Sequence record: ON075799
Length of the DNA stretch: 64,000 nt
Source: Escherichia phage vB_EcoM_TH18
Direction: 5' to 3' (one strand)
Shown: positions 1-64,000 of the stretch, in pieces
Layout of the letters: every line of letters begins with the position of its first letter
Position numbering within the stretch: position 1 is the first letter of the stretch
Position numbers and translations under genes: made by a program
The notes under the pieces: generated by a model
Databases searched by the model: none
What the model was told of the DNA's origin: nothing
Seen by the model: the letters and a program-made list of their open reading frames with translations, nothing else

Positions 1-48
1 TATTTAATAGATCTTATAAGTTAGTTTAATTTGATCAGTTAGTATTGT

Positions 49-92
49 GTCCCCAAAACGGGGACATACCCATGTCCCTGAAATGGGGACAT
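49..92. repeat. Two tandem near-identical GC stem-loops (TGTCCCC-AAAAC-GGGGACA and TGTCCCT-GAAAT-GGGGACA)
   Basis: Read directly; they lie downstream of the minus-strand gene ending at 134; no clear U-tract. Confidence 0.4.
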
Positions 93-133
93 ATGGGAGA
101 CTACGTGAGTTAGCCTCCCTGTGTGGGTAAATT

Positions 134-568
134 TTACTCTTCTGGTGTATCCCAATCGAGATGATTATGGAGAAACTTCCTCACGTACTCCCTTGCATCC
201 GTTTCTTGTGTGTGGTCATCTGCCCACATTTTAGCCACATTCCCAGCCGCTTCGTAGAGTTCCCTCTCAAAAGCGGTTAGTCCTGGGAGAATATTTACCA
301 AGAGTTTTTCACTCTCTGAGATATTTTGTGGGTCAAGTGTCATGCTGGGGTCAATTAAGGTTTTCCAACCAGACCCAGAAAATTTCTGTATTTCAAGAGA
401 TTTCCTTGTGCAACTTACAAAATATTTTGTGGTATCTTGTTTAAGCGACCCAAAAATAAATTTACCACCGTTCCAACTCTTCCATGATATATCTATAGAA
501 CACCCCAGAGACAGGAAGTGAATATCCACTAACATGTCGAAAACTTTTAATTTACTTTGCGTGCTCAT
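134..568 (-). CDS. hypothetical protein
   Basis: 144-aa ORF, overlaps start region of next minus gene in operon-like fashion. Confidence 0.5.
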   Translation of the reverse strand: MSTQSKLKVFDMLVDIHFLSLGCSIDISWKSWNGGKFIFGSLKQDTTKYFVSCTRKSLEIQKFSGSGWKTLIDPSMTLDPQNISESEKLLVNILPGLTAFERELYEAAGNVAKMWADDHTQETDAREYVRKFLHNHLDWDTPEE

Positions 569-1988
569 CTAAATTTACAGCCCTTCCAAAAGGTGGTACA
601 AATTTATTATTTCCGCGACCACAAATAACCCAAAGAATATCCCATTTGCGTCCCCAATCTTTTTTCTTGTGGCTTAAATCCTCTATATATCCGTCTGTAA
701 AAATAATAACGTCTTTTGCATCAAAAATGTTATTTTCAATATACTCAAAAGCTGATGCTGCAAGAGTCCCACCAGTGGAATTTACTTTATAATCAAGCAT
801 TTCCTTAATATTTTCGTGTGTATAAACTTTAACCTCTCCGACTTTTGTTGACCAACAGAACAATGTCACGCGAAAAACTCGGTAAAGCTGGCATAATCCT
901 ACAATTTCTCCGAAGATTTTGTCTAAATTTGCCTTCGAAATTGATCCAGATACATCGAAGCCAATAACTATATCTATAGTATTATCGTACTCTCTTCCTG
1001 GTAAAACGATATGCTGTTTTTTGCCGATAGCTCCGTACTGTCGAAGTGCCTGTGTCATAGATCCAGACCTACGAGATGGCTTCCTGTATGTCAGGTTAGA
1101 CTTAATCCGAGAAAGCATACGCTGTTTGATTATCTGAAGATAATTTATGTGTGGTTTACGCATCCTCGCAATAACGTCACGTACCTCTTTCGGCCCCTCT
1201 CCTCCCGCTGCTTCCATTGCTGCTTCGATAAGACCAGATGACCACGACATATTATCATCTTTTTCTGCCTGGTTTGGCACTGGGTGAGGATCTTCATATC
1301 CCAGGGTATTACTGTCCTGATCATAATCCCCTATGTGTGTACCCATAGGTTTGCCAATAGACGGTTGGCCTTTGTTTATGAGACTGTAAATCTCCTCTGC
1401 TGTCATGCCGTGGAAATTAAAATCACAATAGCAATAAGCCATAAACCCAAACTCTTTATCTTTGTCAAAGGTTGTCTGTTTCCCTGTTGGGAAGAAACAC
1501 ATCTGGGTTGAGCGCGGTCCGAGATCAGACACCACCAAATCTGTATTGATATAGTGATCCGCTGCTGTGTTGTAGGTTTTAGAATCAAATGCCTTTCCAC
1601 GGGATAGATGGTCATTTGTAATATGACGTAGCTCGTGCATAAGAATAACAACAACCTCTTTGGGTGTCTTCTTACGGTAAAATACGTTCACATAGTCTTT
1701 ATAGTCATCTTTGTCTTGTTGAGACATTGTTGGGTGGTTATCCACACGTTCAAATACCTTCTTTTTCCTTTCTTCAGGCATACCCATAATAAACTCAGGG
1801 TTGAAGTAGAGGTTTTTGTGATCAGTGGCTGCTGTTGGCAACCATTTCCAGTTCGCAACTAAAGGAAGAGAACTTAACAAAGTACCGTAGAATGGTCGGT
1901 ACTTTAAAAGAGCTATTCGTGCAGATTGGATAACTTTTACAGCATCCTTCTCTAATCTGGCAATCATTTCATATTCGTCTTTTTGCAT
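552..1988 (-). CDS. vWA-domain protein with N-terminal HExxH metallopeptidase-like domain (CobT-like partner of MoxR/CobS ATPases)
   Basis: 'HELRH' zinc-binding-like motif and 'DVSGSIS' MIDAS (DxSxS) motif; RBS GGAGA upstream of ATG. Confidence 0.65.
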   Translation of the reverse strand: MQKDEYEMIARLEKDAVKVIQSARIALLKYRPFYGTLLSSLPLVANWKWLPTAATDHKNLYFNPEFIMGMPEERKKKVFERVDNHPTMSQQDKDDYKDYVNVFYRKKTPKEVVVILMHELRHITNDHLSRGKAFDSKTYNTAADHYINTDLVVSDLGPRSTQMCFFPTGKQTTFDKDKEFGFMAYCYCDFNFHGMTAEEIYSLINKGQPSIGKPMGTHIGDYDQDSNTLGYEDPHPVPNQAEKDDNMSWSSGLIEAAMEAAGGEGPKEVRDVIARMRKPHINYLQIIKQRMLSRIKSNLTYRKPSRRSGSMTQALRQYGAIGKKQHIVLPGREYDNTIDIVIGFDVSGSISKANLDKIFGEIVGLCQLYRVFRVTLFCWSTKVGEVKVYTHENIKEMLDYKVNSTGGTLAASAFEYIENNIFDAKDVIIFTDGYIEDLSHKKKDWGRKWDILWVICGRGNNKFVPPFGRAVNLDEHAK

Positions 1989-2007
1989 AATTATTCTCCA
2001 TACAAAA

Positions 2008-2031
2008 ATAGGCTATCTTTCGACAGCCTAT
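2008..2031 (-). terminator. possible intrinsic terminator/attenuator between minus-strand genes
   Basis: 7-bp stem ATAGGCT/AGCCTAT with extra inner pairs, followed on minus strand by TTTTTGT. Confidence 0.3.
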
Positions 2032-2039
2032 TATACTTG

Positions 2040-2303
2040 TTATTTTTTACTTGTAAATAATTCTATGGTATCAAGCGGCATAAAATTATTACCGCCAGTT
2101 AATCTAGCACCCCATACAGGAACTTGCTTTCTTGGTGGTTGGCTTGGGAACATAAAAAGTACGATAGCTTCTACAGAAGTTTTAATGTTCTTTGCATTTT
2201 TATAACGAACCCTATCACCAACTTTAAAATTTGGTTTATTTCCAGATTCAATCATCTGGGCTTCTTGAAGGGTAGCTGGTCTCCCAAGAATTTCTTCAAA
2301 CAT
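2040..2303 (-). CDS. hypothetical protein
   Basis: 87-aa ORF. Confidence 0.45.
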   Translation of the reverse strand: MFEEILGRPATLQEAQMIESGNKPNFKVGDRVRYKNAKNIKTSVEAIVLFMFPSQPPRKQVPVWGARLTGGNNFMPLDTIELFTSKK

Positions 2304-2499
2304 ACATTTTTACCTTTAATTTCTTGTTACCGATATTCCACCAACTTATAGCACTAAGCTCACTCAGCGCGTGGGGTCCAGAAGTCCCGCATTTCTGACA
2401 ATAAATGTAGTGGAAAACTGTTTGCCCAGAGCGTTTCTGTTTAAGCAAAAGTGCATCATTTTTACAAAATGGGCACGGTTTTGGTAGAAAATCTTTCAT
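2296..2499 (-). CDS. Lar-like zinc-ribbon protein (putative restriction alleviation)
   Basis: 67 aa, 'PCPFCKN...CQKCG' CxxC...CxxC pattern typical of Lar family. Confidence 0.4.
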   Translation of the reverse strand: MKDFLPKPCPFCKNDALLLKQKRSGQTVFHYIYCQKCGTSGPHALSELSAISWWNIGNKKLKVKMYV

Positions 2500-3296
2500 T
2501 AAACCACCTTATTCAGCATAGCTGTGATTTTTGGTAAACTCATTTTCGTATTGATCATGAGTTGTGTTAATGCTGTTTCCATCTTTTCAGAAACAATAAT
2601 AAAATTATCTTTTGCGAACCCTAGTTCCAAATCCATAATAAGAATAGGTTTTGGTGTTTTTGTTAACTTTTCGCCTGTTAGAGAACAGGTGTTTCTTGAA
2701 TATTTAGCCTTAAATTGTGCATAAGTAACGCTAACATTCATACCTGCTTCTGCAAATGTTTTGCAGTAGTTTGCGTATGCAAGTGCAATCTCAACATCAT
2801 CAGGAAGAGATTTTTCTTTCATCTCTTCAACCTGCTCATCAATAATTACATTCTCTGTCTCTTTCATATCTTTTTCCGTAGGTATATATTTCAGTTTTAA
2901 CTTTTCCAGATGGTCTTTTGACATATTCAACATCATTCCTTGGACGATATCCATGTCAAGCGGATCTGCAATCGTTAGAGCTTTCTTTTTGTCTACAAGA
3001 AAATCTTTTAACTGGTTTGCTCTCTTACCGACTACACAAACGTTTCCACGAACATACCCTTTTTTGTCATCTATTCGTTCCACAGATGGGTAGAGAGGGT
3101 CATTAGGTGTTGCAGAAAAAGGTAGGCCTGTGTAATCACAAACACCTTTCCCAAGTAATCCTTTACCCATCATAAACCAGTCATCTTCTGTCAGATTAAA
3201 CTCTATACCCCTTGCTTTGGTATTTCTCTTTTTGAAAAAGAGTCGTGTTTTGAGATGCCTTATCTCTTTGGTTGTAAACTCTTCATTCCAGTCCAT
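2499..3296 (-). CDS. putative homing-endonuclease-like protein (HNH-type variant), free-standing
   Basis: motif 'GIEFNLTEDDW...CDYTG...PSVERIDDKKGYVRGNVCVV' resembles phage HNH-family nucleases; assignment from memory. Confidence 0.3.
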   Translation of the reverse strand: MDWNEEFTTKEIRHLKTRLFFKKRNTKARGIEFNLTEDDWFMMGKGLLGKGVCDYTGLPFSATPNDPLYPSVERIDDKKGYVRGNVCVVGKRANQLKDFLVDKKKALTIADPLDMDIVQGMMLNMSKDHLEKLKLKYIPTEKDMKETENVIIDEQVEEMKEKSLPDDVEIALAYANYCKTFAEAGMNVSVTYAQFKAKYSRNTCSLTGEKLTKTPKPILIMDLELGFAKDNFIIVSEKMETALTQLMINTKMSLPKITAMLNKVV

Positions 3297-3360
3297 ACAG
3301 AATATCTCTGTCGCTTAACTTGTGTTCGTAGTATCTCACAAATTTTCAGTTTGTCAAGTG

Positions 3361-3389
3361 TTGACTTTGATTTTTTAGTTCTGTACATT
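3361..3389 (+). promoter_or_regulatory. sigma70-like promoter for rightward early block
   Basis: TTGACT-N17-TACATT in divergent intergenic region 3297-3425. Confidence 0.4.
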
Positions 3390-3425
3390 CCCCAGAGTTA
3401 ATGAAAGTTTTCTTAGAGGCCAGCT

Positions 3426-4292
3426 ATGATGAAGAATCTGACGGATTATGAAGGGTGTTTTTATTTTGATGACTATCTGCGCTCCACGAGATCTAATAAA
3501 ATAGATTTTGATTATGGTGGGGTATTCCGTGAAGCCCTTATAAGGGAAGTTGAAAGTCACCAACATGAACCAAACCCTTTAATGGAAATCGTAAAACATG
3601 CTCTACTTATGTGTTTTGATACCCGAGATAGGGAATGTTACTGGAAATATTATGTTGAAGCTGACGAGCGTGCTCACATGGCAAGTGTAAACTTAAAGCA
3701 TGAGTTTCCAAGATATGATGTTACTTGTGGGCAAATAACAATCTCTTTCCGAGGCTTTAATTATGGCATGTGTTTAGCAGGATCATTGTCTGCACGAACA
3801 CAAAAATTCCTGTCTGTTTTGTCCCGATTGGGGCATTGGGATGGTAATATGTTTTCCATAAAGGCTTCCTATGTTAGAACAAGCTCGGATATTCTCCGCA
3901 TCAGGGAGATTAACTCCAGTTGCGGATCCTTTTTTCTGGCAGGTTGTTATGGAATGCTTTACCAAAGCAAGATGTATGATTATGCAGGTCATGCTGCAAT
4001 TAAGATAACCAACACGCCAAGCGTAGAGAATAAGAAATCGCACTACTACTTGGTGTGTAATACCCAAGAAGTAATGTATCATCGTGTTGTAGAAAAAGAA
4101 CTAAAAGAGCTTATCTTGGGAGAGATCCCTACCCAGGAGGAACGCTTAATGATAGAGATGGCTGGGTACAAAGGAGAATTTTTTCTTGATTCTCTTGTAG
4201 ATTTTGATAATATCGGTATAAAACCCTTTAATATGAAAGAGGCATATGAATGGTACAATCGAAGTCTGTCCCCAGTAACATTCAAGATTTAA
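3426..4292 (+). CDS. hypothetical protein
   Basis: 288-aa ORF, RBS AGAGG upstream. Confidence 0.55.
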   Translation: MMKNLTDYEGCFYFDDYLRSTRSNKIDFDYGGVFREALIREVESHQHEPNPLMEIVKHALLMCFDTRDRECYWKYYVEADERAHMASVNLKHEFPRYDVTCGQITISFRGFNYGMCLAGSLSARTQKFLSVLSRLGHWDGNMFSIKASYVRTSSDILRIREINSSCGSFFLAGCYGMLYQSKMYDYAGHAAIKITNTPSVENKKSHYYLVCNTQEVMYHRVVEKELKELILGEIPTQEERLMIEMAGYKGEFFLDSLVDFDNIGIKPFNMKEAYEWYNRSLSPVTFKI

Positions 4293-4561
4293 GACCTCAT
4301 CAGGAGTTGGCTTTAGCTATAAAGTTGGCCTCTGAAAACCATCTTAAGCAGAAAGATCGTGGTGGAATGCCATACATTCTTCACCCATTAAGGGTGATGC
4401 ATGAACTTGGTAATGATGACCTACAGCTAATGGCAATTGGTGTCCTTCACGATATTCTTGAGGATACTAAAATTACAGCTTACGATTTGGTAAGGTTAAG
4501 GAAATACCATGAAATGCATCTTAAACTTGTTGATGCAAGAAAAAGATTTGAGGGGAAATAA
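4250..4561 (+). CDS. SpoT/Mesh1-like HD-domain protein (small alarmone-hydrolase-like), short form
   Basis: 'PYILHPLRVMHELG...LMAIGVLHDILEDT' matches the RelA/SpoT HD hydrolase signature; start uncertain (overlaps previous ORF). Confidence 0.5.
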   Translation: MVQSKSVPSNIQDLRPHQELALAIKLASENHLKQKDRGGMPYILHPLRVMHELGNDDLQLMAIGVLHDILEDTKITAYDLVRLRKYHEMHLKLVDARKRFEGK

Positions 4562-4776
4562 TGAATGTTTATCAACCACATCCATTTGATCCAAAGAACA
4601 AAGCGGTGATCCACAGAGAATGGGTGGAGAGAAGGAAAACAAACTGCCCTGTTAAAGGTACAGAGGATTACAATAGGTTTTACACAGCAAAGTTTGTTGA
4701 GTATACCTTTATTAACAAAAAGGGTAAGAAAGTGCATGTTGCAGAATACCCTTTATGGATAAAATGGGAGGATTAG
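4561..4776 (+). CDS. hypothetical protein
   Basis: 71-aa ORF, start overlaps upstream stop. Confidence 0.45.
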   Translation: MNVYQPHPFDPKNKAVIHREWVERRKTNCPVKGTEDYNRFYTAKFVEYTFINKKGKKVHVAEYPLWIKWED

Positions 4777-4777
4777 G

Positions 4778-4990
4778 ATGTATTGTAAACAGCAATATAC
4801 CCACAAAGGGACAATCCAAAACAAAGATTTCGGTTGGGTGTGGGAAGAAAAGTTAAAAGATGAAGGAAACTATTGGGTATCTCAAGATATGCACTCCGCA
4901 TCGGGTAAGAAGGCAAAATACCGTAAGAGAGACGGTAAACGAGTGGGTGGTGATGATTATCTTGATTTAGAATCTATTAAGGAGTTGTAA
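4778..4990 (+). CDS. hypothetical protein
   Basis: 70-aa ORF. Confidence 0.4.
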   Translation: MYCKQQYTHKGTIQNKDFGWVWEEKLKDEGNYWVSQDMHSASGKKAKYRKRDGKRVGGDDYLDLESIKEL

Positions 4991-4991
4991 A

Positions 4992-5348
4992 ATGGCACAG
5001 TGGAAACATCGACTTGATTTACGTGATATCTGGAAAGGTAATCCAGTAGAAGGTAAGGTAGAGCCTTGGGCAGATGATAATATTCACCTGTTTGTAGATA
5101 TGCTTGTAAAAAGAGTAAAACGACTTTTACCAAAGCAAACTGATGAAGAGAATGCTGACTTCGATGGGTGGTTGTATGATATTCTTGAAGAAATGCAGCA
5201 TATCCTCACATATGAAGAATATTTGGAAATCTGTAGCAAAGAGGATAACCCCAACCTTATCGTGAGTCCTCTACAGCAGTTCAATCTGGCCTTGGATGAG
5301 TTCTACGACTGGTGCGATGAAAACAGAGTTTGGGTGGATAAGTGGTAA
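4992..5348 (+). CDS. hypothetical protein
   Basis: 118-aa ORF. Confidence 0.5.
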   Translation: MAQWKHRLDLRDIWKGNPVEGKVEPWADDNIHLFVDMLVKRVKRLLPKQTDEENADFDGWLYDILEEMQHILTYEEYLEICSKEDNPNLIVSPLQQFNLALDEFYDWCDENRVWVDKW

Positions 5349-5584
5349 AACCTCTTGATTTTTCAGAGAGAGCGGAGTATTTAAAAACCGTTGTTAGAGC
5401 GAGGATGACACGACGACAATGGTTTTTAGTTTTTGGTGCAGAAAGAGTAGATAATTTTTCTGCCAAAGACCTTGCATCAAGCATTATCAATCTGTATGCT
5501 GATATTGAATCAGCAGATATAGACAGTATCATTGAAAGTTATCTTGAGCAGAAGAACGATTTAAGGAACGAGACGAATGTCTAG
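5342..5584 (+). CDS. hypothetical protein
   Basis: 80-aa ORF. Confidence 0.45.
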   Translation: MVKPLDFSERAEYLKTVVRARMTRRQWFLVFGAERVDNFSAKDLASSIINLYADIESADIDSIIESYLEQKNDLRNETNV

Positions 5585-6785
5585 TAGAAATATTTTTGAA
5601 GATCATCGTGTTACACTCCGTGATATTCCAAGCCTTATGAAATTTTGTAAGAAGGCAAACAAAGCACTTATGATGTTTGGTGGTGCTGGGCTTGGTAAGA
5701 GTCAAGTCATGAAGCAAGTTGCCAATGAGATGTTTGGTGAACGAGATGATAATCTCGTTGATTTTCGTCTTGCGGATAAAGATCCGACAGACGTAGTAGG
5801 TGTGCAGATTCCTGTAACAGACGATAATGGGAAAACACGTACAGTCTATGCGCTACCAGATTTCTGGCCAGAAGATCCAGATTGGGAAGGCATCATTTTC
5901 CTTGATGAACTTTTACATGCTGATAACTACTTACAGAAAGTGGCTTTCCAGATTGTTTTGGATCATAAAATTGGTAAGTACACCTTTCCAAAAGGCGCAG
6001 TTTTTGCAGCGGCAGGAAACCGTCCTGGTGATGGTACGGCAGTGACCATGATGGAAGCACCTTTGGCTAACCGTTTTATTGTTGTGGAACTTGATTACGA
6101 TGCCTCTGTGTGGATGCAGGATTATGCGTTGCGTAAAAATGTGCATCCATCAGTAATTGGTTTTATCCAGGCCAATCCCGATAAACTGGAAAACTTTGAG
6201 GCCATGTATGAGATTAACAGCCCTGCATATGCCACACCACGCACTTGGGTTACTGCAAGTGATATTCTGTATGCGTATGAGGATGGTGATCTTACTTCTC
6301 GCCTTGCAATGGCTGCTTTGCAAGGGTGTATTGGTGGGCCATTAATGAAAGAGTTATGGTATTACCATACTCGCGTTGCTGGTATGGTTCCCATTGAGAA
6401 AGTAATGGACGGTTCAATTAAAGAGCATACTGGGTCTGATAGCTCTGATGTGTTGTGGACGTTAGGATCACAGGGTTGCATCTGGCTACGTAAGGCTATG
6501 AAGAATACCAACTACACAGATGATCAGATTATTGACTTCTCAGCCAATTTCTTGCAATATCTGTATGATAACTTTGGTAAAGATGATGCTCATTCCAACC
6601 GTGATTTTGTATCATCTGTCTTCATGACGTTTATTAATGACAGCTCTACAGGGAAGGGTATTTTGTTAGATGGTCTTCGTGACAGACTGCCAGCGAAGTT
6701 ACTTAAGAAGTATCCTGTTGTTATGCAGATTATTACTGAATATCATAAGAACTTTGCAAAAGATGTAGATGCAATTTTAAATTAA
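5577..6785 (+). CDS. CobS/MoxR-like AAA+ ATPase
   Basis: Walker A 'GGAGLGKSQ', Walker B 'IIFLDELLH'; size and layout of phage CobS-like ATPases. Confidence 0.7.
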   Translation: MSSRNIFEDHRVTLRDIPSLMKFCKKANKALMMFGGAGLGKSQVMKQVANEMFGERDDNLVDFRLADKDPTDVVGVQIPVTDDNGKTRTVYALPDFWPEDPDWEGIIFLDELLHADNYLQKVAFQIVLDHKIGKYTFPKGAVFAAAGNRPGDGTAVTMMEAPLANRFIVVELDYDASVWMQDYALRKNVHPSVIGFIQANPDKLENFEAMYEINSPAYATPRTWVTASDILYAYEDGDLTSRLAMAALQGCIGGPLMKELWYYHTRVAGMVPIEKVMDGSIKEHTGSDSSDVLWTLGSQGCIWLRKAMKNTNYTDDQIIDFSANFLQYLYDNFGKDDAHSNRDFVSSVFMTFINDSSTGKGILLDGLRDRLPAKLLKKYPVVMQIITEYHKNFAKDVDAILN

Positions 6786-6826
6786 TAGCAGCAGCCTTAA
6801 TGTCTGCTTTTTATAAGGATACCTAA

Positions 6827-7243
6827 ATGAATGATAGGTGGATAAAAACACCCAATGGTGTTGAAGATCTTGATATTGGTAGATGGCTTGTCGTCTTGGC
6901 AGATGGTGAGATCGGCATTTGTGAATCCTATCAAGGCCATAACAGTATTGTTCATGTCATCAACGGATCTTTCTACTTTGATTGTGAACCTGTTATTGCT
7001 TACATGCCAATTCCAGCTATCAGTGATCTTCTGAAAGATCATCTTAAAACAGAGGCTAATTTTAAGACCGCTGGGGCTAAGGTGATGGATCTTGATGATT
7101 GGAATTTCGGTGTCCAAGCGGCTATTTACAGCCCTGAAGATGGAAATGGATACTGGTGTCCTAACGATAACTATGAATCTGACGTTTCCGTGTGGGATAA
7201 AAAACCAGACTGGGCGACACATGTGGTATGGTATAACCGTTGA
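6827..7243 (+). CDS. hypothetical protein
   Basis: 138-aa ORF. Confidence 0.5.
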   Translation: MNDRWIKTPNGVEDLDIGRWLVVLADGEIGICESYQGHNSIVHVINGSFYFDCEPVIAYMPIPAISDLLKDHLKTEANFKTAGAKVMDLDDWNFGVQAAIYSPEDGNGYWCPNDNYESDVSVWDKKPDWATHVVWYNR

Positions 7244-7419
7244 TGACAAAACATAAGTTTAAGAAAGACCAGCTACATGAGAAATGGTGGTTTGAGAGAT
7301 CCGATATGGTTATGGCTGGGTACACCTATAAAAATAGGCGTGTGTTTGTTGTTTGTGCTAAAAATAAAAGCGAGGCATTGGAAAGTATGAATGCCTTCCT
7401 TGAAAGGAGTTGTGAATGA
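7243..7419 (+). CDS. small ORF (58 aa), not in ORF track
   Basis: ATG overlaps upstream stop (TGATG) and its stop overlaps next ATG (ATGA); fills an otherwise empty 170-bp gap. Confidence 0.3.
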   Translation: MTKHKFKKDQLHEKWWFERSDMVMAGYTYKNRRVFVVCAKNKSEALESMNAFLERSCE

Positions 7420-7598
7420 AGGTTAAAATGATTTCTGATTTTTCCGATGTTGCTGGATATCCAAAAACAGGAGATATTCTTGAAGTAAGAGAAGAAATCT
7501 TTAATGGTAGTTTTCTTGAGTGTTACTCTTGCGAATGGAATGGGAAAAGACTTGATATCTATCCATACGAATGCGAAGAGGTATCAGACAATGCTTAA
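7416..7598 (+). CDS. hypothetical protein
   Basis: 60-aa ORF, translationally coupled. Confidence 0.4.
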   Translation: MKVKMISDFSDVAGYPKTGDILEVREEIFNGSFLECYSCEWNGKRLDIYPYECEEVSDNA

Positions 7599-8112
7599 GT
7601 ATAAAGTTGGTTGCTTAATAGAGGCAGCACTTAAAAGGGATGTTAATGTGATAGCTCATGGTTGTAATACATTTTGCACCATGGGGTCTGGAATTGCTAA
7701 AGAAATAAAGAATGCATTCCCAAAAATGTATGCTGAAGATTTAAAGACAGAGAAAGGTGATCGAACAAAACTGGGCAGTTATACTTGGGCTGTCATGAAC
7801 GAAGGTAAGCTGGCGGGTTTTAATTTGTACACACAATACGGCTATAATGGGCGTAGAATGGGTGTTAGAGATTTAAATTATAACGCCCTTTACGATTCTT
7901 TAGCAGCAATGCGAGATTGTTTGCAAAGGCACACAGATGGCTTTATGTCTGATTATAAGATCGGGCTGCCAAAAATAGGTGCTGGGCTAGCAGGTGGGGA
8001 TTGGAAAATCATAGAAACTATGATAGAATCTGTTCTCCATGATTGTGATGTGACAATTTATGTTTTAAATAAAGAGGAGATCCCAGATGGCAAAAGAGAA
8101 CATGCATCCTGA
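7591..8112 (+). CDS. macro-domain protein (ADP-ribose binding/hydrolase family)
   Basis: 'VNVIAHGCN...MGSGIAKEI' and 'IGLPKIGAGLAGGDW' macro-domain signatures; ATG at 7591 with GAGG RBS. Confidence 0.65.
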   Translation: MLKYKVGCLIEAALKRDVNVIAHGCNTFCTMGSGIAKEIKNAFPKMYAEDLKTEKGDRTKLGSYTWAVMNEGKLAGFNLYTQYGYNGRRMGVRDLNYNALYDSLAAMRDCLQRHTDGFMSDYKIGLPKIGAGLAGGDWKIIETMIESVLHDCDVTIYVLNKEEIPDGKREHAS

Positions 8113-8281
8113 TATTGCTTACGATAAAATTGCGGAAGCAATTAAAAGTATTGACCCAAAAATTGTAGATGTGCTGGATCGTAAAGATGCTATGAGCGCA
8201 ATTTATGACGCTTGCTATGAAGTTCTGTGGCAAGATGGTATGGAAGATATTGACGAGGTAGGGGCCAATGATGGAGAGTAA
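8087..8281 (+). CDS. hypothetical protein
   Basis: 64-aa ORF. Confidence 0.4.
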   Translation: MAKENMHPDIAYDKIAEAIKSIDPKIVDVLDRKDAMSAIYDACYEVLWQDGMEDIDEVGANDGE

Positions 8282-8654
8282 ATCTGTGACAGGCTTATCG
8301 AAAGATACATATATTTGTGGGAAGAGATATGCTGGTATCCTGTTTGGTGCTGAACCCTATTTTGGTTTTGGTTATACAAAAGATGTTCGATGCATTTGTG
8401 GATACTTAGCAGATGATCTCAAAAAGCGTGGATTTAGTGGTTCTAGTATCAGGACTTCTGTTGTCGAAAGTCTGATTATGCACGATGGAGAAATCTATGC
8501 TATTACGATGAACAGCGCCTATCGCTTAGGTAGCCTTCAATTACAACATTTTATCTCCAGTCCTGTGTGGAGTCAGGAAATCACGAAACTTCTTGCCCAG
8601 GCAACTCTTGGTGTGACTTTTATTAATAAGGAAGATAGTAATGCAAGCAACTAA
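8268..8654 (+). CDS. hypothetical protein
   Basis: 128-aa ORF. Confidence 0.45.
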   Translation: MMESKSVTGLSKDTYICGKRYAGILFGAEPYFGFGYTKDVRCICGYLADDLKKRGFSGSSIRTSVVESLIMHDGEIYAITMNSAYRLGSLQLQHFISSPVWSQEITKLLAQATLGVTFINKEDSNASN

Positions 8655-9675
8655 GTACCCAAGCACTAGTCAATTTCGCAATGTTATCCGAGCGGTTAAT
8701 GACCGTCTGACTTATGATGGTCGTGATGAGAATGGCAATATAAAGCGTAAGGTTGCCTCTCCAGATCAATATCTCATTTCTTATGTAGGAACAGTTAAAA
8801 TTCACGGGACTAATTGCCGTGTAGTCTTTAATTCTGAAAATGAGGTTGTATACCAGTCCAAAGAACGCGTTTTGTCTTTGGAGGAAGACAATTATGGGTT
8901 TATGGCCTTTATGGTTGAAAAAGACCATAAACCCCTGCTGGGGCAAGTCAAGCAGATCTGCGAAGATCGGGGTATTGAATTTAAGTTCCCAGTAGAAATC
9001 GCTGGGGAATTTGCAGGGAAAGGTATCCAGAAAGGTGTTGCGGTATCTGAAATCATGCCTTTCTTTACTATTTTCCGTGTTGCAGTGGGGAAAGAAAATG
9101 ACCATCGGAAATGGCTAGCTTTAGACGATATTCTTGGCATTGGATTACCAGAACAACGTATTTATAATATTTTAACTTTTGGTAAGTGGGAACTGGATAT
9201 TCCTTTTAACATGCCAGAGACAGTGCAATCAGAAATTGCACAGATTACCGAAGGTGTGGAAAAAGAGTGCCCAGTAGGTAAATATTTTGGCGTATCTGGT
9301 GTTGGTGAGGGTGTGGTATGGACACCTAAAGATCGTCACTTGGCACATGTTTCTTCACTTTGGTTTAAAGTGAAAGGGCAAAAACATTCTGTCTCTAAAG
9401 TGAAAACCCTAGCTGCTGTTGATCCTGTGAAACTGCAATCTATCAAAGATTTTGTGGAGTATGCAGTTACTGAGAACCGTTTACGACAAGGGTTGCAAGA
9501 AATTGGATTGGACATCGCATCTCTGGGGGCATTTATCGCATGGGTTAACCGCGATATCAACAAAGAAGAAGCAGATGTGCTGGAAGCCAACTCTCTTTCT
9601 ATGAGAGATGTGGCGAAGTTCACAACAAACAAAGCCCGTAGTTGGTATATGGAACAACTTAACGAGGTGTCTTAA
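8641..9675 (+). CDS. RNA ligase, Rnl2-like (nucleotidyltransferase)
   Basis: motif I 'KIHGTN', motif IV 'EGVVW', motif V 'FKVKG'. Confidence 0.7.
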   Translation: MQATKYPSTSQFRNVIRAVNDRLTYDGRDENGNIKRKVASPDQYLISYVGTVKIHGTNCRVVFNSENEVVYQSKERVLSLEEDNYGFMAFMVEKDHKPLLGQVKQICEDRGIEFKFPVEIAGEFAGKGIQKGVAVSEIMPFFTIFRVAVGKENDHRKWLALDDILGIGLPEQRIYNILTFGKWELDIPFNMPETVQSEIAQITEGVEKECPVGKYFGVSGVGEGVVWTPKDRHLAHVSSLWFKVKGQKHSVSKVKTLAAVDPVKLQSIKDFVEYAVTENRLRQGLQEIGLDIASLGAFIAWVNRDINKEEADVLEANSLSMRDVAKFTTNKARSWYMEQLNEVS

Positions 9676-9846
9676 TGGCTTTAATTGTTTCTACAACACA
9701 CACAACTGTAGAACGTGGTATGTTAAAGGCAAAGTGTGACACAATTATTTTTGAAGATGAAGAACAGGGCAGAAAGTTTATTGAAGACAATAAAACATTT
9801 GTGTACTCTGTTCAGAAAGCACCTATTGTTAAAGAGAAACAAAACA

Positions 9847-10188
9847 ATGATTACAATTAATGGTAATACAATTTCTGGAAACTATACCAATGGTAGTATC
9901 TCTATCACTACTAAGGGTGATAATGTATATATCAATGGTGATTTAGTTCACACCACAAGCGATAAAAACATCACAGTTATTATCAAAGGTGATGCTAAAG
10001 AGGTACGTACAACATCAGGTGGTATCAATGTCTATGGAAATGTCTCTAATGGCGTGATCTCAACATCTGGGGATATTAATGTTGAAAAAGATATCTTAGG
10101 CAATGTGTCTTCAGTGTCTGGGGATGTCTGCGCAAATACAATCCATGGAAGTGTGAACACAATATCTGGAGATATTACCCATCGTTAA
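9847..10188 (+). CDS. small repeat protein with beta-solenoid-like periodicity
   Basis: 113 aa of reiterated 'SG(D/G)INV...GNVS' units; start chosen at internal ATG 9847. Confidence 0.45.
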   Translation: MITINGNTISGNYTNGSISITTKGDNVYINGDLVHTTSDKNITVIIKGDAKEVRTTSGGINVYGNVSNGVISTSGDINVEKDILGNVSSVSGDVCANTIHGSVNTISGDITHR

Positions 10189-10202
10189 CAGAAAGCCCCT
10201 TT

Positions 10203-10748
10203 ATGGGGCTTATTTGTCTGGAGTTAGTTTTGAAAATAAGATCTTTATTATTTGCTGTTTGCTGTGCACTTTCTCTGTCTATTACCCCTGTTCTAGCCAA
10301 AGAAAGTGCAAAGAAGCCCAGAGTTCTTCATGTTTGTAAGAAGAACGACACAGAGCTTAATATTCTTGCCTGCAATATGTATAAAGAAGGAAGAGGCGAA
10401 GGCGATTATGGAATGATGGGTGTTGCGTTTGTCACGTTGAACAGAAAGGATGACAAAAATTTCCCTCATACTATCAAGAAAGTAGTTTATCAACTTGGGC
10501 AATTCTCTTGGACATTCGGTGGACAATCCTTTAAAGTCTATGAAAAGGACAGATGGTTGAGAGCTAGATTTTATGCTAAAATCTTGATGAGGTTGCATAA
10601 AGACCACAAAAGTTTATACAAAGCTCTTGACTACACAAAATCAGCAACGTACTATCATGCAACTACTGTTAGGCCATCTTGGGCAAAAGTTATGGTGAAA
10701 ACAGTGAAGGTTGGGAATCATATTTTTTACAAGCATCCTGACGTATAA
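10203..10748 (+). CDS. secreted SleB-like cell-wall hydrolase (Hydrolase_2 family), endolysin candidate
   Basis: N-terminal signal-like hydrophobic segment; 'KEGRGE...GMMGVAFVTLNR...FPHTIKKVVYQLGQFS' SleB signature. Confidence 0.6.
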   Translation: MGLICLELVLKIRSLLFAVCCALSLSITPVLAKESAKKPRVLHVCKKNDTELNILACNMYKEGRGEGDYGMMGVAFVTLNRKDDKNFPHTIKKVVYQLGQFSWTFGGQSFKVYEKDRWLRARFYAKILMRLHKDHKSLYKALDYTKSATYYHATTVRPSWAKVMVKTVKVGNHIFYKHPDV

Positions 10749-10768
10749 CTAGTTCATAGAGGTATTGA

Positions 10769-12769
10769 ATGATTATTCAAAGATCTGACAACAAAGTTCA
10801 GGTAACTGGGAACGTAGAAAGATACCAAGCATCAATTGCAATGAATCCTGAGACGTTCAGTATTCTTATCGACGGAATTTATAAAGATAAACCTTTAGCA
10901 GCAGTACGAGAGCCTCTCTTTAACGCTGTAGATGCCCATACAGAGGCAGGGTGTTCTGATAAACCAATCATCATCCACTCACCAACAGACTTGGAGCCTT
11001 GGTATTCTGTTAAGGATACAGGGTTAGGTATGGATCATGAGATGGTAACACGTACATTCATGATGATTGGTGAGTCCACAAAAAGAAACAGTAATGATCT
11101 GGTTGGTGCGAAAGGTATTGGATCAAAAGCACCTCTTGCAGTCACAGATATGTTCACAGTTGTTTCTGTTAAAGACGGAGTGAAAACAACATATTCTGTT
11201 CACAAAAACAGCGGAATACCAGAGGTTGTACCTTTATTCTCTTGTGAAACAACAGAGGAGAATGGTGTAGAAATTAAATTTAACGTAAACACTTGGGAAA
11301 CAGGAGTTTATCGTCAGGCCATTGTAAAATGCCTTCGCTATGCTAAATTTCCATATATTATTAATGATCCTTTTGTTAAAACGCAGATTGAAGATCGTAC
11401 TTATCCTGTTCAGTATCGTTATGAGGATGAAGAGACTGGCTGGGTTCTTGAGATGTATAGTAGCATGTCGAGCAACGCTGATAGTGTTGTTATCATGGGG
11501 CAACAACCATATCTCTCCGATTATCTCTCAACTCGTAAAGAACTGCCCATGATGACGGTATCTATCCCTATTGGGGATTGTAATGTAGATCCAGGCCGAG
11601 AATGGACAGTGGAAGGAAAGAATGACGGAGGATTCCGTGATAAACTTGAAAATTTTGTGACTAAAGCTATCCGACTCCGCGGAGAAGAAATCACAAAAGA
11701 ATTAAGCGATCTGCCAACTTTAAAAGCAGTTCTTGAACATATGAAGTATGTTGGTGGTTATTTCGCTACAAAGTATGGTGCTGCATTTATTGCAAATAAG
11801 TTCAAGAATTATACTGATGGTTCTTACATAGACCACTGTGAAACATATGGTGGCGAAGGCTCACGCCGTGGTAAGGATGAGAAATATTCATACGCAGAGT
11901 TGATGAATGGTCATCCACTGGTTTACAATGATGATCACAAGTATGTGCGCTCTAAATGTAACTGGCTTGCAGAGAAGTTCGGTAAGAGATCGTTTATAAC
12001 CGATGCTGATTACGCTCTGTCCTTATACAGTGATAAATTCTTTGAAGGGATGATTTTCAAGTTATCTGAGCTTGAAAAACGACCAGTGCAAAAAGCAGAT
12101 AAAAAGTATGGTGGCTATGGTTATTACGAACCTGGTCATAAAGTTTGGATAATTAACCAAGATGGCCTCGTAGATGTAACACGTATTTCCCGTGCTCAAT
12201 TCGAGGATATTGAGACGGCTATGGTCTACTGGGGTGGGCAGGTGAAAGGATTATGCCCGTTAGGATACGTTTCCAATCTTAGAACAGTTTGGAGAAAGCA
12301 ACCACCAACATTTCTTAAGAATCTTGGTGTAGCTGGTAAGTTATATATTGTGCCTTTAAACAGATCAAGTTGGCTGCCAGATGAGGCGCGGGTTATAACT
12401 GAGGAGGATATCCATGCTCTTGCAAAAACTAATCTTCTTGAATATCATTTATACCAAGAAGTTGGGAAAGATCATGAGTATCATAACATTGTTAAAGAGC
12501 TTAGCTATTTTGGTGTGGTGGTAGCTAGTTTCCCAAAATGGGAGATGAAGGTAAACATACCCAGTTATTATTCAGTCCCTGGCTACGAAGATAGCCGTGA
12601 GAAAGCATTAGGGATGATTGAGTCTCGGAAGAGAATTGGTAAAAAGCTGCTACAGATTAAGAAAGATCGCTACCCATTGTTAAAATACATTGATGTTAAG
12701 CATTTCAATACTCCAGAGATGCTAGAGTATCGTAAATTTATTGACAGCAAAGGAGAAAAAGATGAGTAA
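10769..12769 (+). CDS. rIIA: rIIA-like protein with N-terminal GHKL (Hsp90/histidine-kinase-like) ATPase domain
   Basis: Bergerat motifs 'EPLFNAVDA', 'DTGLGMD', 'GAKGIGSKA'; followed by rIIB-like gene. Confidence 0.6.
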   Translation: MIIQRSDNKVQVTGNVERYQASIAMNPETFSILIDGIYKDKPLAAVREPLFNAVDAHTEAGCSDKPIIIHSPTDLEPWYSVKDTGLGMDHEMVTRTFMMIGESTKRNSNDLVGAKGIGSKAPLAVTDMFTVVSVKDGVKTTYSVHKNSGIPEVVPLFSCETTEENGVEIKFNVNTWETGVYRQAIVKCLRYAKFPYIINDPFVKTQIEDRTYPVQYRYEDEETGWVLEMYSSMSSNADSVVIMGQQPYLSDYLSTRKELPMMTVSIPIGDCNVDPGREWTVEGKNDGGFRDKLENFVTKAIRLRGEEITKELSDLPTLKAVLEHMKYVGGYFATKYGAAFIANKFKNYTDGSYIDHCETYGGEGSRRGKDEKYSYAELMNGHPLVYNDDHKYVRSKCNWLAEKFGKRSFITDADYALSLYSDKFFEGMIFKLSELEKRPVQKADKKYGGYGYYEPGHKVWIINQDGLVDVTRISRAQFEDIETAMVYWGGQVKGLCPLGYVSNLRTVWRKQPPTFLKNLGVAGKLYIVPLNRSSWLPDEARVITEEDIHALAKTNLLEYHLYQEVGKDHEYHNIVKELSYFGVVVASFPKWEMKVNIPSYYSVPGYEDSREKALGMIESRKRIGKKLLQIKKDRYPLLKYIDVKHFNTPEMLEYRKFIDSKGEKDE

Positions 12770-13754
12770 TCCTTTATTCATGTCACGTCGTGAAGCTCGT
12801 GAATACGCTAAGAAAAATAATATGGTGGTTGTTGATCGTGGTCTAAATGTTCTAAAACGCTGGACAGTTGCACCCAAAAAAGGAATGCCGACAACCAAAA
12901 AGGCTAAGGAAGATCCTGTAGGTATTATGAAGCCAGTGCATACTCTTGCACAACCAATTGTCCTTGTGACCCAAGACAATATCCATATCACTTTGTTAAA
13001 TGGTGAACAATATACTCTAAATAGTAGCAGCCCCATCTTTAAAGAAGTTGGTGTTATCCTTTGGACAGGAGGGATAGATGCTGCTGTACAACGTATTTTA
13101 AAAGAGAAAGAAGCAGAAAAGAAAAAGACCATTGATTTTGGCGATAATTTAGTGTTGATAGATAGTGTTTTGTATTGGCACGGTCAAAAACAGGAAAGCA
13201 GTATTGCTAAGCGAATCATTAAAGATATTGAGAATGATTGCTTTGACGAACGATATGTCAAATTCATGCAGAAGTTGCTACACAACCCGTCGTATGCTTC
13301 TGTTAAAATGCTTTATGATTTTGTAAAACATAATGATCTGGAGATCCTTGAAAACGGAAATATTAAGGCATACAAGAAAATTAAGGCAACTGTAGATGGA
13401 CCACGAGATTGCTATACAGGTAAAGTTCCTAATTATAAAGGGCAAGTTATTTCCATGCCGCGTAATATGGTTGAGGATAATCCCAATAGAACATGTAGCC
13501 AAGGTTTGCATGTTGCATCTATTGACTATGCGGCTACCTTTGAGAAGACTTCAAAGGAACTTGTAGAAGTATCTGTGGATCCGGCAGATATTGTCAGTGT
13601 CCCTTATGACTATAACCAGAAAAAATGCCGTTGCTGTCGCTATGAAGTTCTGACAGGAACACCAAAACCGGTAGGTGCGCCAGATATTATTGTCATTGGT
13701 GTACAGGGTAAAATTCTTGAAGAGATTTATCTACAAGAATCTAAGGAGGACTGA
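12762..13754 (+). CDS. rIIB: rIIB-like protein
   Basis: C-terminal 'MPRNMVEDNPNRTCSQGLHVAS...DIVSVPYDYN' resembles T4 rIIB (from memory); ATG overlaps rIIA stop, RBS AAGGAG. Confidence 0.6.
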   Translation: MSNPLFMSRREAREYAKKNNMVVVDRGLNVLKRWTVAPKKGMPTTKKAKEDPVGIMKPVHTLAQPIVLVTQDNIHITLLNGEQYTLNSSSPIFKEVGVILWTGGIDAAVQRILKEKEAEKKKTIDFGDNLVLIDSVLYWHGQKQESSIAKRIIKDIENDCFDERYVKFMQKLLHNPSYASVKMLYDFVKHNDLEILENGNIKAYKKIKATVDGPRDCYTGKVPNYKGQVISMPRNMVEDNPNRTCSQGLHVASIDYAATFEKTSKELVEVSVDPADIVSVPYDYNQKKCRCCRYEVLTGTPKPVGAPDIIVIGVQGKILEEIYLQESKED

Positions 13755-15058
13755 TGTCTCAATACGGGGTTGGCGTTGAAGATGCTCTTGGCGCTATAAT
13801 GTCCGGTGAAAATGTGTTTATCAGTGGTTATGCAGGTGCTGGAAAGAGTCATACCATAAAAACTATCCAATCCTTATACGCAGGTTCAGTTTTGACAGTA
13901 GCCCCTACAGGGGCTGCTGCCATTAATGTGGATGGTATGACAGCACACAGAGCTTTTGGACTCTCTTTAGGTGTGTCCACTAAAAAAGATGCAGAAGAGA
14001 TAAAGTCAAAAGCTAAGAAATTGCTTAAAAGTAAAGCATTGAAAATACTTATAATCGAAGAAATAAGCATGTTCAGAGCCGACAAACTTTGGGAGATGGA
14101 TATGAAGTGTCGGCTGGCACGTAAAAAACCTAAAGAACCTTTCGGTGGTTTGCAGGTGTGTATGTTCGGGGATTTCTTACAGAATCCACCTGTTTTAAAA
14201 GGTGAAGAAAAAGAGATATACTATCAGTTCCACGACACAGAACTTTGTTGTTTTTCTAAAACATGGAAAGAATTGAACCCATATCCTGTATTTCTTGATA
14301 AAATCTACAGGCAAAGCAGTGTTCATTTTTCAACGCTTCTTAATTGCCTTCGCAAGGGTGAACGTATTCCAGAGATTGTTGAGTTTATGAATACTTATTG
14401 TTACAACATGGGAAAACCCTTGGATGCTATAACAATAACTTCAACAAACGCAGCAGCAGACAAAATAAACAAAAAACGTTTTGATGCAATACCCGGAATC
14501 CCAACAGTTTATAAGGCAAAAAAGACAGGGCAATTTAACCAAACACCTGTACCGGAAGAGTTGTATCTGAAAGAGGGAGCGCAGGTGATGATTACTGTCA
14601 ATGATCCTAAAGGACTAAATGAACCAAGCTATGTGAATGGTTCCCGTGGAGAGATTGTTGAACTACGTAGGTACAGTGTTAAAGTCCGTCTTGAGAATGG
14701 AGATATTGTTGACGTAGAACCTTATGTGTGGGAAAATGTTGAGTATAACCCCATAAAGGTGAAAAACCCAGATGGTACAATAACTGAAGAAATTGAGAAG
14801 ATTATCATTGGTGAGTACAGGGCTTTACCGATTCGCCTTGGGTGGGCTGTTACAATACACAAAGCACAAGGATTAACATTACCGGAAGTTAATGTTGACT
14901 TTGGCAATGGGACTTTTGCACCAGGCATGGCATACGTGGCTTTTAGCAGAGCAACAAGTGCAAAAGGATTAAGGTTATTACGTAGGATCAGGGATAAAGA
15001 TATTATCGTTGATCAACGTCTTGTTAAGTTTTATGAAGAGACTTTCCCTGGTAAGTAG
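13754..15058 (+). CDS. dda: Dda-like SF1B (Pif1/RecD-family) DNA helicase
   Basis: Walker A 'GYAGAGKSH', 'VAPTGAAA', C-terminal 'TIHKAQGLT...AYVAFSRAT'; 434 aa. Confidence 0.7.
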   Translation: MSQYGVGVEDALGAIMSGENVFISGYAGAGKSHTIKTIQSLYAGSVLTVAPTGAAAINVDGMTAHRAFGLSLGVSTKKDAEEIKSKAKKLLKSKALKILIIEEISMFRADKLWEMDMKCRLARKKPKEPFGGLQVCMFGDFLQNPPVLKGEEKEIYYQFHDTELCCFSKTWKELNPYPVFLDKIYRQSSVHFSTLLNCLRKGERIPEIVEFMNTYCYNMGKPLDAITITSTNAAADKINKKRFDAIPGIPTVYKAKKTGQFNQTPVPEELYLKEGAQVMITVNDPKGLNEPSYVNGSRGEIVELRRYSVKVRLENGDIVDVEPYVWENVEYNPIKVKNPDGTITEEIEKIIIGEYRALPIRLGWAVTIHKAQGLTLPEVNVDFGNGTFAPGMAYVAFSRATSAKGLRLLRRIRDKDIIVDQRLVKFYEETFPGK

Positions 15059-15068
15059 GAGATAGCTG

Positions 15069-15494
15069 ATGACCTCATATTCAAAAAGTGAACTTTTAAA
15101 GAAATTTAAAGCTGAATTAAAGGGTTGGTGGGATAATAAAGAATCTCATCATGGTAAAGACACCACACATATCCAGATGGCATCGGTTGATGAAATGATG
15201 GCTGCATTAGGATATGCACCTCGTTCACTACCTAATTACCCAGATGTTAAGGATGGTCGTTTTGGATATTATCGAGCCTGGGGTTCTGAAAGACACCCTC
15301 TAAACCTGTCTTTTGAAGATGCTGTGTCACTTCATAATAATTGTGTTTGTAAAGCTCGTGTTTTAGCACCGGACGCTATCAGCTTTGCTTTACGGAGTAA
15401 AATCGTACAACAGGTGGCTGTCCAGCGTTTGAAAGGTAAAGGTGAGAAAGGGCAGATCAAATCCCAGAAGCGTTGGATTAAGTTCGAGGACTGA
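15069..15494 (+). CDS. hypothetical protein
   Basis: 141-aa ORF. Confidence 0.5.
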   Translation: MTSYSKSELLKKFKAELKGWWDNKESHHGKDTTHIQMASVDEMMAALGYAPRSLPNYPDVKDGRFGYYRAWGSERHPLNLSFEDAVSLHNNCVCKARVLAPDAISFALRSKIVQQVAVQRLKGKGEKGQIKSQKRWIKFED

Positions 15495-15496
15495 TT

Positions 15497-15868
15497 ATGG
15501 AAATATCTACAAGTAAAAGTAAAGGCACAGTAGCAGAAAAAACTTTCCACCGACTCATGGAGATTTCTGAAGAACTCTCTGCAAAAGGTGAGGATCGTAT
15601 GGCGAGTGATGTTAAGGATGCTGCACATGTAATAAACTCCCTGGATGTTATTATCTATCAGTCTTTACAAGCCTGTAAAAGAATGGGTTTTGAATATGAC
15701 CCGACCCTCAAAGAGGGTGAGTTTGCACAAGCGTTCTTCTGGTTGCAGGAAAAAGGCCAGGACGCATATAATTCTCGTATGGCAGACACAAAGTATCTCT
15801 TCTATAAAGGTGTAGAAGAGAAAATAACTGATCTGTTTAACTACTTTAAGGAAAATAAAGATGTTTAA
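15497..15868 (+). CDS. hypothetical protein
   Basis: 123-aa ORF. Confidence 0.5.
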   Translation: MEISTSKSKGTVAEKTFHRLMEISEELSAKGEDRMASDVKDAAHVINSLDVIIYQSLQACKRMGFEYDPTLKEGEFAQAFFWLQEKGQDAYNSRMADTKYLFYKGVEEKITDLFNYFKENKDV

Positions 15869-16043
15869 AGTCGAAGACTTTACAGATTTGAGTCAAGTTT
15901 CAACTGAAAAATTGTTGAAACTACGAGATGTTGCACGAGACAACTTTCTTGAAGCAAAGTTGTCTGCCGAAGAGTCGTGGCAGAGATACGAAGACATTCT
16001 AAATGAAATTAAGGAGCGAGTGCATGTTGAAGAAGCTCTTTAA
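15861..16043 (+). CDS. hypothetical protein
   Basis: 60-aa ORF. Confidence 0.4.
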   Translation: MFKVEDFTDLSQVSTEKLLKLRDVARDNFLEAKLSAEESWQRYEDILNEIKERVHVEEAL

Positions 16044-16350
16044 GTGGTTTTTCCCACCACAACAAAAAGCCGAAAAAGTTTTTGATTTTACTGAGTATAG
16101 GGGTAATGGTCATGATATTACACTGCGTCTCAACCAGTCTGGTGAGGTTGCAGAAGCTGTTATCATCTTATCCGAGGATGTAGAAAAACCGGAGAATGGT
16201 GATTTTGTTATCGTCAATCTTGATGACATTTTTGGTGGTGGGAAAGAAGTGACGACATATGTGATTAGTCACATAGAGTATGTTTCTTCTGAGATCTCAA
16301 GAGCAAGTTTAGTCTTGAGGAAGGAGGATACTAATGCAGACAAAAGCTGA
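16024..16350 (+). CDS. hypothetical protein
   Basis: ATG at 16024 preceded by AAGGAG; upstream in-frame ATG at 16003 less likely. Confidence 0.45.
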   Translation: MLKKLFKWFFPPQQKAEKVFDFTEYRGNGHDITLRLNQSGEVAEAVIILSEDVEKPENGDFVIVNLDDIFGGGKEVTTYVISHIEYVSSEISRASLVLRKEDTNADKS

Positions 16351-16807
16351 TATCTTAATCGAAGATATTGAAAAACTGGCAAAGAAAGCCACTAGAGGGC
16401 ACTGGTGGATAGATAGACATGGACATTCGATGGTATCCTTTCAGGATGATAAGGAAGTAAAAACTGTTTTCATCACAGATCCTAAAATGGGTCCGGCAAA
16501 GAGACATGAGGGAACAGGGAATTTATCTCATTGGCAAAATGACTACGATGCCAGTTACATTGCCACCGCAAGCCCAGATAATGTTCTGTACATTATTAAT
16601 GAGCTAAGAGGAAAACGAGATGCTTATGATAAAATTAAAGAGCATCTCGACAACTTAGACGGTTATGGCGCAGAATTGAAAAAGCGTGTAGAAGCCGAAC
16701 TATATGCTAATGGTTGTCAGAGTTCTCTTGTTCACATATTAGCTTTTGTGGATGCCTTGTTAAAAGAAAATATTGAGTTAAAACAAGAGTTGGGGGAGTA
16801 TGAATAG
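16334..16807 (+). CDS. hypothetical protein
   Basis: 157-aa ORF. Confidence 0.5.
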   Translation: MQTKADILIEDIEKLAKKATRGHWWIDRHGHSMVSFQDDKEVKTVFITDPKMGPAKRHEGTGNLSHWQNDYDASYIATASPDNVLYIINELRGKRDAYDKIKEHLDNLDGYGAELKKRVEAELYANGCQSSLVHILAFVDALLKENIELKQELGEYE

Positions 16808-17084
16808 CAAATCCCCTATGGTAGACATTGAGTTCGAATACGACCATGAGGATCTAGGATTGGTGGTTGTCGAAGCTCTGTTTTCTGTTCAAAAACCTGA
16901 CTTCTTCAGTAAAGAAAGCGACTGGGATTATAACGGTTTTCAGGAACTAGAATATTGCGTTGTATTCAAAAACGGTAAGCAAATCTATCTTGACATTCCA
17001 GATGATGTGCTATACCATCATTTAAGAGAATACCTAAGAGATCTAGAGATAAACGGGTGTTACAATAGAGAAGAAGGTTTCTAG
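16800..17084 (+). CDS. hypothetical protein
   Basis: 94-aa ORF. Confidence 0.45.
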   Translation: MNSKSPMVDIEFEYDHEDLGLVVVEALFSVQKPDFFSKESDWDYNGFQELEYCVVFKNGKQIYLDIPDDVLYHHLREYLRDLEINGCYNREEGF

Positions 17085-17088
17085 AATT

Positions 17089-17310
17089 ATGGTTAAAAAC
17101 ACTGTTAAACTCATTGAGTTCAAAATTAGCAAAACAAAAAGAGAAGAGGTAGAGAGCAAACTGGCCGAACTTCTTGATGATGGTTATGACATTGCAGGAC
17201 AGCATGAAGCTGAAGGTTGGCTGGTGTATACTTTAGTGAAAAGGGTGGCCCAAGTACAAGACATTCCTTACGGGGCTGATGGAAGCCCAGTCCACTCGGC
17301 GTTGCATTGA
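17089..17310 (+). CDS. hypothetical protein
   Basis: 73-aa ORF. Confidence 0.4.
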   Translation: MVKNTVKLIEFKISKTKREEVESKLAELLDDGYDIAGQHEAEGWLVYTLVKRVAQVQDIPYGADGSPVHSALH

Positions 17311-18079
17311 TTTCTGGTATACTCAAAAGGCCCACGTTACGGGCCTGTTTTCTGGTATGGGAGGTGTATTGAGTGACACAGTTTTATGCATGTTTGACGG
17401 ATCAGGTATCATGGGCCACGAATGGGCAAAAAATGGGCACAAAGTGATATGCCTTAATTATGATGGCGCTGATCACGGCGGTTATGAAAGTATCAGAATA
17501 AAACACAAAAACATAGAATACATTAATGTTTGGATAGATGACCAGTTTAACCCAGTAGAGATAGGGCTTTGTAAGCCAAGTATTATATTCGCATTTCCAC
17601 CATGTACAGACATGGCTGTTAGTGGTGCAGCGCATTTCGCAAGAAAAGCTGCAAAAGACCCTTTATTCCAGATAAAGGCTGTAAATACAGCAAAGGTGGC
17701 AGCAAGGTTGGCAGATGAATACGGCTGCCCTTACATGATAGAAAATCCAGTTAGTGTTCTATCTTCTCTGTGGCGTAAACCAGATCATTCATTTCATCCT
17801 TATGAGTACGGCGGGTATCTATCAGAGAATGATGTTCATCCATTTTTTCCAGAATACATAAAACCAAGAGATGCCTACCCTAAGAAGACTTGTTTGTGGA
17901 CAGGTAATGGTTTTAAGATGCCGGAGAAATTACCTGTCCCCGTGTTAAGCGGGTATTCTGATCAACACCTAAAGCTGGGTGGGAAATCAAAAAAGACAAA
18001 GGTTATAAGGTCGCTAACCCCAAGAGGATTTGCCAAAGCCGTATTCCTATATAATGATTTTAGGAGGGTTGGTGGATAA
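17279..18079 (+). CDS. DNA (cytosine-5)-methyltransferase-like protein (short)
   Basis: motif I-like 'LFSGMGG', motif IV-like 'FPPCTDMAVSG', motif VI-like 'ENPVSVL'. Confidence 0.4.
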   Translation: MEAQSTRRCIDFWYTQKAHVTGLFSGMGGVLSDTVLCMFDGSGIMGHEWAKNGHKVICLNYDGADHGGYESIRIKHKNIEYINVWIDDQFNPVEIGLCKPSIIFAFPPCTDMAVSGAAHFARKAAKDPLFQIKAVNTAKVAARLADEYGCPYMIENPVSVLSSLWRKPDHSFHPYEYGGYLSENDVHPFFPEYIKPRDAYPKKTCLWTGNGFKMPEKLPVPVLSGYSDQHLKLGGKSKKTKVIRSLTPRGFAKAVFLYNDFRRVGG

Positions 18080-18221
18080 AAATGTCAAGATTCTCACAGG
18101 AACTAGTATTTCAGAATTAGAATTAAAACTAAACACTTGGTTTAGAAAAGGTTACTGTATTTCAGGTGGCATATCTGTGTGTAATGGCTGGTATATGGCT
18201 GTAGTCACCAAACCCTTCTAA
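18030..18221 (+). CDS. hypothetical protein
   Basis: 63-aa ORF overlapping end of previous gene; weak. Confidence 0.3.
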   Translation: MPKPYSYIMILGGLVDKNVKILTGTSISELELKLNTWFRKGYCISGGISVCNGWYMAVVTKPF

Positions 18222-18230
18222 GGAGAAGAG

Positions 18231-21158
18231 ATGAAGATTACAAAATGGGGGGCTGGTGCATACTTTGAAGGTGAGAACCCAAAAGCATTCCGTCCTGAAC
18301 GAAAAAGTGGTGGTAAAGTGAATTATCAGAAAAAAGAAGAAGAAACCGTAGAGTCTGTCCTAGATAGCACAAGGATCCTGGCTGTCCCCCAAATGGATAT
18401 TAGTTTAGATGCAGCTAAGTACTTTAAGATCAGATCTGCAACAGATTTGAAAGACGGCACTACAGTAGTGGCAACATATCTTCCATATTATGACAAATAT
18501 GGGAAATTGACAGGGTACAAGAAACGAGACTGGTCTGTCCCAAAAGAAAAAAAAGGTCATTTCTCTGTTGTTGGCACAGTGAAGGCCTCCTCTCAATTTT
18601 TTGGGCAACATGAAGCCGCTATGGGATCTGGTAAAAAACAGATCTTTATTGTTGAGGGGGAGGGTGATGTAACGGCTGGCTGGCAAGCTGGGTTTGAGTA
18701 TATTAAATTTCTTCATAGTAATCCTAATACGTCACGTTCAGTACGTGAGTGGGCAAGTAATGCTTTAAAAGGCATCAAAGCCATTCAGGATGGCGAAGAG
18801 GTTTCTAATTGCCCGACATTACCTTTTATCGGGTTGAACTGTGGAACAGCCAATGCGGTGGATACATTTGCCCACAACGAAAAGTTTATCAGGGAATATG
18901 AAAAGATTGTCCTTGGTTTAGACAATGATGAAGCCACAGCAAGGGAAAAAGAACACAGAATTAAGAAAGGTAAGGAAGCCACAGATGATGTTGCTAGTTT
19001 TTTGTTGTCTGACAACATCTATGTTGCACGATACCCGAATGAACGCAATGACCCAAATGGTGTTAAAGATATCCGGGATATTTACAAAAAAGGTAAGTGG
19101 ATGGATATCTGGAACATGTTTGCTAAAGCGCAGGATAAATATGTTCCTGACAAATTGATTGGGTTGGAGAGAATATCTATTGAAAATCTCCGTAAAAAGA
19201 AAAAAGATGGCGTTCCGTTGCCTTGCTTTCCTCGTTTGTATGAACTAACAAGAGGCCCACGAACAGGAGAATTGTGGACACTGACAGGCCCATCTGGAGC
19301 TGGGAAATCAACTTTCTCAAGAAAGATTGAATACGCAATTATCGAGTACCTCCGTAACATGGATATTCCCCGACTAGACGGATGGAAAGAGAACGAGAAG
19401 ATTGCAATTATCCGTCTAGAGGAGGATGAAGAGGAGTCTGTAAACAGTCTATATGCTGAGGAGTTAAAAATTGACCCGAAAGCATTTGTTGCAGACCCAG
19501 AGCAATTTCTTACCGATGAGCAGCACTTAGCGATACACCAACGGTGGATTGCCGAAGATAAGGTTAAAATTTTTGACCACTTTGGTTCAATACCGACTGA
19601 CCAATTGCTACAAAAATTGAAACAGATGGTTTTCCTTGATGGGTGCAGATGGATTATCTTAGATCACTTGTCGATGGTAATATCAGGATTAAAATCTGAT
19701 AACGAGCGAAGAGATTTAGATAACATCATGACGGAATTGGCTGCCTTCTGCAAAAAATATGACGTGTTTATCCTCAGTATCAGCCATATGAAGCGTAAAG
19801 AGATACAGATTCCAAAAGATAAGGATGGTAATCTCTTACCATTTTGGTATCCTGTGCGGAAAGAGGATCTTCGTGGTTGTCTTAACGGTTATGTAGAGTT
19901 CCTTACACCAGAAGGTTGGGTGCAGTTAAAAGACTACACACCGGGACAAAAAGTGGCACAGTGGGCAGACGGGGAGATATCTTTTACTGACGATGTTGAG
20001 CACATTAGACTTGAATGTCGAGAGGATATGTATGCATTCCGCAATTCAAGTTTTGAGATGACTGTCTCTGGAGAGCATCGTGTTCTACTGGATGTGGGGG
20101 GTGAGAAACAAGTTCTCACTGCGGAAGAGATTGCTAAACTGGCAAAATACGCTAGTTTTAAAGAACGATCTTCTATTGTCAGACATTACAGTGCTGGCAA
20201 TTTCCAGACATCATTAACAGAATGGCAAATCCGCGCCATGGTGATGTTTGCCGCTGATGGATGCTATCACAGCAATGGTTTGTGTAAGATGGAATTAAGA
20301 AAAGAGAGGAAAATAGAAAGAGCAACTAAAATTCTTGACAAACTTGGCGTGCATTATTCTCACGCAGTAAATAAAAGAGGGAACACAACCTTCAGGACTA
20401 AGGCATTGACAGAGAAAAAACCTCTACATCTATGCCATAATTGGTTTATTGAACCAAGCCATACCCTCAAAATTCTACTGGATGAGGTGTTCTTGTGGGA
20501 CGGTAGCGATAAAGGTGATAAGGGAAGAGAGTTTACTTCTAAGTATCGAGAAGAGTGTGATGTTGTTCAACACGCTGCTCATGCGAATGGAATGAGCACA
20601 AAACTCTACTCACGAACAGTAAATGGTGTTACATACTACACATTAAGTGTGTATCGGGAAGGTTCTTGTAAAAATAAGACATCTTTACGATCTCTTAAAC
20701 TGGAGAGAGAGCCTTCATGGGATGGATATAAATACTGCTTCAAAGTACCATCCAGCTATTTTGTTGTTCGACAAAACGGTGTGGTGTTCGTCACAGGAAA
20801 TAGTGCAGCACTCGAGCAGTTATCATGGGTTGTATTAGGTGTTGAACCTGAAGAACTCCCTGATCGCTCTCGTGGGCGTATTCGTAGCGTTGTAATGAAA
20901 AACCGTCCACATAAAAAATTAGGTATAGCGGATACTCTGATTATGGATGATAATGGTCAGTTTTCTGATGCATCTGGTTGGGTGTGGGAAGATGGTATGT
21001 TTAAACTTAATGGGGAGGTAATGCTAAGACCTAAATCAATGATTCAAAGTCTGGAACTTGAAACACCTGTGGGGAAAATTGCTGTTTCTGTTCCTCAACA
21101 AGAACCTGCTGTTGTTATTGAGCAACCTGAAGATTTAGATAGCGATTCTCCATTTTGA
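18231..21158 (+). CDS. primase-helicase (T7 gp4-like; Toprim + DnaB-family helicase) containing an intein
   Basis: 'EGEGD'/'DND' Toprim-like, Walker A 'GPSGAGKST', Walker B 'IILDH', helicase motif H4 'DLRG/SAALEQ' interrupted by a 308-aa insert. Confidence 0.7.
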   Translation: MKITKWGAGAYFEGENPKAFRPERKSGGKVNYQKKEEETVESVLDSTRILAVPQMDISLDAAKYFKIRSATDLKDGTTVVATYLPYYDKYGKLTGYKKRDWSVPKEKKGHFSVVGTVKASSQFFGQHEAAMGSGKKQIFIVEGEGDVTAGWQAGFEYIKFLHSNPNTSRSVREWASNALKGIKAIQDGEEVSNCPTLPFIGLNCGTANAVDTFAHNEKFIREYEKIVLGLDNDEATAREKEHRIKKGKEATDDVASFLLSDNIYVARYPNERNDPNGVKDIRDIYKKGKWMDIWNMFAKAQDKYVPDKLIGLERISIENLRKKKKDGVPLPCFPRLYELTRGPRTGELWTLTGPSGAGKSTFSRKIEYAIIEYLRNMDIPRLDGWKENEKIAIIRLEEDEEESVNSLYAEELKIDPKAFVADPEQFLTDEQHLAIHQRWIAEDKVKIFDHFGSIPTDQLLQKLKQMVFLDGCRWIILDHLSMVISGLKSDNERRDLDNIMTELAAFCKKYDVFILSISHMKRKEIQIPKDKDGNLLPFWYPVRKEDLRGCLNGYVEFLTPEGWVQLKDYTPGQKVAQWADGEISFTDDVEHIRLECREDMYAFRNSSFEMTVSGEHRVLLDVGGEKQVLTAEEIAKLAKYASFKERSSIVRHYSAGNFQTSLTEWQIRAMVMFAADGCYHSNGLCKMELRKERKIERATKILDKLGVHYSHAVNKRGNTTFRTKALTEKKPLHLCHNWFIEPSHTLKILLDEVFLWDGSDKGDKGREFTSKYREECDVVQHAAHANGMSTKLYSRTVNGVTYYTLSVYREGSCKNKTSLRSLKLEREPSWDGYKYCFKVPSSYFVVRQNGVVFVTGNSAALEQLSWVVLGVEPEELPDRSRGRIRSVVMKNRPHKKLGIADTLIMDDNGQFSDASGWVWEDGMFKLNGEVMLRPKSMIQSLELETPVGKIAVSVPQQEPAVVIEQPEDLDSDSPF
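19878..20801 (+). mobile_element. intein (308 aa) in helicase motif H4
   Basis: begins Cys 'CLNGYVEFLTPEGW', ends '...VVFVTGN' followed by Ser; flanks rejoin to 'DLRG-SAALEQ' (cf. DnaB 'DLRESGSIEQ'). Confidence 0.6.
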
Positions 21159-21205
21159 GAGAAAAAAGAGGATACATGTAAAATATGATGAGTTAGCTAT
21201 TCGTG

Positions 21206-21256
21206 TTGCCAAGGGGCTTGAGGGATACATTCCCGCCAAGAGAAGCCCTTTGGCAA
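21206..21256 (+). promoter_or_regulatory. long imperfect RNA hairpin between primase-helicase and DNA polymerase
   Basis: 14-bp stem (one G-U) TTGCCAAGGGGCTT / AAGCCCTTTGGCAA with inner GGGA/TCCC stem; no U-tract. Confidence 0.35.
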
Positions 21257-21353
21257 AGAAACATATGTCAAAAATAGGCAGTTTTCCACATAATCTATAA
21301 CCAACTAAGAGATGGGCGACGATACAGTCAAGCCCATCTTGAATAGGAGGAGT

Positions 21354-23390
21354 ATGAAAGGACTTTTTTTAGCCGATACAGAGGCTGATGGATTATTAGA
21401 AGAGGCAACTAAATATCACTGCACACTTTTTAAAGAATATGCTGTAAATAACTGGGTGTTGTTTCTCGATCCTGCTCACAAGGAATATCAGAGTGCAGTT
21501 AATTTTGCACGCAGCAAGGAAGGTGTTAATTTACGAATCCTTTCTTATGATGATTTTTACTCTTGGTTACAGACCGAACCAAGAGGGATAGCAATACATA
21601 ACCTGTTCGGCTATGACTTACGCCTGTGGAAAAAACTTTCTGGGATTGAATATGATATGTTCAAAGACCCAAAATGCATGGGGACGATAGGTAATAAACA
21701 GGTAAATCTTTACGACACTCTTTCAATGAGTCGTGTTCTTTACCCAGACCGCCCATTGCCTAATGGCTGCCCAGACTCTGTATTGAACCCTGTAACAGGA
21801 AAACGTGACAGGGTTGGGCCACACGGCTTATTGGCATGGGGTTATCGTGTAGCAAACAAGAAAGTGCAGATTGATGATTGGCGTAATCAGCCATTGTGGG
21901 AATATGTAAACCGTGTATGGGAAGACGTTATCATTAACGAACTTGTGTGGAAAGCTCTTATTGATGAGTCAAATGGTACGCGATGGCCTGATGACAAGCA
22001 GTTTATGTATACTGATAAACCTCACGGGATGCACCAGATTAATTGGAAAAATGCATTACGTAGGAGAATGCTCACAGACTATTTGATGATAGAGCAAGAA
22101 ATACAGGGTGTATACTTTAATCGGGAGGAGGCAGAAAAATTAAGAGATCGCATAGATAAGATGATGCGAGAAATTGAAGAAGAGGTAGAACCACTTCTTC
22201 CAAAAAAAGAGATGACGAAATCCCAACAACCAAAATTCCCAGCTAACCCTTTTGACACAGCGGGCAATATATCTCATCATGGGTGGAATTGGTTGGAATA
22301 TAAACTTGGCTATCCTGTTAACAGAGAAGCTCTGGAGTTCAAGGCTCCACCAAAAACAGCCTTTAAGAGTAACGGGGATGTAAGTGCAGCAGGGGAGAGA
22401 TATTGCATCCAGAATGGCATTGAAGATCCGGCTTTATACGGTGATTTCATTCGTTCCCAGCGAACCAAAGAGAACACACTCGAACCTTTACCGCCAGATC
22501 TTCTAGAGAAGGCTAAAGAAGACCTTCGAAATAGAAAAATGCCAGATTTAATGGTTCCAATGAAAATCTCTAATCAAGATGATATTAAAAAATATTTGAT
22601 CAAAGATGCTGGTTGGAAACCTACACTGTGGCGTGTAAAAGATGTTACTAAGGATCAATTTAAAAAGGCCCGTGAAGATTCTGAAATCGATGTACTAGTT
22701 AAGAAGTACATAGAAGAGTTGGCAGAATCTGAATATAAATCTCTTATTCTTGAATACCTTAATGATTCAGATGAGAAATTCAACATTTCAGAACGTAAGT
22801 TTGACCATCGCCATGCATCTGAAAGGGGTTATTCAGAGATATTTAAGAAATTTCGGCGCAAGGCACGCCAGTTACCGACATCTCCTCAACTAAAAGATAA
22901 TTTTGGGCATCTGTGCCCAAATCTGGAGAAAATTGATGTGCATATGGCAAAACAGATTGTTAAGTGGCTATCACTTCGTAACAGGCGATCTGTTTTAGAC
23001 CCAATGGATGAGGATAAGACGGATACAGGGTTATTAAATCACCCTCGTTTAGACATTGACGGAAAACTCCCAGCACGTTTTTCTGGAATCACTAACACGG
23101 GCAGGTGCAAGCATACTGTTTGCGCAAACATGCCCAAGCCTGATCCGAAGGTCTTGTTGGGAAAAGAAATGCGGGGTCTTTGGACAGTCCCTGAAGGCTA
23201 CTACCTGATGGGTTGTGATGGATCTAACTTAGAAGGTATGATTGCCGCAGCAGGAGCTTTTGAGTTTGATGGCGGTGAATATTTACGTATCATGATGGAA
23301 GAGGATGCCCATGAACGAAATGCAAGAGCATACACAATAGCCGCAGGAAAGGAGGTAACACGCTCTGGAGGAAAGGGGATTACGTATGGT
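21354..23390 (+). CDS. DNA polymerase (family A, T7 gp5-like) exon 1: 3'-5' exonuclease + polymerase motifs A and first half of B
   Basis: N-term 'MKGLFLADTEADGLLEEATKYHC' like T7 gp5 'DIEANALLESVTKFHC'; motif A 'CDGSNLE'; ends '...RSGGKGITYG' then stops in all frames; ATG 21354 with AGGAGG (ORF-track start 21312 less likely). Confidence 0.7.
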
Positions 23391-24124
23391 TAATGATAGC
23401 CCCCTTACAAAGTAATTTGTAAGGCGCACCCATTGAATTGCTGGGAAGTCTGACCGAGTTATGTCGAAGATAATCAGCAGGTAAGCGAATGCTTCCCTCT
23501 TACAAAAGGAGGGAGAATATGAGTACATTTTGTTGTATAATCTGCGGTGAGCAATGTGTTAAAACTGGTAAAAATCAAAAAGTATGTCTCTCTGAAGGCT
23601 GTAAAAGAGAATATCCAAAGATAAAAACCAGAGAATATAGACGCAGAAAGGCCGAAAAAGAAAATAGGCTTGATAGAGTTGGCATAGGAAAAGGTGGTGG
23701 GCAACCTTGTGGAAAATTGTCCAAATTTTATAAAAATGGTATATCGATGTTTCGTAAGTTATCCCCTGTCATAAAGGAACAGAGAAGATACTGTAATAGA
23801 TGTAATAAAGATCTTCTTTATGCAGGTAAGGATGAATGGTGCGTTCATCATATTGACCATGACAGGACGAATAACGAAATAAGTAATTTTGAATTACTTT
23901 GTAAAAAATGCCATCAAATAGAACATAAATGTTGGGAAGCATTCGAAACTTCAACGACTAGCCGAAAGGCGTAGGGCCAAGCGGTGAGGGAAACCTCCAG
24001 TCTTTTAGACTGCCGAAGCGGTGGGCATCCTGAAAAGGATGAAGATATAGTCTGATCTGCATAGAAATATGTAGCAGTTCCTAAGAGGACGGGCATGGTG
24101 TAGCGAGCCATGTTGAACAATATG
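23391..24124 (+). mobile_element. group I intron 1 (with HNH ORF)
   Basis: splits motif B ('...ITYG | IMYGAQAPKIA'); upstream exon ends in T, insert ends in G; shares 'AATTGC-GGGAA' and 'GATATAGTCTGA' elements with intron 2. Confidence 0.55.
23519..23974 (+). CDS. HNH homing endonuclease (intron-encoded)
   Basis: 'CVHHIDHDRTNNEISNFELLCKKCHQIEH' HNH motif with zinc-binding Cys pairs; RBS AAGGAGGG. Confidence 0.65.
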   Translation: MSTFCCIICGEQCVKTGKNQKVCLSEGCKREYPKIKTREYRRRKAEKENRLDRVGIGKGGGQPCGKLSKFYKNGISMFRKLSPVIKEQRRYCNRCNKDLLYAGKDEWCVHHIDHDRTNNEISNFELLCKKCHQIEHKCWEAFETSTTSRKA

Positions 24125-24457
24125 ATCATGTATGGAGCACAGGCTCCTAAGATAGCCGCAATGCTGGGTATCCCCCTTAATAGAGCACAGGCTGTAATAG
24201 ATGCATTCTGGGATAGTAACTTCGGGTTGAAAATGCGTAGGGAGCGGTTGGAAAAATTCTGGGAGGCAAATGGGAGACGCTATATTCCAGGCATGGACGG
24301 GCGTAAAATTTGGACTCGTTCTAAACATTCTCTGCTGAATGCTTACCAACAAAACGGTGGCGCTTCATTGTTTGACCTCATGGGAGTCCTGTTCCATTGG
24401 GAATTGGTAAAACGGGGATGGTACGACCAAGGTGTCAGGAGGGTTATCTATTACCAT
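24125..24457 (+). CDS. DNA polymerase exon 2 (rest of motif B to start of motif C)
   Basis: 'IMYGAQAPKIAAMLGI...RVIYYH' ; ends exactly before 'DE' of motif C. Confidence 0.6.
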
Positions 24458-24774
24458 AAACAATATTGTGGCTTCATGCAGTAATGCATGTCGAAAACCT
24501 CTCTAATTGACGGGAAAGCTAAGTTGATTCTTATAATTTATTGTGTTATAAGGACAATATGCCAATCCGCAGCGAAGCATCCCTACGGGATGAACGTTCA
24601 ACGACTATCGAAAGCACACTAGTAATGTGTAAGTGAGTAGAGTAGGCCAGCAAGTGCGGTCCAAACGGGAGGAACCCTTGAAAAAGGGTTATGATATAGT
24701 CTGACCCACAGGAGAAATCTTGTGGCTATGCACGTAACGGTGCGGGGGAGAGTAGCGAACTCCTTGAACTGGTG
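24458..24774 (+). mobile_element. group I intron 2 (ORF-less)
   Basis: splits motif C 'YYH | DEIQV'; ends in G; conserved elements shared with intron 1. Confidence 0.5.
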
Positions 24775-25074
24775 GATGAGATACAAGTACAAGTACCGGA
24801 AAGATTTAAATCAATAACGGAGTATTCCAGTTTAGATGCTGCACAAAGCTATGTAGATATGATGCTTGAAAAAGGTCATCGTTTCGACGGACATTATGTG
24901 AAAGCAGGTAAAGTTATTGTTGAACCTGATGTGTACGGGAAATACAGGATACTGCATTGCCCAGTAGGAGAGCTTGCAACAAAATGTGTAGAAAAAGCAT
25001 CTAAGATAATGGGGCTTCCCGTTTTAATTACAGGAGAATATCTTTGTGGTTATACTTGGGCAGATTCCCACTAA
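24775..25074 (+). CDS. DNA polymerase exon 3 (motif C to C-terminus)
   Basis: 'DEIQVQV...' completes HDE; C-terminus '...GYTWADSH' like Pol I-family terminal His. Confidence 0.6.
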   Translation, partial: DEIQVQVPERFKSITEYSSLDAAQSYVDMMLEKGHRFDGHYVKAGKVIVEPDVYGKYRILHCPVGELATKCVEKASKIMGLPVLITGEYLCGYTWADSH

Positions 25075-25083
25075 AAATGGTAA

Positions 25084-25105
25084 GGTGCTGAAAAGCACCT
25101 TTTTT
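25084..25105 (+). terminator. intrinsic terminator after DNA polymerase
   Basis: GGTGCT-GAAA-AGCACC followed by TTTTTT. Confidence 0.6.
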
Positions 25106-25120
25106 GAAAGAAGAGGTGGT

Positions 25121-25480
25121 ATGAGAGTAAAAGGAACCCAGACAACAACACAACTTATTGATGTTGAAGTAAACGACTCTGAAATCAAAAGAATCATAGA
25201 TAGCCAAGACAAAATGATCTTGGCAGAAGCAATTCAACAAAAACTTTTAAACAAATTCTTCAAAAGATGCCTCCCTTCAATAGACGGGGAGATTATCGTA
25301 AGGAAGGACGCTAAGACTGGCAAGATCTTCGTCCATGTTGATGCAGATTGGGATTACCATAATAATGTTGGCGTGGAGAAAGAAATCAGGCCATTGACAC
25401 ACGATGAGGTTGTATTGTATGAAAACATCCTAGGACTACCTGAGTATATAATGTCTTTAGATGTTGAATGGGCTAACTAA
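25121..25480 (+). CDS. hypothetical protein
   Basis: ATG 25121 after RBS AAGAGGTGG. Confidence 0.5.
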   Translation: MRVKGTQTTTQLIDVEVNDSEIKRIIDSQDKMILAEAIQQKLLNKFFKRCLPSIDGEIIVRKDAKTGKIFVHVDADWDYHNNVGVEKEIRPLTHDEVVLYENILGLPEYIMSLDVEWAN

Positions 25481-25546
25481 GAACACTTGCCATAGGCAAT
25501 CTGTTTGTGTATCATTTCACTACCTAACACTTTGTGGAGAATTTCT

Positions 25547-25966
25547 ATGAGAAATGTAAAGATACATGCAATACCAAGTGACTATTTATCGCCACCTGCA
25601 CAAGGGAGTTCCTTCTGTACAGATATGGTTTCTTATGATGACTACAAGAAACTGGAGGGTATGTTCATTGACGTAGCATCAGAAAATGCACTCCTAAAGA
25701 AGTTCATTCGTGAGAGTTGTTATGTTTTCGATGGCGAACAATCAGATATTTTGGATGCATATACCCCAGCAGATCAGTCACCTTTGATGCCTAGTTTGGA
25801 AGCCACAAATAAGTTCCCCACAGAGATGATGGCTCAAGGTGTTCATATGTACGGTATGCTCACAATCCGTATCGGAGAGCAGGAGCAAGAAGAAAGCATC
25901 ATCTATGCTGGTAAACAAGCCCTTCTCTATGCAGAACAACTTCGTAATGGAGATTTCGAACAATGA
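25547..25966 (+). CDS. hypothetical protein
   Basis: ORF from ATG 25547. Confidence 0.45.
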   Translation: MRNVKIHAIPSDYLSPPAQGSSFCTDMVSYDDYKKLEGMFIDVASENALLKKFIRESCYVFDGEQSDILDAYTPADQSPLMPSLEATNKFPTEMMAQGVHMYGMLTIRIGEQEQEESIIYAGKQALLYAEQLRNGDFEQ

Positions 25967-26454
25967 ATTTTGATATTACAAAGCTACATGTCTTACTACA
26001 AAGTTTTTACCTTTCTTACGATGCTTGGGTAAAAAGAGGAGCACCAGATTCTGATATTTTCTCTCGTGACTGCGGTTTGTGTGCCAATTTATATGATTGG
26101 TGTAATGTGAATCATTTGTCCGGCTACAGAGATGACCTACTGGACATGCTGCATGATGATTTCGAAAAAGCGGGGCTAGACAAAAGATTGCCTTTCAACC
26201 AGACAAGCCTCTATAGTAGAGAAATGTTTAAAAATACTTGCCACGAGAACAAAGAACGCTTGCAATGGGTACAAGACAATATAGATTTGTTCAAGAAGGA
26301 GCAAGGGGCTTTAAGAAATAAGTATGAAACTTTGAGTGCTGCTGCTGAAATGGTTGTGTACACATGGGCAAGTGCGGACAGTGAACAATTTGAAGCAAGT
26401 ATGGATAAAAGCGTTTCTGTATTACGGGATGTATTATTCAAAGTGGAAGAATAA
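25963..26454 (+). CDS. hypothetical protein
   Basis: 163-aa ORF, ATGA overlap with upstream gene. Confidence 0.5.
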   Translation: MNFDITKLHVLLQSFYLSYDAWVKRGAPDSDIFSRDCGLCANLYDWCNVNHLSGYRDDLLDMLHDDFEKAGLDKRLPFNQTSLYSREMFKNTCHENKERLQWVQDNIDLFKKEQGALRNKYETLSAAAEMVVYTWASADSEQFEASMDKSVSVLRDVLFKVEE

Positions 26455-26456
26455 TT

Positions 26457-26720
26457 ATGCCAAAACTAACAAAAGAAGAAAAGAAGTGGTTAAAAGACCT
26501 TCAAAGTATCATTGATCGTTGTCCCTCCCCAAAAAAGATAGGTTTTTATACCATAGGGGATAGGCATATTTATCTGTACGATTTACGCCGTGAAGATGAA
26601 ATTTTTAAGGCACTGGACTCTGGGACGGCATTTGATTTTTGCATGGCTGTTGAAAACCTTGACGCTTTGTTTGAAGAGAGTATTACATTTCCCTCGGTAG
26701 TGGCAAGTACAGCAGGATAA
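26457..26720 (+). CDS. hypothetical protein
   Basis: 87-aa ORF. Confidence 0.45.
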   Translation: MPKLTKEEKKWLKDLQSIIDRCPSPKKIGFYTIGDRHIYLYDLRREDEIFKALDSGTAFDFCMAVENLDALFEESITFPSVVASTAG

Positions 26721-26728
26721 GGTGACTT

Positions 26729-27034
26729 ATGAAAAAATTTACAAAAGAGCAGCTACTTAAGCATGTTCGCTCTAATGTTGACCATCTGGAAGACCTCCAA
26801 CAGCGTGTTGGTGAGGCTGGAGATGAGTATAAGAAGATTTTTGATATGGTATCTCTTGATTTGGAGATTGCTAAGATCGCATTAAATGCATTAGAAGCAA
26901 AACCGATTGGTGCTTTCCATATCACAAAGCAGCAAGTCGATGGTACAAGCGACTATATCAAAGATGGAGAATGGCCCATTGATAACGGAACAATTGAAGT
27001 ATACACTTCACCACTTGCTTTTACAGCGTGTTAA
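26729..27034 (+). CDS. hypothetical protein (paralog family 'IAL.ALEAKP')
   Basis: shares 'LEIAKIALNALEAKPIG' motif with 27405..27938. Confidence 0.5.
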   Translation: MKKFTKEQLLKHVRSNVDHLEDLQQRVGEAGDEYKKIFDMVSLDLEIAKIALNALEAKPIGAFHITKQQVDGTSDYIKDGEWPIDNGTIEVYTSPLAFTAC

Positions 27035-27052
27035 TAACAAAAGGGAGCGAGG

Positions 27053-27178
27053 ATGTTCAATAATTTGCCCAGTACTGGTTTTTTCTTGTTTCTTGGGGTT
27101 GTTTGTGCAGTTATTGGTTGGGCAGCTATTGAGTCAATTCTTTGGCTGCTTTCTTTCATACACATAACTATTTATTAA
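27053..27178 (+). CDS. small hydrophobic ORF (41 aa), not in ORF track
   Basis: strong RBS GGGAGCGAGG before ATG 27053; predicted membrane peptide 'MFNNLPSTGFFLFLGVVCAVIGWAAIESILWLLSF...'. Confidence 0.35.
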   Translation: MFNNLPSTGFFLFLGVVCAVIGWAAIESILWLLSFIHITIY

Positions 27179-27186
27179 GGATTGGT

Positions 27187-27402
27187 ATGTTAATAACAAA
27201 GGATAAATACATGAACGGACAAATCTCAATTACTCGACCTAACACAGGTGATGATGACAAGATAAGAATGGCTATTCGTCTGGAGAGAGGAAAAACAATA
27301 ACTGCTCTTGTTACCCCAGAAAATCTTGCATTGGCACTGACCGGAAAGTCAGAACTCCCCGTAGAGCTAGATGTGAGAAATGTTGAGATTAAGGTGAAAT
27401 AG
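27187..27402 (+). CDS. hypothetical protein
   Basis: ATG 27187 after AAGGA; ORF-track TTG start at 27142 less likely. Confidence 0.45.
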   Translation: MLITKDKYMNGQISITRPNTGDDDKIRMAIRLERGKTITALVTPENLALALTGKSELPVELDVRNVEIKVK

Positions 27403-27404
27403 GT

Positions 27405-27938
27405 ATGAGCATTCTTACTAAAGAGAGATTGTTGACAATCAAGCAGTGGCGCGAAACATACGGACTTGGTAGTAACGTTGTACTGCCAGCAGAAGAGGCG
27501 CAAGAACTGGCACGAATTGCTCTGGCATCGCTGGAAGCGAAACCTGTTGCATGGACTGATGAGGAACTGCGTGATGTTAAGCAGTATGGTTTCGGTGAGA
27601 TATTTCAGTGTCCGCCAGATAAATATGCGGACCCGCGTCGTGTAATCTCGCTGTATCGCGAGCCGCCAACACTTACAGTGCCGAAAGTGGAACCGATAGT
27701 AGTAAACGACGACATGGCATACGCATTCCATCATGCACTGTCAGATTCATCGCTAGGCGCTGATGAGGTAGAGGAAATTAAAACTGGGTTGCGTGCAGCC
27801 TTTGCCAACGTCACCACCCAGCCACCATTGATAGTGCCTGATGAAATCGAGCCAGACGATAGCAATACGTTTGATTATGTTGATGGCTGGAACGCCTGTC
27901 GCGCTGCCATGCTCAAAAAGAAGGGGATGAATCAATGA
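27405..27938 (+). CDS. hypothetical protein, GC-richer host-like codon usage (paralog family 'IAL.ALEAKP')
   Basis: 'ARIALASLEAKPVAW' motif; frequent CTG/GCG/CGC codons unlike flanking genes. Confidence 0.5.
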   Translation: MSILTKERLLTIKQWRETYGLGSNVVLPAEEAQELARIALASLEAKPVAWTDEELRDVKQYGFGEIFQCPPDKYADPRRVISLYREPPTLTVPKVEPIVVNDDMAYAFHHALSDSSLGADEVEEIKTGLRAAFANVTTQPPLIVPDEIEPDDSNTFDYVDGWNACRAAMLKKKGMNQ

Positions 27939-28018
27939 CCTGGCCTGAAGCATTCACAACGGTAGGGGTTGTAATGGCTGTAGCATTCGCAGTGTACTCA
28001 GTTTGCCGATGGGGGTGA
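27935..28018 (+). CDS. tiny hydrophobic ORF (27 aa), not in ORF track
   Basis: ATGA overlap with upstream stop; 'MTWPEAFTTVGVVMAVAFAVYSVCRWG'; stop 2 nt before next ATG. Confidence 0.3.
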   Translation: MTWPEAFTTVGVVMAVAFAVYSVCRWG

Positions 28019-28020
28019 TA

Positions 28021-28218
28021 ATGATAAAAGAACAGCCAGAAAATGATACTCAAAAATCACGTTTTCAGCAGTGGTTGGAACAACAACATGATCAGATTGA
28101 TGTGGATTGTGGTTGTGTTTCTATTGAAACATTCATGTATTGGTTACAAGTGGCGTATGAGGCAGGAGGAGATTTAAATGAACAATGGTTATCAACCTGT
28201 CATCTCGGAAATGGCTAA
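28021..28218 (+). CDS. hypothetical protein
   Basis: ATG 28021 with RBS GGGGGTGA. Confidence 0.45.
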   Translation: MIKEQPENDTQKSRFQQWLEQQHDQIDVDCGCVSIETFMYWLQVAYEAGGDLNEQWLSTCHLGNG

Positions 28219-28584
28219 TGTTTCTCTTCCACCTTCGTCACCAAGCCTTAAAGCAGCAACCCAACAACCAGTTGCTTGGCGGTATCGCTACGTGAAAAAA
28301 AAAGCGTTACGGACTCTCAGGGGGAGCCGTGGGTTGGTGACTGGAAATATGTACCGACAAAAGAAGATTGTAACGACAGACCAAACTACGAAATTCAGGC
28401 GTTATACACCACACCTGTAACCTTAGAAGGACTGGTTAAAGCAGTGCGCTTTTATGAACAGGTAAAGCGCGAGAATCCACCAGTCGAAACAGGAGCATGG
28501 AAAGACGCTGTTGACTGGGTGCTCAAAGAGGCATATAATGCAGTCAATAAAACAACACAGGACTTATCAAATTATGAAAATTGA
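28178..28584 (+). CDS. hypothetical protein requiring a -1 frameshift or slippage at an A9 tract (28295-28303), or frameshifted pseudogene
   Basis: Upstream frame 'MNNGYQ...PVAWRYRYVKKK' (RBS GGAGGA) continues sensibly only in the -1 frame 'SVTDSQGEPWVGDWKY...'; downstream ORF's own start is TTG without RBS. Confidence 0.45.
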
Positions 28585-28801
28585 CTACCAAGAATTACGT
28601 AAGTTAGCAGAGATAGCAAGAGATGGTGGTACTTATCAAGAAATAGCGGACTACCGTAGTATGGTAACACCGGAGGTTGTATTGTCACTTCTTGATGAAC
28701 TTAAGAAGTTAGAAGACACAAATATTGACGCTATGTGTCAAATTGCAGAACTTAAAATTAATATCAAGTTGTTGAAGGGAGAGGTGGTTAGCCATGACTG
28801 A
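28574..28801 (+). CDS. hypothetical protein (paralog of 29842..30075)
   Basis: 'MKIDYQELRKLAE...PEVVLSLLDEL' vs 'MTIDYQALREAAE...PETVLELLDEL'. Confidence 0.45.
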   Translation: MKIDYQELRKLAEIARDGGTYQEIADYRSMVTPEVVLSLLDELKKLEDTNIDAMCQIAELKINIKLLKGEVVSHD

Positions 28802-29213
28802 GAAATCAACGCATATTGATGAAATCAATCGTCTTGGCGCTAAATGTGCAACTCTTTTAGAAGAGAAATACCATGATAAAAAGAAAATCTCCGAACTTGC
28901 GACTCGTTGTGCAGAGCTATTAGCTGAAAATATAGTGCTGCACAGGGCAATTAAAGCTGTCCACAATGTTGCTGATGACTCCAGTGGGGTTGCCGATTGG
29001 CATTTGAATGGCGATATTTCTGCATGGGAAGAGGTTCTTCCTGAAATTTATGATATCAAGACCTGGGCCACCGATGCTTTCCTGGCTGAAGTGAGGGCGC
29101 AGGGTGTGGAGATGTTCTCAGAAAAATTCGGAGGTGGCACTCCGCTATCCAATATGGTCAAAGAGGTTGCGGCTGATTTTGCGGCGAAGCTTCGCAAAGG
29201 AGGCAACCAGTGA
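28794..29213 (+). CDS. hypothetical protein
   Basis: 139-aa ORF. Confidence 0.5.
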   Translation: MTEKSTHIDEINRLGAKCATLLEEKYHDKKKISELATRCAELLAENIVLHRAIKAVHNVADDSSGVADWHLNGDISAWEEVLPEIYDIKTWATDAFLAEVRAQGVEMFSEKFGGGTPLSNMVKEVAADFAAKLRKGGNQ

Positions 29214-29854
29214 ATAACCGCTTTTACATGATGTGCTTGCGTGAAACTGTGGGTAATAACGCCTCATTCCATTGCCATAACGGCAATGGTTACAGTTCTG
29301 ATATCGATCGCGCTCATGTTTACACGCTGGAAGAAGCCCAAAAAGCCTGGAATTGTGGACGAGATATCGATCAGCCTGTTTGCGCTGATAGCGTGGATGC
29401 AATGGCTGTGTGGCACGTTGATTGCCAGTACATCCCCACAGAAAGCCTGATTGAGTCAGATTGCACTGCGTATGTGGCCTACAAAAAAGGTAGCTGGAAC
29501 GGCAACGATGTTTACTGGCTTCAACACGGTGGATTGCCAACAGATGACTTCAGTAAAGCGACCATCTTTAGCGTCGCCAACAAAAACGAACCAGGAATAG
29601 TTTGGTTGCCATTTTCCATTGCTGATGCAGCAAAGCGTCGGACGTTCAATATCAATAACTTTAACCGCAGAACAATGGTTCAGGGCGCAGGTTTGGTCAT
29701 GCCTGACTGGTTGAAAGAGCAGAACAGAAGAAAGAAGTCGCGAAGCGGGAAGGTGCGTTGGAATTGTCCGCATTGCGGAAAAATAACCTGGCAGTACAGC
29801 CCATATGATTTTGAAGGCTGTAGTGATTACAACTGTGAAGGATGGCGAGAATGA
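29210..29854 (+). CDS. hypothetical protein with C-terminal Cys-rich zinc-ribbon-like segment; host-like codon usage
   Basis: 'WNCPHCGKITWQYSPYDFEGCSDYNCEGW'; GC-richer codons. Confidence 0.5.
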   Translation: MNNRFYMMCLRETVGNNASFHCHNGNGYSSDIDRAHVYTLEEAQKAWNCGRDIDQPVCADSVDAMAVWHVDCQYIPTESLIESDCTAYVAYKKGSWNGNDVYWLQHGGLPTDDFSKATIFSVANKNEPGIVWLPFSIADAAKRRTFNINNFNRRTMVQGAGLVMPDWLKEQNRRKKSRSGKVRWNCPHCGKITWQYSPYDFEGCSDYNCEGWRE

Positions 29855-30075
29855 CAATTGACTATCAGGCACTGCGTGAGGCGGCGGAACGTGCAATTCC
29901 AGCAATGGAACGCCTGTTAATGCTGCCAGTTGATGATGATTTGTTAAGTGAACAGGAACTTAAAGATTACGGTGTGGATATTGATGCGCTCAACGCCTTC
30001 AAATTTCTGGCCGGACCAGAAACCGTGCTGGAACTGCTGGATGAACTGGAAATTAAAGATGGAGATTGGACATGA
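29842..30075 (+). CDS. hypothetical protein (paralog of 28574..28801), host-like codon usage
   Basis: shared N- and C-terminal motifs; GC-rich codons. Confidence 0.45.
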   Translation: MARMTIDYQALREAAERAIPAMERLLMLPVDDDLLSEQELKDYGVDIDALNAFKFLAGPETVLELLDELEIKDGDWT

Positions 30076-30347
30076 CAAACAAGAAGTTAACAGGCGAACA
30101 ACTTGTTGAGAATCTTAAAGAGAAACTTTGCAACAACCCCTCTTTGGAAGAGAAGTTGTTACTTAAATATTTCGAAGATAATGTGGATATGCTCCCTGTA
30201 GAGTATGCTTGCCCAGAGGGTTTCCACAAAGCATTTCGACAAGTGGATGTATGTAAGAAAGGCTATCAAGATATGGTTATTTGGAGTATTCTTTCAGGAG
30301 GGGATTCTGGAAGGATTTGGGAAGTTATAGAAGAGTTTTTCTCCTGA
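30072..30347 (+). CDS. hypothetical protein
   Basis: ATG 30072 (ATGA overlap) after GGAG. Confidence 0.45.
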   Translation: MTNKKLTGEQLVENLKEKLCNNPSLEEKLLLKYFEDNVDMLPVEYACPEGFHKAFRQVDVCKKGYQDMVIWSILSGGDSGRIWEVIEEFFS

Positions 30348-30354
30348 AGTTGTC

Positions 30355-30540
30355 ATGAAATTTTTATCTGCATTAAGTATTCTCTTCATAGCATTAAAGT
30401 TGTGTGAGATTATAGACTGGTCTTGGTGGTTAGTTCTTGCCCCTCTATACCTACCATGGGCAATTGTTGTTGTTCCTCCTTTAATTATAGCAGTTACAGC
30501 TTTTGTGCTATCTTTTCTTCCAGAAAAAGATAAAAAATAA
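30355..30540 (+). CDS. small membrane protein (two predicted TM helices)
   Basis: 61 aa, 'LSILFIALKL' and 'LVLAPLYLPWAIVVVPPLIIAVTAFVL' hydrophobic segments. Confidence 0.45.
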   Translation: MKFLSALSILFIALKLCEIIDWSWWLVLAPLYLPWAIVVVPPLIIAVTAFVLSFLPEKDKK

Positions 30541-30542
30541 TC

Positions 30543-30571
30543 TTGACATAAAGAACCTCATGGTGTAATAT
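30543..30571 (+). promoter_or_regulatory. strong sigma70-type promoter
   Basis: TTGACA-N17-TAATAT, 31 bp upstream of ATG 30603. Confidence 0.6.
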
Positions 30572-30602
30572 GTAATACTCAGCAACCTTGTAAGGAATAG
30601 AT

Positions 30603-30944
30603 ATGTCTAAAGAAAAACAAACACCTGAAAACAAAGAAGATATCCGTTTTCTTGATCTTGATGAAGGGCAATTTGGAACAATTGTATACTTGTCCAGCGC
30701 TAGCCACCAGATGGGAACAGTAATAGGGTCGAAAGAAATTCGAGAAGAGATGCTAAAGCTCATCCAAAGTGGTAACTATAAAACTGTAGAGGATGCAATT
30801 TCATGGATCCGAGGACACCGTGACAATTTGTTGAAATTAAACACTGCTTCCGCTTTTGCATTGAACCTGCTAAATCAAGTTGAAGATTTAGTGGTAGATA
30901 AGATGTTGAGCGTCGGAAACGAAACTGCTGAAGGCGTTAAGTAA
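30603..30944 (+). CDS. hypothetical protein
   Basis: 113-aa ORF behind strong promoter, RBS AAGGA. Confidence 0.55.
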   Translation: MSKEKQTPENKEDIRFLDLDEGQFGTIVYLSSASHQMGTVIGSKEIREEMLKLIQSGNYKTVEDAISWIRGHRDNLLKLNTASAFALNLLNQVEDLVVDKMLSVGNETAEGVK

Positions 30945-30958
30945 TAAAAGGAGAGAGA

Positions 30959-32131
30959 ATGAGCGTAATCAATGAATTTAAGAATCCAATCAACGGAAAA
31001 GTTGATTATTTTGCAAAAGGTTTTATCAAGTATGTTAATATTCGTCCAGTGAAAAACGCTGACGCAGACGGTATCCGACGTACCCATATCCCTGCTCGCA
31101 ACGGGCAACCAGCTAAAGTTATTGAGGCTACGCACTCAATCAGTTTCCTGATGCAAGAAGTTGACGACAATAACAACGTTATTGACCAACAAAGTCAAGG
31201 TGAATGGATTTCCATGGGTGAGAAAAAACTTCACCCAAACCATGCAGACAAAATTCAGGTAAAATTTGATTCTGGATACAAAGATATTGTGGCGGGGATG
31301 GTTGTTTCTTTCCCTCTCAAAATTACTAAAAGTGGGGATAAAACGTATACAAACGGCACTTTAAACGGAAAGACTTTCAGCATTCTCGATGAAAGTAAAG
31401 TTGGTCAAAGTGCTCCTCGCCAGCAATCTTCTACTCAATCTCCTGCAAATGCCCAAATTAAAGGCACTAAAATTTATGGTGAGATTGCTGCAATCGTTGG
31501 CAATGTGGTGACAGTTAATGATGAGAAGAATGGTCAAGGAAACCTTGTCCTAACAGATGAGCAATTGGCGCAAGTTACGGTAGGTGGTCGTGTCACTGCG
31601 ATTGTTAACCTAAGTGATGGTACGGTCTTAAGTGGGTTTAAAGCCTACGGTCCTGCTGGGCAGACTAAGAAGTCATCTGGCGGCTATGATGCTTTAGGTG
31701 TTGCTTGTGGGCACGGCATCAACGGTGTGAAGGAACTCATTAAAGCTGGTTTTAAGATTGAGGATCGTCTCTCTGCTGCGAAAATGGTTCACAACGCTAC
31801 AGTAGCTATGAAGGCTTTTGTGGCAGAGAGAACAGGAAAAGATGCGGAATCTAATGCGGTAGGTGCTAGTGCTGGTAATGCTATCTTAGTAGCTTGTGCT
31901 TTGTATCATCAAGCCGATAAACTAACAGAAGATGGTATTCTGAATGCCGCTAAAGATGTTTACTTAACGCTGTCAGAGCCGTTTTACGAGTTCTTATCTA
32001 AAGGCGATGGAAAGACACAACAAGAGAACAAACAGGATGCTAAGGAACCTTTGAACAGTTCTAACAGCGATATTCCGAATATGGAATCGCCAGCACCTGA
32101 GTTTGACTTCGATGACAGCATTCCTTTCTAA
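30959..32131 (+). CDS. single-stranded DNA-binding protein (SSB-like)
   Basis: acidic C-terminal tail '...EFDFDDSIPF' like E. coli SSB 'DFDDDIPF'; Gly/Gln-rich linker. Confidence 0.55.
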   Translation: MSVINEFKNPINGKVDYFAKGFIKYVNIRPVKNADADGIRRTHIPARNGQPAKVIEATHSISFLMQEVDDNNNVIDQQSQGEWISMGEKKLHPNHADKIQVKFDSGYKDIVAGMVVSFPLKITKSGDKTYTNGTLNGKTFSILDESKVGQSAPRQQSSTQSPANAQIKGTKIYGEIAAIVGNVVTVNDEKNGQGNLVLTDEQLAQVTVGGRVTAIVNLSDGTVLSGFKAYGPAGQTKKSSGGYDALGVACGHGINGVKELIKAGFKIEDRLSAAKMVHNATVAMKAFVAERTGKDAESNAVGASAGNAILVACALYHQADKLTEDGILNAAKDVYLTLSEPFYEFLSKGDGKTQQENKQDAKEPLNSSNSDIPNMESPAPEFDFDDSIPF

Positions 32132-32156
32132 AAGTAACATTTGTTAATATAAAAAA

Positions 32157-32182
32157 GGGAGCTTTTAGCTCCCTTTTCTTTT
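32157..32182. terminator. bidirectional intrinsic terminator at convergence of early and late blocks
   Basis: GGGAGCT-TTT-AGCTCCC flanked by A6 and TTTTCTTTT. Confidence 0.6.
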
Positions 32183-32186
32183 GCTA

Positions 32187-34130
32187 TCACGCCACATTAA
32201 TATTAAATTTCGCCAACGGCGATGTAATGTCACCTTTACTGGTTGTTTGAACATATGCAACACCAAATAAAACCGTACCCGCAGCATATCCGTATTGTTT
32301 TACTTGATCTGCGTGGGTAAATGTGTAACTATTAGTGGTCAATGTTTGTTGAGATATAACATCCCCTGTCAGGACATCAAAGTTAACAAGGGAGAACTTG
32401 TTATAATCTCTGGTATCCCATGACAAAAGAATGTCTTGGTTAGCTTGTCTTACTGCCTTTCCTCCACTAGGAACTTTCATATCCACCCAAGCAGGAGGTG
32501 TGCTCGACAAGTCTTCCATGTTAGCCAAGGATATCGCAGCATTCTTATAAATTGTTGGTCGGTACTGTATTCTTAAACCATTACCTGCCCCAGAAACAAC
32601 ATAATTGCCATAGTCTTCAGCACCATCAACCCAAGAGCCAATTATAACGTCGCCATTGGAATCTGCCACCAACTGTTGTTGAATATTTCTATAACGATAC
32701 CACTCAACACCACCTACCTCAACACTACCATCAAAGCATCTACCAAGAGTCTGCAATACAATCTTGGCTTCTGGGTTTGCAATAGCAGAACGGATATTAT
32801 CAAAGATTGCGGTCATAGCAGACTGAAAACGAGCATCATCGCTATGTTTCCCTTCTTCTTTTGCTGCTGCCACCATAGCATCTTGCTCTCCTAACGACCA
32901 GAAAACAGCCTTAATTTTATCCTTATAAGGTTTAACCTTCGCAAGGAATTGTGTTAGACATGGACCTGCTGTGGAGGAACTAACGTCATACCAGTAATTT
33001 GTGGCTGGCCCTGTAGAGGAGTTTGCCTGTGCTTCTGCACAAGATGCAATGAATGTGGCATTTATTGGTAATACCTCTGCTGGGTAAAACCCTTTGTGAA
33101 GAGCATACTCATTACGTGCTACGGTTGCACTTTGGCTTGTTTTGTCCCTACCGGAAAAAGAATTAAAATGCGCTGCTGCGTTATCGCCGCCAGCAAAAAC
33201 AAGCACCTCTTTAACAAAAGAGTCGTCAACAGTAACATTATTATTAAAAGCTATAGGTATTGTTTCTGGATTTGATCCTTTGATGTGCACAATAAGATAT
33301 GTAGGGGCAAATCCAAAGATAGGGACTGACTCTGTAACATCAAAGAATACAAATGTGTCTTTGGTTTTCTTACTCCACACAACCTCCATCCCCTCAGAGT
33401 CATAAACCTCTACGGTATAAATATCATCCGAGGAGGGAAATTGAACATCCCACGCTATCTTAATGTCACCATAGCTGTTGGCTACAGCAGTAGGATTTGT
33501 AAGTGCTGGAGCTATATCTACATATACATCGGTAAGTGTCGTTACTATCACATCTCTATAGGTTCCTTTCATACCACAATGCCCGACACCTCTACCAGCA
33601 CATGTAATGATACCACTAGGAGCCAGACTTAATACATCAGGTGTTTCAGAAACTGCGGTGACATAAAAATCATCATCCTCCATAACTTCTGCTGGAGAGA
33701 TGTTAAAGCCAATCATATTCCTATTCGGATTGCCTGGGTCAAAAGACGGGTCGCCTTTATAGACAAACCAGAATCTATCTCCAACACTTCTACTGCCTAT
33801 AGGATCAACATCAATGCGTAATGTGTCAACATGACCATTGATTTGTGCTGTCAAGGTCTTTTCTTCATCTCCTTTACCCGTCTTTGCAGACATTGTAATG
33901 ATAAAATCACCATCTTCAAGAAAAGATACTAACCCTGTAGGGTCAACAGATACAATCGTCGGTTTGTCTGGTGTAAACGTTATATCATGCAAGTCTGCAC
34001 CTTCCGGCACAACAGACCATATTAATTGTGCTTTGCCTCCTTTAAGACACGTACCGAGGGAGGTTAAGGAAACGGAGTTGGCTAGAGGGTTATTGGAAAT
34101 AATGATATAAAAACAAGGAATTGGATACAT
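32187..34130 (-). CDS. tail fiber/tailspike protein, possibly with carbohydrate esterase-like domain
   Basis: 648 aa from ATG 34130 (RBS AGGAGG); position in fiber cluster; esterase call is weak. Confidence 0.45.
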   Translation of the reverse strand: MYPIPCFYIIISNNPLANSVSLTSLGTCLKGGKAQLIWSVVPEGADLHDITFTPDKPTIVSVDPTGLVSFLEDGDFIITMSAKTGKGDEEKTLTAQINGHVDTLRIDVDPIGSRSVGDRFWFVYKGDPSFDPGNPNRNMIGFNISPAEVMEDDDFYVTAVSETPDVLSLAPSGIITCAGRGVGHCGMKGTYRDVIVTTLTDVYVDIAPALTNPTAVANSYGDIKIAWDVQFPSSDDIYTVEVYDSEGMEVVWSKKTKDTFVFFDVTESVPIFGFAPTYLIVHIKGSNPETIPIAFNNNVTVDDSFVKEVLVFAGGDNAAAHFNSFSGRDKTSQSATVARNEYALHKGFYPAEVLPINATFIASCAEAQANSSTGPATNYWYDVSSSTAGPCLTQFLAKVKPYKDKIKAVFWSLGEQDAMVAAAKEEGKHSDDARFQSAMTAIFDNIRSAIANPEAKIVLQTLGRCFDGSVEVGGVEWYRYRNIQQQLVADSNGDVIIGSWVDGAEDYGNYVVSGAGNGLRIQYRPTIYKNAAISLANMEDLSSTPPAWVDMKVPSGGKAVRQANQDILLSWDTRDYNKFSLVNFDVLTGDVISQQTLTTNSYTFTHADQVKQYGYAAGTVLFGVAYVQTTSKGDITSPLAKFNINVA

Positions 34131-34146
34131 TACTCCTCCTAAAACA

Positions 34147-34166
34147 AAGGCCACAACTGTGGCCTT
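34147..34166 (-). terminator. intrinsic terminator/attenuator between fiber genes
   Basis: AAGGCCAC-AACT-GTGGCCTT then TTTGTTTT on minus strand. Confidence 0.45.
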
Positions 34167-34171
34167 TTATA

Positions 34172-35926
34172 TTATGGTTGTGGTCTGCGGACAATAACAG
34201 TGTCAACAACCCCATCTTCAACACCATTAAATGTCAATTGAAGGATGGTAACTGAATTTGCTGCTGTATTAACAGTTTCACTGTTAAGGACAACATAATT
34301 AGGATCCAGAGTTATACTGTGTCCACCTGTGGCATCCTGCGTCAGATAAATCATAGCGGAGAAAGGTTGTTGTGGGTCAGGCCATGCTCCGATTGTCAGA
34401 TTCTTATTCACTGTGACATTATAAATGTTGGATGTGCCACTTGGTGTCCATGTTGCCGTTGGGTCGCCAACTTCTTCCGATTGTAAAGTTAGGAAACCCA
34501 CATTGGTGGAAGAAAGTTGTGTCTGACCGTTAACAAATAACTGATTTGTCGTTACACTATTTTGGGAAGAGAGAGATGCTACGTTAACATTCTGACCTGT
34601 TAAATCAATCGTAATACCGGATACAGTTCCCTTGACAATCAAATTGTTTACTGTCGTTGTGCCAGAAGATCTATTTAAGACTACATCACCATCAGAGACA
34701 ATTTTACCAAGGTTAGAAGTTCCGTTAACCGTCAGATCACCGTCTACAGATCCGTCGCCAGTCGCAGTGAATCCCTCCCCCAAAGTTAATAGCCCTGTGA
34801 CATTACCAGTTGTAGAGGAGAAATCTTTGAGGCTGGCTTGCCCATTAACAACAAGGTTGTTAGTAACTTCTAAGCTCTCACATGTTGTACTGTTGAGATT
34901 GGTATTACCATTGACTTGTAAATCACCACCTACAGTAACCCCTTGTGCCGTTGTTACAGAATTAGGCGAGATATCTTCCCCATTGACAGAAAAAGAAAGT
35001 CCTGTTACAGTACCTGTAATCTTTAAGTTTTCAAGCTCTGTCATCCCAGAAACTTTAAGACGAGCTTCAGAGGGGTCTTTTTTAGAGTTGCCTGTAATAT
35101 AAACATAGTCGAAGGTATTATTACCAAGACCTGTGAAAGACATTGTTGTATTGTCTGCTACTGGCACACCGTTTATAATGATGTCTGTATGTAGCTGATG
35201 TGTCTGCGCTGAGTATGCTTCAAGCCTTGTTTTTATAAACGTCGGGTTAGAATCATCACTGTAGGCAAAAGATAAACTTGAATTATCTTTTGTTAAGATA
35301 AGATTCTGGAATTTTCCTGTTTGATTGTCAGCGTTAACAGGCCCATTAAATGTTGATACACCGCCAACAGAAAGCGTATTAAGACTCGCTAAACCTGTTA
35401 CAGTAAGATCCGCGAATGTACCATTTCCACCCGCAATCCCAGCTAAAGCAGTAGCAATAGCTCTAGTAACGAATTGTGTTGTTGCTAGTGTTGTGCTGTT
35501 ACTATCTGCTGATGGTGTTGGTGCTTGAGGGTTCCCTGTAAAGATAGGACTGTCAATAGGCGCAAATAGTTGCGACATAGATTCTGAATCGTTGTATAAT
35601 CTCCAGTTAACATTGTTGATCGGGTTAGAAGGCAACACCACCGGAGAGCTTTCAGTTGCACCGGGGGCATACCACCATTGGACACCTCTTTCCCCTGTAT
35701 AAGCATACAACTGATTAAATACTGTTGCCTGTTGCCCAGCAACCCACGGCAGTGGAGGTGTTTTAAAGAATAAATTGTCAAAAAATGCTTTTCTGACTGT
35801 AGGTATCAGACTACCATCCTCTGTAACTACAGTTTCAGTTGCTGTTCCATTGACAATTTTATGAAGGCGTTCAGAATCTTCTACAACCTGATCTACCGCC
35901 TGTTCAAATTTAGTCATGTCCGCCAC
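34172..35926 (-). CDS. tail fiber protein
   Basis: 'SPIFTGNPQAPTPSADSNSTTLATTQFV' conserved fiber N-region motif; Gly/Thr/Asn/Ser-rich repeats. Confidence 0.65.
   Translation of the reverse strand: MADMTKFEQAVDQVVEDSERLHKIVNGTATETVVTEDGSLIPTVRKAFFDNLFFKTPPLPWVAGQQATVFNQLYAYTGERGVQWWYAPGATESSPVVLPSNPINNVNWRLYNDSESMSQLFAPIDSPIFTGNPQAPTPSADSNSTTLATTQFVTRAIATALAGIAGGNGTFADLTVTGLASLNTLSVGGVSTFNGPVNADNQTGKFQNLILTKDNSSLSFAYSDDSNPTFIKTRLEAYSAQTHQLHTDIIINGVPVADNTTMSFTGLGNNTFDYVYITGNSKKDPSEARLKVSGMTELENLKITGTVTGLSFSVNGEDISPNSVTTAQGVTVGGDLQVNGNTNLNSTTCESLEVTNNLVVNGQASLKDFSSTTGNVTGLLTLGEGFTATGDGSVDGDLTVNGTSNLGKIVSDGDVVLNRSSGTTTVNNLIVKGTVSGITIDLTGQNVNVASLSSQNSVTTNQLFVNGQTQLSSTNVGFLTLQSEEVGDPTATWTPSGTSNIYNVTVNKNLTIGAWPDPQQPFSAMIYLTQDATGGHSITLDPNYVVLNSETVNTAANSVTILQLTFNGVEDGVVDTVIVRRPQP
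35514..35554. repeat. 41-bp exact DNA repeat (copy 1) shared with 58173..58213
   Basis: GGTGTTGGTGCTTGAGGGTTCCCTGTAAAGATAGGACTGTC, encodes 'DSPIFTGNPQAPTP' on minus strand. Confidence 0.8.
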
Positions 35927-35936
35927 AAGAATCTCC

Positions 35937-36200
35937 TTATTGGTCTGACTCTTCTCTACGTTGTGATTCTACACCCCAGCGTAGGGATATTAACTTACTT
36001 ATTAACTGTGGAGCAGCCACTGTGGGGGCATACACCCACATATACCACTCCGTTAATGTGCCTTTGAAACCCCAATCTAAAAAAACTGCTGTCATTGCAG
36101 CTAATCCGATATTACTCCAAAATTTAGTGTGGGAGGCCTTTTCTGGATTTACTGGGGATCTGACAAGATCTTTTAAAAATTTCAATATTGATTTTAGCAT
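35937..36200 (-). CDS. small membrane protein (holin-like topology)
   Basis: 87 aa, hydrophobic segments then charged C-terminus 'ESQRREESDQ'. Confidence 0.4.
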   Translation of the reverse strand: MLKSILKFLKDLVRSPVNPEKASHTKFWSNIGLAAMTAVFLDWGFKGTLTEWYMWVYAPTVAAPQLISKLISLRWGVESQRREESDQ

Positions 36201-36215
36201 AATACATTAGAATCC

Positions 36216-36689
36216 TCAATAATTTACTCCAGGAACAATTCTGGCTATAATTATGAAACCAACAACAACAGAAGTCTCAAGCAATTCTTTTATTGTACCG
36301 CTTTTGTATGCGGCGCATAATAAAAGAACTTCCATAAATGTTGGATATGATGAATTTATCGTGAAGCCTAATGCGTTTGGTAAAATAAATGGGAACTGCA
36401 TAACTAAAATTTGGCAAAACAGAACAGGAAGAGATAGTACAAGCATTAGCTTTTTTCTCCATCCTGTCAAAACACATGCAGTAAAGAAAATCAGAGATAT
36501 ATCAAGGAACCAACAGAAAGTTAGGTAGAGTGACAAGTCAAATGCGTAGATATGGTAACAGAACCACCAGTATAATATATTCTCTGACACGATATGAACC
36601 ATGCCAAATACTGACATGGCTCGGATCCCCTTATCATTATCAAGAAGTAGCACTGCAAAGCATATAAAGTACAGTGCAGAACTTATCAT
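36216..36689 (-). CDS. polytopic membrane protein
   Basis: 157 aa with about four hydrophobic helices. Confidence 0.5.
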   Translation of the reverse strand: MISSALYFICFAVLLLDNDKGIRAMSVFGMVHIVSENILYWWFCYHIYAFDLSLYLTFCWFLDISLIFFTACVLTGWRKKLMLVLSLPVLFCQILVMQFPFILPNALGFTINSSYPTFMEVLLLCAAYKSGTIKELLETSVVVGFIIIARIVPGVNY

Positions 36690-37000
36690 TTCATTTGGCT
36701 CTCTATAAGAATTTTAAGTTGATCTATAAGATCAACTCTCAAACTGCTCACATCCTCTTTTAAATCTTTTCTAAAATCTGAAACATCGTCGCGGACAGCT
36801 TTCAGCTTTTTATCAAGAATCTCATCAAGTTTCTCTTTAGTGACCATCTCTGCCTTAATTCTTATGATGTCCCTATCAAGTTCATCAAGACGTTGTTGTG
36901 TCTTTTTATAGTCTGAGTATGTTAACTTCAGAACACCAACTAAGAAAAACGTCAATACGCCCCATACGGCTTTTAAGATAGCAAATAGGTCAATAGACAT
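36686..37000 (-). CDS. membrane-anchored coiled-coil protein (i-spanin-like topology)
   Basis: N-terminal TM 'LFAILKAVWGVLTFFLVGVL' then charged coiled coil. Confidence 0.45.
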   Translation of the reverse strand: MSIDLFAILKAVWGVLTFFLVGVLKLTYSDYKKTQQRLDELDRDIIRIKAEMVTKEKLDEILDKKLKAVRDDVSDFRKDLKEDVSSLRVDLIDQLKILIESQMK

Positions 37001-37011
37001 TCTTTAGCTCC

Positions 37012-37596
37012 TTAATCAACAGATGGTCTTAGAGGCCACTCTATGTTTGGGGCATCCTCTGTTTTAATGCTTAGTATTTCACAACGATACATCTTCAGTT
37101 TCTTAAGCGTGTCCTCCATGTGTTTCGGTAGTTTTTTACCTGTTACCTGTTCATAGTCCCCATATGTTTGGATATATTGACTTGCCCAAGCAATTTCCTT
37201 ATCCTTGCGGAGTTTTGCTTCCTGTATAGATCGAAAATAGGTATAAGCAAATTCTCCATCTTTAAATGCCACGTCACCGAGGTCATACTCAATGCCTTTA
37301 GGCAAATTTTCTACCGAAACAACGGCTATTTTCCATCCGCTGAAAGGAGTACACCCATCAAAACCTTCATAGCAAACGCAGCAAACCCTATCGTCGAGGT
37401 CCAGCGAAAGAAAGGCATATTTTCCCGGATCTATTTGGGAGTTCAATTCTTCTGCTATTTCATAATAGTCTTTCCCCGTGGATTCTTCGTAGAAAAAAGG
37501 GGCGAAAGGGTTAACTTCCAACAATCTTTTCGTGGCTCCTGTTGCATTATCAGGGAGGGGAGAATAAGGGAAAAATGGTCCAAATATTTTGTTCAT
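37012..37596 (-). CDS. hypothetical protein (possible tail fiber assembly factor)
   Basis: directly downstream of fiber gene; no motif. Confidence 0.35.
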   Translation of the reverse strand: MNKIFGPFFPYSPLPDNATGATKRLLEVNPFAPFFYEESTGKDYYEIAEELNSQIDPGKYAFLSLDLDDRVCCVCYEGFDGCTPFSGWKIAVVSVENLPKGIEYDLGDVAFKDGEFAYTYFRSIQEAKLRKDKEIAWASQYIQTYGDYEQVTGKKLPKHMEDTLKKLKMYRCEILSIKTEDAPNIEWPLRPSVD

Positions 37597-37613
37597 GCAA
37601 CTCTCCTGAATGA

Positions 37614-38708
37614 TTACACTCTACTTACGTTGTGCCAGACACCATTAACTTGTTTCTGGATGTATGCATAGTAAACCCCACCAATGTTGTCTGCTGAGTT
37701 TTTACCAACATCTTGAGGATAGATACCTGTCATAACTGCACCCGCTGGCGCTTGCCAGTTCCAAGATATTTCGTTACCACCGGGCCAGTACCATGTGTTA
37801 CCTGTTAATCTAACATCTTGAACACCACCTGTTTGGATATTGACATTGCCGTTACCATCTGCACCAACACCATTAACAGATCTTACGATATTTCTCCCAG
37901 CAACTGTAGCAGAGTTATTATTTACAATTAGTGCATTTACGTTTGCTGTCCCATTAACTCTTGCAGATGGTGTTGTTAATGAGCTTGTTGCTACAACAGT
38001 CTGACCTTGAATTTGTCCTGTAGCCGTCAAAGAGGATGTTCTTGTTGTGGTGAATGTTGCATTTGTGCCATTAACATTTGTTCCTTGTACAGTGCCTGTG
38101 GCAACAACATTTCCTGTTACTTTACACAAAGCCGCTGAGGAGCTAATAGCATTAAGCTCCATCATAGTAAACATCCCAGAGTTACCTGAAGGAGAGAATC
38201 GGAAACGTATAGAATCTACACCGTTTGTCCCTGCTGTTCCTGGATTATCTCCAAGAACAAAATCCCAGTACGTCCAGTCAGAAGCTGGATTCGTAGTTGT
38301 GATATACGCAGTATCTGTTTCAGAAGGTTGAAAATTCAATCTCGGCAATGACAAAGCTCCTGTCATTGTATCTCCCGTTACATTCACGTAACGGTTGTCG
38401 GCTTCTGATCTACTCCACACATCAAGGTTGATTCTGGATGTTTCCTTGTCAGCTAAATCAGACAGATTTTCACTTCTTCTTAAAAATCTTGTATCTAATT
38501 CAGGTATCTGATCTCCTGTAACATATTTTATCCAACTTGTCATCATATAAAGAACATAGTTAAATTCTTCACAAGCTGGTTTTTCTCCCATATCCCAACC
38601 TTTTAACCAAAGATCGTCAATAGGTCTTATTTTATTCTCCCCATGAGTATTAGGGAGAATCACATCTCCCGCTGCCCAAATCTCGATTGGTATACTTGGT
38701 ATAGCCAT
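37614..38708 (-). CDS. tail fiber protein
   Basis: 'VTGDTMTGAL' fiber motif, Thr/Gly/Asn-rich C-terminal region. Confidence 0.6.
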   Translation of the reverse strand: MAIPSIPIEIWAAGDVILPNTHGENKIRPIDDLWLKGWDMGEKPACEEFNYVLYMMTSWIKYVTGDQIPELDTRFLRRSENLSDLADKETSRINLDVWSRSEADNRYVNVTGDTMTGALSLPRLNFQPSETDTAYITTTNPASDWTYWDFVLGDNPGTAGTNGVDSIRFRFSPSGNSGMFTMMELNAISSSAALCKVTGNVVATGTVQGTNVNGTNATFTTTRTSSLTATGQIQGQTVVATSSLTTPSARVNGTANVNALIVNNNSATVAGRNIVRSVNGVGADGNGNVNIQTGGVQDVRLTGNTWYWPGGNEISWNWQAPAGAVMTGIYPQDVGKNSADNIGGVYYAYIQKQVNGVWHNVSRV

Positions 38709-38723
38709 AAAAGTATCTCCTTC

Positions 38724-40787
38724 TTAAACTTCTGGTGGGGTATCTTTTAAATACCCTTTCAATGCTGTATGCCCCATATGAAAGACTGCGGATTGAGAGT
38801 TGTGCACTGTTATAGAATCATGCATTACTTGTGGATACGCCCATATGTATTGATAAATATCTGGAAACTTAAACTCATTAAGAACAATGTTCCCTATAAT
38901 CATTTTCCAAAGATATTCTCTATAATTAGAATTAGGGTCAAATCCGTATAATGGTGCTAGCCCTTCGTCTGGAACAAATCCTGCCAGATAATGTATCTTA
39001 TCTTCTTTAAATTTTAAGACATCTCGCGGAATGGTGATGGCCTGGAATGATTTTTCCATTTTTCCTTGAAGTAACCAGTCATAGCACTCGGAGCAATAGA
39101 AATCAAAATTCTCAGGTGTATAACTACCACTAGGGAAATTTATCTTTTCCATAATACCATTACCAATAATGGATGGTAAGAACGGTAAAAGTGTTATTTT
39201 TGCATTAGGATAAGATTTTTTAAGATCAGCACCGAATTTTACCACTCGCTCTCCTAGACACTGTCTTAGAAAATCTACATACTCATCATAGGGCGTTCCG
39301 GTCTTAAAGTCATAAATTGTTCCCATGTCTTGAGCATACAATCCAGTCTCTTCATTAAAACGCGCTTTTGTAGTATAATCATACACACAAGGTAAATTTG
39401 TAGCAGTATTATACCACCACCAAGGTTCCCCTATCTGAATGATAACAACCTGGTTAACTTGTTCGCATGTGGCTGCTATTTTATTTATTACACTTTGGAT
39501 ATATTGCATACCCTCGTTAATATTAGGTGATAATACCCAACTTGGTGGTGTGTATCCTGTTTCAGCTAATGCATCATTCCAGTCGTGCTGAACCCACTCT
39601 GGAGGACAAACTGTACTCATCAACTCAAAACTAATAGAATTGATAACCTTATAACCATTTGCTCGTGTCAGTGCGAAATAGTTATTCATCCATTGTAGGG
39701 TTGCATTATTGACAGGGACATCTTTGTTCAGTTTCCATGCGGAGCTTTCCCAAGAGAACTCGTAATAATGCGACATACCATTATAGTGATTTATCATATC
39801 TCTATAACCGAGTTTTAAGCAGTTATCCACCACTCTCTCCGGTGTAAGATTATACATATCATCATAAGATGTACACATGCGTATATCATGAGCAGGAATT
39901 GTCAAATTATTAACTCTCATCATTGTATAGCCTGTATCAGGCTCTTTAAGAGTTATTTTCAACATAAGATTCTGATTTTCTTTAGGGACAATATCTTCTC
40001 CTTCTGCATACTTCTCAGATATCATAGAAAAGAAAAACTGATCCACTTGAGAGGTATCCACTGCCACGTCCACATCAGGACCAGATTTTAAATTTGAAAA
40101 ATCAAGTTTGATTGTGGCCCTTTTATAATCCTCGCTGATATCTTCAGCATAAGCGTACAGAGGGATATAATGGGTTGCCCCATCTAAAAGTTTAAGAGTT
40201 AATGTTGGGGTCAATTTCTCATTATTGAAATCAGGCATTCCGTCGCCCAACTCTATATCGAACCACAGTTTAGCGTTTCGAAGGTCTGTGTGATCTTGAA
40301 AAGAGATCCCTTTATGATCATACTTATCTTTTGTGCTCCAAATAACCCCTGCCAGACCACTGACAGTTCTATTAGTCATATAAGCTGTAAGTATATTACC
40401 ATTAGATATTATAGAGCAACTTTCTGTGGGTTGAGAATCAATTGTCCAATATTTAGGTAGAAACATTTTCTCTTCTTTTGTTCCCCATCCCAACTCAGAC
40501 ATGTCCTCCTTGGTGCTAATAACACATCTGGAAGCCAGCCTGTCTAGCCTTGCACCAAAAGACGGGTTACTCATTTTTAAAGTAAATTCCCTTGGTAATG
40601 AGTTTTTAGGATGTTGTTTTATCTCCACAGGTATTTGTACAGACTTTTCCCCTTTAGGAATTGTTGCCGTACCTACCTTGGGTGTGTAATCTCTTCCAGC
40701 AATAGCTGTGTTTGATATTGTTTCATAGTCAAAGCTAACAGCTACAGAGTCATCTTCTCTTCTGGCTGTGAAAATAGCCTCTGCCAT
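38724..40787 (-). CDS. tailspike/tail-associated protein with N-terminal Calx-beta-like domain
   Basis: 'DYETISNTAIAGRDYT...GEKSVQIPVEI' Calx-beta-like; 687 aa in fiber cluster. Confidence 0.5.
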   Translation of the reverse strand: MAEAIFTARREDDSVAVSFDYETISNTAIAGRDYTPKVGTATIPKGEKSVQIPVEIKQHPKNSLPREFTLKMSNPSFGARLDRLASRCVISTKEDMSELGWGTKEEKMFLPKYWTIDSQPTESCSIISNGNILTAYMTNRTVSGLAGVIWSTKDKYDHKGISFQDHTDLRNAKLWFDIELGDGMPDFNNEKLTPTLTLKLLDGATHYIPLYAYAEDISEDYKRATIKLDFSNLKSGPDVDVAVDTSQVDQFFFSMISEKYAEGEDIVPKENQNLMLKITLKEPDTGYTMMRVNNLTIPAHDIRMCTSYDDMYNLTPERVVDNCLKLGYRDMINHYNGMSHYYEFSWESSAWKLNKDVPVNNATLQWMNNYFALTRANGYKVINSISFELMSTVCPPEWVQHDWNDALAETGYTPPSWVLSPNINEGMQYIQSVINKIAATCEQVNQVVIIQIGEPWWWYNTATNLPCVYDYTTKARFNEETGLYAQDMGTIYDFKTGTPYDEYVDFLRQCLGERVVKFGADLKKSYPNAKITLLPFLPSIIGNGIMEKINFPSGSYTPENFDFYCSECYDWLLQGKMEKSFQAITIPRDVLKFKEDKIHYLAGFVPDEGLAPLYGFDPNSNYREYLWKMIIGNIVLNEFKFPDIYQYIWAYPQVMHDSITVHNSQSAVFHMGHTALKGYLKDTPPEV

Positions 40788-40799
40788 ATGTGGTCTCCT

Positions 40800-41477
40800 C
40801 TACTCTGTTGCATCTACAGAAATATTGTCAACATAAATAAGGATGTCATCCGATGTTCTTGGTGGATCCGGTACGTAAACTAGATGGGCTAAACCACCAT
40901 CACCAGTTCTTGATTTCTCTGTCACAGATCCGAATCCAAGTGCATGTTTGTCATTCTTAAAACCAAACGCTAAACCCACAGACTCTGTTAGTCTAAGATG
41001 CGTTGGTAACGGTAATAGGTCAAGTATCTCATCTATCGCTGCTGCTAAGTCGAAACAGCTTTTTGATACGTTTACGTCAAAGCGATAATTATCCCCTTTG
41101 TATGTTGTAAAATTTCCAGTACCAAACAGTTGATTTAATGTCTCAATAAATTCTGGTCTTGTACCGTGTCTTGCAGATCCAGCAGCCAAGATCATTATTA
41201 TTGCCCGATAAGTGGCATCATCAAGTCCATTTCTCTCAATACCAACTTGATTGCCTATCTCATCAAGATTCAGCCCTGCGGCATTCCTTAATAATCTTCC
41301 TTCTGATAGCTTTACAAGCATCTCATCAATAGCTTTCAATCTTTCAAGGTATATTGTCAGAAATTTTACAAGATTCTTTTTCTCTTTCAGAAAATCACCA
41401 GGGAGATAATCAATACCTCCCTCAACGAAATCTGGCAGTGTGTGTATATGATTTACATCTTTCAAATAGTCTGCCAT
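40800..41477 (-). CDS. baseplate protein (gpI/gp48-like position)
   Basis: gene order after J-like protein. Confidence 0.4.
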   Translation of the reverse strand: MADYLKDVNHIHTLPDFVEGGIDYLPGDFLKEKKNLVKFLTIYLERLKAIDEMLVKLSEGRLLRNAAGLNLDEIGNQVGIERNGLDDATYRAIIMILAAGSARHGTRPEFIETLNQLFGTGNFTTYKGDNYRFDVNVSKSCFDLAAAIDEILDLLPLPTHLRLTESVGLAFGFKNDKHALGFGSVTEKSRTGDGGLAHLVYVPDPPRTSDDILIYVDNISVDATE

Positions 41478-41487
41478 AATAATATCC

Positions 41488-42981
41488 TTAAAGAACTTGC
41501 TGGAAAGTTATGTCATTTAACTCCACAGCGAAAACTTCTGTCATAGTAGCAACAATATCGTTATTAGTATACGTACTGTCTGGCTCACCTTTGTTTTTGA
41601 CATCTACAAAAAGTTGAGTAAATCTACCTGATGAGATGGAAGACCCTACAGCAGAAACAAGTTGGATATTGTATAATGTATCTGCAATACTAAGTGGATC
41701 AACAACAGCTTTAAGGGAATCCCTGATCGTGTTCTGTTCTGTAAGGGATAGTAATTTACCTTTATACCTGACACGAATTTCAAGTTGCCTTACTTTTGCC
41801 TTGCTATGATAAATTCTTTCTACTTGGTCATCCTCTGTAGTCACATCATAGAATACATCCCCATAAGTGGCATTAGAGAGTGCTATAGTATTATAAAGCG
41901 CCTTACTAATATCTTCTGTAGCTCCACCATAAACTACTGTCTCAAACTTATACGCTGGGACACCGTACTCGTTTGTCACACCAGTATTGTTGGAGAAAAT
42001 TTTAACCTTACTTACACCCGGCACATTTAAAACAGCAGAAACAATCGCAGGTCGTGTTGCGGCAGCGCCTGCTGATGTAGTGTTTGAAGCCCTCAACTTA
42101 TATTCGGTATCCGTCTCAACATCTGTACCATCACTAAATGCTTCCCTGTTCGTCAAGCTAACAAAACCACTTGGTGTTGGGCTTATGTTGGTAACTGTCT
42201 CTGCTTCTCTAGATATCTCCCCAGCTTCAACAGCGATAACATCCATGGTTATTGTTCTTTGACCAAGTAGAGGTGATGTTCTAAAGTCCACAGGGGCATT
42301 AAGACCAATCATTTTCTTATTTTGATCATAACCTATAAACATACTTCCTGAAGAAGATTCGATGAAGATCTTATCTTCGTTCAGATAAGTTGTATTATCG
42401 ACTATAAACTCTTTCATAGCCATCATAAAAGAGTTTAATTCGGTGCTGTTTGGGGTTTTGTTTTTCAGAGATAGGTTCAGTGTCTTTGTTGTCCCATCAT
42501 TCTGGTTAACTATCTGAATGATGTAGTTACCAAGAACCCAATCTTGATTAGTTATCTGCTGCGCTATGATATTACCAGCAACGGCGGTATCTTCTGTTAA
42601 CACAAAATTTCCACCGTCAATACTGTATGTTGCGGCATCATAAATCATATTATACGGCACTGTGTTATTAATTACCATTTGAACAGTACCGGACCCTTTG
42701 GTTTTTCCTCTACGGAATATCCCACGACGACCAAGAATCTCGTCAAGATATATACCTTCTGCCCCTGCTAGTGTTTGTGCTGCATAAATAGATGCAGCCA
42801 AAAGAATTAATTGATATTCCCTTTCGTTGAAAATAGTAGTGATCTTATCAACAACGGAGTTAGTTTGGGTGTTAAAGTTTTCACCAAAAGCTCTAATAAG
42901 GGATTGCTTAGTATCTGTTATCAAGTCATCAAGGGACGGAATTGAAAAACCGTAGTCATTTAATCCAAATTGAGCAGCCAC
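41488..42981 (-). CDS. baseplate J-like protein
   Basis: 497 aa; GTG start with RBS GAGGAGG; position and size typical of gpJ/gp6-like wedge. Confidence 0.5.
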   Translation of the reverse strand: MAAQFGLNDYGFSIPSLDDLITDTKQSLIRAFGENFNTQTNSVVDKITTIFNEREYQLILLAASIYAAQTLAGAEGIYLDEILGRRGIFRRGKTKGSGTVQMVINNTVPYNMIYDAATYSIDGGNFVLTEDTAVAGNIIAQQITNQDWVLGNYIIQIVNQNDGTTKTLNLSLKNKTPNSTELNSFMMAMKEFIVDNTTYLNEDKIFIESSSGSMFIGYDQNKKMIGLNAPVDFRTSPLLGQRTITMDVIAVEAGEISREAETVTNISPTPSGFVSLTNREAFSDGTDVETDTEYKLRASNTTSAGAAATRPAIVSAVLNVPGVSKVKIFSNNTGVTNEYGVPAYKFETVVYGGATEDISKALYNTIALSNATYGDVFYDVTTEDDQVERIYHSKAKVRQLEIRVRYKGKLLSLTEQNTIRDSLKAVVDPLSIADTLYNIQLVSAVGSSISSGRFTQLFVDVKNKGEPDSTYTNNDIVATMTEVFAVELNDITFQQVL

Positions 42982-43063
42982 GATTATGCCTCCTCTTGTA
43001 AATTATTATAAGATGTGGTTATTTTACCACAATATGTCTTAATTATAAATAGTAAACACAAAT

Positions 43064-43083
43064 AAAGGGGCATAAGCCCCTTT
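43064..43083 (-). terminator. intrinsic terminator/attenuator
   Basis: AAAGGGGC-ATAA-GCCCCTTT then T-rich on minus strand. Confidence 0.45.
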
Positions 43084-43086
43084 CCA

Positions 43087-43614
43087 TTATTCATTAGTTG
43101 CCCACTTATTCCACCAAGTTGCGTCGCCTGTACGAGGCAAACGGAAATTGATGAGATAATAGAGTTTGTTAGCCCAAAGTATCCAGCCATCATCATCGCA
43201 AAGGATTGTTGTCCCTGCATCAGCTTCTGGATAATAATACTCATCCTGCCCTATAAAGGCAATCCTAACAACCTCTTGTTCTTTGGTTGTCACTTCAAAA
43301 TATGCTTGATAGCTTCTTGTCCCTGAGTCCATTGTGGAATGAAAATAAGTTATTTCCAAAACGTCCGGTTCCTGCCTCGTCACCTCTTTTATCTTATTAT
43401 CAAGTACAGTCTTCATAACCTTCTTGCTAATATATGTTCGATATGGAAATCCGAATGTCTCATCGAAATACCAGTCTCCTTGCCAGACATTAAACCTTAG
43501 CCACAAACGTTGACGAAGACTAACTTGGTTTGATTCTATCAGTTTAAGACCTTCTGAGACATCGAGATCCCCAGTAACAGGATCCATTAATAAATCAGAA
43601 TAGAGAGTTGCCAT
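43087..43614 (-). CDS. baseplate wedge protein (gpW/gp25-like position)
   Basis: gene order; 175 aa. Confidence 0.4.
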   Translation of the reverse strand: MATLYSDLLMDPVTGDLDVSEGLKLIESNQVSLRQRLWLRFNVWQGDWYFDETFGFPYRTYISKKVMKTVLDNKIKEVTRQEPDVLEITYFHSTMDSGTRSYQAYFEVTTKEQEVVRIAFIGQDEYYYPEADAGTTILCDDDGWILWANKLYYLINFRLPRTGDATWWNKWATNE

Positions 43615-43623
43615 TTACACTCC

Positions 43624-44325
43624 TTATTTGTTAGGGACATTTGTGTCACTTTCACCAGATGGGTCTGTCCAAACATAGTGATGTGTGTGTCTTGTAAACC
43701 AGTCGTAGAAATCATTTAGATTCACACCTCTAGCTGTCACAATATTCCCATCTGGTGTCACCTTCGCCCCATTCATCTCTATATTCCCATCGGGCTTCGC
43801 TGTCAATGTCGCAGACCCGTTGGTAAAAGACATTTTGCCATCTTTATCAACAGTAAATGTTCCCACTGGGCCTTTTAATACAAAATCCCCTTCAGGGGCA
43901 AGAGAGAAATGAACTTGATCGTTCCATAATTCCACATTGTTTGGGTCGATAACCATTGCATTCCCATCACTGTGAACACCAATGATTGACCACCCAGGAA
44001 ATAAACCGTGTGTCGTTAAGTCATTAGCATCTGACTCATTTCTCTCTGAAAAAGATAACCCGACAATATCACCTGGTTTAACAGGCAATGTAAGTCTTGC
44101 CTTACCGCCGTTTGCGCTTGGCATCGAAAGCGGCACATCGAAAACAGCAGGATATGCATCTACTGTTCCGTCATCGAAATTAGTGGATGCTAAAGGTTGT
44201 ACAGTTGCTGAGGGTATGCTATAATCAACCTCAACAACCTTCGCCCTTAATCCTGTATGGATGTCTCTAGCTTGTCTCGCAAACCACTGATTCAATGCTG
44301 CGTCCATTCTTTGAATTGCTGCCAT
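43624..44325 (-). CDS. baseplate central spike-like protein
   Basis: gene order; 233 aa with Gly/Asp-rich beta-like repeats. Confidence 0.4.
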   Translation of the reverse strand: MAAIQRMDAALNQWFARQARDIHTGLRAKVVEVDYSIPSATVQPLASTNFDDGTVDAYPAVFDVPLSMPSANGGKARLTLPVKPGDIVGLSFSERNESDANDLTTHGLFPGWSIIGVHSDGNAMVIDPNNVELWNDQVHFSLAPEGDFVLKGPVGTFTVDKDGKMSFTNGSATLTAKPDGNIEMNGAKVTPDGNIVTARGVNLNDFYDWFTRHTHHYVWTDPSGESDTNVPNK

Positions 44326-45323
44326 TATTCCTCCACAACACCACCACGGGCTTCAGCAAGGCCAATTTCGGAAATCCAATCTCCACCTTCAAGTTGCCCT
44401 TTGTGTGTCAAATATACTACTTTATAAAAACCTGTATATTTATGACTCTTCAAATAAATTGTGCTCTCAGGAATAATTGCCCCATTAAGCTCTGTGGTCA
44501 CAACCAGCCCAGCGTCCTCTTTTATTCTTGCTCTACTTGGTCTTGTATCCGTGCCAGGTTTAGGTTTCCTTTTTTTCTTTTTGCTTTCTTTCTCAAGTCT
44601 TCTTTTAGCAGGTTCTGGATTCTGTGGGGTTGGAGAATCATGCATCCCAGATTCTGCGCTTATTTCAAAAACAGCGTTCTTAAATCTTTTACCTTGGGTT
44701 GTCCAGTACACAGCGCCGTCTTGGACACTAAATGTGGAACCTGTATTTCTAGCTAATCTCTCAAGATTATTAGCAGCATTCCCTGTGAATGCCATTGATT
44801 GTTGTAGAGTCTTATTCCCGAATTTAACAACTTTTCCGATAGGTAATTTTAAATCGGAAATTAAATCATTAAGGACAGTGTCTAAAGGTGTTCCTTTTTT
44901 ATATGATCTTGCTGTTTTAGCAGTCATAATATTTGTGGTTGCATCACCAAGGATCATTTTTGTTTGGCGAGTATTTCCATCCCATTTATCCTGAACAAAC
45001 TCTACTGTCCCAGAGAATAACATTTGGTTTTCACCATCAAACCCAGCCTCCAACACTATGGCTATAGATTCTCTCTGGTTGGCATCTAAATAGCTAACTG
45101 TTTCATCACTCAAATTGTAAATTGTTACGTAACCTTTGTTAGGGTCTTTTGAGTTGTCTTTTTTAACTTCAAATTCTATATTTGCAGAACCGTACTCATT
45201 ACTTACAACATAAGCATCCTTATTATTCCGATTTGTATAATCTGAAATATTTGTCGGCTTCTCTCCAATATATACTGGTTTACCTATTGTTAGTTTGTAT
45301 GTTCTTGTTCTATAAGATGGCAT
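44325..45323 (-). CDS. baseplate hub-like protein
   Basis: gene order after tape measure; Lys-rich segment 'KESKKKKRKPKPG'. Confidence 0.4.
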   Translation of the reverse strand: MPSYRTRTYKLTIGKPVYIGEKPTNISDYTNRNNKDAYVVSNEYGSANIEFEVKKDNSKDPNKGYVTIYNLSDETVSYLDANQRESIAIVLEAGFDGENQMLFSGTVEFVQDKWDGNTRQTKMILGDATTNIMTAKTARSYKKGTPLDTVLNDLISDLKLPIGKVVKFGNKTLQQSMAFTGNAANNLERLARNTGSTFSVQDGAVYWTTQGKRFKNAVFEISAESGMHDSPTPQNPEPAKRRLEKESKKKKRKPKPGTDTRPSRARIKEDAGLVVTTELNGAIIPESTIYLKSHKYTGFYKVVYLTHKGQLEGGDWISEIGLAEARGGVVEE

Positions 45324-45328
45324 AATTA

Positions 45329-45679
45329 TTACTCCTCACCTGTTAACTCCTCATCAGGAGATGAATAAAGAAGTTGGAGATCTGCAAGAAATCCGATATT
45401 GTACCTTCCGACACGTTTTGTAGACTGTTTAAAAGAAAAGACCCTTAATTGCCCAGACGGAATATTTTCAAGATACTTGAAAGGCTCGAAGATATCAAAT
45501 ATAGTTGTCAACTTAAAAGAAATTGTTGGTGTTGCTCCAACATCACCAAAATATACCAACCAAGATTCATCTCTCTCATTCCATTGAAATCTAATCTCGT
45601 ATGTTTGGCTGTCCAAGACAACTCTCATTGTTTGATCAGCAAAACCATCTATATCCCACACAAAAGTTATTTTGGACAT
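45329..45679 (-). CDS. hypothetical tail protein
   Basis: 116-aa ORF in baseplate module. Confidence 0.4.
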   Translation of the reverse strand: MSKITFVWDIDGFADQTMRVVLDSQTYEIRFQWNERDESWLVYFGDVGATPTISFKLTTIFDIFEPFKYLENIPSGQLRVFSFKQSTKRVGRYNIGFLADLQLLYSSPDEELTGEE

Positions 45680-45701
45680 ATGTATTCTCCTGTTTGCAAA
45701 A

Positions 45702-46553
45702 TTATTTCATAGGATTACCATCCAAATCCTTCCATTGGCCTGTTGTAGGATTGTATGTACCTGCTTTGCGTAACACTGTCGCACCATCCCAATGCATATC
45801 TTTAGCCATTTGTGCATACGCATCTTTTGTCCAAGGACCATTAAAAATACTTTTATGCACCATGATATCAACTTCTTGTTGTGTAGCAGATGACTGGACA
45901 GCGCCTTTTTGTTTTGTTTTACCTGATTTTTTAGGATCTGTGTAGATAGTAGCTAAAACAGTCTTTCCTAATGTGAATGTACGGAACTCTGTGAACTCTA
46001 ATTGAAAAACTAATGCCGCACCATCTGAATTGCTACGAGATGCCTCCATTGAAGTAAGGATGTAATTATCTAAGATTCTATCCTCTGTCACAAGGGTTAC
46101 AATTTGTCGTTGATCTATGAGACGCTCAAGCACTTCCAGAGCTTTTTCTGGTCTTTTTGAGGCAGCGGGGTTCTGATTATCGGTGTCTTTATCTATATAA
46201 TTAAACTGAATAATTGAAAGTGGTGATGAGCTAACCCTCGCACTAAAAGAGAATTTCCCATCTTCTATTACACCGTGGTCACTGAACTTAACCCTATCTT
46301 CAACTGCATACGAAGTTTTATCCACAGTTCTTGTATAGGAGTGTTCTTCAACAACATCAAAAATTATAGCTAAATCATCTGTATAATTTTTATCTTTCAG
46401 TTCAATATTACGCCCACCATAATTCAAGCCACTTGCGAAAAGTGTATACTTAATGCCGGAACTTGTTTCCTGTGCACTACTCACCTTTCTTTCGACATTT
46501 GCTGTGGCTTTCCCTTGCTGTGGTTTTGACTGGTTATTGGAAACTGAAGCCAT
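45702..46553 (-). CDS. tail protein (post-tape-measure)
   Basis: 283-aa ORF directly downstream of tape measure. Confidence 0.4.
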   Translation of the reverse strand: MASVSNNQSKPQQGKATANVERKVSSAQETSSGIKYTLFASGLNYGGRNIELKDKNYTDDLAIIFDVVEEHSYTRTVDKTSYAVEDRVKFSDHGVIEDGKFSFSARVSSSPLSIIQFNYIDKDTDNQNPAASKRPEKALEVLERLIDQRQIVTLVTEDRILDNYILTSMEASRSNSDGAALVFQLEFTEFRTFTLGKTVLATIYTDPKKSGKTKQKGAVQSSATQQEVDIMVHKSIFNGPWTKDAYAQMAKDMHWDGATVLRKAGTYNPTTGQWKDLDGNPMK

Positions 46554-46610
46554 AGAAACCTCACTTGTTATTGTATGATTTTATCATAAATATTTTATTA
46601 AAACAACAAA

Positions 46611-46628
46611 AAGGGGCAAAAGCCCCTT
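46611..46628 (-). terminator. intrinsic terminator after tape measure gene
   Basis: AAGGGGC-AAAA-GCCCCTT then TTTTTGTTGTTTT on minus strand. Confidence 0.5.
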
Positions 46629-46632
46629 CAAA

Positions 46633-49017
46633 TTATTGAGGGACAGCGAGAATAAGATTAATGTTATCCATGTTAGCTGTCTCTATTTGCTGATCAATCA
46701 TATTACGCAATTCTCCAGCATCTATTTTAATTGTTATTTCACCACTGACAGGCTCGGTAGGAATAACCATAGGAGCTACAGTTTGACCTGTAGCAGATCC
46801 GCCAGGCATTAGATTATGGGATTGAAGATAGTTGGCTTTATCCTGCATATGCCCAGCCCATAAACTATCCCACCATTGAGAAAGGCCGCCTGAAATACTC
46901 CTGTTCTTAACAAAATCTTCCTGCATTGATTTTGTAGGTATTTGGTCAGAACTTGGTTCTTCGGAGTCATCAACATCCAAACCTGTTGCTGCTATAGCGG
47001 CTGTTGCTAACAAACCGATCCAACCTTTCCCGCGTCTCAGGAATTTTGGTATTCTTGGTTTTCTTGGATTTTTAGGTTTATCACCTCCAGAGCCGTCACC
47101 ATCACCAAAGATATCCTTCAATACTTTCAATGTTCCAGTTATTCCAGCAATTTTAGCCAAGATTCTGAATACTCTAACCAAGGAAGCCGCGAAGAATAGA
47201 GCACCGAGACCCCAACCTATCCAGTTAGTCGCTTTTTGGAATGTCTCACTCTCTTTTACCCACTGTGGTATAGAATTTTTTATTGCCAGGTTGATAAACA
47301 GAAGTGTATCTACCACCGTTAGGGATATATCCTTAAACCCCTGTATAAATCTTGCAACAAATTCCCCTAAATTAGTGGCTAACTCTCCATTGGTATCCAA
47401 TACGTCAGCTAGGGTATTAAACGTTTTAGTTAATTCATCCCCAAATCCACTTTCAAATATCTTATTTTGAAAGTTCATCCACGTTTGTTGTAAACGCTGC
47501 ATAGCAACACGGTTGCTTTCTTGTGCCTTGGTAAGTGCACCACCTTTTCTTGCGGCCTCGGCATAATACTTAGCGACCAAAGGAAGAATTTCTGAAGCCT
47601 TTAGCTCTCCCTTCTTCATCATATCCATTAATTTTGCAATGTCTATAGATGAATCATTGAATGCTTCTTGTGTGGCTTTAAGGAATACATTAAGAGAACC
47701 TGGAATACCTTCGGAAAGTTGTGATTTTAACTCCTCAGCCATGATCTGACCTTTACCCATCATTTGTTGGATAGCGGTAATACCACGCTGGTATTTTACA
47801 GGATCAACCTGAAGTGCAGTAGCATATTCTGAGAAACCTTTGAATAGTTCGTCATTTTGCGCCTTGCTCAAAACACCATTAGCAGATATAGCCATTTGGG
47901 TATAACCTTGGGCGGCTGTTTTTAAATCCAAACCCAATCTGTAAGATTGCTCCCGAACAAACTGCATTCTTTTCGCAGCTTCTTCTGAATCATCAGAAAC
48001 CATTAACATGGTAGCTTCCATGCCTTGAAAGAATTGCCCTGTTTTCACAACACTCGCGGCAGCATTAAAAGCGCCATAAGCAGCAGAGACACTAATTAAT
48101 GTGCTACGAAGGTTTTTCAACCCTTGGTCAAGAGATAGTGTATTTGCCTTAGCTTTGCGGAGTCCTGTTTCCATTGCTGCCAATTCAGCACGGAAATTAG
48201 AAGCTCTCATAGTCTGGCTTTGCATAAATCTCTTTTCCAGATCATCATAACCTTTAATTTTAGATCTGAAATCGTCACCATACTTAGCACGAAGTCTTAC
48301 AGCAGCGTTAGCAATTGTTGATTGTTTTGCAGCCTTTATCCTTTCTGCTCTTAACGCTTCTCTTTCTTTCTTTTTATTGGCATCTTTTTCTGCCTTAATC
48401 TCATCCGCTGTTTTTTCTTTCGGGATAGATTTATGATAGCGTTCCATAGCAGAGTTCTGAGCAGCCACAAGACTTGGATCGTGACGACTATTAGGATCCC
48501 CAACAATACCAGAGGCCGATCCTGAAGACCTTCTTGCTGCAAGTTCTTGCTGTAATCTTGCTTGACGGGCAGCAGATATTTCTGGATTTGTCCCATATCC
48601 AGAACCTGTTTTTTCCATCTGCTTCAACTTTGATTTTAATGCATTATATTCTTTTTGTTCTTCAGGTGTTCTTCTGTTTGTTAGTCTGGCTACTGCTTGC
48701 TTTCTTCTCGCACTCTCAACTTTAGCTATTTGTTCACGAGCACGAGCTTCCTTTTTTGCCATTGCAATAGCATGTGCTGTAGATTTTGCTTGCTCTGCAC
48801 GTTCAGTTTGGTGTAATCTTTTAGCTACAAGACGAGCCTCTTGCGCGGAACGTTTATAAATTGCTGCCGGATTACTTTTATTAGAAGTGAAAGCTCTGTT
48901 AGTCTTTTCCCATTCACTTTTCAGGGATTTTATAGCTTTCATTGCACGACCGTAACTGGTGCGGTCTACAGACCACTCGACAGTATTTACGGTTTTAGTT
49001 ACTATGATATTCGCCAT
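46633..49017 (-). CDS. tail tape measure protein
   Basis: 794 aa, long coiled-coil/Ala-Lys-Glu-rich N-part, hydrophobic segment, Gly-rich C-part. Confidence 0.65.
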   Translation of the reverse strand: MANIIVTKTVNTVEWSVDRTSYGRAMKAIKSLKSEWEKTNRAFTSNKSNPAAIYKRSAQEARLVAKRLHQTERAEQAKSTAHAIAMAKKEARAREQIAKVESARRKQAVARLTNRRTPEEQKEYNALKSKLKQMEKTGSGYGTNPEISAARQARLQQELAARRSSGSASGIVGDPNSRHDPSLVAAQNSAMERYHKSIPKEKTADEIKAEKDANKKKEREALRAERIKAAKQSTIANAAVRLRAKYGDDFRSKIKGYDDLEKRFMQSQTMRASNFRAELAAMETGLRKAKANTLSLDQGLKNLRSTLISVSAAYGAFNAAASVVKTGQFFQGMEATMLMVSDDSEEAAKRMQFVREQSYRLGLDLKTAAQGYTQMAISANGVLSKAQNDELFKGFSEYATALQVDPVKYQRGITAIQQMMGKGQIMAEELKSQLSEGIPGSLNVFLKATQEAFNDSSIDIAKLMDMMKKGELKASEILPLVAKYYAEAARKGGALTKAQESNRVAMQRLQQTWMNFQNKIFESGFGDELTKTFNTLADVLDTNGELATNLGEFVARFIQGFKDISLTVVDTLLFINLAIKNSIPQWVKESETFQKATNWIGWGLGALFFAASLVRVFRILAKIAGITGTLKVLKDIFGDGDGSGGDKPKNPRKPRIPKFLRRGKGWIGLLATAAIAATGLDVDDSEEPSSDQIPTKSMQEDFVKNRSISGGLSQWWDSLWAGHMQDKANYLQSHNLMPGGSATGQTVAPMVIPTEPVSGEITIKIDAGELRNMIDQQIETANMDNINLILAVPQ

Positions 49018-49036
49018 AGATTTTCCTCAATAAAAA

Positions 49037-49063
49037 AGCCAGGTTCCGAGAAGGAACCTGGCT
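49037..49063 (-). terminator. stem-loop (attenuator) upstream of tape measure gene
   Basis: 11-bp stem AGCCAGGTTCC/GGAACCTGGCT followed by T6 on minus strand. Confidence 0.4.
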
Positions 49064-49068
49064 TGAGA

Positions 49069-49311
49069 TTAACCTCTTCTACCTCGGCGCGACCTATTTG
49101 CAGCGGCGGCAGCATTGGCTGCACTTTGTTCCTCTCTCTCCTGTACGTCTTGGATAAACTCTTCAATATCAAGATATTCGTTCAGTTTAAGCAGGTAGGC
49201 CATGTCAGCAGACTCAAGTGAGGAATAAGACTCACCTTTAAAACTCTTCAGAGCACGACACCACAAATAATCGAACCAAGTCAATGAGCTATTTTTTCTT
49301 GCATAATTCAT
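49069..49311 (-). CDS. hypothetical protein (possible tail assembly chaperone component)
   Basis: 80 aa between chaperone-like gene and tape measure. Confidence 0.4.
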   Translation of the reverse strand: MNYARKNSSLTWFDYLWCRALKSFKGESYSSLESADMAYLLKLNEYLDIEEFIQDVQEREEQSAANAAAAANRSRRGRRG

Positions 49312-49346
49312 AGCTCTCAGGACAACTTTCGAAATATTAGACGGTG

Positions 49347-49814
49347 TTACTCCGCTTCCTCTGCCTGATCCATCGTGTTCAGTTGATGGGTCTGACCCAG
49401 GCGTCCCAGAAGATCCTGAAGGTTTGCGAAACCGTCTTTCGTGAAAAAACAGCCGTAGTTAACCTCCAGCACTTTTGCCACGAGTTTGATAAGGTCCATC
49501 ATCTTCCCTTGGAAAATATCATCAATGTCTACCTTACCTGCCATACCATCAACAGACACATCGTCCAGAATTAGCGCAAAAAGTTCTTCAATATTATCTT
49601 GCTCCATCTGGTCAAACAGGTATAATACTGCTGTTGGGATAGCATCAGAAAGATTCTGCCCACCAGACATAAGTGCTCCAGAAATGGATGCCATTGGAAC
49701 AGCAATATAACGTCCTATCTTAGGAATATTTTTAAATGCTTTTGTTGGGGACCAATGTGTAATAACAAAGTTGTGACCCGCCAAGTCAATTTCAGTTGTT
49801 TGTCTGATTTTCAT
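49347..49814 (-). CDS. putative tail assembly chaperone
   Basis: position between tube and tape measure; ATG 49814 with RBS GCAGGAG preferred over GTG 49880. Confidence 0.4.
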   Translation of the reverse strand: MKIRQTTEIDLAGHNFVITHWSPTKAFKNIPKIGRYIAVPMASISGALMSGGQNLSDAIPTAVLYLFDQMEQDNIEELFALILDDVSVDGMAGKVDIDDIFQGKMMDLIKLVAKVLEVNYGCFFTKDGFANLQDLLGRLGQTHQLNTMDQAEEAE

Positions 49815-49889
49815 GCACGCTCCTGCGTCTTTAGAAGTTGAACTATCCTTACGTGTATAAAGGCCACATCCATGTGGCACACGAAATTA

Positions 49890-50363
49890 TTAAACGATAC
49901 CGGAAAGTCCAGCGAGGCCAAAGCCAACAGAGGACAGAGTATCAGGACTCAACCAAGCATCCAGAATACCAATTTCCCAGTCCATCTGACCAACTTCCGT
50001 TCCATAAGTCAGATCAGGCTGTTTCTGAATCCATCCAATTGTACTCAAACCCATACCTTGAGAACCTTCCAGAAGAACAGGGAAGAAAATAAGGCCAGTT
50101 ACGGATGCTTGTTTTTGCCAGTTTGCTAAATTACCATTCCATGATGCTGTATTCTGAAGAGAAACCGTCATAACACCAGATTGGTTACGGGACAGTGCAG
50201 CAGATAGCTCACCATCAACCCCCATGTGGGGGTTGATATTGTCTTCGTTACGTGACACAACAATTTTCGTGTCCGCTGCGAATCCTGTTACTCTTTGAGT
50301 CATCAGGTACAGTTTTACTTTTTTAGGGTCATATGCATACGGCGTTAGAATAGCTGTATTCAT
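49890..50363 (-). CDS. tail tube protein
   Basis: 157 aa immediately downstream of sheath-size gene. Confidence 0.5.
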   Translation of the reverse strand: MNTAILTPYAYDPKKVKLYLMTQRVTGFAADTKIVVSRNEDNINPHMGVDGELSAALSRNQSGVMTVSLQNTASWNGNLANWQKQASVTGLIFFPVLLEGSQGMGLSTIGWIQKQPDLTYGTEVGQMDWEIGILDAWLSPDTLSSVGFGLAGLSGIV

Positions 50364-50366
50364 TTA

Positions 50367-51779
50367 TTACACTCCTGCTGTTACTGTCTGTGCGTTACCA
50401 GAATTTGAACCTGTTTTGTCCAGCATGACAGTCATACGGATCTTGACAAAATGTAGCGGTGTGTTGTATACCAGTTCCACTTTCACGTTGTTAAGTGTAC
50501 GTGCTGCCAGATCGTTAGTAGGTATGCTTCCACGCAGAGGGATTGTGATTACAGGGTCGAAGAAGACCTTGTTAACCTCATCATAACCTGTTAAAATAGC
50601 CCCGTTAGAAATACCTACGTTGATAGGGTTATTCATGATGACAGACTTCAGATTAGGAAGGTCATCATCGCTCATTTTAACAGACAGCCCCATGTTGGAT
50701 CTGCGAGACATATATCCGAAAACACTTTCTTCGGTGCGGAACTTAAGCCAGTGACCAAATCTCACAACATCTACATAATTACCAGAAGCGCACTTACCTT
50801 CATAGAAGGAGCCTACACCATTAATCATGCGGTAGAAGTTAAGATTCTTACCCCAGATTGTCATGCGGTCAGTGGCACTCAAGGTAGGTGCAATAACTCC
50901 GTCCATAGTCTTCAGGTGAATAGAATCCCCGTAAGAAGGATCGTTAGATGCCATTGCCCCGATAATTCCTCCTTCTGGGTAGGCGCTGTCTGCCAGCGGA
51001 TCGTACATACCAATAGATGTGTCGTATTGCAGAGCTTTCAGTTCATCTGCAATAGAGTCACTATCGGCAGTTTTAGATTTTTCATCAGCAGTTGAGTAAA
51101 CATGCATCTTGTAATTTGCAGCGGCGAATGCGGCGGCACTTAAGATAGATGTTTTTGTATGTGACTCAGTACTGACAAAATACCAGTTCTCATTTGCGGT
51201 CATAACCTGCGGAAGAACAGAAGAAACTGTCTCATCGGAGGTATTGGTGATGACCATATTTCCGCTATCTTTACCAACACTAAACTTGCCACTGTCTTTT
51301 GGGGCAATTGTTACTTTAGCTTCGCTTGCTGTTGCCGTAAGTACAGTCTTCAGCGTTGTATCCGCATTAATAGCGTCAGCCAGAGATGTGGCGATTGCAG
51401 AAGGCTCTGAAGATACATTTACATTGACAAGTATGCTCTTTTGATAAGCCCCTGTCACAAAGTTTAGAGCTACAGGTGTTTCTGGGTCTGTATTTGTCTG
51501 GTCTGTAAAATCCACAACCGTATTGGTGAAGCCTTGGCGACCAATCATCAAATATTGTGGACGGAATGTTCCAGAAAATGCCTTAGATGCATAATTATAT
51601 GCAGGTGTTCCAACAGCAAATCCATCATCAACTAATTGACTAAGTTCGGTATAAGCACGAACTCTTTCTGGGAAGACATTATGGATCGCAAGGAACAGTG
51701 GGGTTTCAAACCCTTTTGTGTCGATTGGTTGAGTACCAAGTGTGACTGTTACATCAACCACCTTGTCATTATAAGCCAT
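50367..51779 (-). CDS. tail sheath protein
   Basis: 470 aa preceding tube gene; structured 5' leader upstream. Confidence 0.5.
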   Translation of the reverse strand: MAYNDKVVDVTVTLGTQPIDTKGFETPLFLAIHNVFPERVRAYTELSQLVDDGFAVGTPAYNYASKAFSGTFRPQYLMIGRQGFTNTVVDFTDQTNTDPETPVALNFVTGAYQKSILVNVNVSSEPSAIATSLADAINADTTLKTVLTATASEAKVTIAPKDSGKFSVGKDSGNMVITNTSDETVSSVLPQVMTANENWYFVSTESHTKTSILSAAAFAAANYKMHVYSTADEKSKTADSDSIADELKALQYDTSIGMYDPLADSAYPEGGIIGAMASNDPSYGDSIHLKTMDGVIAPTLSATDRMTIWGKNLNFYRMINGVGSFYEGKCASGNYVDVVRFGHWLKFRTEESVFGYMSRRSNMGLSVKMSDDDLPNLKSVIMNNPINVGISNGAILTGYDEVNKVFFDPVITIPLRGSIPTNDLAARTLNNVKVELVYNTPLHFVKIRMTVMLDKTGSNSGNAQTVTAGV

Positions 51780-51905
51780 CGATTTCCTCTTTTATTTCTG
51801 TACGTACAGTTATTGACCAGCACTTATTTGTGCTGTGTTATGGGTTATTTCCCCACATCGTGATCACCAATAAGCCAGTGCTTATCAATAACCAAAATAT
51901 TTCTT

Positions 51906-52436
51906 TTAATCCTCTCTCGGAAAATGATATGAAAGTTGCGCATTGAGGGTTTCCAAATCTTCGAAAACTCCAGTGTCTGTTTCTGCAAAGCAAACATTAA
52001 AAGTTATCAGCACTACAGCCCGAGTTTCATATTTTTGGACATTCAAAGGAACTCTCAACCGAGATATTGTTGAAGAGGAGGAATATGCAAAAGGTGAATT
52101 AGTTGGGAAATACTTATCGTATATAAAAGGTAAGTTCATAGCCTGTAGAATACGACTTAGGGCATTTGGTGCTTTACCACGATAAGCAGTCAATGTATAT
52201 ACAACTTCATAGTTATGGACTGTCATCGCTCGACCATCATCAGTAAATCCATCGTCTGATTGCCAGTCAAGCTGATCTACAGCAGTGAGGTCCACTAGAA
52301 TAAACTCACCATCAACTTTAGGTATTTCATCTTCCCCTGCCAGCACGACTTTCCTACCAGTAACTTCTTTACAAAAAGAACCTATTGTTTTCGTCAAGGC
52401 ATCGAAGATTTCATCTGTACTGATAAAATCAGTCAT
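51906..52436 (-). CDS. neck/tail completion protein (hypothetical)
   Basis: position between head and tail modules. Confidence 0.35.
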   Translation of the reverse strand: MTDFISTDEIFDALTKTIGSFCKEVTGRKVVLAGEDEIPKVDGEFILVDLTAVDQLDWQSDDGFTDDGRAMTVHNYEVVYTLTAYRGKAPNALSRILQAMNLPFIYDKYFPTNSPFAYSSSSTISRLRVPLNVQKYETRAVVLITFNVCFAETDTGVFEDLETLNAQLSYHFPRED

Positions 52437-52870
52437 TAAATACCTCCGTTTGTTCCTTCTGGTATTGCCACCACATAGGCTCTGAACCTAGAGACACCTG
52501 TGGTCTGATACAAATCAGATTTAATAACTGTGAACCACTCCATCTCACCACGAGAGTTCATTAATAGGATCTGATCAGCCATGTTATCAGATCCTTCTAC
52601 TGGGCCTTTTAACATCACAGATGAATACACTGTAAAGGAATCATACTGTCTGCCACCTTCAGGAACTAATTGGGACGTGTAATCCCTAGCTGCTTTACCA
52701 CTAATAGGTTGAACAACACATTCAGGTACATCAAATTCAACATACTCAATATCCAACCCACCATTTTCAAATGGGTTATCTAAGTCTGTCTTTTTGAACT
52801 GTCTGTGTCTACCTTTCATGGTGACTCTGGGTATCAATTTGTTCTTTCCTATAAGTTTGTATCCCGCCAT
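52436..52870 (-). CDS. neck/tail completion protein (hypothetical)
   Basis: position. Confidence 0.35.
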   Translation of the reverse strand: MAGYKLIGKNKLIPRVTMKGRHRQFKKTDLDNPFENGGLDIEYVEFDVPECVVQPISGKAARDYTSQLVPEGGRQYDSFTVYSSVMLKGPVEGSDNMADQILLMNSRGEMEWFTVIKSDLYQTTGVSRFRAYVVAIPEGTNGGI

Positions 52871-52873
52871 AAT

Positions 52874-53350
52874 TTACGCCCCTGAACCTCTTCTGTTCGA
52901 AATTTTATAAGTCGTGGAATCTCTTAAATCCCCATAGTGATACATAGCTGCACTAAAACCTTTGACATCTGCCCATGCATCTGATACAGTATTATGAGGG
53001 AAAAGCCCAGAGTCTATTACAAACTTAATTTTTTCAGCACCTGCTTTACCAATTTTTTTCAGCATTGGGGTTGGATTATTACTTCCAGATACTAACGTGC
53101 CGAATAACTCCTTCTGTAATTTCTCCAAATCCTTTTGAAAGGACACAGCCGCGCTAGTTATGAATGTACGGGCTGGAAGATTATTCCAGCCTTGTTCATG
53201 GATAGCTGCCAGAGTTGCAGTATTCAGTCCTGAATAGTGTGGGTCATCATAATAACCATAAGAGACTTGTTTTTTATCAAGTTGCTGTACAGAATTATAA
53301 AAATTCTCCACAGCACTTAAATCTTGATGAGATTTAAATTTTGTTCTCAT
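52874..53350 (-). CDS. neck/head-tail joining protein (hypothetical)
   Basis: position. Confidence 0.35.
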   Translation of the reverse strand: MRTKFKSHQDLSAVENFYNSVQQLDKKQVSYGYYDDPHYSGLNTATLAAIHEQGWNNLPARTFITSAAVSFQKDLEKLQKELFGTLVSGSNNPTPMLKKIGKAGAEKIKFVIDSGLFPHNTVSDAWADVKGFSAAMYHYGDLRDSTTYKISNRRGSGA

Positions 53351-53415
53351 GAGAACTCCCGTTAAGGTATTTTACCACATTATTCAAGCAAAATCAATAA
53401 TTAGGAATACGATTG

Positions 53416-53934
53416 TCAATAATACCTGTGTTTTGGGTATCTCCGAGGAATACCGGGGACTCCTGTTTGAGGAACTATACCAGAAACATCAAACGGGCTT
53501 CTGGAGTTTGGATTGTTCTTGACACGCCAAAACTCATCCTGCCGCACACCACCCACAATAATCAAACCAGAGACACCATTCAGACAACTATTGACGTAAT
53601 CAGGGTTTTGCAGTAGCCAGTCCAGAAAATCTTTCCAGTTCTGGTATGACGAGCCACCTTTCACCTGTATTGTCTCATCACCTATCTTTTCCAATCTTTC
53701 TGTGATGGATGCCTCACCAGAATTTATCTCTTGAAGAATTAACCATCTTAACACAGCTACCATTGTGTTATAGACCACTTTCCACATATCGCAGGGCGTA
53801 GATGATGGATTAGGCCAGTTTGCTCTTTTTTTCTCCATCTCAAGGAATGCCATAATAACTTCATCAGGTAATGTCTCTGGGGATATTGACCCGAGCAGGA
53901 GCCTGATGTAATCAACAATTTCTTGGTCTGTCAT
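53416..53934 (-). CDS. head-tail connector-like protein (hypothetical)
   Basis: position. Confidence 0.35.
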   Translation of the reverse strand: MTDQEIVDYIRLLLGSISPETLPDEVIMAFLEMEKKRANWPNPSSTPCDMWKVVYNTMVAVLRWLILQEINSGEASITERLEKIGDETIQVKGGSSYQNWKDFLDWLLQNPDYVNSCLNGVSGLIIVGGVRQDEFWRVKNNPNSRSPFDVSGIVPQTGVPGIPRRYPKHRYY

Positions 53935-54006
53935 CTAACTCTCCATTCTATGTTACTTGTTAGTAACTATATTATCACAAAATACAATTTTTGTCATTAA
54001 AAACGC

Positions 54007-54034
54007 TTGACACGAAAAATTCCACAGGTAAGAT
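54007..54034 (+). promoter_or_regulatory. sigma70-like promoter for plus-strand moron
   Basis: TTGACA-N16-TAAGAT upstream of RBS GGAGG and ATG 54062. Confidence 0.5.
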
Positions 54035-54061
54035 AAGTACAACAATTGCTATGGAGGATTT

Positions 54062-54466
54062 ATGAAAAATATTTTAAAAATTACAATTGGCCTGTGCGTC
54101 TGTGCTGTTATTGCAGCGGGAACTCTCCAATATGTGAAAAAGAACCCAGACATTAATGATTATAAATCTGTCGAGGCAAGTTGGTTGTCGCCAGAAGAAA
54201 AAGATGAGGCAATCAGCCGTATTGTGCAATTATCTTGCGATAAAAGATTCAGAGAAGCATTTAAGCCAGACGTTATTGTTGTGTCATCAGGCTTTGAAGG
54301 CAGGATCGCAGAGCAAGCGGAAGCATATCAATATTTTGATGATGTCGCAATTATCTCAGGAAAACAATCTTACACTGGAAAATACATCTGTACTTTTTAC
54401 AAAGATGGGCGTGAACCGTATATTAATGCAAACTTGAATAAGGGAGTACAAGAACTCCTAAAATAA
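54062..54466 (+). CDS. small secreted or membrane-anchored protein encoded by an opposite-strand moron in the late region
   Basis: 134 aa, N-terminal signal-like 'MKNILKITIGLCVCAVIAAG'; own promoter and terminator. Confidence 0.55.
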   Translation: MKNILKITIGLCVCAVIAAGTLQYVKKNPDINDYKSVEASWLSPEEKDEAISRIVQLSCDKRFREAFKPDVIVVSSGFEGRIAEQAEAYQYFDDVAIISGKQSYTGKYICTFYKDGREPYINANLNKGVQELLK

Positions 54467-54467
54467 A

Positions 54468-54488
54468 AGACCCCGAAGGGTCTTTTTA
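54468..54488. terminator. bidirectional intrinsic terminator
   Basis: AGACCC-CGAA-GGGTCT followed by TTTTT; A-rich on the other side. Confidence 0.6.
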
Positions 54489-54746
54489 TTACGACATAAT
54501 ACCAGCGGCTTTCAACTTGGCAAGCAAAGCATTAAAATCACTTACCAACGTAGAGACATCTGAAGCCATAGAATCTGCTTGTGTTTGTGCTTTCTTAACA
54601 CCTCCTAATGCCGATTCCGTAGCCGCTGGAAGAACATAGCTATCTGAGCCTCCAGCAACAATATCTTCGATTTTCACAGATTTTCCAGTTTTTATATCAA
54701 TAAGGCTTGATGCATATACTTTACCAGCCACACCTGTAGTTGCCAT
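54489..54746 (-). CDS. small fiber-related protein (N-terminal module paralog)
   Basis: 'MATTGVAGKVYASSLIDIKTGK' parallels N-terminus of 57110..58360. Confidence 0.45.
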   Translation of the reverse strand: MATTGVAGKVYASSLIDIKTGKSVKIEDIVAGGSDSYVLPAATESALGGVKKAQTQADSMASDVSTLVSDFNALLAKLKAAGIMS

Positions 54747-54756
54747 AATTATCCCC

Positions 54757-56547
54757 TTAGTTGTTTAGATAAGAATATTGCAAGAAATATTTAAATTCGT
54801 GGACTTGTTCGTCCGCTCCTGCAATAGGAATGATTCCATTAAGTCCTGATAAACCGTCTCCACGAAGAAGTTTAGTTATTACCTTCGTCTTAGGATCAAT
54901 GGTATGCGTAGGGACTGTTGGTAAAATAAGCCATACAGCCACTGTAGGTTGCCCTGATCCGACAACACTTGGATATTCTGCATAGATATCATAATCAAGA
55001 TACGTACCGTCTTCCGTACAAGGTATCTCTGTCAAACGAACATCCACCATAACATCTGTGCTGCCAGCAGGTGATCTGTTCAAATAAACTGTTGTTTTCA
55101 AATATATAGAAGACCCTGATCTTCCTGCTGCGTTTTTCGCTGAAGGTATGTCACTATAATTGAAAGAGAAATTCCCAGATGTTGCTGACAACCTCATAGT
55201 CGGCTGAGGAGAAAATGGGATATTAAAGCTCGCTTGTTGACTTGAATCATCTGTCATTGTAAAAGTTAGTGTAACCTGTTGTGCACTATCTATTTCTTTA
55301 ACAACAGCATTAACAGATTTTATTGTTTGTCCATCAGCACCTTTAGGAATACCTAAGTTAAGAACTTGTGAAGGGGAATCACCAGTTATTGATGCGGTCG
55401 CCTGTTGCCCACTTTGCAAAGAGGAAACTGTGCCGATAGATAGTGAATAGGTGGCAGAACTTCCTCCAAGGTCTACCCAAGAAACAGGGGTACTAGGGTC
55501 TGAGCCTCTAATTGTATACTTAACACTACCATCCGCGCCATAAAACAAGATCAACTTACTTGCCGTTGCTGAAGTTTTATCGTTTTGCCAATTATCTAGC
55601 CATATTATTTCAAATACGCCAGAGTTTGCTGGGGATTGTATATGGGCATAATACCTCCCCGGCATGGTCTGATTGGCAAGAGAAGCGATCTCATCAATGT
55701 TTAGCAACGATAAGGTGACACCATCACTCGCTGCCATACCGTACCCAAAACTTCCCGGTATGGCAGCAACACCAGCCGTGCGATCATGAATATTCGCTTG
55801 TTTGGCAGTTAACAAATCATACCACACTGCTGGGTCACTTAGATTGTTACCACGGATCGTATATTTCATATGACCGTCTTTACCAAAAAAGAGAACCAGC
55901 TTTGTTGCTGTCTGGCTTGTTTTGTCACCCCAGCCATTATCCAGCCAGATAATTTCTGTTATTCCTGTCATTTCCTCCGATTTTGTGGTGAAAGTATAAT
56001 ACCTTCCCGGATGTAAGTTATGGGCAGAACGCGCAACATCACCAAGACTGTTAGCAATAAGTGAAGTTCCTCCAGGATTTGTCATTCCGTAGCCGAAAGC
56101 GCCAGGCAAAGCTGCAACACCAGGTGCAGAATCATAAAGCCATTCTTGCACTTTGGTAGGAGCAACATACAACCCCTCTTCTCCTTCAGAGGTTATATTT
56201 GTTAAAGCGTTTCCTTCTTTAGGAGAAATCGGAATATTTATTTCAGGTGCTGTTACATATAATGCTCCTTGCTTCAACTCCAGCAGGTTATTTGCAGCAG
56301 GACTCACCTTAACAGCTAACCCATTATCTCCAGCTTGGAGAGCATTATTTTCATCTTCTGCCACCACAACAACACCTTTAAGAGGTGTAGCTTCTCCCCC
56401 ATCACCTAATAATTTAAGCGTGAGGGTATCTTCCGTATGCAACTTAAATTTATCTCCGAGTGTACCGCCAGAAGTATCTATACTATAACCGTTAGGTAAG
56501 ATAACTTCAGCATTTACAACTTTATCTTTATAATCCATAACTACCAC
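54757..56547 (-). CDS. fiber / receptor-binding-like protein with internal tandem domain duplication
   Basis: two ~110-aa repeats '...PG(A/S)FGYGM...PGRYY...EIIWLDN...KYTIRG...'. Confidence 0.5.
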   Translation of the reverse strand: MVVMDYKDKVVNAEVILPNGYSIDTSGGTLGDKFKLHTEDTLTLKLLGDGGEATPLKGVVVVAEDENNALQAGDNGLAVKVSPAANNLLELKQGALYVTAPEINIPISPKEGNALTNITSEGEEGLYVAPTKVQEWLYDSAPGVAALPGAFGYGMTNPGGTSLIANSLGDVARSAHNLHPGRYYTFTTKSEEMTGITEIIWLDNGWGDKTSQTATKLVLFFGKDGHMKYTIRGNNLSDPAVWYDLLTAKQANIHDRTAGVAAIPGSFGYGMAASDGVTLSLLNIDEIASLANQTMPGRYYAHIQSPANSGVFEIIWLDNWQNDKTSATASKLILFYGADGSVKYTIRGSDPSTPVSWVDLGGSSATYSLSIGTVSSLQSGQQATASITGDSPSQVLNLGIPKGADGQTIKSVNAVVKEIDSAQQVTLTFTMTDDSSQQASFNIPFSPQPTMRLSATSGNFSFNYSDIPSAKNAAGRSGSSIYLKTTVYLNRSPAGSTDVMVDVRLTEIPCTEDGTYLDYDIYAEYPSVVGSGQPTVAVWLILPTVPTHTIDPKTKVITKLLRGDGLSGLNGIIPIAGADEQVHEFKYFLQYSYLNN

Positions 56548-57113
56548 CCAACTTTTATCCTTTGTAATTCCTCAACTGTAGAGGCTGAAAGCACTTGGTC
56601 TTTCATTTCTCGTTGCTTAGTGTATATTGAATCATTCTTAGTTGCCAACTCGGAAGACATAGCTACAACAAAATTTTCAAATTCAGAACTACTCATCTCA
56701 ACAGGTTTGTTATCAGCATCTCTCCAAATCACAGCTTGTTTAGCCGGAGATGCTTTTTGTGCTAATAATACTGGATAAATACGACATAAGGTTGCATTAT
56801 CAACATCATACCTTGCACCATTATAAGAAACAATAGTCGTAGAGCTTTCTTCCAGTTTTCTCCACTCTTTTATTTCTGATAACATCTGTTGCTTTAATGC
56901 CTCGATAAATTGAGGGTTTGCTGTATACGGGGCAATCTCTCCAAAACTACCAGATTGTAAGGAATCCCAAACTGCTTTCCCAGTTTCACTATAGTCGTTG
57001 CTAGAAGCGGTGTATGGGAGATAATCAGAAAAACCATTAAAAAGTACCAGACAATCAACGTCACCATTAAGAAGATATTGTGGAGACTTAATATCTTTAA
57101 TATCCAGCATCAT
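56541..57113 (-). CDS. hypothetical protein (fiber-associated)
   Basis: 190 aa between two fiber genes. Confidence 0.4.
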   Translation of the reverse strand: MMLDIKDIKSPQYLLNGDVDCLVLFNGFSDYLPYTASSNDYSETGKAVWDSLQSGSFGEIAPYTANPQFIEALKQQMLSEIKEWRKLEESSTTIVSYNGARYDVDNATLCRIYPVLLAQKASPAKQAVIWRDADNKPVEMSSSEFENFVVAMSSELATKNDSIYTKQREMKDQVLSASTVEELQRIKVGW

Positions 57114-58360
57114 GCGATCCTCATAAAAAGACCAATATAACCTGTATCAGTACCATTTTTATTGCTTGGTGAACCGGATAAGGCTATAAACGTACCTCGC
57201 TGTGTTTCAGTACTGTGTGTAACAGAAACTGGCGTACTTTGAAATGCACCTGTTGTGGAAACCTTACTATAAAGAGTTATACAGCCTATGCGGGAACCTG
57301 GGATGGTCTGACCACGAACAAGTTTTCTGTTTGAATCAGTGTTCGAAGCGCCAAGATACACTCCCAACATCACCCCTCCAACATCAGGACTTCCCCATGT
57401 GTTTCCTACGGTTGATTGTAAATAGGAGAATTGTCCTTTTATATTTACCCAATCACCATCAGCAAAACTGGTTAGTAAGCGATAATAATACAATTCACCA
57501 TTTATGCCATAAAAATAGGCATGTTTACTATTTTTTGCTGCTTGCTCTGCATTCTCTGCTGGATATGGTGACAATACCTCAACCATACCTTTAAAAGTAA
57601 TCCCTTCAATAATACGTGTGTCACCTGAAGATAAATCTTGGTGAACAAGGTAACGACCAGGTTGTGCACTTCTCAACCAAGAAACCCATTCCTCTGGCCC
57701 ATTCTTCTCTTGAAAAACAACTTCTTTCTCGGCAGGGATAAACGCCCCAAAACCAAATGCCCCTGGTAAAGATACTACCCCATCTGTGGCATCATAGATA
57801 TCGTTTTGTACACCTTTTGTGGCAGCGGTTTTTATACCCAAGTAATCAAGAACCCCAGTTTTTGAATCTTGCCCTATGATAACTCGACCAACAGCAGAGA
57901 GATTTGCCAAAGCCATTACGTTTTTATCACTGAAATAAGCTAATTTATTTCCAGCAGTAATCAATCCTGACAAAGATGTCAGTATTTCACTCAACGGTTG
58001 TTTACCAGCAAGAGCGTTAGTGATTGTTGTTGCAAAGTTCGGGTCATCGCCTAATGCCTTCGCTAATTCATTGAGAGTATCTAATGTTTCAGGCGCTGAG
58101 TCAGCCAATTTTGCAATTAAACCCTTCACATATTCTACATTAGCTATTTCCTTTCCAATAGCATCATCCAACGGTGTTGGTGCTTGAGGGTTCCCTGTAA
58201 AGATAGGACTGTCTAAAGGAGCTTTGGATGCAATAAGATCCGTTATATCTTCTGGAATATTCCCACCACCCAACTCATCAAAATTTATTTTCTTTCCTGT
58301 TTTCTGGTCAACCAATGCACGACCATAAATTAAACCACCAACACCTGTTGTTGCTGTCAT
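57110..58360 (-). CDS. fiber protein
   Basis: 'DSPIFTGNPQAPTP' motif and a copy of the PGAFG...PGRY domain. Confidence 0.55.
   Translation of the reverse strand: MTATTGVGGLIYGRALVDQKTGKKINFDELGGGNIPEDITDLIASKAPLDSPIFTGNPQAPTPLDDAIGKEIANVEYVKGLIAKLADSAPETLDTLNELAKALGDDPNFATTITNALAGKQPLSEILTSLSGLITAGNKLAYFSDKNVMALANLSAVGRVIIGQDSKTGVLDYLGIKTAATKGVQNDIYDATDGVVSLPGAFGFGAFIPAEKEVVFQEKNGPEEWVSWLRSAQPGRYLVHQDLSSGDTRIIEGITFKGMVEVLSPYPAENAEQAAKNSKHAYFYGINGELYYYRLLTSFADGDWVNIKGQFSYLQSTVGNTWGSPDVGGVMLGVYLGASNTDSNRKLVRGQTIPGSRIGCITLYSKVSTTGAFQSTPVSVTHSTETQRGTFIALSGSPSNKNGTDTGYIGLFMRIA
58173..58213. repeat. 41-bp exact DNA repeat (copy 2) shared with 35514..35554
   Basis: identical 41-mer inside second fiber gene. 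Confidence 0.8.
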
Positions 58361-58389
58361 TGCTTAACTCCTTGAAAAAAAAAAACATT

Positions 58390-58899
58390 TTATGATGCTT
58401 CTAATTCAGATTTAAGATCAGCAATCATCTTTTCAAAGGATTTGTTTTTAGTTAGTGTAACACCTTTAGAAAGTGCAAACTCAACTAATCTATCTTTACT
58501 ACCTTTTTTATCAGCTTCATCATTCAGAGACATTGCTTCCTCTAAAATCAGATCAATAGATAGATTTTCTTTATCAGCCTTTTTATCTTGCACTTCTACA
58601 ATCTTGGCATCAACTACCTTACCCAAGTTTTTCGGACTAGGGATATCTTTGTTGAAGAACACGATATAAGATCCCATACGAATAGTAGAGTGCTGTGCAT
58701 CAACATCTAAACCAGACAGCTCTGCAAGAGCAGTGAAAAACTCAACAGTGTTTCTGAATGCTTTGTGTTGTGTTCCCACACATAAACCGTTCAAAGGTAG
58801 TCTTGCTGAGACCGCTGCATTTAATTGCGGGGCGTATGCACCAAAAAACTTAAATAATTCCACCTTATTAGGGAAAATACGATAATTTTGATTCGCCAT
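58390..58899 (-). CDS. hypothetical protein
   Basis: 169-aa ORF downstream of capsid gene. Confidence 0.45.
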   Translation of the reverse strand: MANQNYRIFPNKVELFKFFGAYAPQLNAAVSARLPLNGLCVGTQHKAFRNTVEFFTALAELSGLDVDAQHSTIRMGSYIVFFNKDIPSPKNLGKVVDAKIVEVQDKKADKENLSIDLILEEAMSLNDEADKKGSKDRLVEFALSKGVTLTKNKSFEKMIADLKSELEAS

Positions 58900-58980
58900 A
58901 AAATCTCCTTTTATTCCTTAGTAAAAACCACTTCACACCACAGGATAAGCGGCTATTATTAAGGCCGGAATGTGAAAAAA

Positions 58981-59004
58981 GGGGAGGTGATAATTCACCT
59001 CCCC
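58981..59004 (-). terminator. strong intrinsic terminator after major capsid gene
   Basis: 10-bp stem GGGGAGGTGA-TAAT-TCACCTCCCC followed by T6 on minus strand. Confidence 0.65.
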
Positions 59005-59030
59005 TCATTAGAGGTAGCATTTAAGCTATC

Positions 59031-60044
59031 TTATTCGAAAGTACCAGTAGAACGTACAACCAGTTCAGGACGGGTGTTAACCGTCAAGAAGGAAGTTTCA
59101 GATTCAACTTTCTCTTCACGCAGATATGCAGAAGATTTGTACCACAGATACAGTTCTTCAGCTACAGTGTTTGCTTCACGAGCATCATCTGCCGGAGCAT
59201 AATGGATCTGGAACATATCATCAATACCTTGCGGCAGGATGTATGCTTCACCATCTGGGATATATCCAGAGATGTCTTCAATGTAGGTTACGTTCTTGTG
59301 AACAAACATACGGTTGTTGGCATTCTCAGAACCCATACCCAGACGACGACGCAGCGGCTCTTGGGTAGAAGAATAATACTGGTATGCATTCATGATCAGC
59401 GGATGGGCGATCAGAGCAGAGAACCATTTACGAGAAGCCAGAACAATGATATTGTAGTTATTACCGTTATCACCTGCATTGTCGATGATGTATGCGCGAG
59501 CGTCTTTCTCAATCAGGTCAGACGGGTCAACCGCAACATCTGTGAAGTTGATATTGGCAGTGTGCTGGGTAACTCCCCACTCAGTAAAGTAGTTGTACTG
59601 TGCGGTAGGATCTTGTGGAGACCATGATTTACCCATGATTGCCTGAACCATTGCTTTTTCTTTCAGTTGTTCATGAGAAACGCGAATACGCTTAACTACG
59701 CGAGCAACTACGTCTTCAACAGTTCTAGGAGCGTCCGTAGTGAAGTATTTACGGAAGTTCTGAACATCTGCCGCAGTGATCTGACGATCCAGAGGGAAGA
59801 ACGGAATGTTGAAGTTCTTGATTTGGGCTTTTTCACTACCAACATAGTTACGTTCTCCACCACGACGACGTGCAGGAATATCCGCAACAATTTCGTCAAC
59901 ACGCTCAACACGAGCAATTGTGGTTTCACCATGATAAGCGGTGAACAGATCCATGTTGGTAATCAGGCGATACTGACGTGGAACAAGTTCCAGTGCTGCG
60001 CCAAGGTTTACGATTTGAAAGTCGTTAGTCTGTACTGCTGCCAT
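59031..60044 (-). CDS. major capsid protein (lambda gpE-like head module)
   Basis: 337 aa, preceded by decoration/scaffold-like genes, followed by strong terminator. Confidence 0.5.
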   Translation of the reverse strand: MAAVQTNDFQIVNLGAALELVPRQYRLITNMDLFTAYHGETTIARVERVDEIVADIPARRRGGERNYVGSEKAQIKNFNIPFFPLDRQITAADVQNFRKYFTTDAPRTVEDVVARVVKRIRVSHEQLKEKAMVQAIMGKSWSPQDPTAQYNYFTEWGVTQHTANINFTDVAVDPSDLIEKDARAYIIDNAGDNGNNYNIIVLASRKWFSALIAHPLIMNAYQYYSSTQEPLRRRLGMGSENANNRMFVHKNVTYIEDISGYIPDGEAYILPQGIDDMFQIHYAPADDAREANTVAEELYLWYKSSAYLREEKVESETSFLTVNTRPELVVRSTGTFE

Positions 60045-60067
60045 TTATAAATTCTCCTTGATGCAAA

Positions 60068-60490
60068 TTAGCTGATAGCCGTTACTTTAATATCTTCAGA
60101 ACCATCGTAATATTTATCGGTGATTTTCAGACCTCTTGCCTCAAGAGCTTTAATAGCAGTCTCGTCAATTCCAGTAGAACCATCAGAGAACACAATCTTG
60201 GACTTATTCAGAGTAAGGCCACGAACAGCAACAACAAAATTATATTTAGTTCCTACTTGGAACGGGGTAACAGGTTCGTATGCAGGTACAAGGTCATGGT
60301 CAACCAGAACACCATAAGCCTGAGCAGCATCACCAGATGCAGCCAGAGTACCGTCTTCTTTAACGATCATACCAGCTTTCATACCTGCTGCGTACTGAAT
60401 CTCCATTTCCTTGAAGCTATAGCCTTGGTCAGAAGAATCAACTTTACCCAGTACAATGTCAGAGTAGAAACCTTGAATTGGATTAGCCAT
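60068..60490 (-). CDS. head decoration-like protein
   Basis: 140 aa immediately upstream of capsid gene. Confidence 0.4.
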   Translation of the reverse strand: MANPIQGFYSDIVLGKVDSSDQGYSFKEMEIQYAAGMKAGMIVKEDGTLAASGDAAQAYGVLVDHDLVPAYEPVTPFQVGTKYNFVVAVRGLTLNKSKIVFSDGSTGIDETAIKALEARGLKITDKYYDGSEDIKVTAIS

Positions 60491-60508
60491 TTATTTAATC
60501 TCCTCGAA

Positions 60509-61510
60509 TTACGCGTTCATTGCAGCCGCTTCGCGTGCACGGGCGCGAGCTTTTTCTACGTTGGCTTTCAGAATATCTTCAGCAGACTTATTAATATCGT
60601 CTGTAGTAGCTTCAGCACCGGAACCATGTTCAGCAGTAGCAAATTCTTTTTTCACAGTTTCAACTTCTTCTTCAAGCTCTTTAATACGAGCTTGTGCTTT
60701 TTCCAGAATAGCCACCATGGGTGCATTAGCTTTCTCGATAATGAAATTAGCCAGTGCTTCATGATCAGAGTCAGCAGCGAAAGTGAAAGTTTTTGCTTTA
60801 TTCAGAGCTTCTTTCTTTTCCACTTCAACAGCAGCTTTGATAATTTCATCAGCTTTAGCAGCTTTGGCTTCAGCTTCTTCTAATTTTTTAACCAGATCCA
60901 GATATTCCTGAGATTTGGTCACATCAACATTATTAGACACTGAGGTCTCCTCTTTTTTCTTGGATTTATCAACTACAGGATTTGAACCTGCTTCTTTGAC
61001 GACCCCAGTCACCTGGAGATCTTTATCATCACCCTCTACGAAAGTGATTCCTAATTCTGCAACACCTTTTTCAAACAATTGTTGTAATTTTAACAACTCA
61101 TATTGCTTAGCGAGATCTAATTCTTTACCTTCGTGAGCAGCTTTAGCAATTGTTATTGCTTGCACGCGTTCTTCAAGAAATTCTTGATGTTGTGCATTCC
61201 ACGCCACAATAAATTCATCATCAGGGTTTTGCGCCGCATCGTATTCAAGTTCAGTTTCAAAACCAAGAAGTTTTGCCAGCAGTTCTGCATCATCATGCCA
61301 CATGTAGAAGAATCTACGCAGAAATTCTTCAAAGCTCATGGTAACAGTTACTTGCTGTAGGGCTTTGATAACGTCTTTAGTAAGCTGCTCTGGTTTAAGA
61401 TCAGACTTCATAAGAAGTGACACTGGTCTTAAATTAGCAGAATACCCTTGAAGCTCATGACACAGTGCAATACCCTTCTCCTTAATGGCTTTGGCCTTTA
61501 CAATTGTCAT
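60509..61510 (-). CDS. scaffolding protein
   Basis: 333 aa, Ala/Glu/Lys-rich coiled coil ('EEAEAKAAKADEIIKAAVEVEKKEA'). Confidence 0.5.
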   Translation of the reverse strand: MTIVKAKAIKEKGIALCHELQGYSANLRPVSLLMKSDLKPEQLTKDVIKALQQVTVTMSFEEFLRRFFYMWHDDAELLAKLLGFETELEYDAAQNPDDEFIVAWNAQHQEFLEERVQAITIAKAAHEGKELDLAKQYELLKLQQLFEKGVAELGITFVEGDDKDLQVTGVVKEAGSNPVVDKSKKKEETSVSNNVDVTKSQEYLDLVKKLEEAEAKAAKADEIIKAAVEVEKKEALNKAKTFTFAADSDHEALANFIIEKANAPMVAILEKAQARIKELEEEVETVKKEFATAEHGSGAEATTDDINKSAEDILKANVEKARARAREAAAMNA

Positions 61511-62196
61511 TCGTCCTCTTCCTCTGTTTCATCTAGATAACCCAGACATTCGATACCGAAATCAACATCTGTTATTTCTCCTGTTGCTGTGTCCACACGC
61601 CCAGAGCACTGGATGCTTAAACCACCAACAACATTTGCTTTTTTCAAATTCCACAAATCAGGATCATTATACTTAACCTTGGCTACCCATGTTCCTGCTT
61701 TAATTATCTGTTCCGTCCCAATGACCACAACATCCAGTTCTTCTTGAATCCAAGTTTTTTCAATAGTGAATGCATCAGTCTCGCTAAGATGGAATAAATT
61801 TTCTTTCACCAAACCAGCAGCGAGTGCCTTATCGTAGGATTCTTTTGCCTTTACTATCGTTTCAGGAGACATCCACTCTCCATGGGCATCCTTAGTATTT
61901 GGCTCATAAATAACCTCATAAGAGATCATTTGTTCCGCATCTTTTTGGATATTAACTACAGATGTTTCTTTATTAAGACTCTTTTTAATATTTAGAGATA
62001 AAACTCTCTCAGAAGCCTTTTCTACAGAGATTCCTGGAGAATGGCCTGAAGCAATCAGGCCATTAGCGATATTCAGTATCTTGCTCTTTTGAACAAGAGA
62101 CAGATCAGATACTGATGAAGGAAGGTCTTTAATGCTTTTAAATTTCATTATTTCCCCATTAACAGTTATTTTAACATCGTTCTTTTTCTTTTGCAA
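61507..62196 (-). CDS. putative prohead protease/head morphogenesis protein
   Basis: 229 aa between portal and scaffold; no catalytic motif confirmed. Confidence 0.35.
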   Translation of the reverse strand: MQKKKNDVKITVNGEIMKFKSIKDLPSSVSDLSLVQKSKILNIANGLIASGHSPGISVEKASERVLSLNIKKSLNKETSVVNIQKDAEQMISYEVIYEPNTKDAHGEWMSPETIVKAKESYDKALAAGLVKENLFHLSETDAFTIEKTWIQEELDVVVIGTEQIIKAGTWVAKVKYNDPDLWNLKKANVVGGLSIQCSGRVDTATGEITDVDFGIECLGYLDETEEEDE

Positions 62197-62217
62197 GTTA
62201 TTTCAGAAGGTTGGGTG

Positions 62218-63759
62218 TTAATTCTCTAAATTAGAAACAGAATTATCCCTCACTGTTGATATTTTTGATGTTCCGTTACCTGTTGACCCCGGAGTCATCC
62301 CATCCCCAGAACGACTTACATCCTGACCAAGAATTTGCAACAACTCCTCAAGATCCATATCTTCTGGGATTTCTTCGTCAAAACCACCAACCTCAAGAAT
62401 TTTATTAATAACTGTAGGTGTTTTAGGCAAATATCCAACAGCACCGATACGCTGAACAAATTTAGAGAATCCTTCCATATCAACTTCTTGAATAAGCCCA
62501 GGTTTTAATCTTGGCATATCTTCGTCAGATAATCTTATATCATTCAAAGCAAGAAGTTGGGGTATTAAGTTCTTATTGAACGCCTCGGTAATAATATCAA
62601 TATCTCTCTGGACAAAATGACCATGGATAGTTTGTTTTGATTCTGAAAGATTATAAGATCCCTGCCCGTCGTTACCTAAGTTAATAAACCCAGCACCAAA
62701 GCGATCAAGAATAGCCTTCTTACGAGAATTAACAAGCTCTTGAGTGCTGTATTGTTTACCTGCCCCATCTATCCCTTTGAGAGACATTTCATATTGTTTA
62801 CCACCTTGGTTATTGAGATCAGATGGTAAAATAAAGTAGGCTTGTTCTCCAGCATGTGCGTTAGCAGCATCTGCCATTAGTCCTTGCACCATAGCAGCTT
62901 CTGGTGATGTTGGGTCTATTGCTGCTTTATTAAGGATCTGGGAAGGTATTTTAAGTTCTATGATGCCACCAAGATCTTTAGATGCCCCAATAGTCTCCAA
63001 ATTTTCTATAAGGATCTTCTCTCGGAATGCCCTATAACAACCTACTAACGGTGATACCCCAGCCGGGTTGGATTCCGTACCTCCCAAACTCATTATCATC
63101 AACTTATTAACTGGAATAAAAACATCATCACCATTAGTTAATTTACGGATAATGCTTAAAGTGTCACCTAGCATTCCGTTTTGTAAATTAGAGAAAGCCA
63201 AACTGCTTTGGTTAATGCCCTTCAGCGTCTTGCCATCGGCATCAAATACCCAAGGCTTTGATCTGGAAAGACTGCACTGCGGCCTGAATGCAATTTTATC
63301 AATCGTAATATACCCAGCATACCTTGAAGTATCTGGCTCAGTACGATAAACTTTTTCAAATATCGAAAACCCATACTCATTGAACGTTGCTGCGCTTCTG
63401 GCTATATCACGCAGAGTTTGTTGATTAGCAAGATTCTTCAGTGCATACTCCACAAACTCAGCAGCTTTCTTAGATTTTCTGCTATCTCTGTTATACAAGA
63501 TTTTAAAATCATTGAATGCTTTGGTTACAAAGACATATTTTGTATCAAGGGCTGTGGAAACTGTGTGGTCTTGCTTCATGGCTTCAACAGTGGCGATGAA
63601 ATTAGGCCATCTCAACTCCTTAACTTTCATAATCTCTGATTCAGCCCTAAGTTGAGAAAGAGCACCAGAGCCTAACTCCCCAGTGCGAAGACGACTAACA
63701 GCAAGTCTCTCATTACCTGCTTTAGAAATCTCTTCTTGTTGTGCAAATCTTGTTGACAC
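62218..63759 (-). CDS. portal protein
   Basis: 513 aa, first gene of head module downstream of terminase fragment. Confidence 0.5.
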   Translation of the reverse strand: MSTRFAQQEEISKAGNERLAVSRLRTGELGSGALSQLRAESEIMKVKELRWPNFIATVEAMKQDHTVSTALDTKYVFVTKAFNDFKILYNRDSRKSKKAAEFVEYALKNLANQQTLRDIARSAATFNEYGFSIFEKVYRTEPDTSRYAGYITIDKIAFRPQCSLSRSKPWVFDADGKTLKGINQSSLAFSNLQNGMLGDTLSIIRKLTNGDDVFIPVNKLMIMSLGGTESNPAGVSPLVGCYRAFREKILIENLETIGASKDLGGIIELKIPSQILNKAAIDPTSPEAAMVQGLMADAANAHAGEQAYFILPSDLNNQGGKQYEMSLKGIDGAGKQYSTQELVNSRKKAILDRFGAGFINLGNDGQGSYNLSESKQTIHGHFVQRDIDIITEAFNKNLIPQLLALNDIRLSDEDMPRLKPGLIQEVDMEGFSKFVQRIGAVGYLPKTPTVINKILEVGGFDEEIPEDMDLEELLQILGQDVSRSGDGMTPGSTGNGTSKISTVRDNSVSNLEN

Positions 63760-63774
63760 GAATTATCCCCTCTG

Positions 63775-64000
63775 TTATATTCTTTTATACAAGGTAGGAG
63801 CTACAATTTTTGGAATAACAACAGGTTTGACTATTTCTTCTTTTTCAAGATAATTTATCCCAGAAGAAATGGCGTCGACCCAATCGTCTTTTCTTGTCGT
63901 TGTACTCCTTTCCCCATTGAACTTTTCAAGCTCTGTCATAAGGGCTTCATAAGTTTTAGGATCAAAACTATCACGAACTATTCTCACCATACCTGCTTGA
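63775..64000 (-). CDS. 3' end of a larger gene truncated by window edge (likely terminase large subunit C-terminus)
   Basis: reading frame open to position 64000; '...RKDDWVDAISSGINYL' ; position upstream of portal. Confidence 0.4.
   Translation of the reverse strand, partial: QAGMVRIVRDSFDPKTYEALMTELEKFNGERSTTTRKDDWVDAISSGINYLEKEEIVKPVVIPKIVAPTLYKRI

Follow-up and report, generated by a model that had tools for sequence, protein, structure and literature searches.

Several small envelope proteins protect bacterial cells against phages or bacteriocins, and those most relevant to the gene described here differ in where and how they act. The lipoproteins Llp of T5 and Cor of lambdoid phages block protein receptors of the FhuA type; both are small exported proteins encoded by autonomous genes beside receptor-binding or fibre genes, and llp adjoins the T5 receptor-binding protein gene. 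T4 Imm and Spackle (Sp) and P1 Sim are small phage envelope proteins that act after adsorption, at the periplasm or inner membrane; the fold of Sp, like that of T4 RI, is helical. The colicin M immunity protein Cmi is a 117-aa protein in which a transmembrane anchor (residues 1-23) precedes a periplasmic sheet wound round a long helix, its disulfide is both essential and DsbA-dependent, and its gene lies on the strand opposite to the 'attack' genes under its own promoter (PMC8469651). In the Drexlerviridae, exclusion genes adjoin the genes for receptor-binding proteins (RBPs), and the established receptors of the Vequintavirinae are glycans, namely ECA and the LPS core (PMC8594841).

We analysed a 64,000 nt stretch of DNA from the rV5-like Escherichia phage vB_EcoM_TH18 (ON075799), an Avunavirus relative in the Vequintavirinae. 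The stretch, referred to here as the window, contains an opposite-strand gene reminiscent of these systems. The gene (54062..54466, plus strand) starts with ATG, encodes 134 aa plus a stop codon, and is a member of PHROG 11434, 'membrane protein'. It is the sole free-standing plus-strand gene in a ~31.6-kb array of virion genes encoded on the minus strand: among the plus-strand ORFs of 100 aa or more listed from 32187 to 63759, all others overlap a longer minus-strand gene. By Pfam and PHROG assignment, the virion genes encode baseplate J, Dit-like, tape measure, tail assembly chaperone and tube proteins, as well as a neck terminator, a head completion protein and fibres. The ORF scan and the Pfam and PHROG assignments agree with a sequence-only reading of the same DNA, which had described a lone plus-strand gene within ~30 kb of minus-strand virion genes. 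The GC content of the gene is 37.5% vs 40% for the window.

Divergent from the gene lies a head-to-tail adaptor gene (53416..53934, minus strand; PHROG 2663), the first of the neck/tail operon, whose rV5_ev147 homologue is annotated as the Ad1 adapter and whose homologues in metagenomic loci match the Pfam family PF26075 (Phage_Adaptor_PhiTE). On the other side, and convergent with the membrane-protein gene in every locus examined, is a head-fibre-like gene of 85 aa (54489..54746, minus strand), the last of the fibre module, which matches the C-terminal region of PF11133 (E = 1.4e-17); the adjacency to fibre genes pointed out in the sequence-only reading is thereby borne out.

We also noted several features of the surrounding region in their own right. 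The PF11133 match of the 85-aa ORF is to the C-terminus of the phi29 head fibre, and the first ~32 residues of its product are 45% identical to the N-terminus of a 416-aa tail fibre (57110..58360, minus strand); the stretch common to the two may be a virion-docking motif on two different fibres. Both ORFs lie in a variable fibre/depolymerase module (54489..58899) between the prohead-protease-inhibitor/major-capsid genes and the adaptor gene, the content of which across Vequintavirinae genera is collagen-like fibres, an EPS depolymerase or, in rV5, nothing. Farther along the minus strand, a 329-nt gap between the tail-assembly-chaperone and tape-measure genes (49018..49346), where no ORF of 100 aa or longer is listed, has a terminator-like hairpin at its end and could hold a frameshift extension of the chaperone. 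The window is identical to the record of phage 18-1-2 (OK136180), with matching coordinates, and phage Av-05 (Avunavirus, Vequintavirinae) is 88% identical to it over the gene region. The records nearest to the window are 77-79 kb long (79,447 bp for OK136180) vs 120,938 bp for Av-05, and the 18-1-2-type records may be incomplete assemblies.

Upstream of the gene, the promoter scan found a sigma70-type promoter (54007..54034, plus strand) with a -35 element TTGACA (54007-54012), a 16-nt spacer and a -10 element TAAGAT (54029-54034). The scan returned 24 sites vs 21.8 expected in shuffles, a count at which a scan hit is by itself no evidence for a promoter, and it is conservation that provides the evidence here. 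Perfect TTGACA-N16-18-TAnnnT sites number only six on both strands of the window, 54007..54034 among them. In an alignment of the upstream regions (127-135 nt) of nine phages from three genera, the block TTTGTCAT-AAAAAC-CTTGACA was invariant in all nine, the sequence of the 16-nt spacer varied freely, and a TAnnnT -10 element, mostly preceded by TGn, was kept in register. This combination of an invariant -35 element, a variable spacer and an in-register -10 element is the pattern predicted for a functional sigma70 promoter, and conservation across the three genera sustains the earlier proposal of a TTGACA-N16-TAAGAT promoter at 54007.

The adaptor operon has a divergent promoter (53969..53997, minus strand; ATGACA-17-TAATAT with an extended -10 TGn), which was also found by the scan, as TGATAATAT, and is conserved in the nine phages. 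It is of a late-type class, resembling the TGnTAAAAT elements of other late operons in the window, which in turn match the rV5 late motif TggTAaAAtA (PMC3606486). The extended -10 sequence TGnTAAAAT(A) recurs at 53377, 46586, 43029 and 36199 (minus strand), in each case in an intergenic position upstream of a late operon. A second divergent intergenic region (3297..3425) contains back-to-back -35 boxes, TTGTCAAGTGTTGACT, like those at 53992..54012. The promoter of the plus-strand gene combines an invariant consensus -35 element with a weak, variable -10 element and is of a class unlike the late TGnTAAAAT promoters, from which we infer that the gene would be read by the unmodified host sigma70 holoenzyme from early in infection. 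This timing comes from promoter class, which may not equal timing given that sigma70-like promoters were described throughout the rV5 genome by its authors (PMC3606486), and a literature search did not find Vequintavirinae transcriptomes.

The sequence GGAGG, read as a Shine-Dalgarno element (54053-54057, plus strand), lies 4 nt 5´ of the ATG, and a purine-rich GGAG/GAGA box is aligned with it in all homologous loci; the position of the start codon is likewise common to all homologues. Nei-Gojobori estimates of dN/dS were 0.02-0.18 for the whole gene, 0.04-0.15 for the exported domain and 0.05-0.45 for the membrane segment. The conservation of 54062..54466 and these values mark it, as judged from sequence comparison, as a genuine gene under purifying selection, and on these grounds a spurious ORF could be excluded.

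At its 3´ end, a 9-bp hairpin, AAAAGACCC-CGAA-GGGTCTTTT (54465-54486, both strands), with T-runs flanking it on both strands, begins within the stop codon of the plus-strand gene, lies 2 nt past the stop of the convergent gene and fills the whole 22-nt gap between the convergent stops. Folding of the plus strand gave -11.4 kcal/mol (z = -3.2), and the minus strand folded better, with a UUCG loop (-14.9 kcal/mol, z = -3.6). Pairing in the hairpin reaches 98% across homologous loci, where the loops vary and one A-U/G-C exchange is compensatory; the PVP-SE1 record annotates a terminator here on each strand. Given its folding on both strands and its position relative to the convergent stop, the hairpin probably is a bidirectional intrinsic terminator common to the plus-strand gene and the convergent fibre operon. 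The hairpin noticed earlier is real and conserved, and as a terminator it would probably serve the fibre operon as well as the gene. Convergent late transcription would either be halted at the common hairpin or run antisense into the plus-strand gene.

Hydropathy analysis of the product suggested an N-terminal transmembrane signal-anchor rich in Gly, Ala, Ser and Thr (codons 7-25; 54080..54136, plus strand). In 15 of 15 homologues, the N-terminus consists of a short basic MK...K stretch, 19-22 uncharged residues and then Tyr-x-x-Lys and Pro, and Gly/Ala/Ser/Thr residues make up 37-55% of the membrane segment in all homologues. The AlphaFold2 model has a (transmembrane) helix at residues 2-27, and the PVP-SE1 record reports one TMD for the homologue gp66 by both TMHMM and Octopus. 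A run of 19-22 uncharged residues flanked by Lys has the length of a membrane anchor and not that of a typical signal-peptide core. Export is predicted, as the description of a signal-like N-terminus had implied, but the hydrophobic run in the 15 homologues is of anchor length. No lipobox was matched in the window protein, Cys12 and Cys14 are unconserved, and the N-terminal segment is free of Cys in most homologues, in line with the earlier remark that a canonical lipobox is missing. Lacking the lipobox cysteine and any conserved N-terminal Cys, the protein cannot be a Lol-sorted outer-membrane lipoprotein, and a lipoprotein identity was rejected. The product is predicted to be a type II (N-in, C-out) inner-membrane protein facing the periplasm.

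The predicted periplasmic domain (codons 28-134, 107 residues; 54143..54463, plus strand) is acidic, with a computed pI of 4.85. W41 and the motifs SSWLSxEEK, CDxxFR and YICTxYKxG are invariant in the family, as are exactly two cysteines, C59 and C110, both of which are in the C-terminal domain. With an 11-sequence alignment as input, AlphaFold2 gave a model with pLDDT 87.7 and pTM 0.73 (pLDDT 35.4 in a single-sequence run), in which a long helix (residues 44-64) packs on a five-stranded antiparallel sheet, a predicted fold of the cystatin/NTF2-like class. C59 falls within the long helix and C110 in a central strand of the model; from their invariance and secondary-structure positions, a C59-C110 disulfide probably stabilises the domain. 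Foldseek against BFVD matched only a family member and against the PDB returned nothing below E = 0.05. A profile of the 11 sequences had one unrelated match among all PDB chains at E <= 10, and the product matched no family in PADLOC, NCBIfam (E <= 1) or Pfam (E <= 0.1). We noted that three GenBank records (OK136180, OK181858 and OK181861, for phages 18-1-2, 19-1-2 and 24-2-1) label the gene 'adenosine deaminase'; this candidate was rejected, there being no such Pfam or NCBIfam family match and the model fold being neither a TIM-barrel nor a CDA-type deaminase.

The gene matches PHROG 11434 over its full length (E = 5.7e-65; residues 1-134 on profile positions 1-134 of 134), a family of the moron/host-takeover category annotated 'membrane protein'. 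It is present in 65 phage records with hosts in Escherichia, Salmonella, Cronobacter, Enterobacter, Klebsiella, Raoultella and Proteus, and full-length homologues are 38-97% identical, all of 132-136 aa. Named homologues, which are 38-84% identical over the full length, are PVP-SE1 gp66 ('hypothetical membrane protein'), Av05_0081, 4MG_064, GAP31_206, KB57_068 and CPT_Mydo_232. The slot between the adaptor and head-fibre-like genes and the opposite-strand orientation are kept in Av-05, PVP-SE1, 4MG, GAP31, KE23, Mydo, KB57 and Ro1, and two to three metagenomic variants, one only 39% identical, also have the gene at the identical slot. Every Avunavirus, Seunavirus and Mydovirus locus examined carries it. 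The slot is empty in Vequintavirus rV5_ev147, Certrevirus phiTE, Plateaulakevirus 2L372D, Henunavirus pEp_SNUABM_01 and UPEC06, all of which have the adaptor gene. Identity of the adaptor protein to that of the window is 75-82% in carriers (three genera), 70.6% in the non-carrier pEp_SNUABM_01 and at most 55% in the other non-carriers. The simplest reading of these sequence comparisons would be a single gain in the common ancestor of Avunavirus, Seunavirus and Mydovirus.

Outside these phages, no homologue was found in plasmids, E. coli genomes or GTDB species genomes, and IMG/VR and other viral contigs yielded none beyond the same phage clades. A phmmer search of 1.84 billion representative proteins recovered only four true clusters, all of 132-136 aa; two long repeat proteins also returned were judged spurious, their multi-stretch matches resting on short motifs. 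A donor homologue thus was not found among representative proteins, plasmids, E. coli genomes or GTDB genomes. The suggestion in the sequence-only reading that the gene is a moron holds insofar as it is an autonomous unit present in some relatives and absent from others, but not as a recent insertion, since it has become fixed in three genera. By its structure the gene would be classed as a moron, old and fixed, in virulent phages. It is a feature of an ordinary kind, an accessory cassette conserved among phages and belonging to a family that had been catalogued but not characterised.

Superinfection exclusion or envelope modification in the broad sense is a plausible role for this cassette, the product of which is dispensable for the virion and found in only part of the subfamily. 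As a tentative explanation, to which we give less than even weight, we propose by analogy that the product is an early protein of immunity or superinfection exclusion, a periplasmic binder tethered to the inner membrane, with its site of action at the periplasm or inner membrane and not at an outer-membrane receptor. According to this proposal, a cassette of promoter, ribosome-binding site, ORF and shared bidirectional terminator would have been fixed at the boundary of the fibre operon and the neck-tail operon in the ancestor of Avunavirus, Seunavirus and Mydovirus. The host sigma70 RNA polymerase would transcribe the gene from the start of infection, and the product would consist of a short Lys-containing N-terminus, one transmembrane helix and the 107-residue acidic periplasmic domain. 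The tethered domain would neutralise an incoming periplasm-acting component, for example the genome-delivery apparatus of a related superinfecting phage; some other envelope target would be an alternative within the same explanation.

The more specific claim is possible but somewhat more doubtful, namely that PHROG 11434 is an unrecognised immunity or exclusion family, expressed early from a host-type promoter that opposes late transcription, whose tethered, disulfide-stabilised domain prevents related myoviruses from delivering their genomes once adsorbed, or neutralises another periplasm-acting attack, and which has converged with Cmi in architecture. A diversifying pattern, as seen where exclusion proteins co-vary with receptor-binding proteins, was not observed in the periplasmic domain, which counts against exclusion, and the gene may lie beside fibre genes simply because an operon boundary was its site of insertion. 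PADLOC, Pfam, NCBIfam and PDB searches gave no sequence link to Cmi/YebF, Imm, Sp or Sim, and neither PVP-SE1 gp66 nor any NTF2-fold exclusion protein turned up in a literature search.

Two other readings, both of which we consider unlikely, also place the protein in the inner membrane. The product might be a lysis-timing regulator similar to the T4 antiholin RI, with a signal-anchor(-release) N-terminus and a periplasmic sensor that binds a holin or senses superinfection. RI is small and bitopic, and the window protein resembles it in size and topology; moreover, the Gly/Ala/Ser/Thr-rich membrane segment recalls signal-anchor-release domains, and phages of this group carry rIIA/rIIB homologues, according to the KE23 annotation. 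The alpha+beta domain of the window protein is at odds with the helical RI, however, the gene is distant from the endolysin and spanin genes (annotated elsewhere in KE23), and rV5, phiTE and Henunavirus, which presumably lyse alike, are missing it; a non-exhaustive search did not identify a T-type holin partner. The other reading, to which we assign a similarly low probability, is that the protein inhibits a host enzyme or defence factor in the periplasm, where its cystatin-like domain would act on, for example, a protease of the envelope or an enzyme of glycan assembly; the consequence, itself improbable to the same degree, would be host takeover, counter-defence or an altered supply of the ECA/LPS receptors. 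A tethered periplasmic protein would be well sited for such interference, but the cystatin inhibitory motif QxVxG is absent from the protein and no target is identifiable. In addition, cystatins, NTF2-like and VirB8-like proteins scored equally well in the fold comparison, making the fold unspecific and hence uninformative on inhibition.

Other lysis functions were considered separately. A spanin was rejected, as the periplasmic domain is globular alpha+beta and the 22-nt and 127-nt flanks contain no partner ORF; in the relative KE23, the annotated Rz-like spanin is at another locus. A holin role also was rejected, the patchy phyletic distribution arguing against an essential holin. In KE23 (Seunavirus; 37185..40438), the rIIA/rIIB homologues are beside the endolysin gene, and a window ORF of 666 aa (10769..12769) is near KE23 rIIA in length (2001 vs 1992 nt, stop included), a likeness of length alone. 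The Mydo genome announcement makes no mention of lysis or membrane genes.

A receptor blocker of the T5 Llp/Cor type, in which the protein would reach the outer membrane and plug a phage receptor, had been suggested by the layout, an opposite-strand gene with its own promoter and adjoining fibre genes, much as llp lies beside the T5 receptor-binding protein gene and exclusion genes beside RBP genes in the Drexlerviridae (PMC8594841). This Llp-type comparison did not stand up and is the least probable of the readings weighed here. It is largely refuted by the missing lipobox and N-terminal cysteine, and the hydrophobic segment is of membrane-anchor length. The known receptors of the subfamily are glycans and not an outer-membrane protein that could be plugged (PMC8594841), and the product has no similarity to the Llp/Cor families, PHROG 11434 being its sole PHROG match and Pfam giving none, nor is it related in sequence or fold to any other known exclusion protein. 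Scarcely more credible are a spurious ORF and a role in the virion or its assembly as part of the neighbouring fibre module. The gene always co-occurs with the convergent head-fibre-like gene, as a fibre-module component might, but its product is predicted to be exported and membrane-anchored, it is on the opposite strand, and its promoter class is unlike that of the late genes. Furthermore, the PVP-SE1 record flags gp60 and gp61 as structural but not gp66, and phiTE and Henunavirus have fibre/depolymerase modules without the gene.

Phages of the genera Seunavirus, Mydovirus and Avunavirus (PVP-SE1, 4MG, relatives of KB57, and Av-05) have been used or proposed for biocontrol and therapy against Salmonella, Klebsiella, Cronobacter and E. 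coli. Through mutual exclusion, a conserved accessory gene that acts on the envelope could alter the behaviour of such phages in cocktails, and it could also have effects on the timing of lysis or the condition of the host envelope. Should the gene encode an exclusion or immunity factor, the few characterised exclusion systems of virulent phages would gain a new fold and a mechanism that operates after adsorption. The present result is a cleaned-up annotation, that of a predicted type II inner-membrane protein with a periplasmic cystatin/NTF2-like domain.

Compared with its own family, the window gene shows no difference in kind: the PHROG 11434 relatives, including PVP-SE1 gp66, share its slot, orientation, promoter and terminator. 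At the level of fold, the predicted domain resembles cystatins and the NTF2-like periplasmic domains of VirB8/TraE/DotI, with sequence identity of only 6-11%; unlike VirB8/TraE/DotI, it is smaller and has no type IV secretion context. The likeness to Llp and Cor is that of a small exported protein encoded by an autonomous gene beside fibre genes, and ends with the absence of a lipobox and the presence of a full-length membrane anchor. T4 Imm and Sp and P1 Sim, which have neither a sequence nor a fold relation to the alpha+beta window protein, offer our proposed working analogy for action after adsorption at the periplasm or inner membrane. Membership of the Cmi/YebF group found no support in sequence or profile similarity (PDB profile search, E <= 10; Pfam, E <= 0.1). 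In architecture, however, Cmi (PDB 2XGL, YebF-like) and the window protein (117 vs 134 aa) both combine an inner-membrane anchor, a sheet round a helix and a pair of cysteines, as predicted for the latter, and their genes are alike in opposite-strand placement and possession of their own promoter. By this analogy, which is one of architecture only, Cmi would be the nearest documented architectural and genetic counterpart of the window protein.

Follow-up and report, generated by a model that had tools for sequence, protein, structure and literature searches.

A shared N-terminal anchor on a small head fibre and a prophage-type fibre of an Avunavirus: a possible capsid-linked cassette of exchangeable modules

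Where on the virion do fibres dock when their genes lie between the head and neck modules? The question is raised by Escherichia phage vB_EcoM_TH18 (ON075799), an Avunavirus (Vequintavirinae) of which a stretch of 64,000 nucleotides, here called the window, was analysed. A first set of fibre genes lies at 32187-38708, beside the baseplate genes. The initial annotation proposed a second set between head and neck modules, and this holds: the open reading frames are all at the positions it had given, on the minus strand, flanked by the gene for the major capsid protein (MCP; 59031-60044) and an adaptor-like gene (53416-53934). Sequence records label the products p416, p190 and p596 as tail fibres, and for p416 this is the name in all public annotations. 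Module shuffling and repeats are ordinary for phage fibres, while tail-fibre cargo on a head-fibre anchor, as described below, is modestly new.

The second set is bounded by two intrinsic terminators that can be read by eye. One (58975..59004, minus strand) stands straight after the major capsid gene and reads GGGGAGGTGA-ATTA-TCACCTCCCC followed by TTTTTT; phiTE has an annotated terminator at the equivalent position. Transcription would reach the fibre genes downstream of it through read-through. The first gene after MCP, in this phage as in all relatives, encodes an Inh-like protein of 169 aa (58390..58899, minus strand; phrog_3259, E 6e-54) and is included here for context; counterparts of identical length in related contigs carry PF26097 (Phage_Inh_N), and in the rV5-like phage I29 the Inh gene alone separates MCP from the next conserved gene. 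The other terminator (54460..54487; AAAAGACCC-TTCG-GGGTCTTTT followed by a T-run) is bidirectional, closing both the head-fibre transcription unit and a convergent gene for a 134-aa membrane protein (54062..54466, plus strand; phrog_11434, E 6e-65), and at the equivalent place in PVP-SE1 a terminator is annotated on each strand. Synteny keeps the membrane-protein gene there in four genera, where it marks the boundary of the locus. Automated scans added little: sigma-70 promoter-like sites were uninformative (22 found, 18.7 expected), and a simple terminator scan found 7 sites against 4.5 expected while missing both terminators described here.

The product of the last fibre gene, p85 (85 aa; 54489..54746, minus strand), is an intact small head fibre in which an N-terminal anchor of ~33 residues (residues 1-33; 54648-54746) is followed by a phi29-type, presumably trimeric, helix-turn-helix tip (residues 34-85). 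It matches PF11133 (Phage_head_fibr) at 64.5 bits against a cut-off of 24.6 (E 1.4e-17), a match that covers only profile positions 212-277 of 277. Among PDB sequences, its residues ~28-85 match the C-terminal tips of phi29 gp8.5, crAss001 gp21 and gp29 and Shigella phage B2 gp45 (E 9e-10 to 1.5e-8), with the common motif LPxAT..LGGVK ... helix ... AGI. All of these have been placed on capsids by experiment; B2 gp45 is a 99-aa homotrimer at the quasi-sixfold axes (PMC11654681), and p85 resembles the 97-99-aa crAss001 and B2 proteins in size as well. The N-terminal capsid-binding parts, however, are unrelated. Residues 1-27 of p85 gave no alignment with gp8.5, whose residues ~1-70 form the capsid-binding base, and p85 has instead the 33-aa anchor of its Vequintavirinae clade, which in that clade also carries long fibres and an enzyme. 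The suggestion that this ORF is a remnant was not borne out, since it is intact, with a strong Shine-Dalgarno sequence, its own terminator, a Pfam match and a position kept in five other genera.

The 85-aa ORF had also been described as mirroring the N-terminus of the 416-aa fibre, and alignment agrees: p85 residues 2-32 and p416 residues 3-33 are identical at 14 of 31 positions (45%; pairwise E 1e-7). Searched against all six-frame fragments of the window, the p85 N-terminus matched p416 alone (E 7e-6). A leave-one-out profile, which drew on head-fibre N-termini from other genera alone and excluded Avunavirus sequences, recovered p85 (E 1.3e-13) and p416 (E 6.4e-11) from the window, the next match being at E 0.42. 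Neither the six-frame search nor this profile detected the anchor in other ORFs of the window, the baseplate-proximal fibres included. Both proteins carry, from residue 1, the motif M-A-T-x-G-V-x-G-x-V-Y-x-x-x-L-x-D-x-x-T-G.

Outside the window, a full HMMER scan of 1.84 billion representative proteins returned 24 anchor matches in proteins of 48-587 aa; it superseded a word-indexed search with a 40-aa anchor alignment, which had gathered 61 candidates and yielded five short fragments. The anchor is always N-terminal (residues 1-~40) and was detected in this phage clade alone, in genes that lie past MCP and Inh and ahead of the adaptor. Cargos seen on it include phi29-type tips, Stf tips, collagen, a tail-needle knob, the C-terminal domain of p596 and the EPS depolymerase of Hena1, the last detected (E 1.1e-7) by a profile that included phiTE_217 and Avunavirus sequences but not the depolymerase itself. 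The adaptor module that the initial annotation considered can be kept as a putative docking peptide shared at the N-terminus, but not as a separate adaptor protein.

What the anchor carries in p416 (416 aa; 57110..58360, minus strand; phrog_2636, E 2e-81) is of prophage type. After the anchor (residues 1-41; 58238..58360, minus strand; MTATTGVGGLIYGRALVDQKTGKKINFDELGGG...; leave-one-out E 6.4e-11), the protein continues from residue ~42 as the distal part (~375 residues, with shaft, knob and tip) of a side tail fibre (Stf) of lambdoid prophages. Over their whole length, residues 42-416 align with the C-termini (the last ~375-380 aa) of prophage Stf proteins of ~1035 aa, at up to 46.6% identity, and p416 is 37% identical to residues 630-1061 of the Rac-SA53 Stf. 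No prophage Stf alignment begins before residue 42. The Stf N-terminal domain PF08400, present in the prophage homologues, was absent from p416 and p596, for which a Pfam search gave no hit, and in p416 the anchor replaces that domain exactly. Immediately downstream lies the cognate chaperone gene, p190 (190 aa; 56541..57113, minus strand), which encodes a Tfa-like tail-fibre assembly protein (DUF4376; PF14301, E 1e-12; phrog_1141, E 8e-67) with 40% identity over 185 aa to Rac-SA53 tail4/Tfa (E 9e-55). Its start overlaps the p416 stop (ATGA), which suggests translational coupling.

The neighbouring fibre, p596 (54757..56538, minus strand), is a mosaic of a different lineage-specific N-domain, two Stf-type knobs and a conserved C-terminal domain. 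The ORF had been given as 54757..56547 and 596 aa; the ORF stands, but its length probably does not, as the likely start is the ATG at 56538, giving 593 aa beginning MDYKDK, in agreement with the GenBank annotation and with 19 homologues that begin there. The N-domain (~124 aa; 56167..56538, minus strand), a putative docking module unlike the anchor, is common to large collagen-like fibres of Seunavirus and Certrevirus: residues 2-127 are 52-56% identical to PVP-SE1 gene 69 and to proteins of 4MG and Cronobacter phages, and residues 57-129 are 40-44% identical to phiTE_215 and its CB7 counterpart. Collagen repeats are present in these partners. The C-terminal domain (~233 aa; 54760..55458, minus strand; alignment A1) is predicted to be all-beta, is kept in all relatives and is also found on a p416-type anchor; residues 223-464 of the protein P0020 are 89% identical to it, and Serratia and Erwinia jumbo-phage proteins show weak similarity. 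A search of PDB sequences with the A1 profile gave nothing meaningful, and an AF2 model of full-length p596 from 24 sequences was unreliable (mean pLDDT 39.6) and was set aside.

Between these end domains lie rep1 (55804..56166, minus strand) and rep2 (55459..55812, minus strand), the tandem domains (~115 aa each) that had been reported as ~110-aa repeats. Formal alignment supports them, with 56 of 115 identities (49%) between p596 residues 121-245 and 246-380 (BLASTP E 5e-37). The third copy claimed for the 416-aa fibre, rep3 (residues 181-305; 57446..57820, minus strand), is likewise significant: p416 residues 185-292 are 31% identical to rep2 over 108 aa (BLASTP E 5e-11). The unit, a putative fibre knob, is part of the stock of modules from which prophage Stf proteins are built, and most lambdoid prophage Stf of E. 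coli and Salmonella have three copies. Possible counterparts are the knobs of trimeric fibres, namely the R2 pyocin fibre (6cl6), Mu gpS (8ju3) and staphylococcal phage receptor-binding proteins. To call the pair a tandem duplication is nevertheless misleading. Rep1 is 70% identical to a prophage Stf knob and 49% to rep2, which argues for acquisition of modules and against a recent duplication. Rep2 is a divergent orphan of the same type, to which rep1 and prophage knobs, at 45-49% identity, are the nearest of the proteins retrieved; rep3 is 35-48% identical to knobs B and C of Rac-SA53. Relatives have one or two knobs of differing types, and at the rep2 position they have another knob type plus a linker. 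At the DNA level nothing beyond 15-nt matches was found between the copies, which are therefore old. A recent tandem duplication was rejected on the identity pattern and the absence of DNA repeats.

Taken with the Rac-type Stf and Tfa genes (Rac-SA53 tail3/tail4), the correspondence covers shaft, knobs, tip and chaperone: p416 residues 42-416, p596 residues ~103-344 (47% identity to Stf over 106-344) and p190 are all homologous to them. The arrangement differs from that of lambdoid Stf, with neither PF08400 nor the coiled-coil region, and with the Stf-derived parts divided between two genes in reversed order and grafted onto lineage-specific N-termini. Natural recombinants join the front of p416 to the back of p596, and the conserved start of the knob falls in the region where they switch between the two genes. 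These recombinants, together with the p416-Stf, p190-Tfa and rep1-knob identities, lend strong support to the domain shuffling in host-recognition proteins that had been proposed.

The indirect link from anchor to capsid comes mainly from phiTE. Its gene phiTE_217 holds the genomic position of p85, after the large fibre and last before the adaptor, and its product has the same N-terminal anchor motif, but its C-terminal domain (phrog_20253) is unrelated to the phi29-type tip of p85. The phiTE_217 product ranks fifth in abundance among the virion proteins and has been provisionally assigned to the 'Pagoda' density at hexamer centres; this assignment was made by abundance alone, the density being unmodellable (PMC11972413). 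Homologues of phiTE_215, 216 and 217 are present in CB7 virions, and a search of the PDB found no entry for phiTE_215 or phiTE_217. In phi92, the adaptor gp126 is two genes past the MCP gp124, and the head was modelled with MCP and a cement protein only.

We give about an even chance to the reading of this locus as a late cassette of exchangeable accessory-fibre modules linked to the capsid. Because its N-terminal peptide is shared with a small head fibre, p416 may belong to the capsid and not to the tail. On this reading the anchor would be a virion-docking peptide, with the capsid as its site and the centre of MCP hexamers as the most likely place; most hexamers would therefore carry p85 trimers, with p416 trimers taking a share of the same sites. 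The head would then bear a few long fibres with receptor-binding tips of tail-fibre type, which could aid reversible adsorption. A length of 33 aa is small for an anchor, and other roles are conceivable for the common N-terminus: it may be a tag for trimerisation or assembly, or may dock at the neck or baseplate. The N-domain of p596 could belong to a third baseplate fibre or to another head/neck site. A broader and more tentative proposal, which we judge somewhat less than evenly likely, is that in the clade of Avunavirus, Seunavirus, Certrevirus, Mydovirus and Henunavirus this ~35-residue peptide is a general capsid-display anchor, with the small head fibre as default cargo and with repeated capture of tail-fibre tips and chaperones, collagen stalks, a tail-needle knob and an EPS depolymerase.

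The strongest competitor to capsid docking, though on balance unlikely, is that p416, p190 and p596 are conventional baseplate side-fibre genes at a permissive head/neck insertion site, the likeness of p85 to p416 being a recombination scar or a trimer-nucleating tag without a docking role. In its favour, p416 over most of its length and p596 in its middle part have homologues among genuine side tail fibres, a Tfa gene follows p416 and every record says tail fibre. Vequintavirinae such as phi92 are, moreover, known for multiple baseplate fibres (PMC13450770), and near the baseplate of phiTE lies a 'third putative fibre', unmodelled and unassigned, that may be phiTE_215, the relative of the p596 N-domain. 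Yet the Stf N-domain is missing and the anchor stands exactly in its place, and that anchor went undetected in the baseplate-proximal fibres. It is in the first gene set that the docking N-termini of both modelled baseplate fibres are found: there, the N-termini of a 584-aa and a 364-aa protein match the long and short baseplate tail fibres of phiTE (PDB 9cuy; E 5e-87 and 3e-33); p416 and p596 showed no match to these N-termini in PDB searches. As for a scar, several genera have the anchor, each time from residue 1, on cargos of at least five unrelated types, a recurrence that fits a retained functional module better.

The T4 whisker gene wac adjoins the T4 neck genes, and branched fibre assemblies exist in related large myoviruses. 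Both count in favour of an anchor whose dock is the neck, the collar or another fibre, which would produce whisker-like or branched fibres and no capsid decoration, as does the position of the fibre genes immediately upstream of the adaptor and neck genes. We consider this improbable. Data from the phiTE study suggest hundreds of copies, where a neck site would hold a few tens, and the words 'collar' and 'whisker' are absent from its main text (PMC11972413). Docking on the large fibre was rejected because KB57 and the contigs L011 and L012 keep anchor proteins while lacking the N-domain of that fibre. It is barely credible that p85 is what decay has left of a longer fibre gene and the tandem repeats a recent in-situ duplication. 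The ORF is short and has only its N-terminus in common with the neighbouring fibre, but homologues of 84-138 aa lie at the same position in six genera, the same tip is found in solved capsid proteins of 97-99 aa, and the Pfam score, strong ribosome-binding site and terminator all speak against decay, as the identity pattern of the knobs does against duplication.

Capsid appendages that help reversible surface binding are familiar as an idea, T4 Hoc being an adhesive head decoration. Hoc-type decorations have Ig-like or dedicated domains, whereas the cargo here would be whole tail-fibre tips with their chaperone, or a depolymerase. If the anchor is a capsid dock, these phages would bear receptor-binding or glycan-degrading appendages on their heads, several 'tail fibre' annotations in the group would be wrong and refer to head fibres, and host-range predictions built on them would need care. 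For the display of trimeric proteins on a T=13 capsid the anchor would also offer a natural and compact tag, and the unmodelled hexamer density of phiTE would gain a testable sequence explanation. Whatever the dock, the locus is a clear case of a virulent phage exchanging fibre modules with the cryptic Rac-type prophages of its host.

The genes considered here lie on the complementary strand, where the major capsid protein (MCP) gene (59031–60044, −) is followed in turn by the gene of a 169-aa protein resembling T4 Inh (58390–58899, −) and by those of four proteins named by length, p416 (57110–58360, −), p190 (56541–57113, −), p596 (54757–56547, −) and p85 (54489–54746, −). Beyond p85 lies a convergent gene for a 134-aa membrane protein (54062–54466, +), then an adaptor-like gene and the neck, sheath and tube genes. 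A decoration protein is encoded at 60068–60490. Intrinsic terminators follow the capsid gene (58975–59004) and p85 (54460–54487, bidirectional), and the reading frames of p416, p190 and p596 overlap or abut; the four genes are therefore the distal end of the head transcription unit. Used as a 5-kb query, window 54000–59000 is 100% identical to Escherichia phages 18-1-2, 19-1-2 and 24-2-1, and ~90% identical to Av-05 (Vequintavirinae, genus Avunavirus). The records of the first three label the convergent gene 'adenosine deaminase', which is probably a mis-annotation, because the only match of its product is the phage membrane-protein family phrog_11434 and its N-terminus holds a hydrophobic segment; the gene keeps an identical location in four genera. 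In Av-05 (NC_025830) two overlapping ORFs, Av05_0079 and 0078 (6710–8678), together make up the p596 homologue, its C-terminal domain being frameshifted, and DprA-like, protease and methyltransferase genes (10535 onward) stand upstream of the p416 homologue in place of Inh and MCP, an arrangement that is either a rearrangement or a misassembly. The C-terminus of the Inh-like protein matches the T4 Inh-like protease inhibitor family, while residues 1–26 (58822–58899) match the 46-position phrog_37914, 'major head protein' (E 1e-16), and could represent a common N-terminal peptide for targeting or cleavage.

The initial annotation described tandem repeats in p596, a third copy in p416 and an N-terminus common to p85 and p416, all of which are present, far beyond chance. 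The two p596 copies of the repeated domain, or knob (rep1 and rep2), are 49% identical over 115 aa (E 5e-37), and rep2 is 31% identical to p416 residues 185–292 (E 5e-11); DNA-level similarity between the repeats did not exceed 15-nt matches. Residues 2–32 of p85 match 3–33 of p416 at 45% identity (E 1e-7). This motif is restricted to those two proteins in a six-frame translation of the whole window, and a profile derived exclusively from the N-termini of head fibres in other genera recovered p85 (E 1.3e-13) and p416 (E 6.4e-11), with no further matches in the window. The 596-aa ORF exists, but its start is almost certainly the ATG at 56538, giving 593 aa, as in GenBank and 19 homologues.

The suggestion that p85 is a remnant proved wrong. 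It scores 64.5 bits against Pfam PF11133 (phi29 head fibre; cut-off 24.6), the match being confined to the C-terminal tip, and its PDB matches are phi29 gp8.5, the crAss001 head fibres gp21/gp29 (97 aa) and the decoration protein gp45 of Shigella phage B2, a 99-aa protein forming a homotrimer at quasi-sixfold axes (PMC11654681). Homologues of 84–138 aa occupy the equivalent genomic position in Seunavirus, Mydovirus, Henunavirus and related metagenomic contigs. These homologies mark p85 as a small head fibre, intact and conserved.

Residues 42–416 of p416 align end to end with the final ~380 residues of prophage side tail fibres (Stf), at up to 46.6% identity, and its central shaft is also similar to P1 gpS and lambda Stf. 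The Stf N-terminal domain is absent from p416, its place being taken by 41 residues that match p85. The adjacent p190 carries DUF4376 and is 40% identical to the Stf assembly chaperone (Tfa) of the prophage Rac-SA53. p596, used as a database query, brought up hundreds of Stf proteins of ~1035 aa from E. coli and Salmonella prophages, carrying PF08400 and PF03406 and 43–50% identical in the repeat region; three knobs were found by domain profile in 92 of the 119 proteins retrieved. The Rac-SA53 Stf is laid out as shaft motif, knob A, knob B, shaft motif, knob C and tip. Knob A is 68–70% identical to rep1, with an 87.5% DNA match over 152 nt, while rep2 reaches at most 45–49% identity to any compared sequence, rep1 among them. 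Close relatives of p596 have one or two knobs of differing types, flanked by a conserved N-domain and a conserved C-domain. Given the nearness of rep1 to knob A rather than to rep2, and the variable knobs of the relatives, what looked like 'tandem duplication' is more aptly seen as the gain and exchange of modules within a variable central region. The N-domain (residues ~1–124) is 52–56% identical to the N-termini of large collagen-like Seunavirus fibres and shows weaker similarity to phiTE_215 and CB7_10; the last ~233 residues of p596 form a conserved C-terminal region, all-beta by prediction, that has no relative among solved structures in the PDB.

Two related contigs have, in place of p416–p190–p596, one gene that joins the p416 anchor and shaft to the back half of p596. 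Similarities to p416 and to p596 relatives overlap across a knob in the longer fused protein, and a knob is missing from the shorter. The two fibre genes therefore do recombine. Domain shuffling in host-recognition proteins had been proposed correctly, as the Stf-homologous modules, the variable p596 middle and these recombinants attest. Module shuffling alone is ordinary for phage fibres; the part worth pursuing is the shared N-terminal anchor (~33–41 residues), a portable module through which a head fibre of phi29 type, a "tail fibre" of prophage origin and a sister-genus depolymerase are linked, the novelty lying in a variation on known head-fibre systems.

The interval from MCP/Inh to adaptor is variable across the subfamily. 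The rV5-like phage I29 has the Inh gene alone there, and in phi92 the adaptor gp126 is two genes beyond MCP gp124. KB57 encodes a small protein plus a head fibre; Seunaviruses a collagen fibre, a protein of 214 aa and a head fibre; phiTE genes 215, 216 and 217; and Hena1 a capsid fibre, then an EPS depolymerase. The anchor profile matches the final small protein of every anchor-bearing locus, including phiTE_217 despite its unrelated C-terminal domain, and also the Hena1 depolymerase (E 1.1e-7), though this lay outside the training set. The Hena1 protein is a true homologue of EPS depolymerases, matching phrog_4250 (E 6e-167) and PDB 6tgf. When 1.84 billion representative proteins were scanned in full with HMMER, the anchor turned up in only 24, of 48–587 aa, and in each case lay at residues 1–~40; their cargo is a phi29-type tip, an Stf tip, collagen repeats, a tail-needle knob or the p596 C-domain. 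PHROG 21621 (103 positions) matches the phiTE_217 anchor (residues 1–49) over its first 50 positions and p596 376–444, the first sub-domain of the C-terminal region, over positions 30–101; the family therefore itself combines the anchor with a small domain of p596 type, like the retrieved protein P0145.

The centres of the phiTE capsid hexamers carry a density named "Pagoda" (map EMD-45937), which was left unmodelled and was provisionally attributed, by abundance only, to pTE217, the fifth most abundant virion protein (PMC11972413). CB7 homologues of phiTE genes 215, 216 and 217 are all virion proteins. In phi92 the MCP and adaptor genes lie too close together to accommodate such a locus, and the model of its head contains MCP and a cement protein only. 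Docking on the p596-type fibre was ruled out, since phages without its N-domain still keep anchor proteins. That p416 and p596 are ordinary baseplate fibres would accord with a third putative fibre near the phiTE baseplate, yet is less likely than a capsid dock: both N-termini of the modelled phiTE baseplate fibres have their counterparts in the window's baseplate-adjacent first fibre set (E 5e-87 and 3e-33), not in p416/p596. phiTE_215 is absent among the PDB chains and so is neither modelled fibre. Docking at the neck, or a branched-fibre dock formed by the anchor, seems less probable still; neither "collar" nor "whisker" occurs in the main text of the phiTE paper (PMC11972413). Together, the phiTE, CB7, phi92, first-fibre-set and p596-independence evidence points to an anchor that would bind the capsid, probably at hexamer centres, with p416 as a long head fibre that bears the tip of a tail fibre and contends with p85 for shared sites. 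We infer this as the most economical model and give it an even chance of being correct.

Two further observations concern shared fibre sequence. The baseplate long-fibre homologue (34172–35926, −) has at residues ~136–172 a 37-residue shaft motif 57% identical to p416 ~46–83; the motif is widespread in tail fibres, P1 gpS and lambda Stf included, and offers a further place at which the two fibre sets could recombine. In a metagenomic contig (ENA ERZ27280404 k141_255333, 5516–12670), Avunavirus-like MCP, Inh, anchor-Stf fibre and Tfa genes run directly into bacterial genes for Usp, a porin and pyruvate-ferredoxin oxidoreductase. Since uspF adjoins attB in the Rac-SA53 record, the bacterial genes may be DNA flanking a Rac-type prophage. 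Either the junction is a genuine recombinant or the assembly is chimeric, joined across near-identical stf/tfa DNA; under either origin it points to very recent sequence sharing between a virulent phage and a resident prophage. Elsewhere, the large terminase gene is seemingly interrupted (63775–64000; locus L001 15776–17001), a 261-aa fragment being followed by an HNH homing endonuclease gene, and the phiTE terminase is likewise split around an HNH gene.
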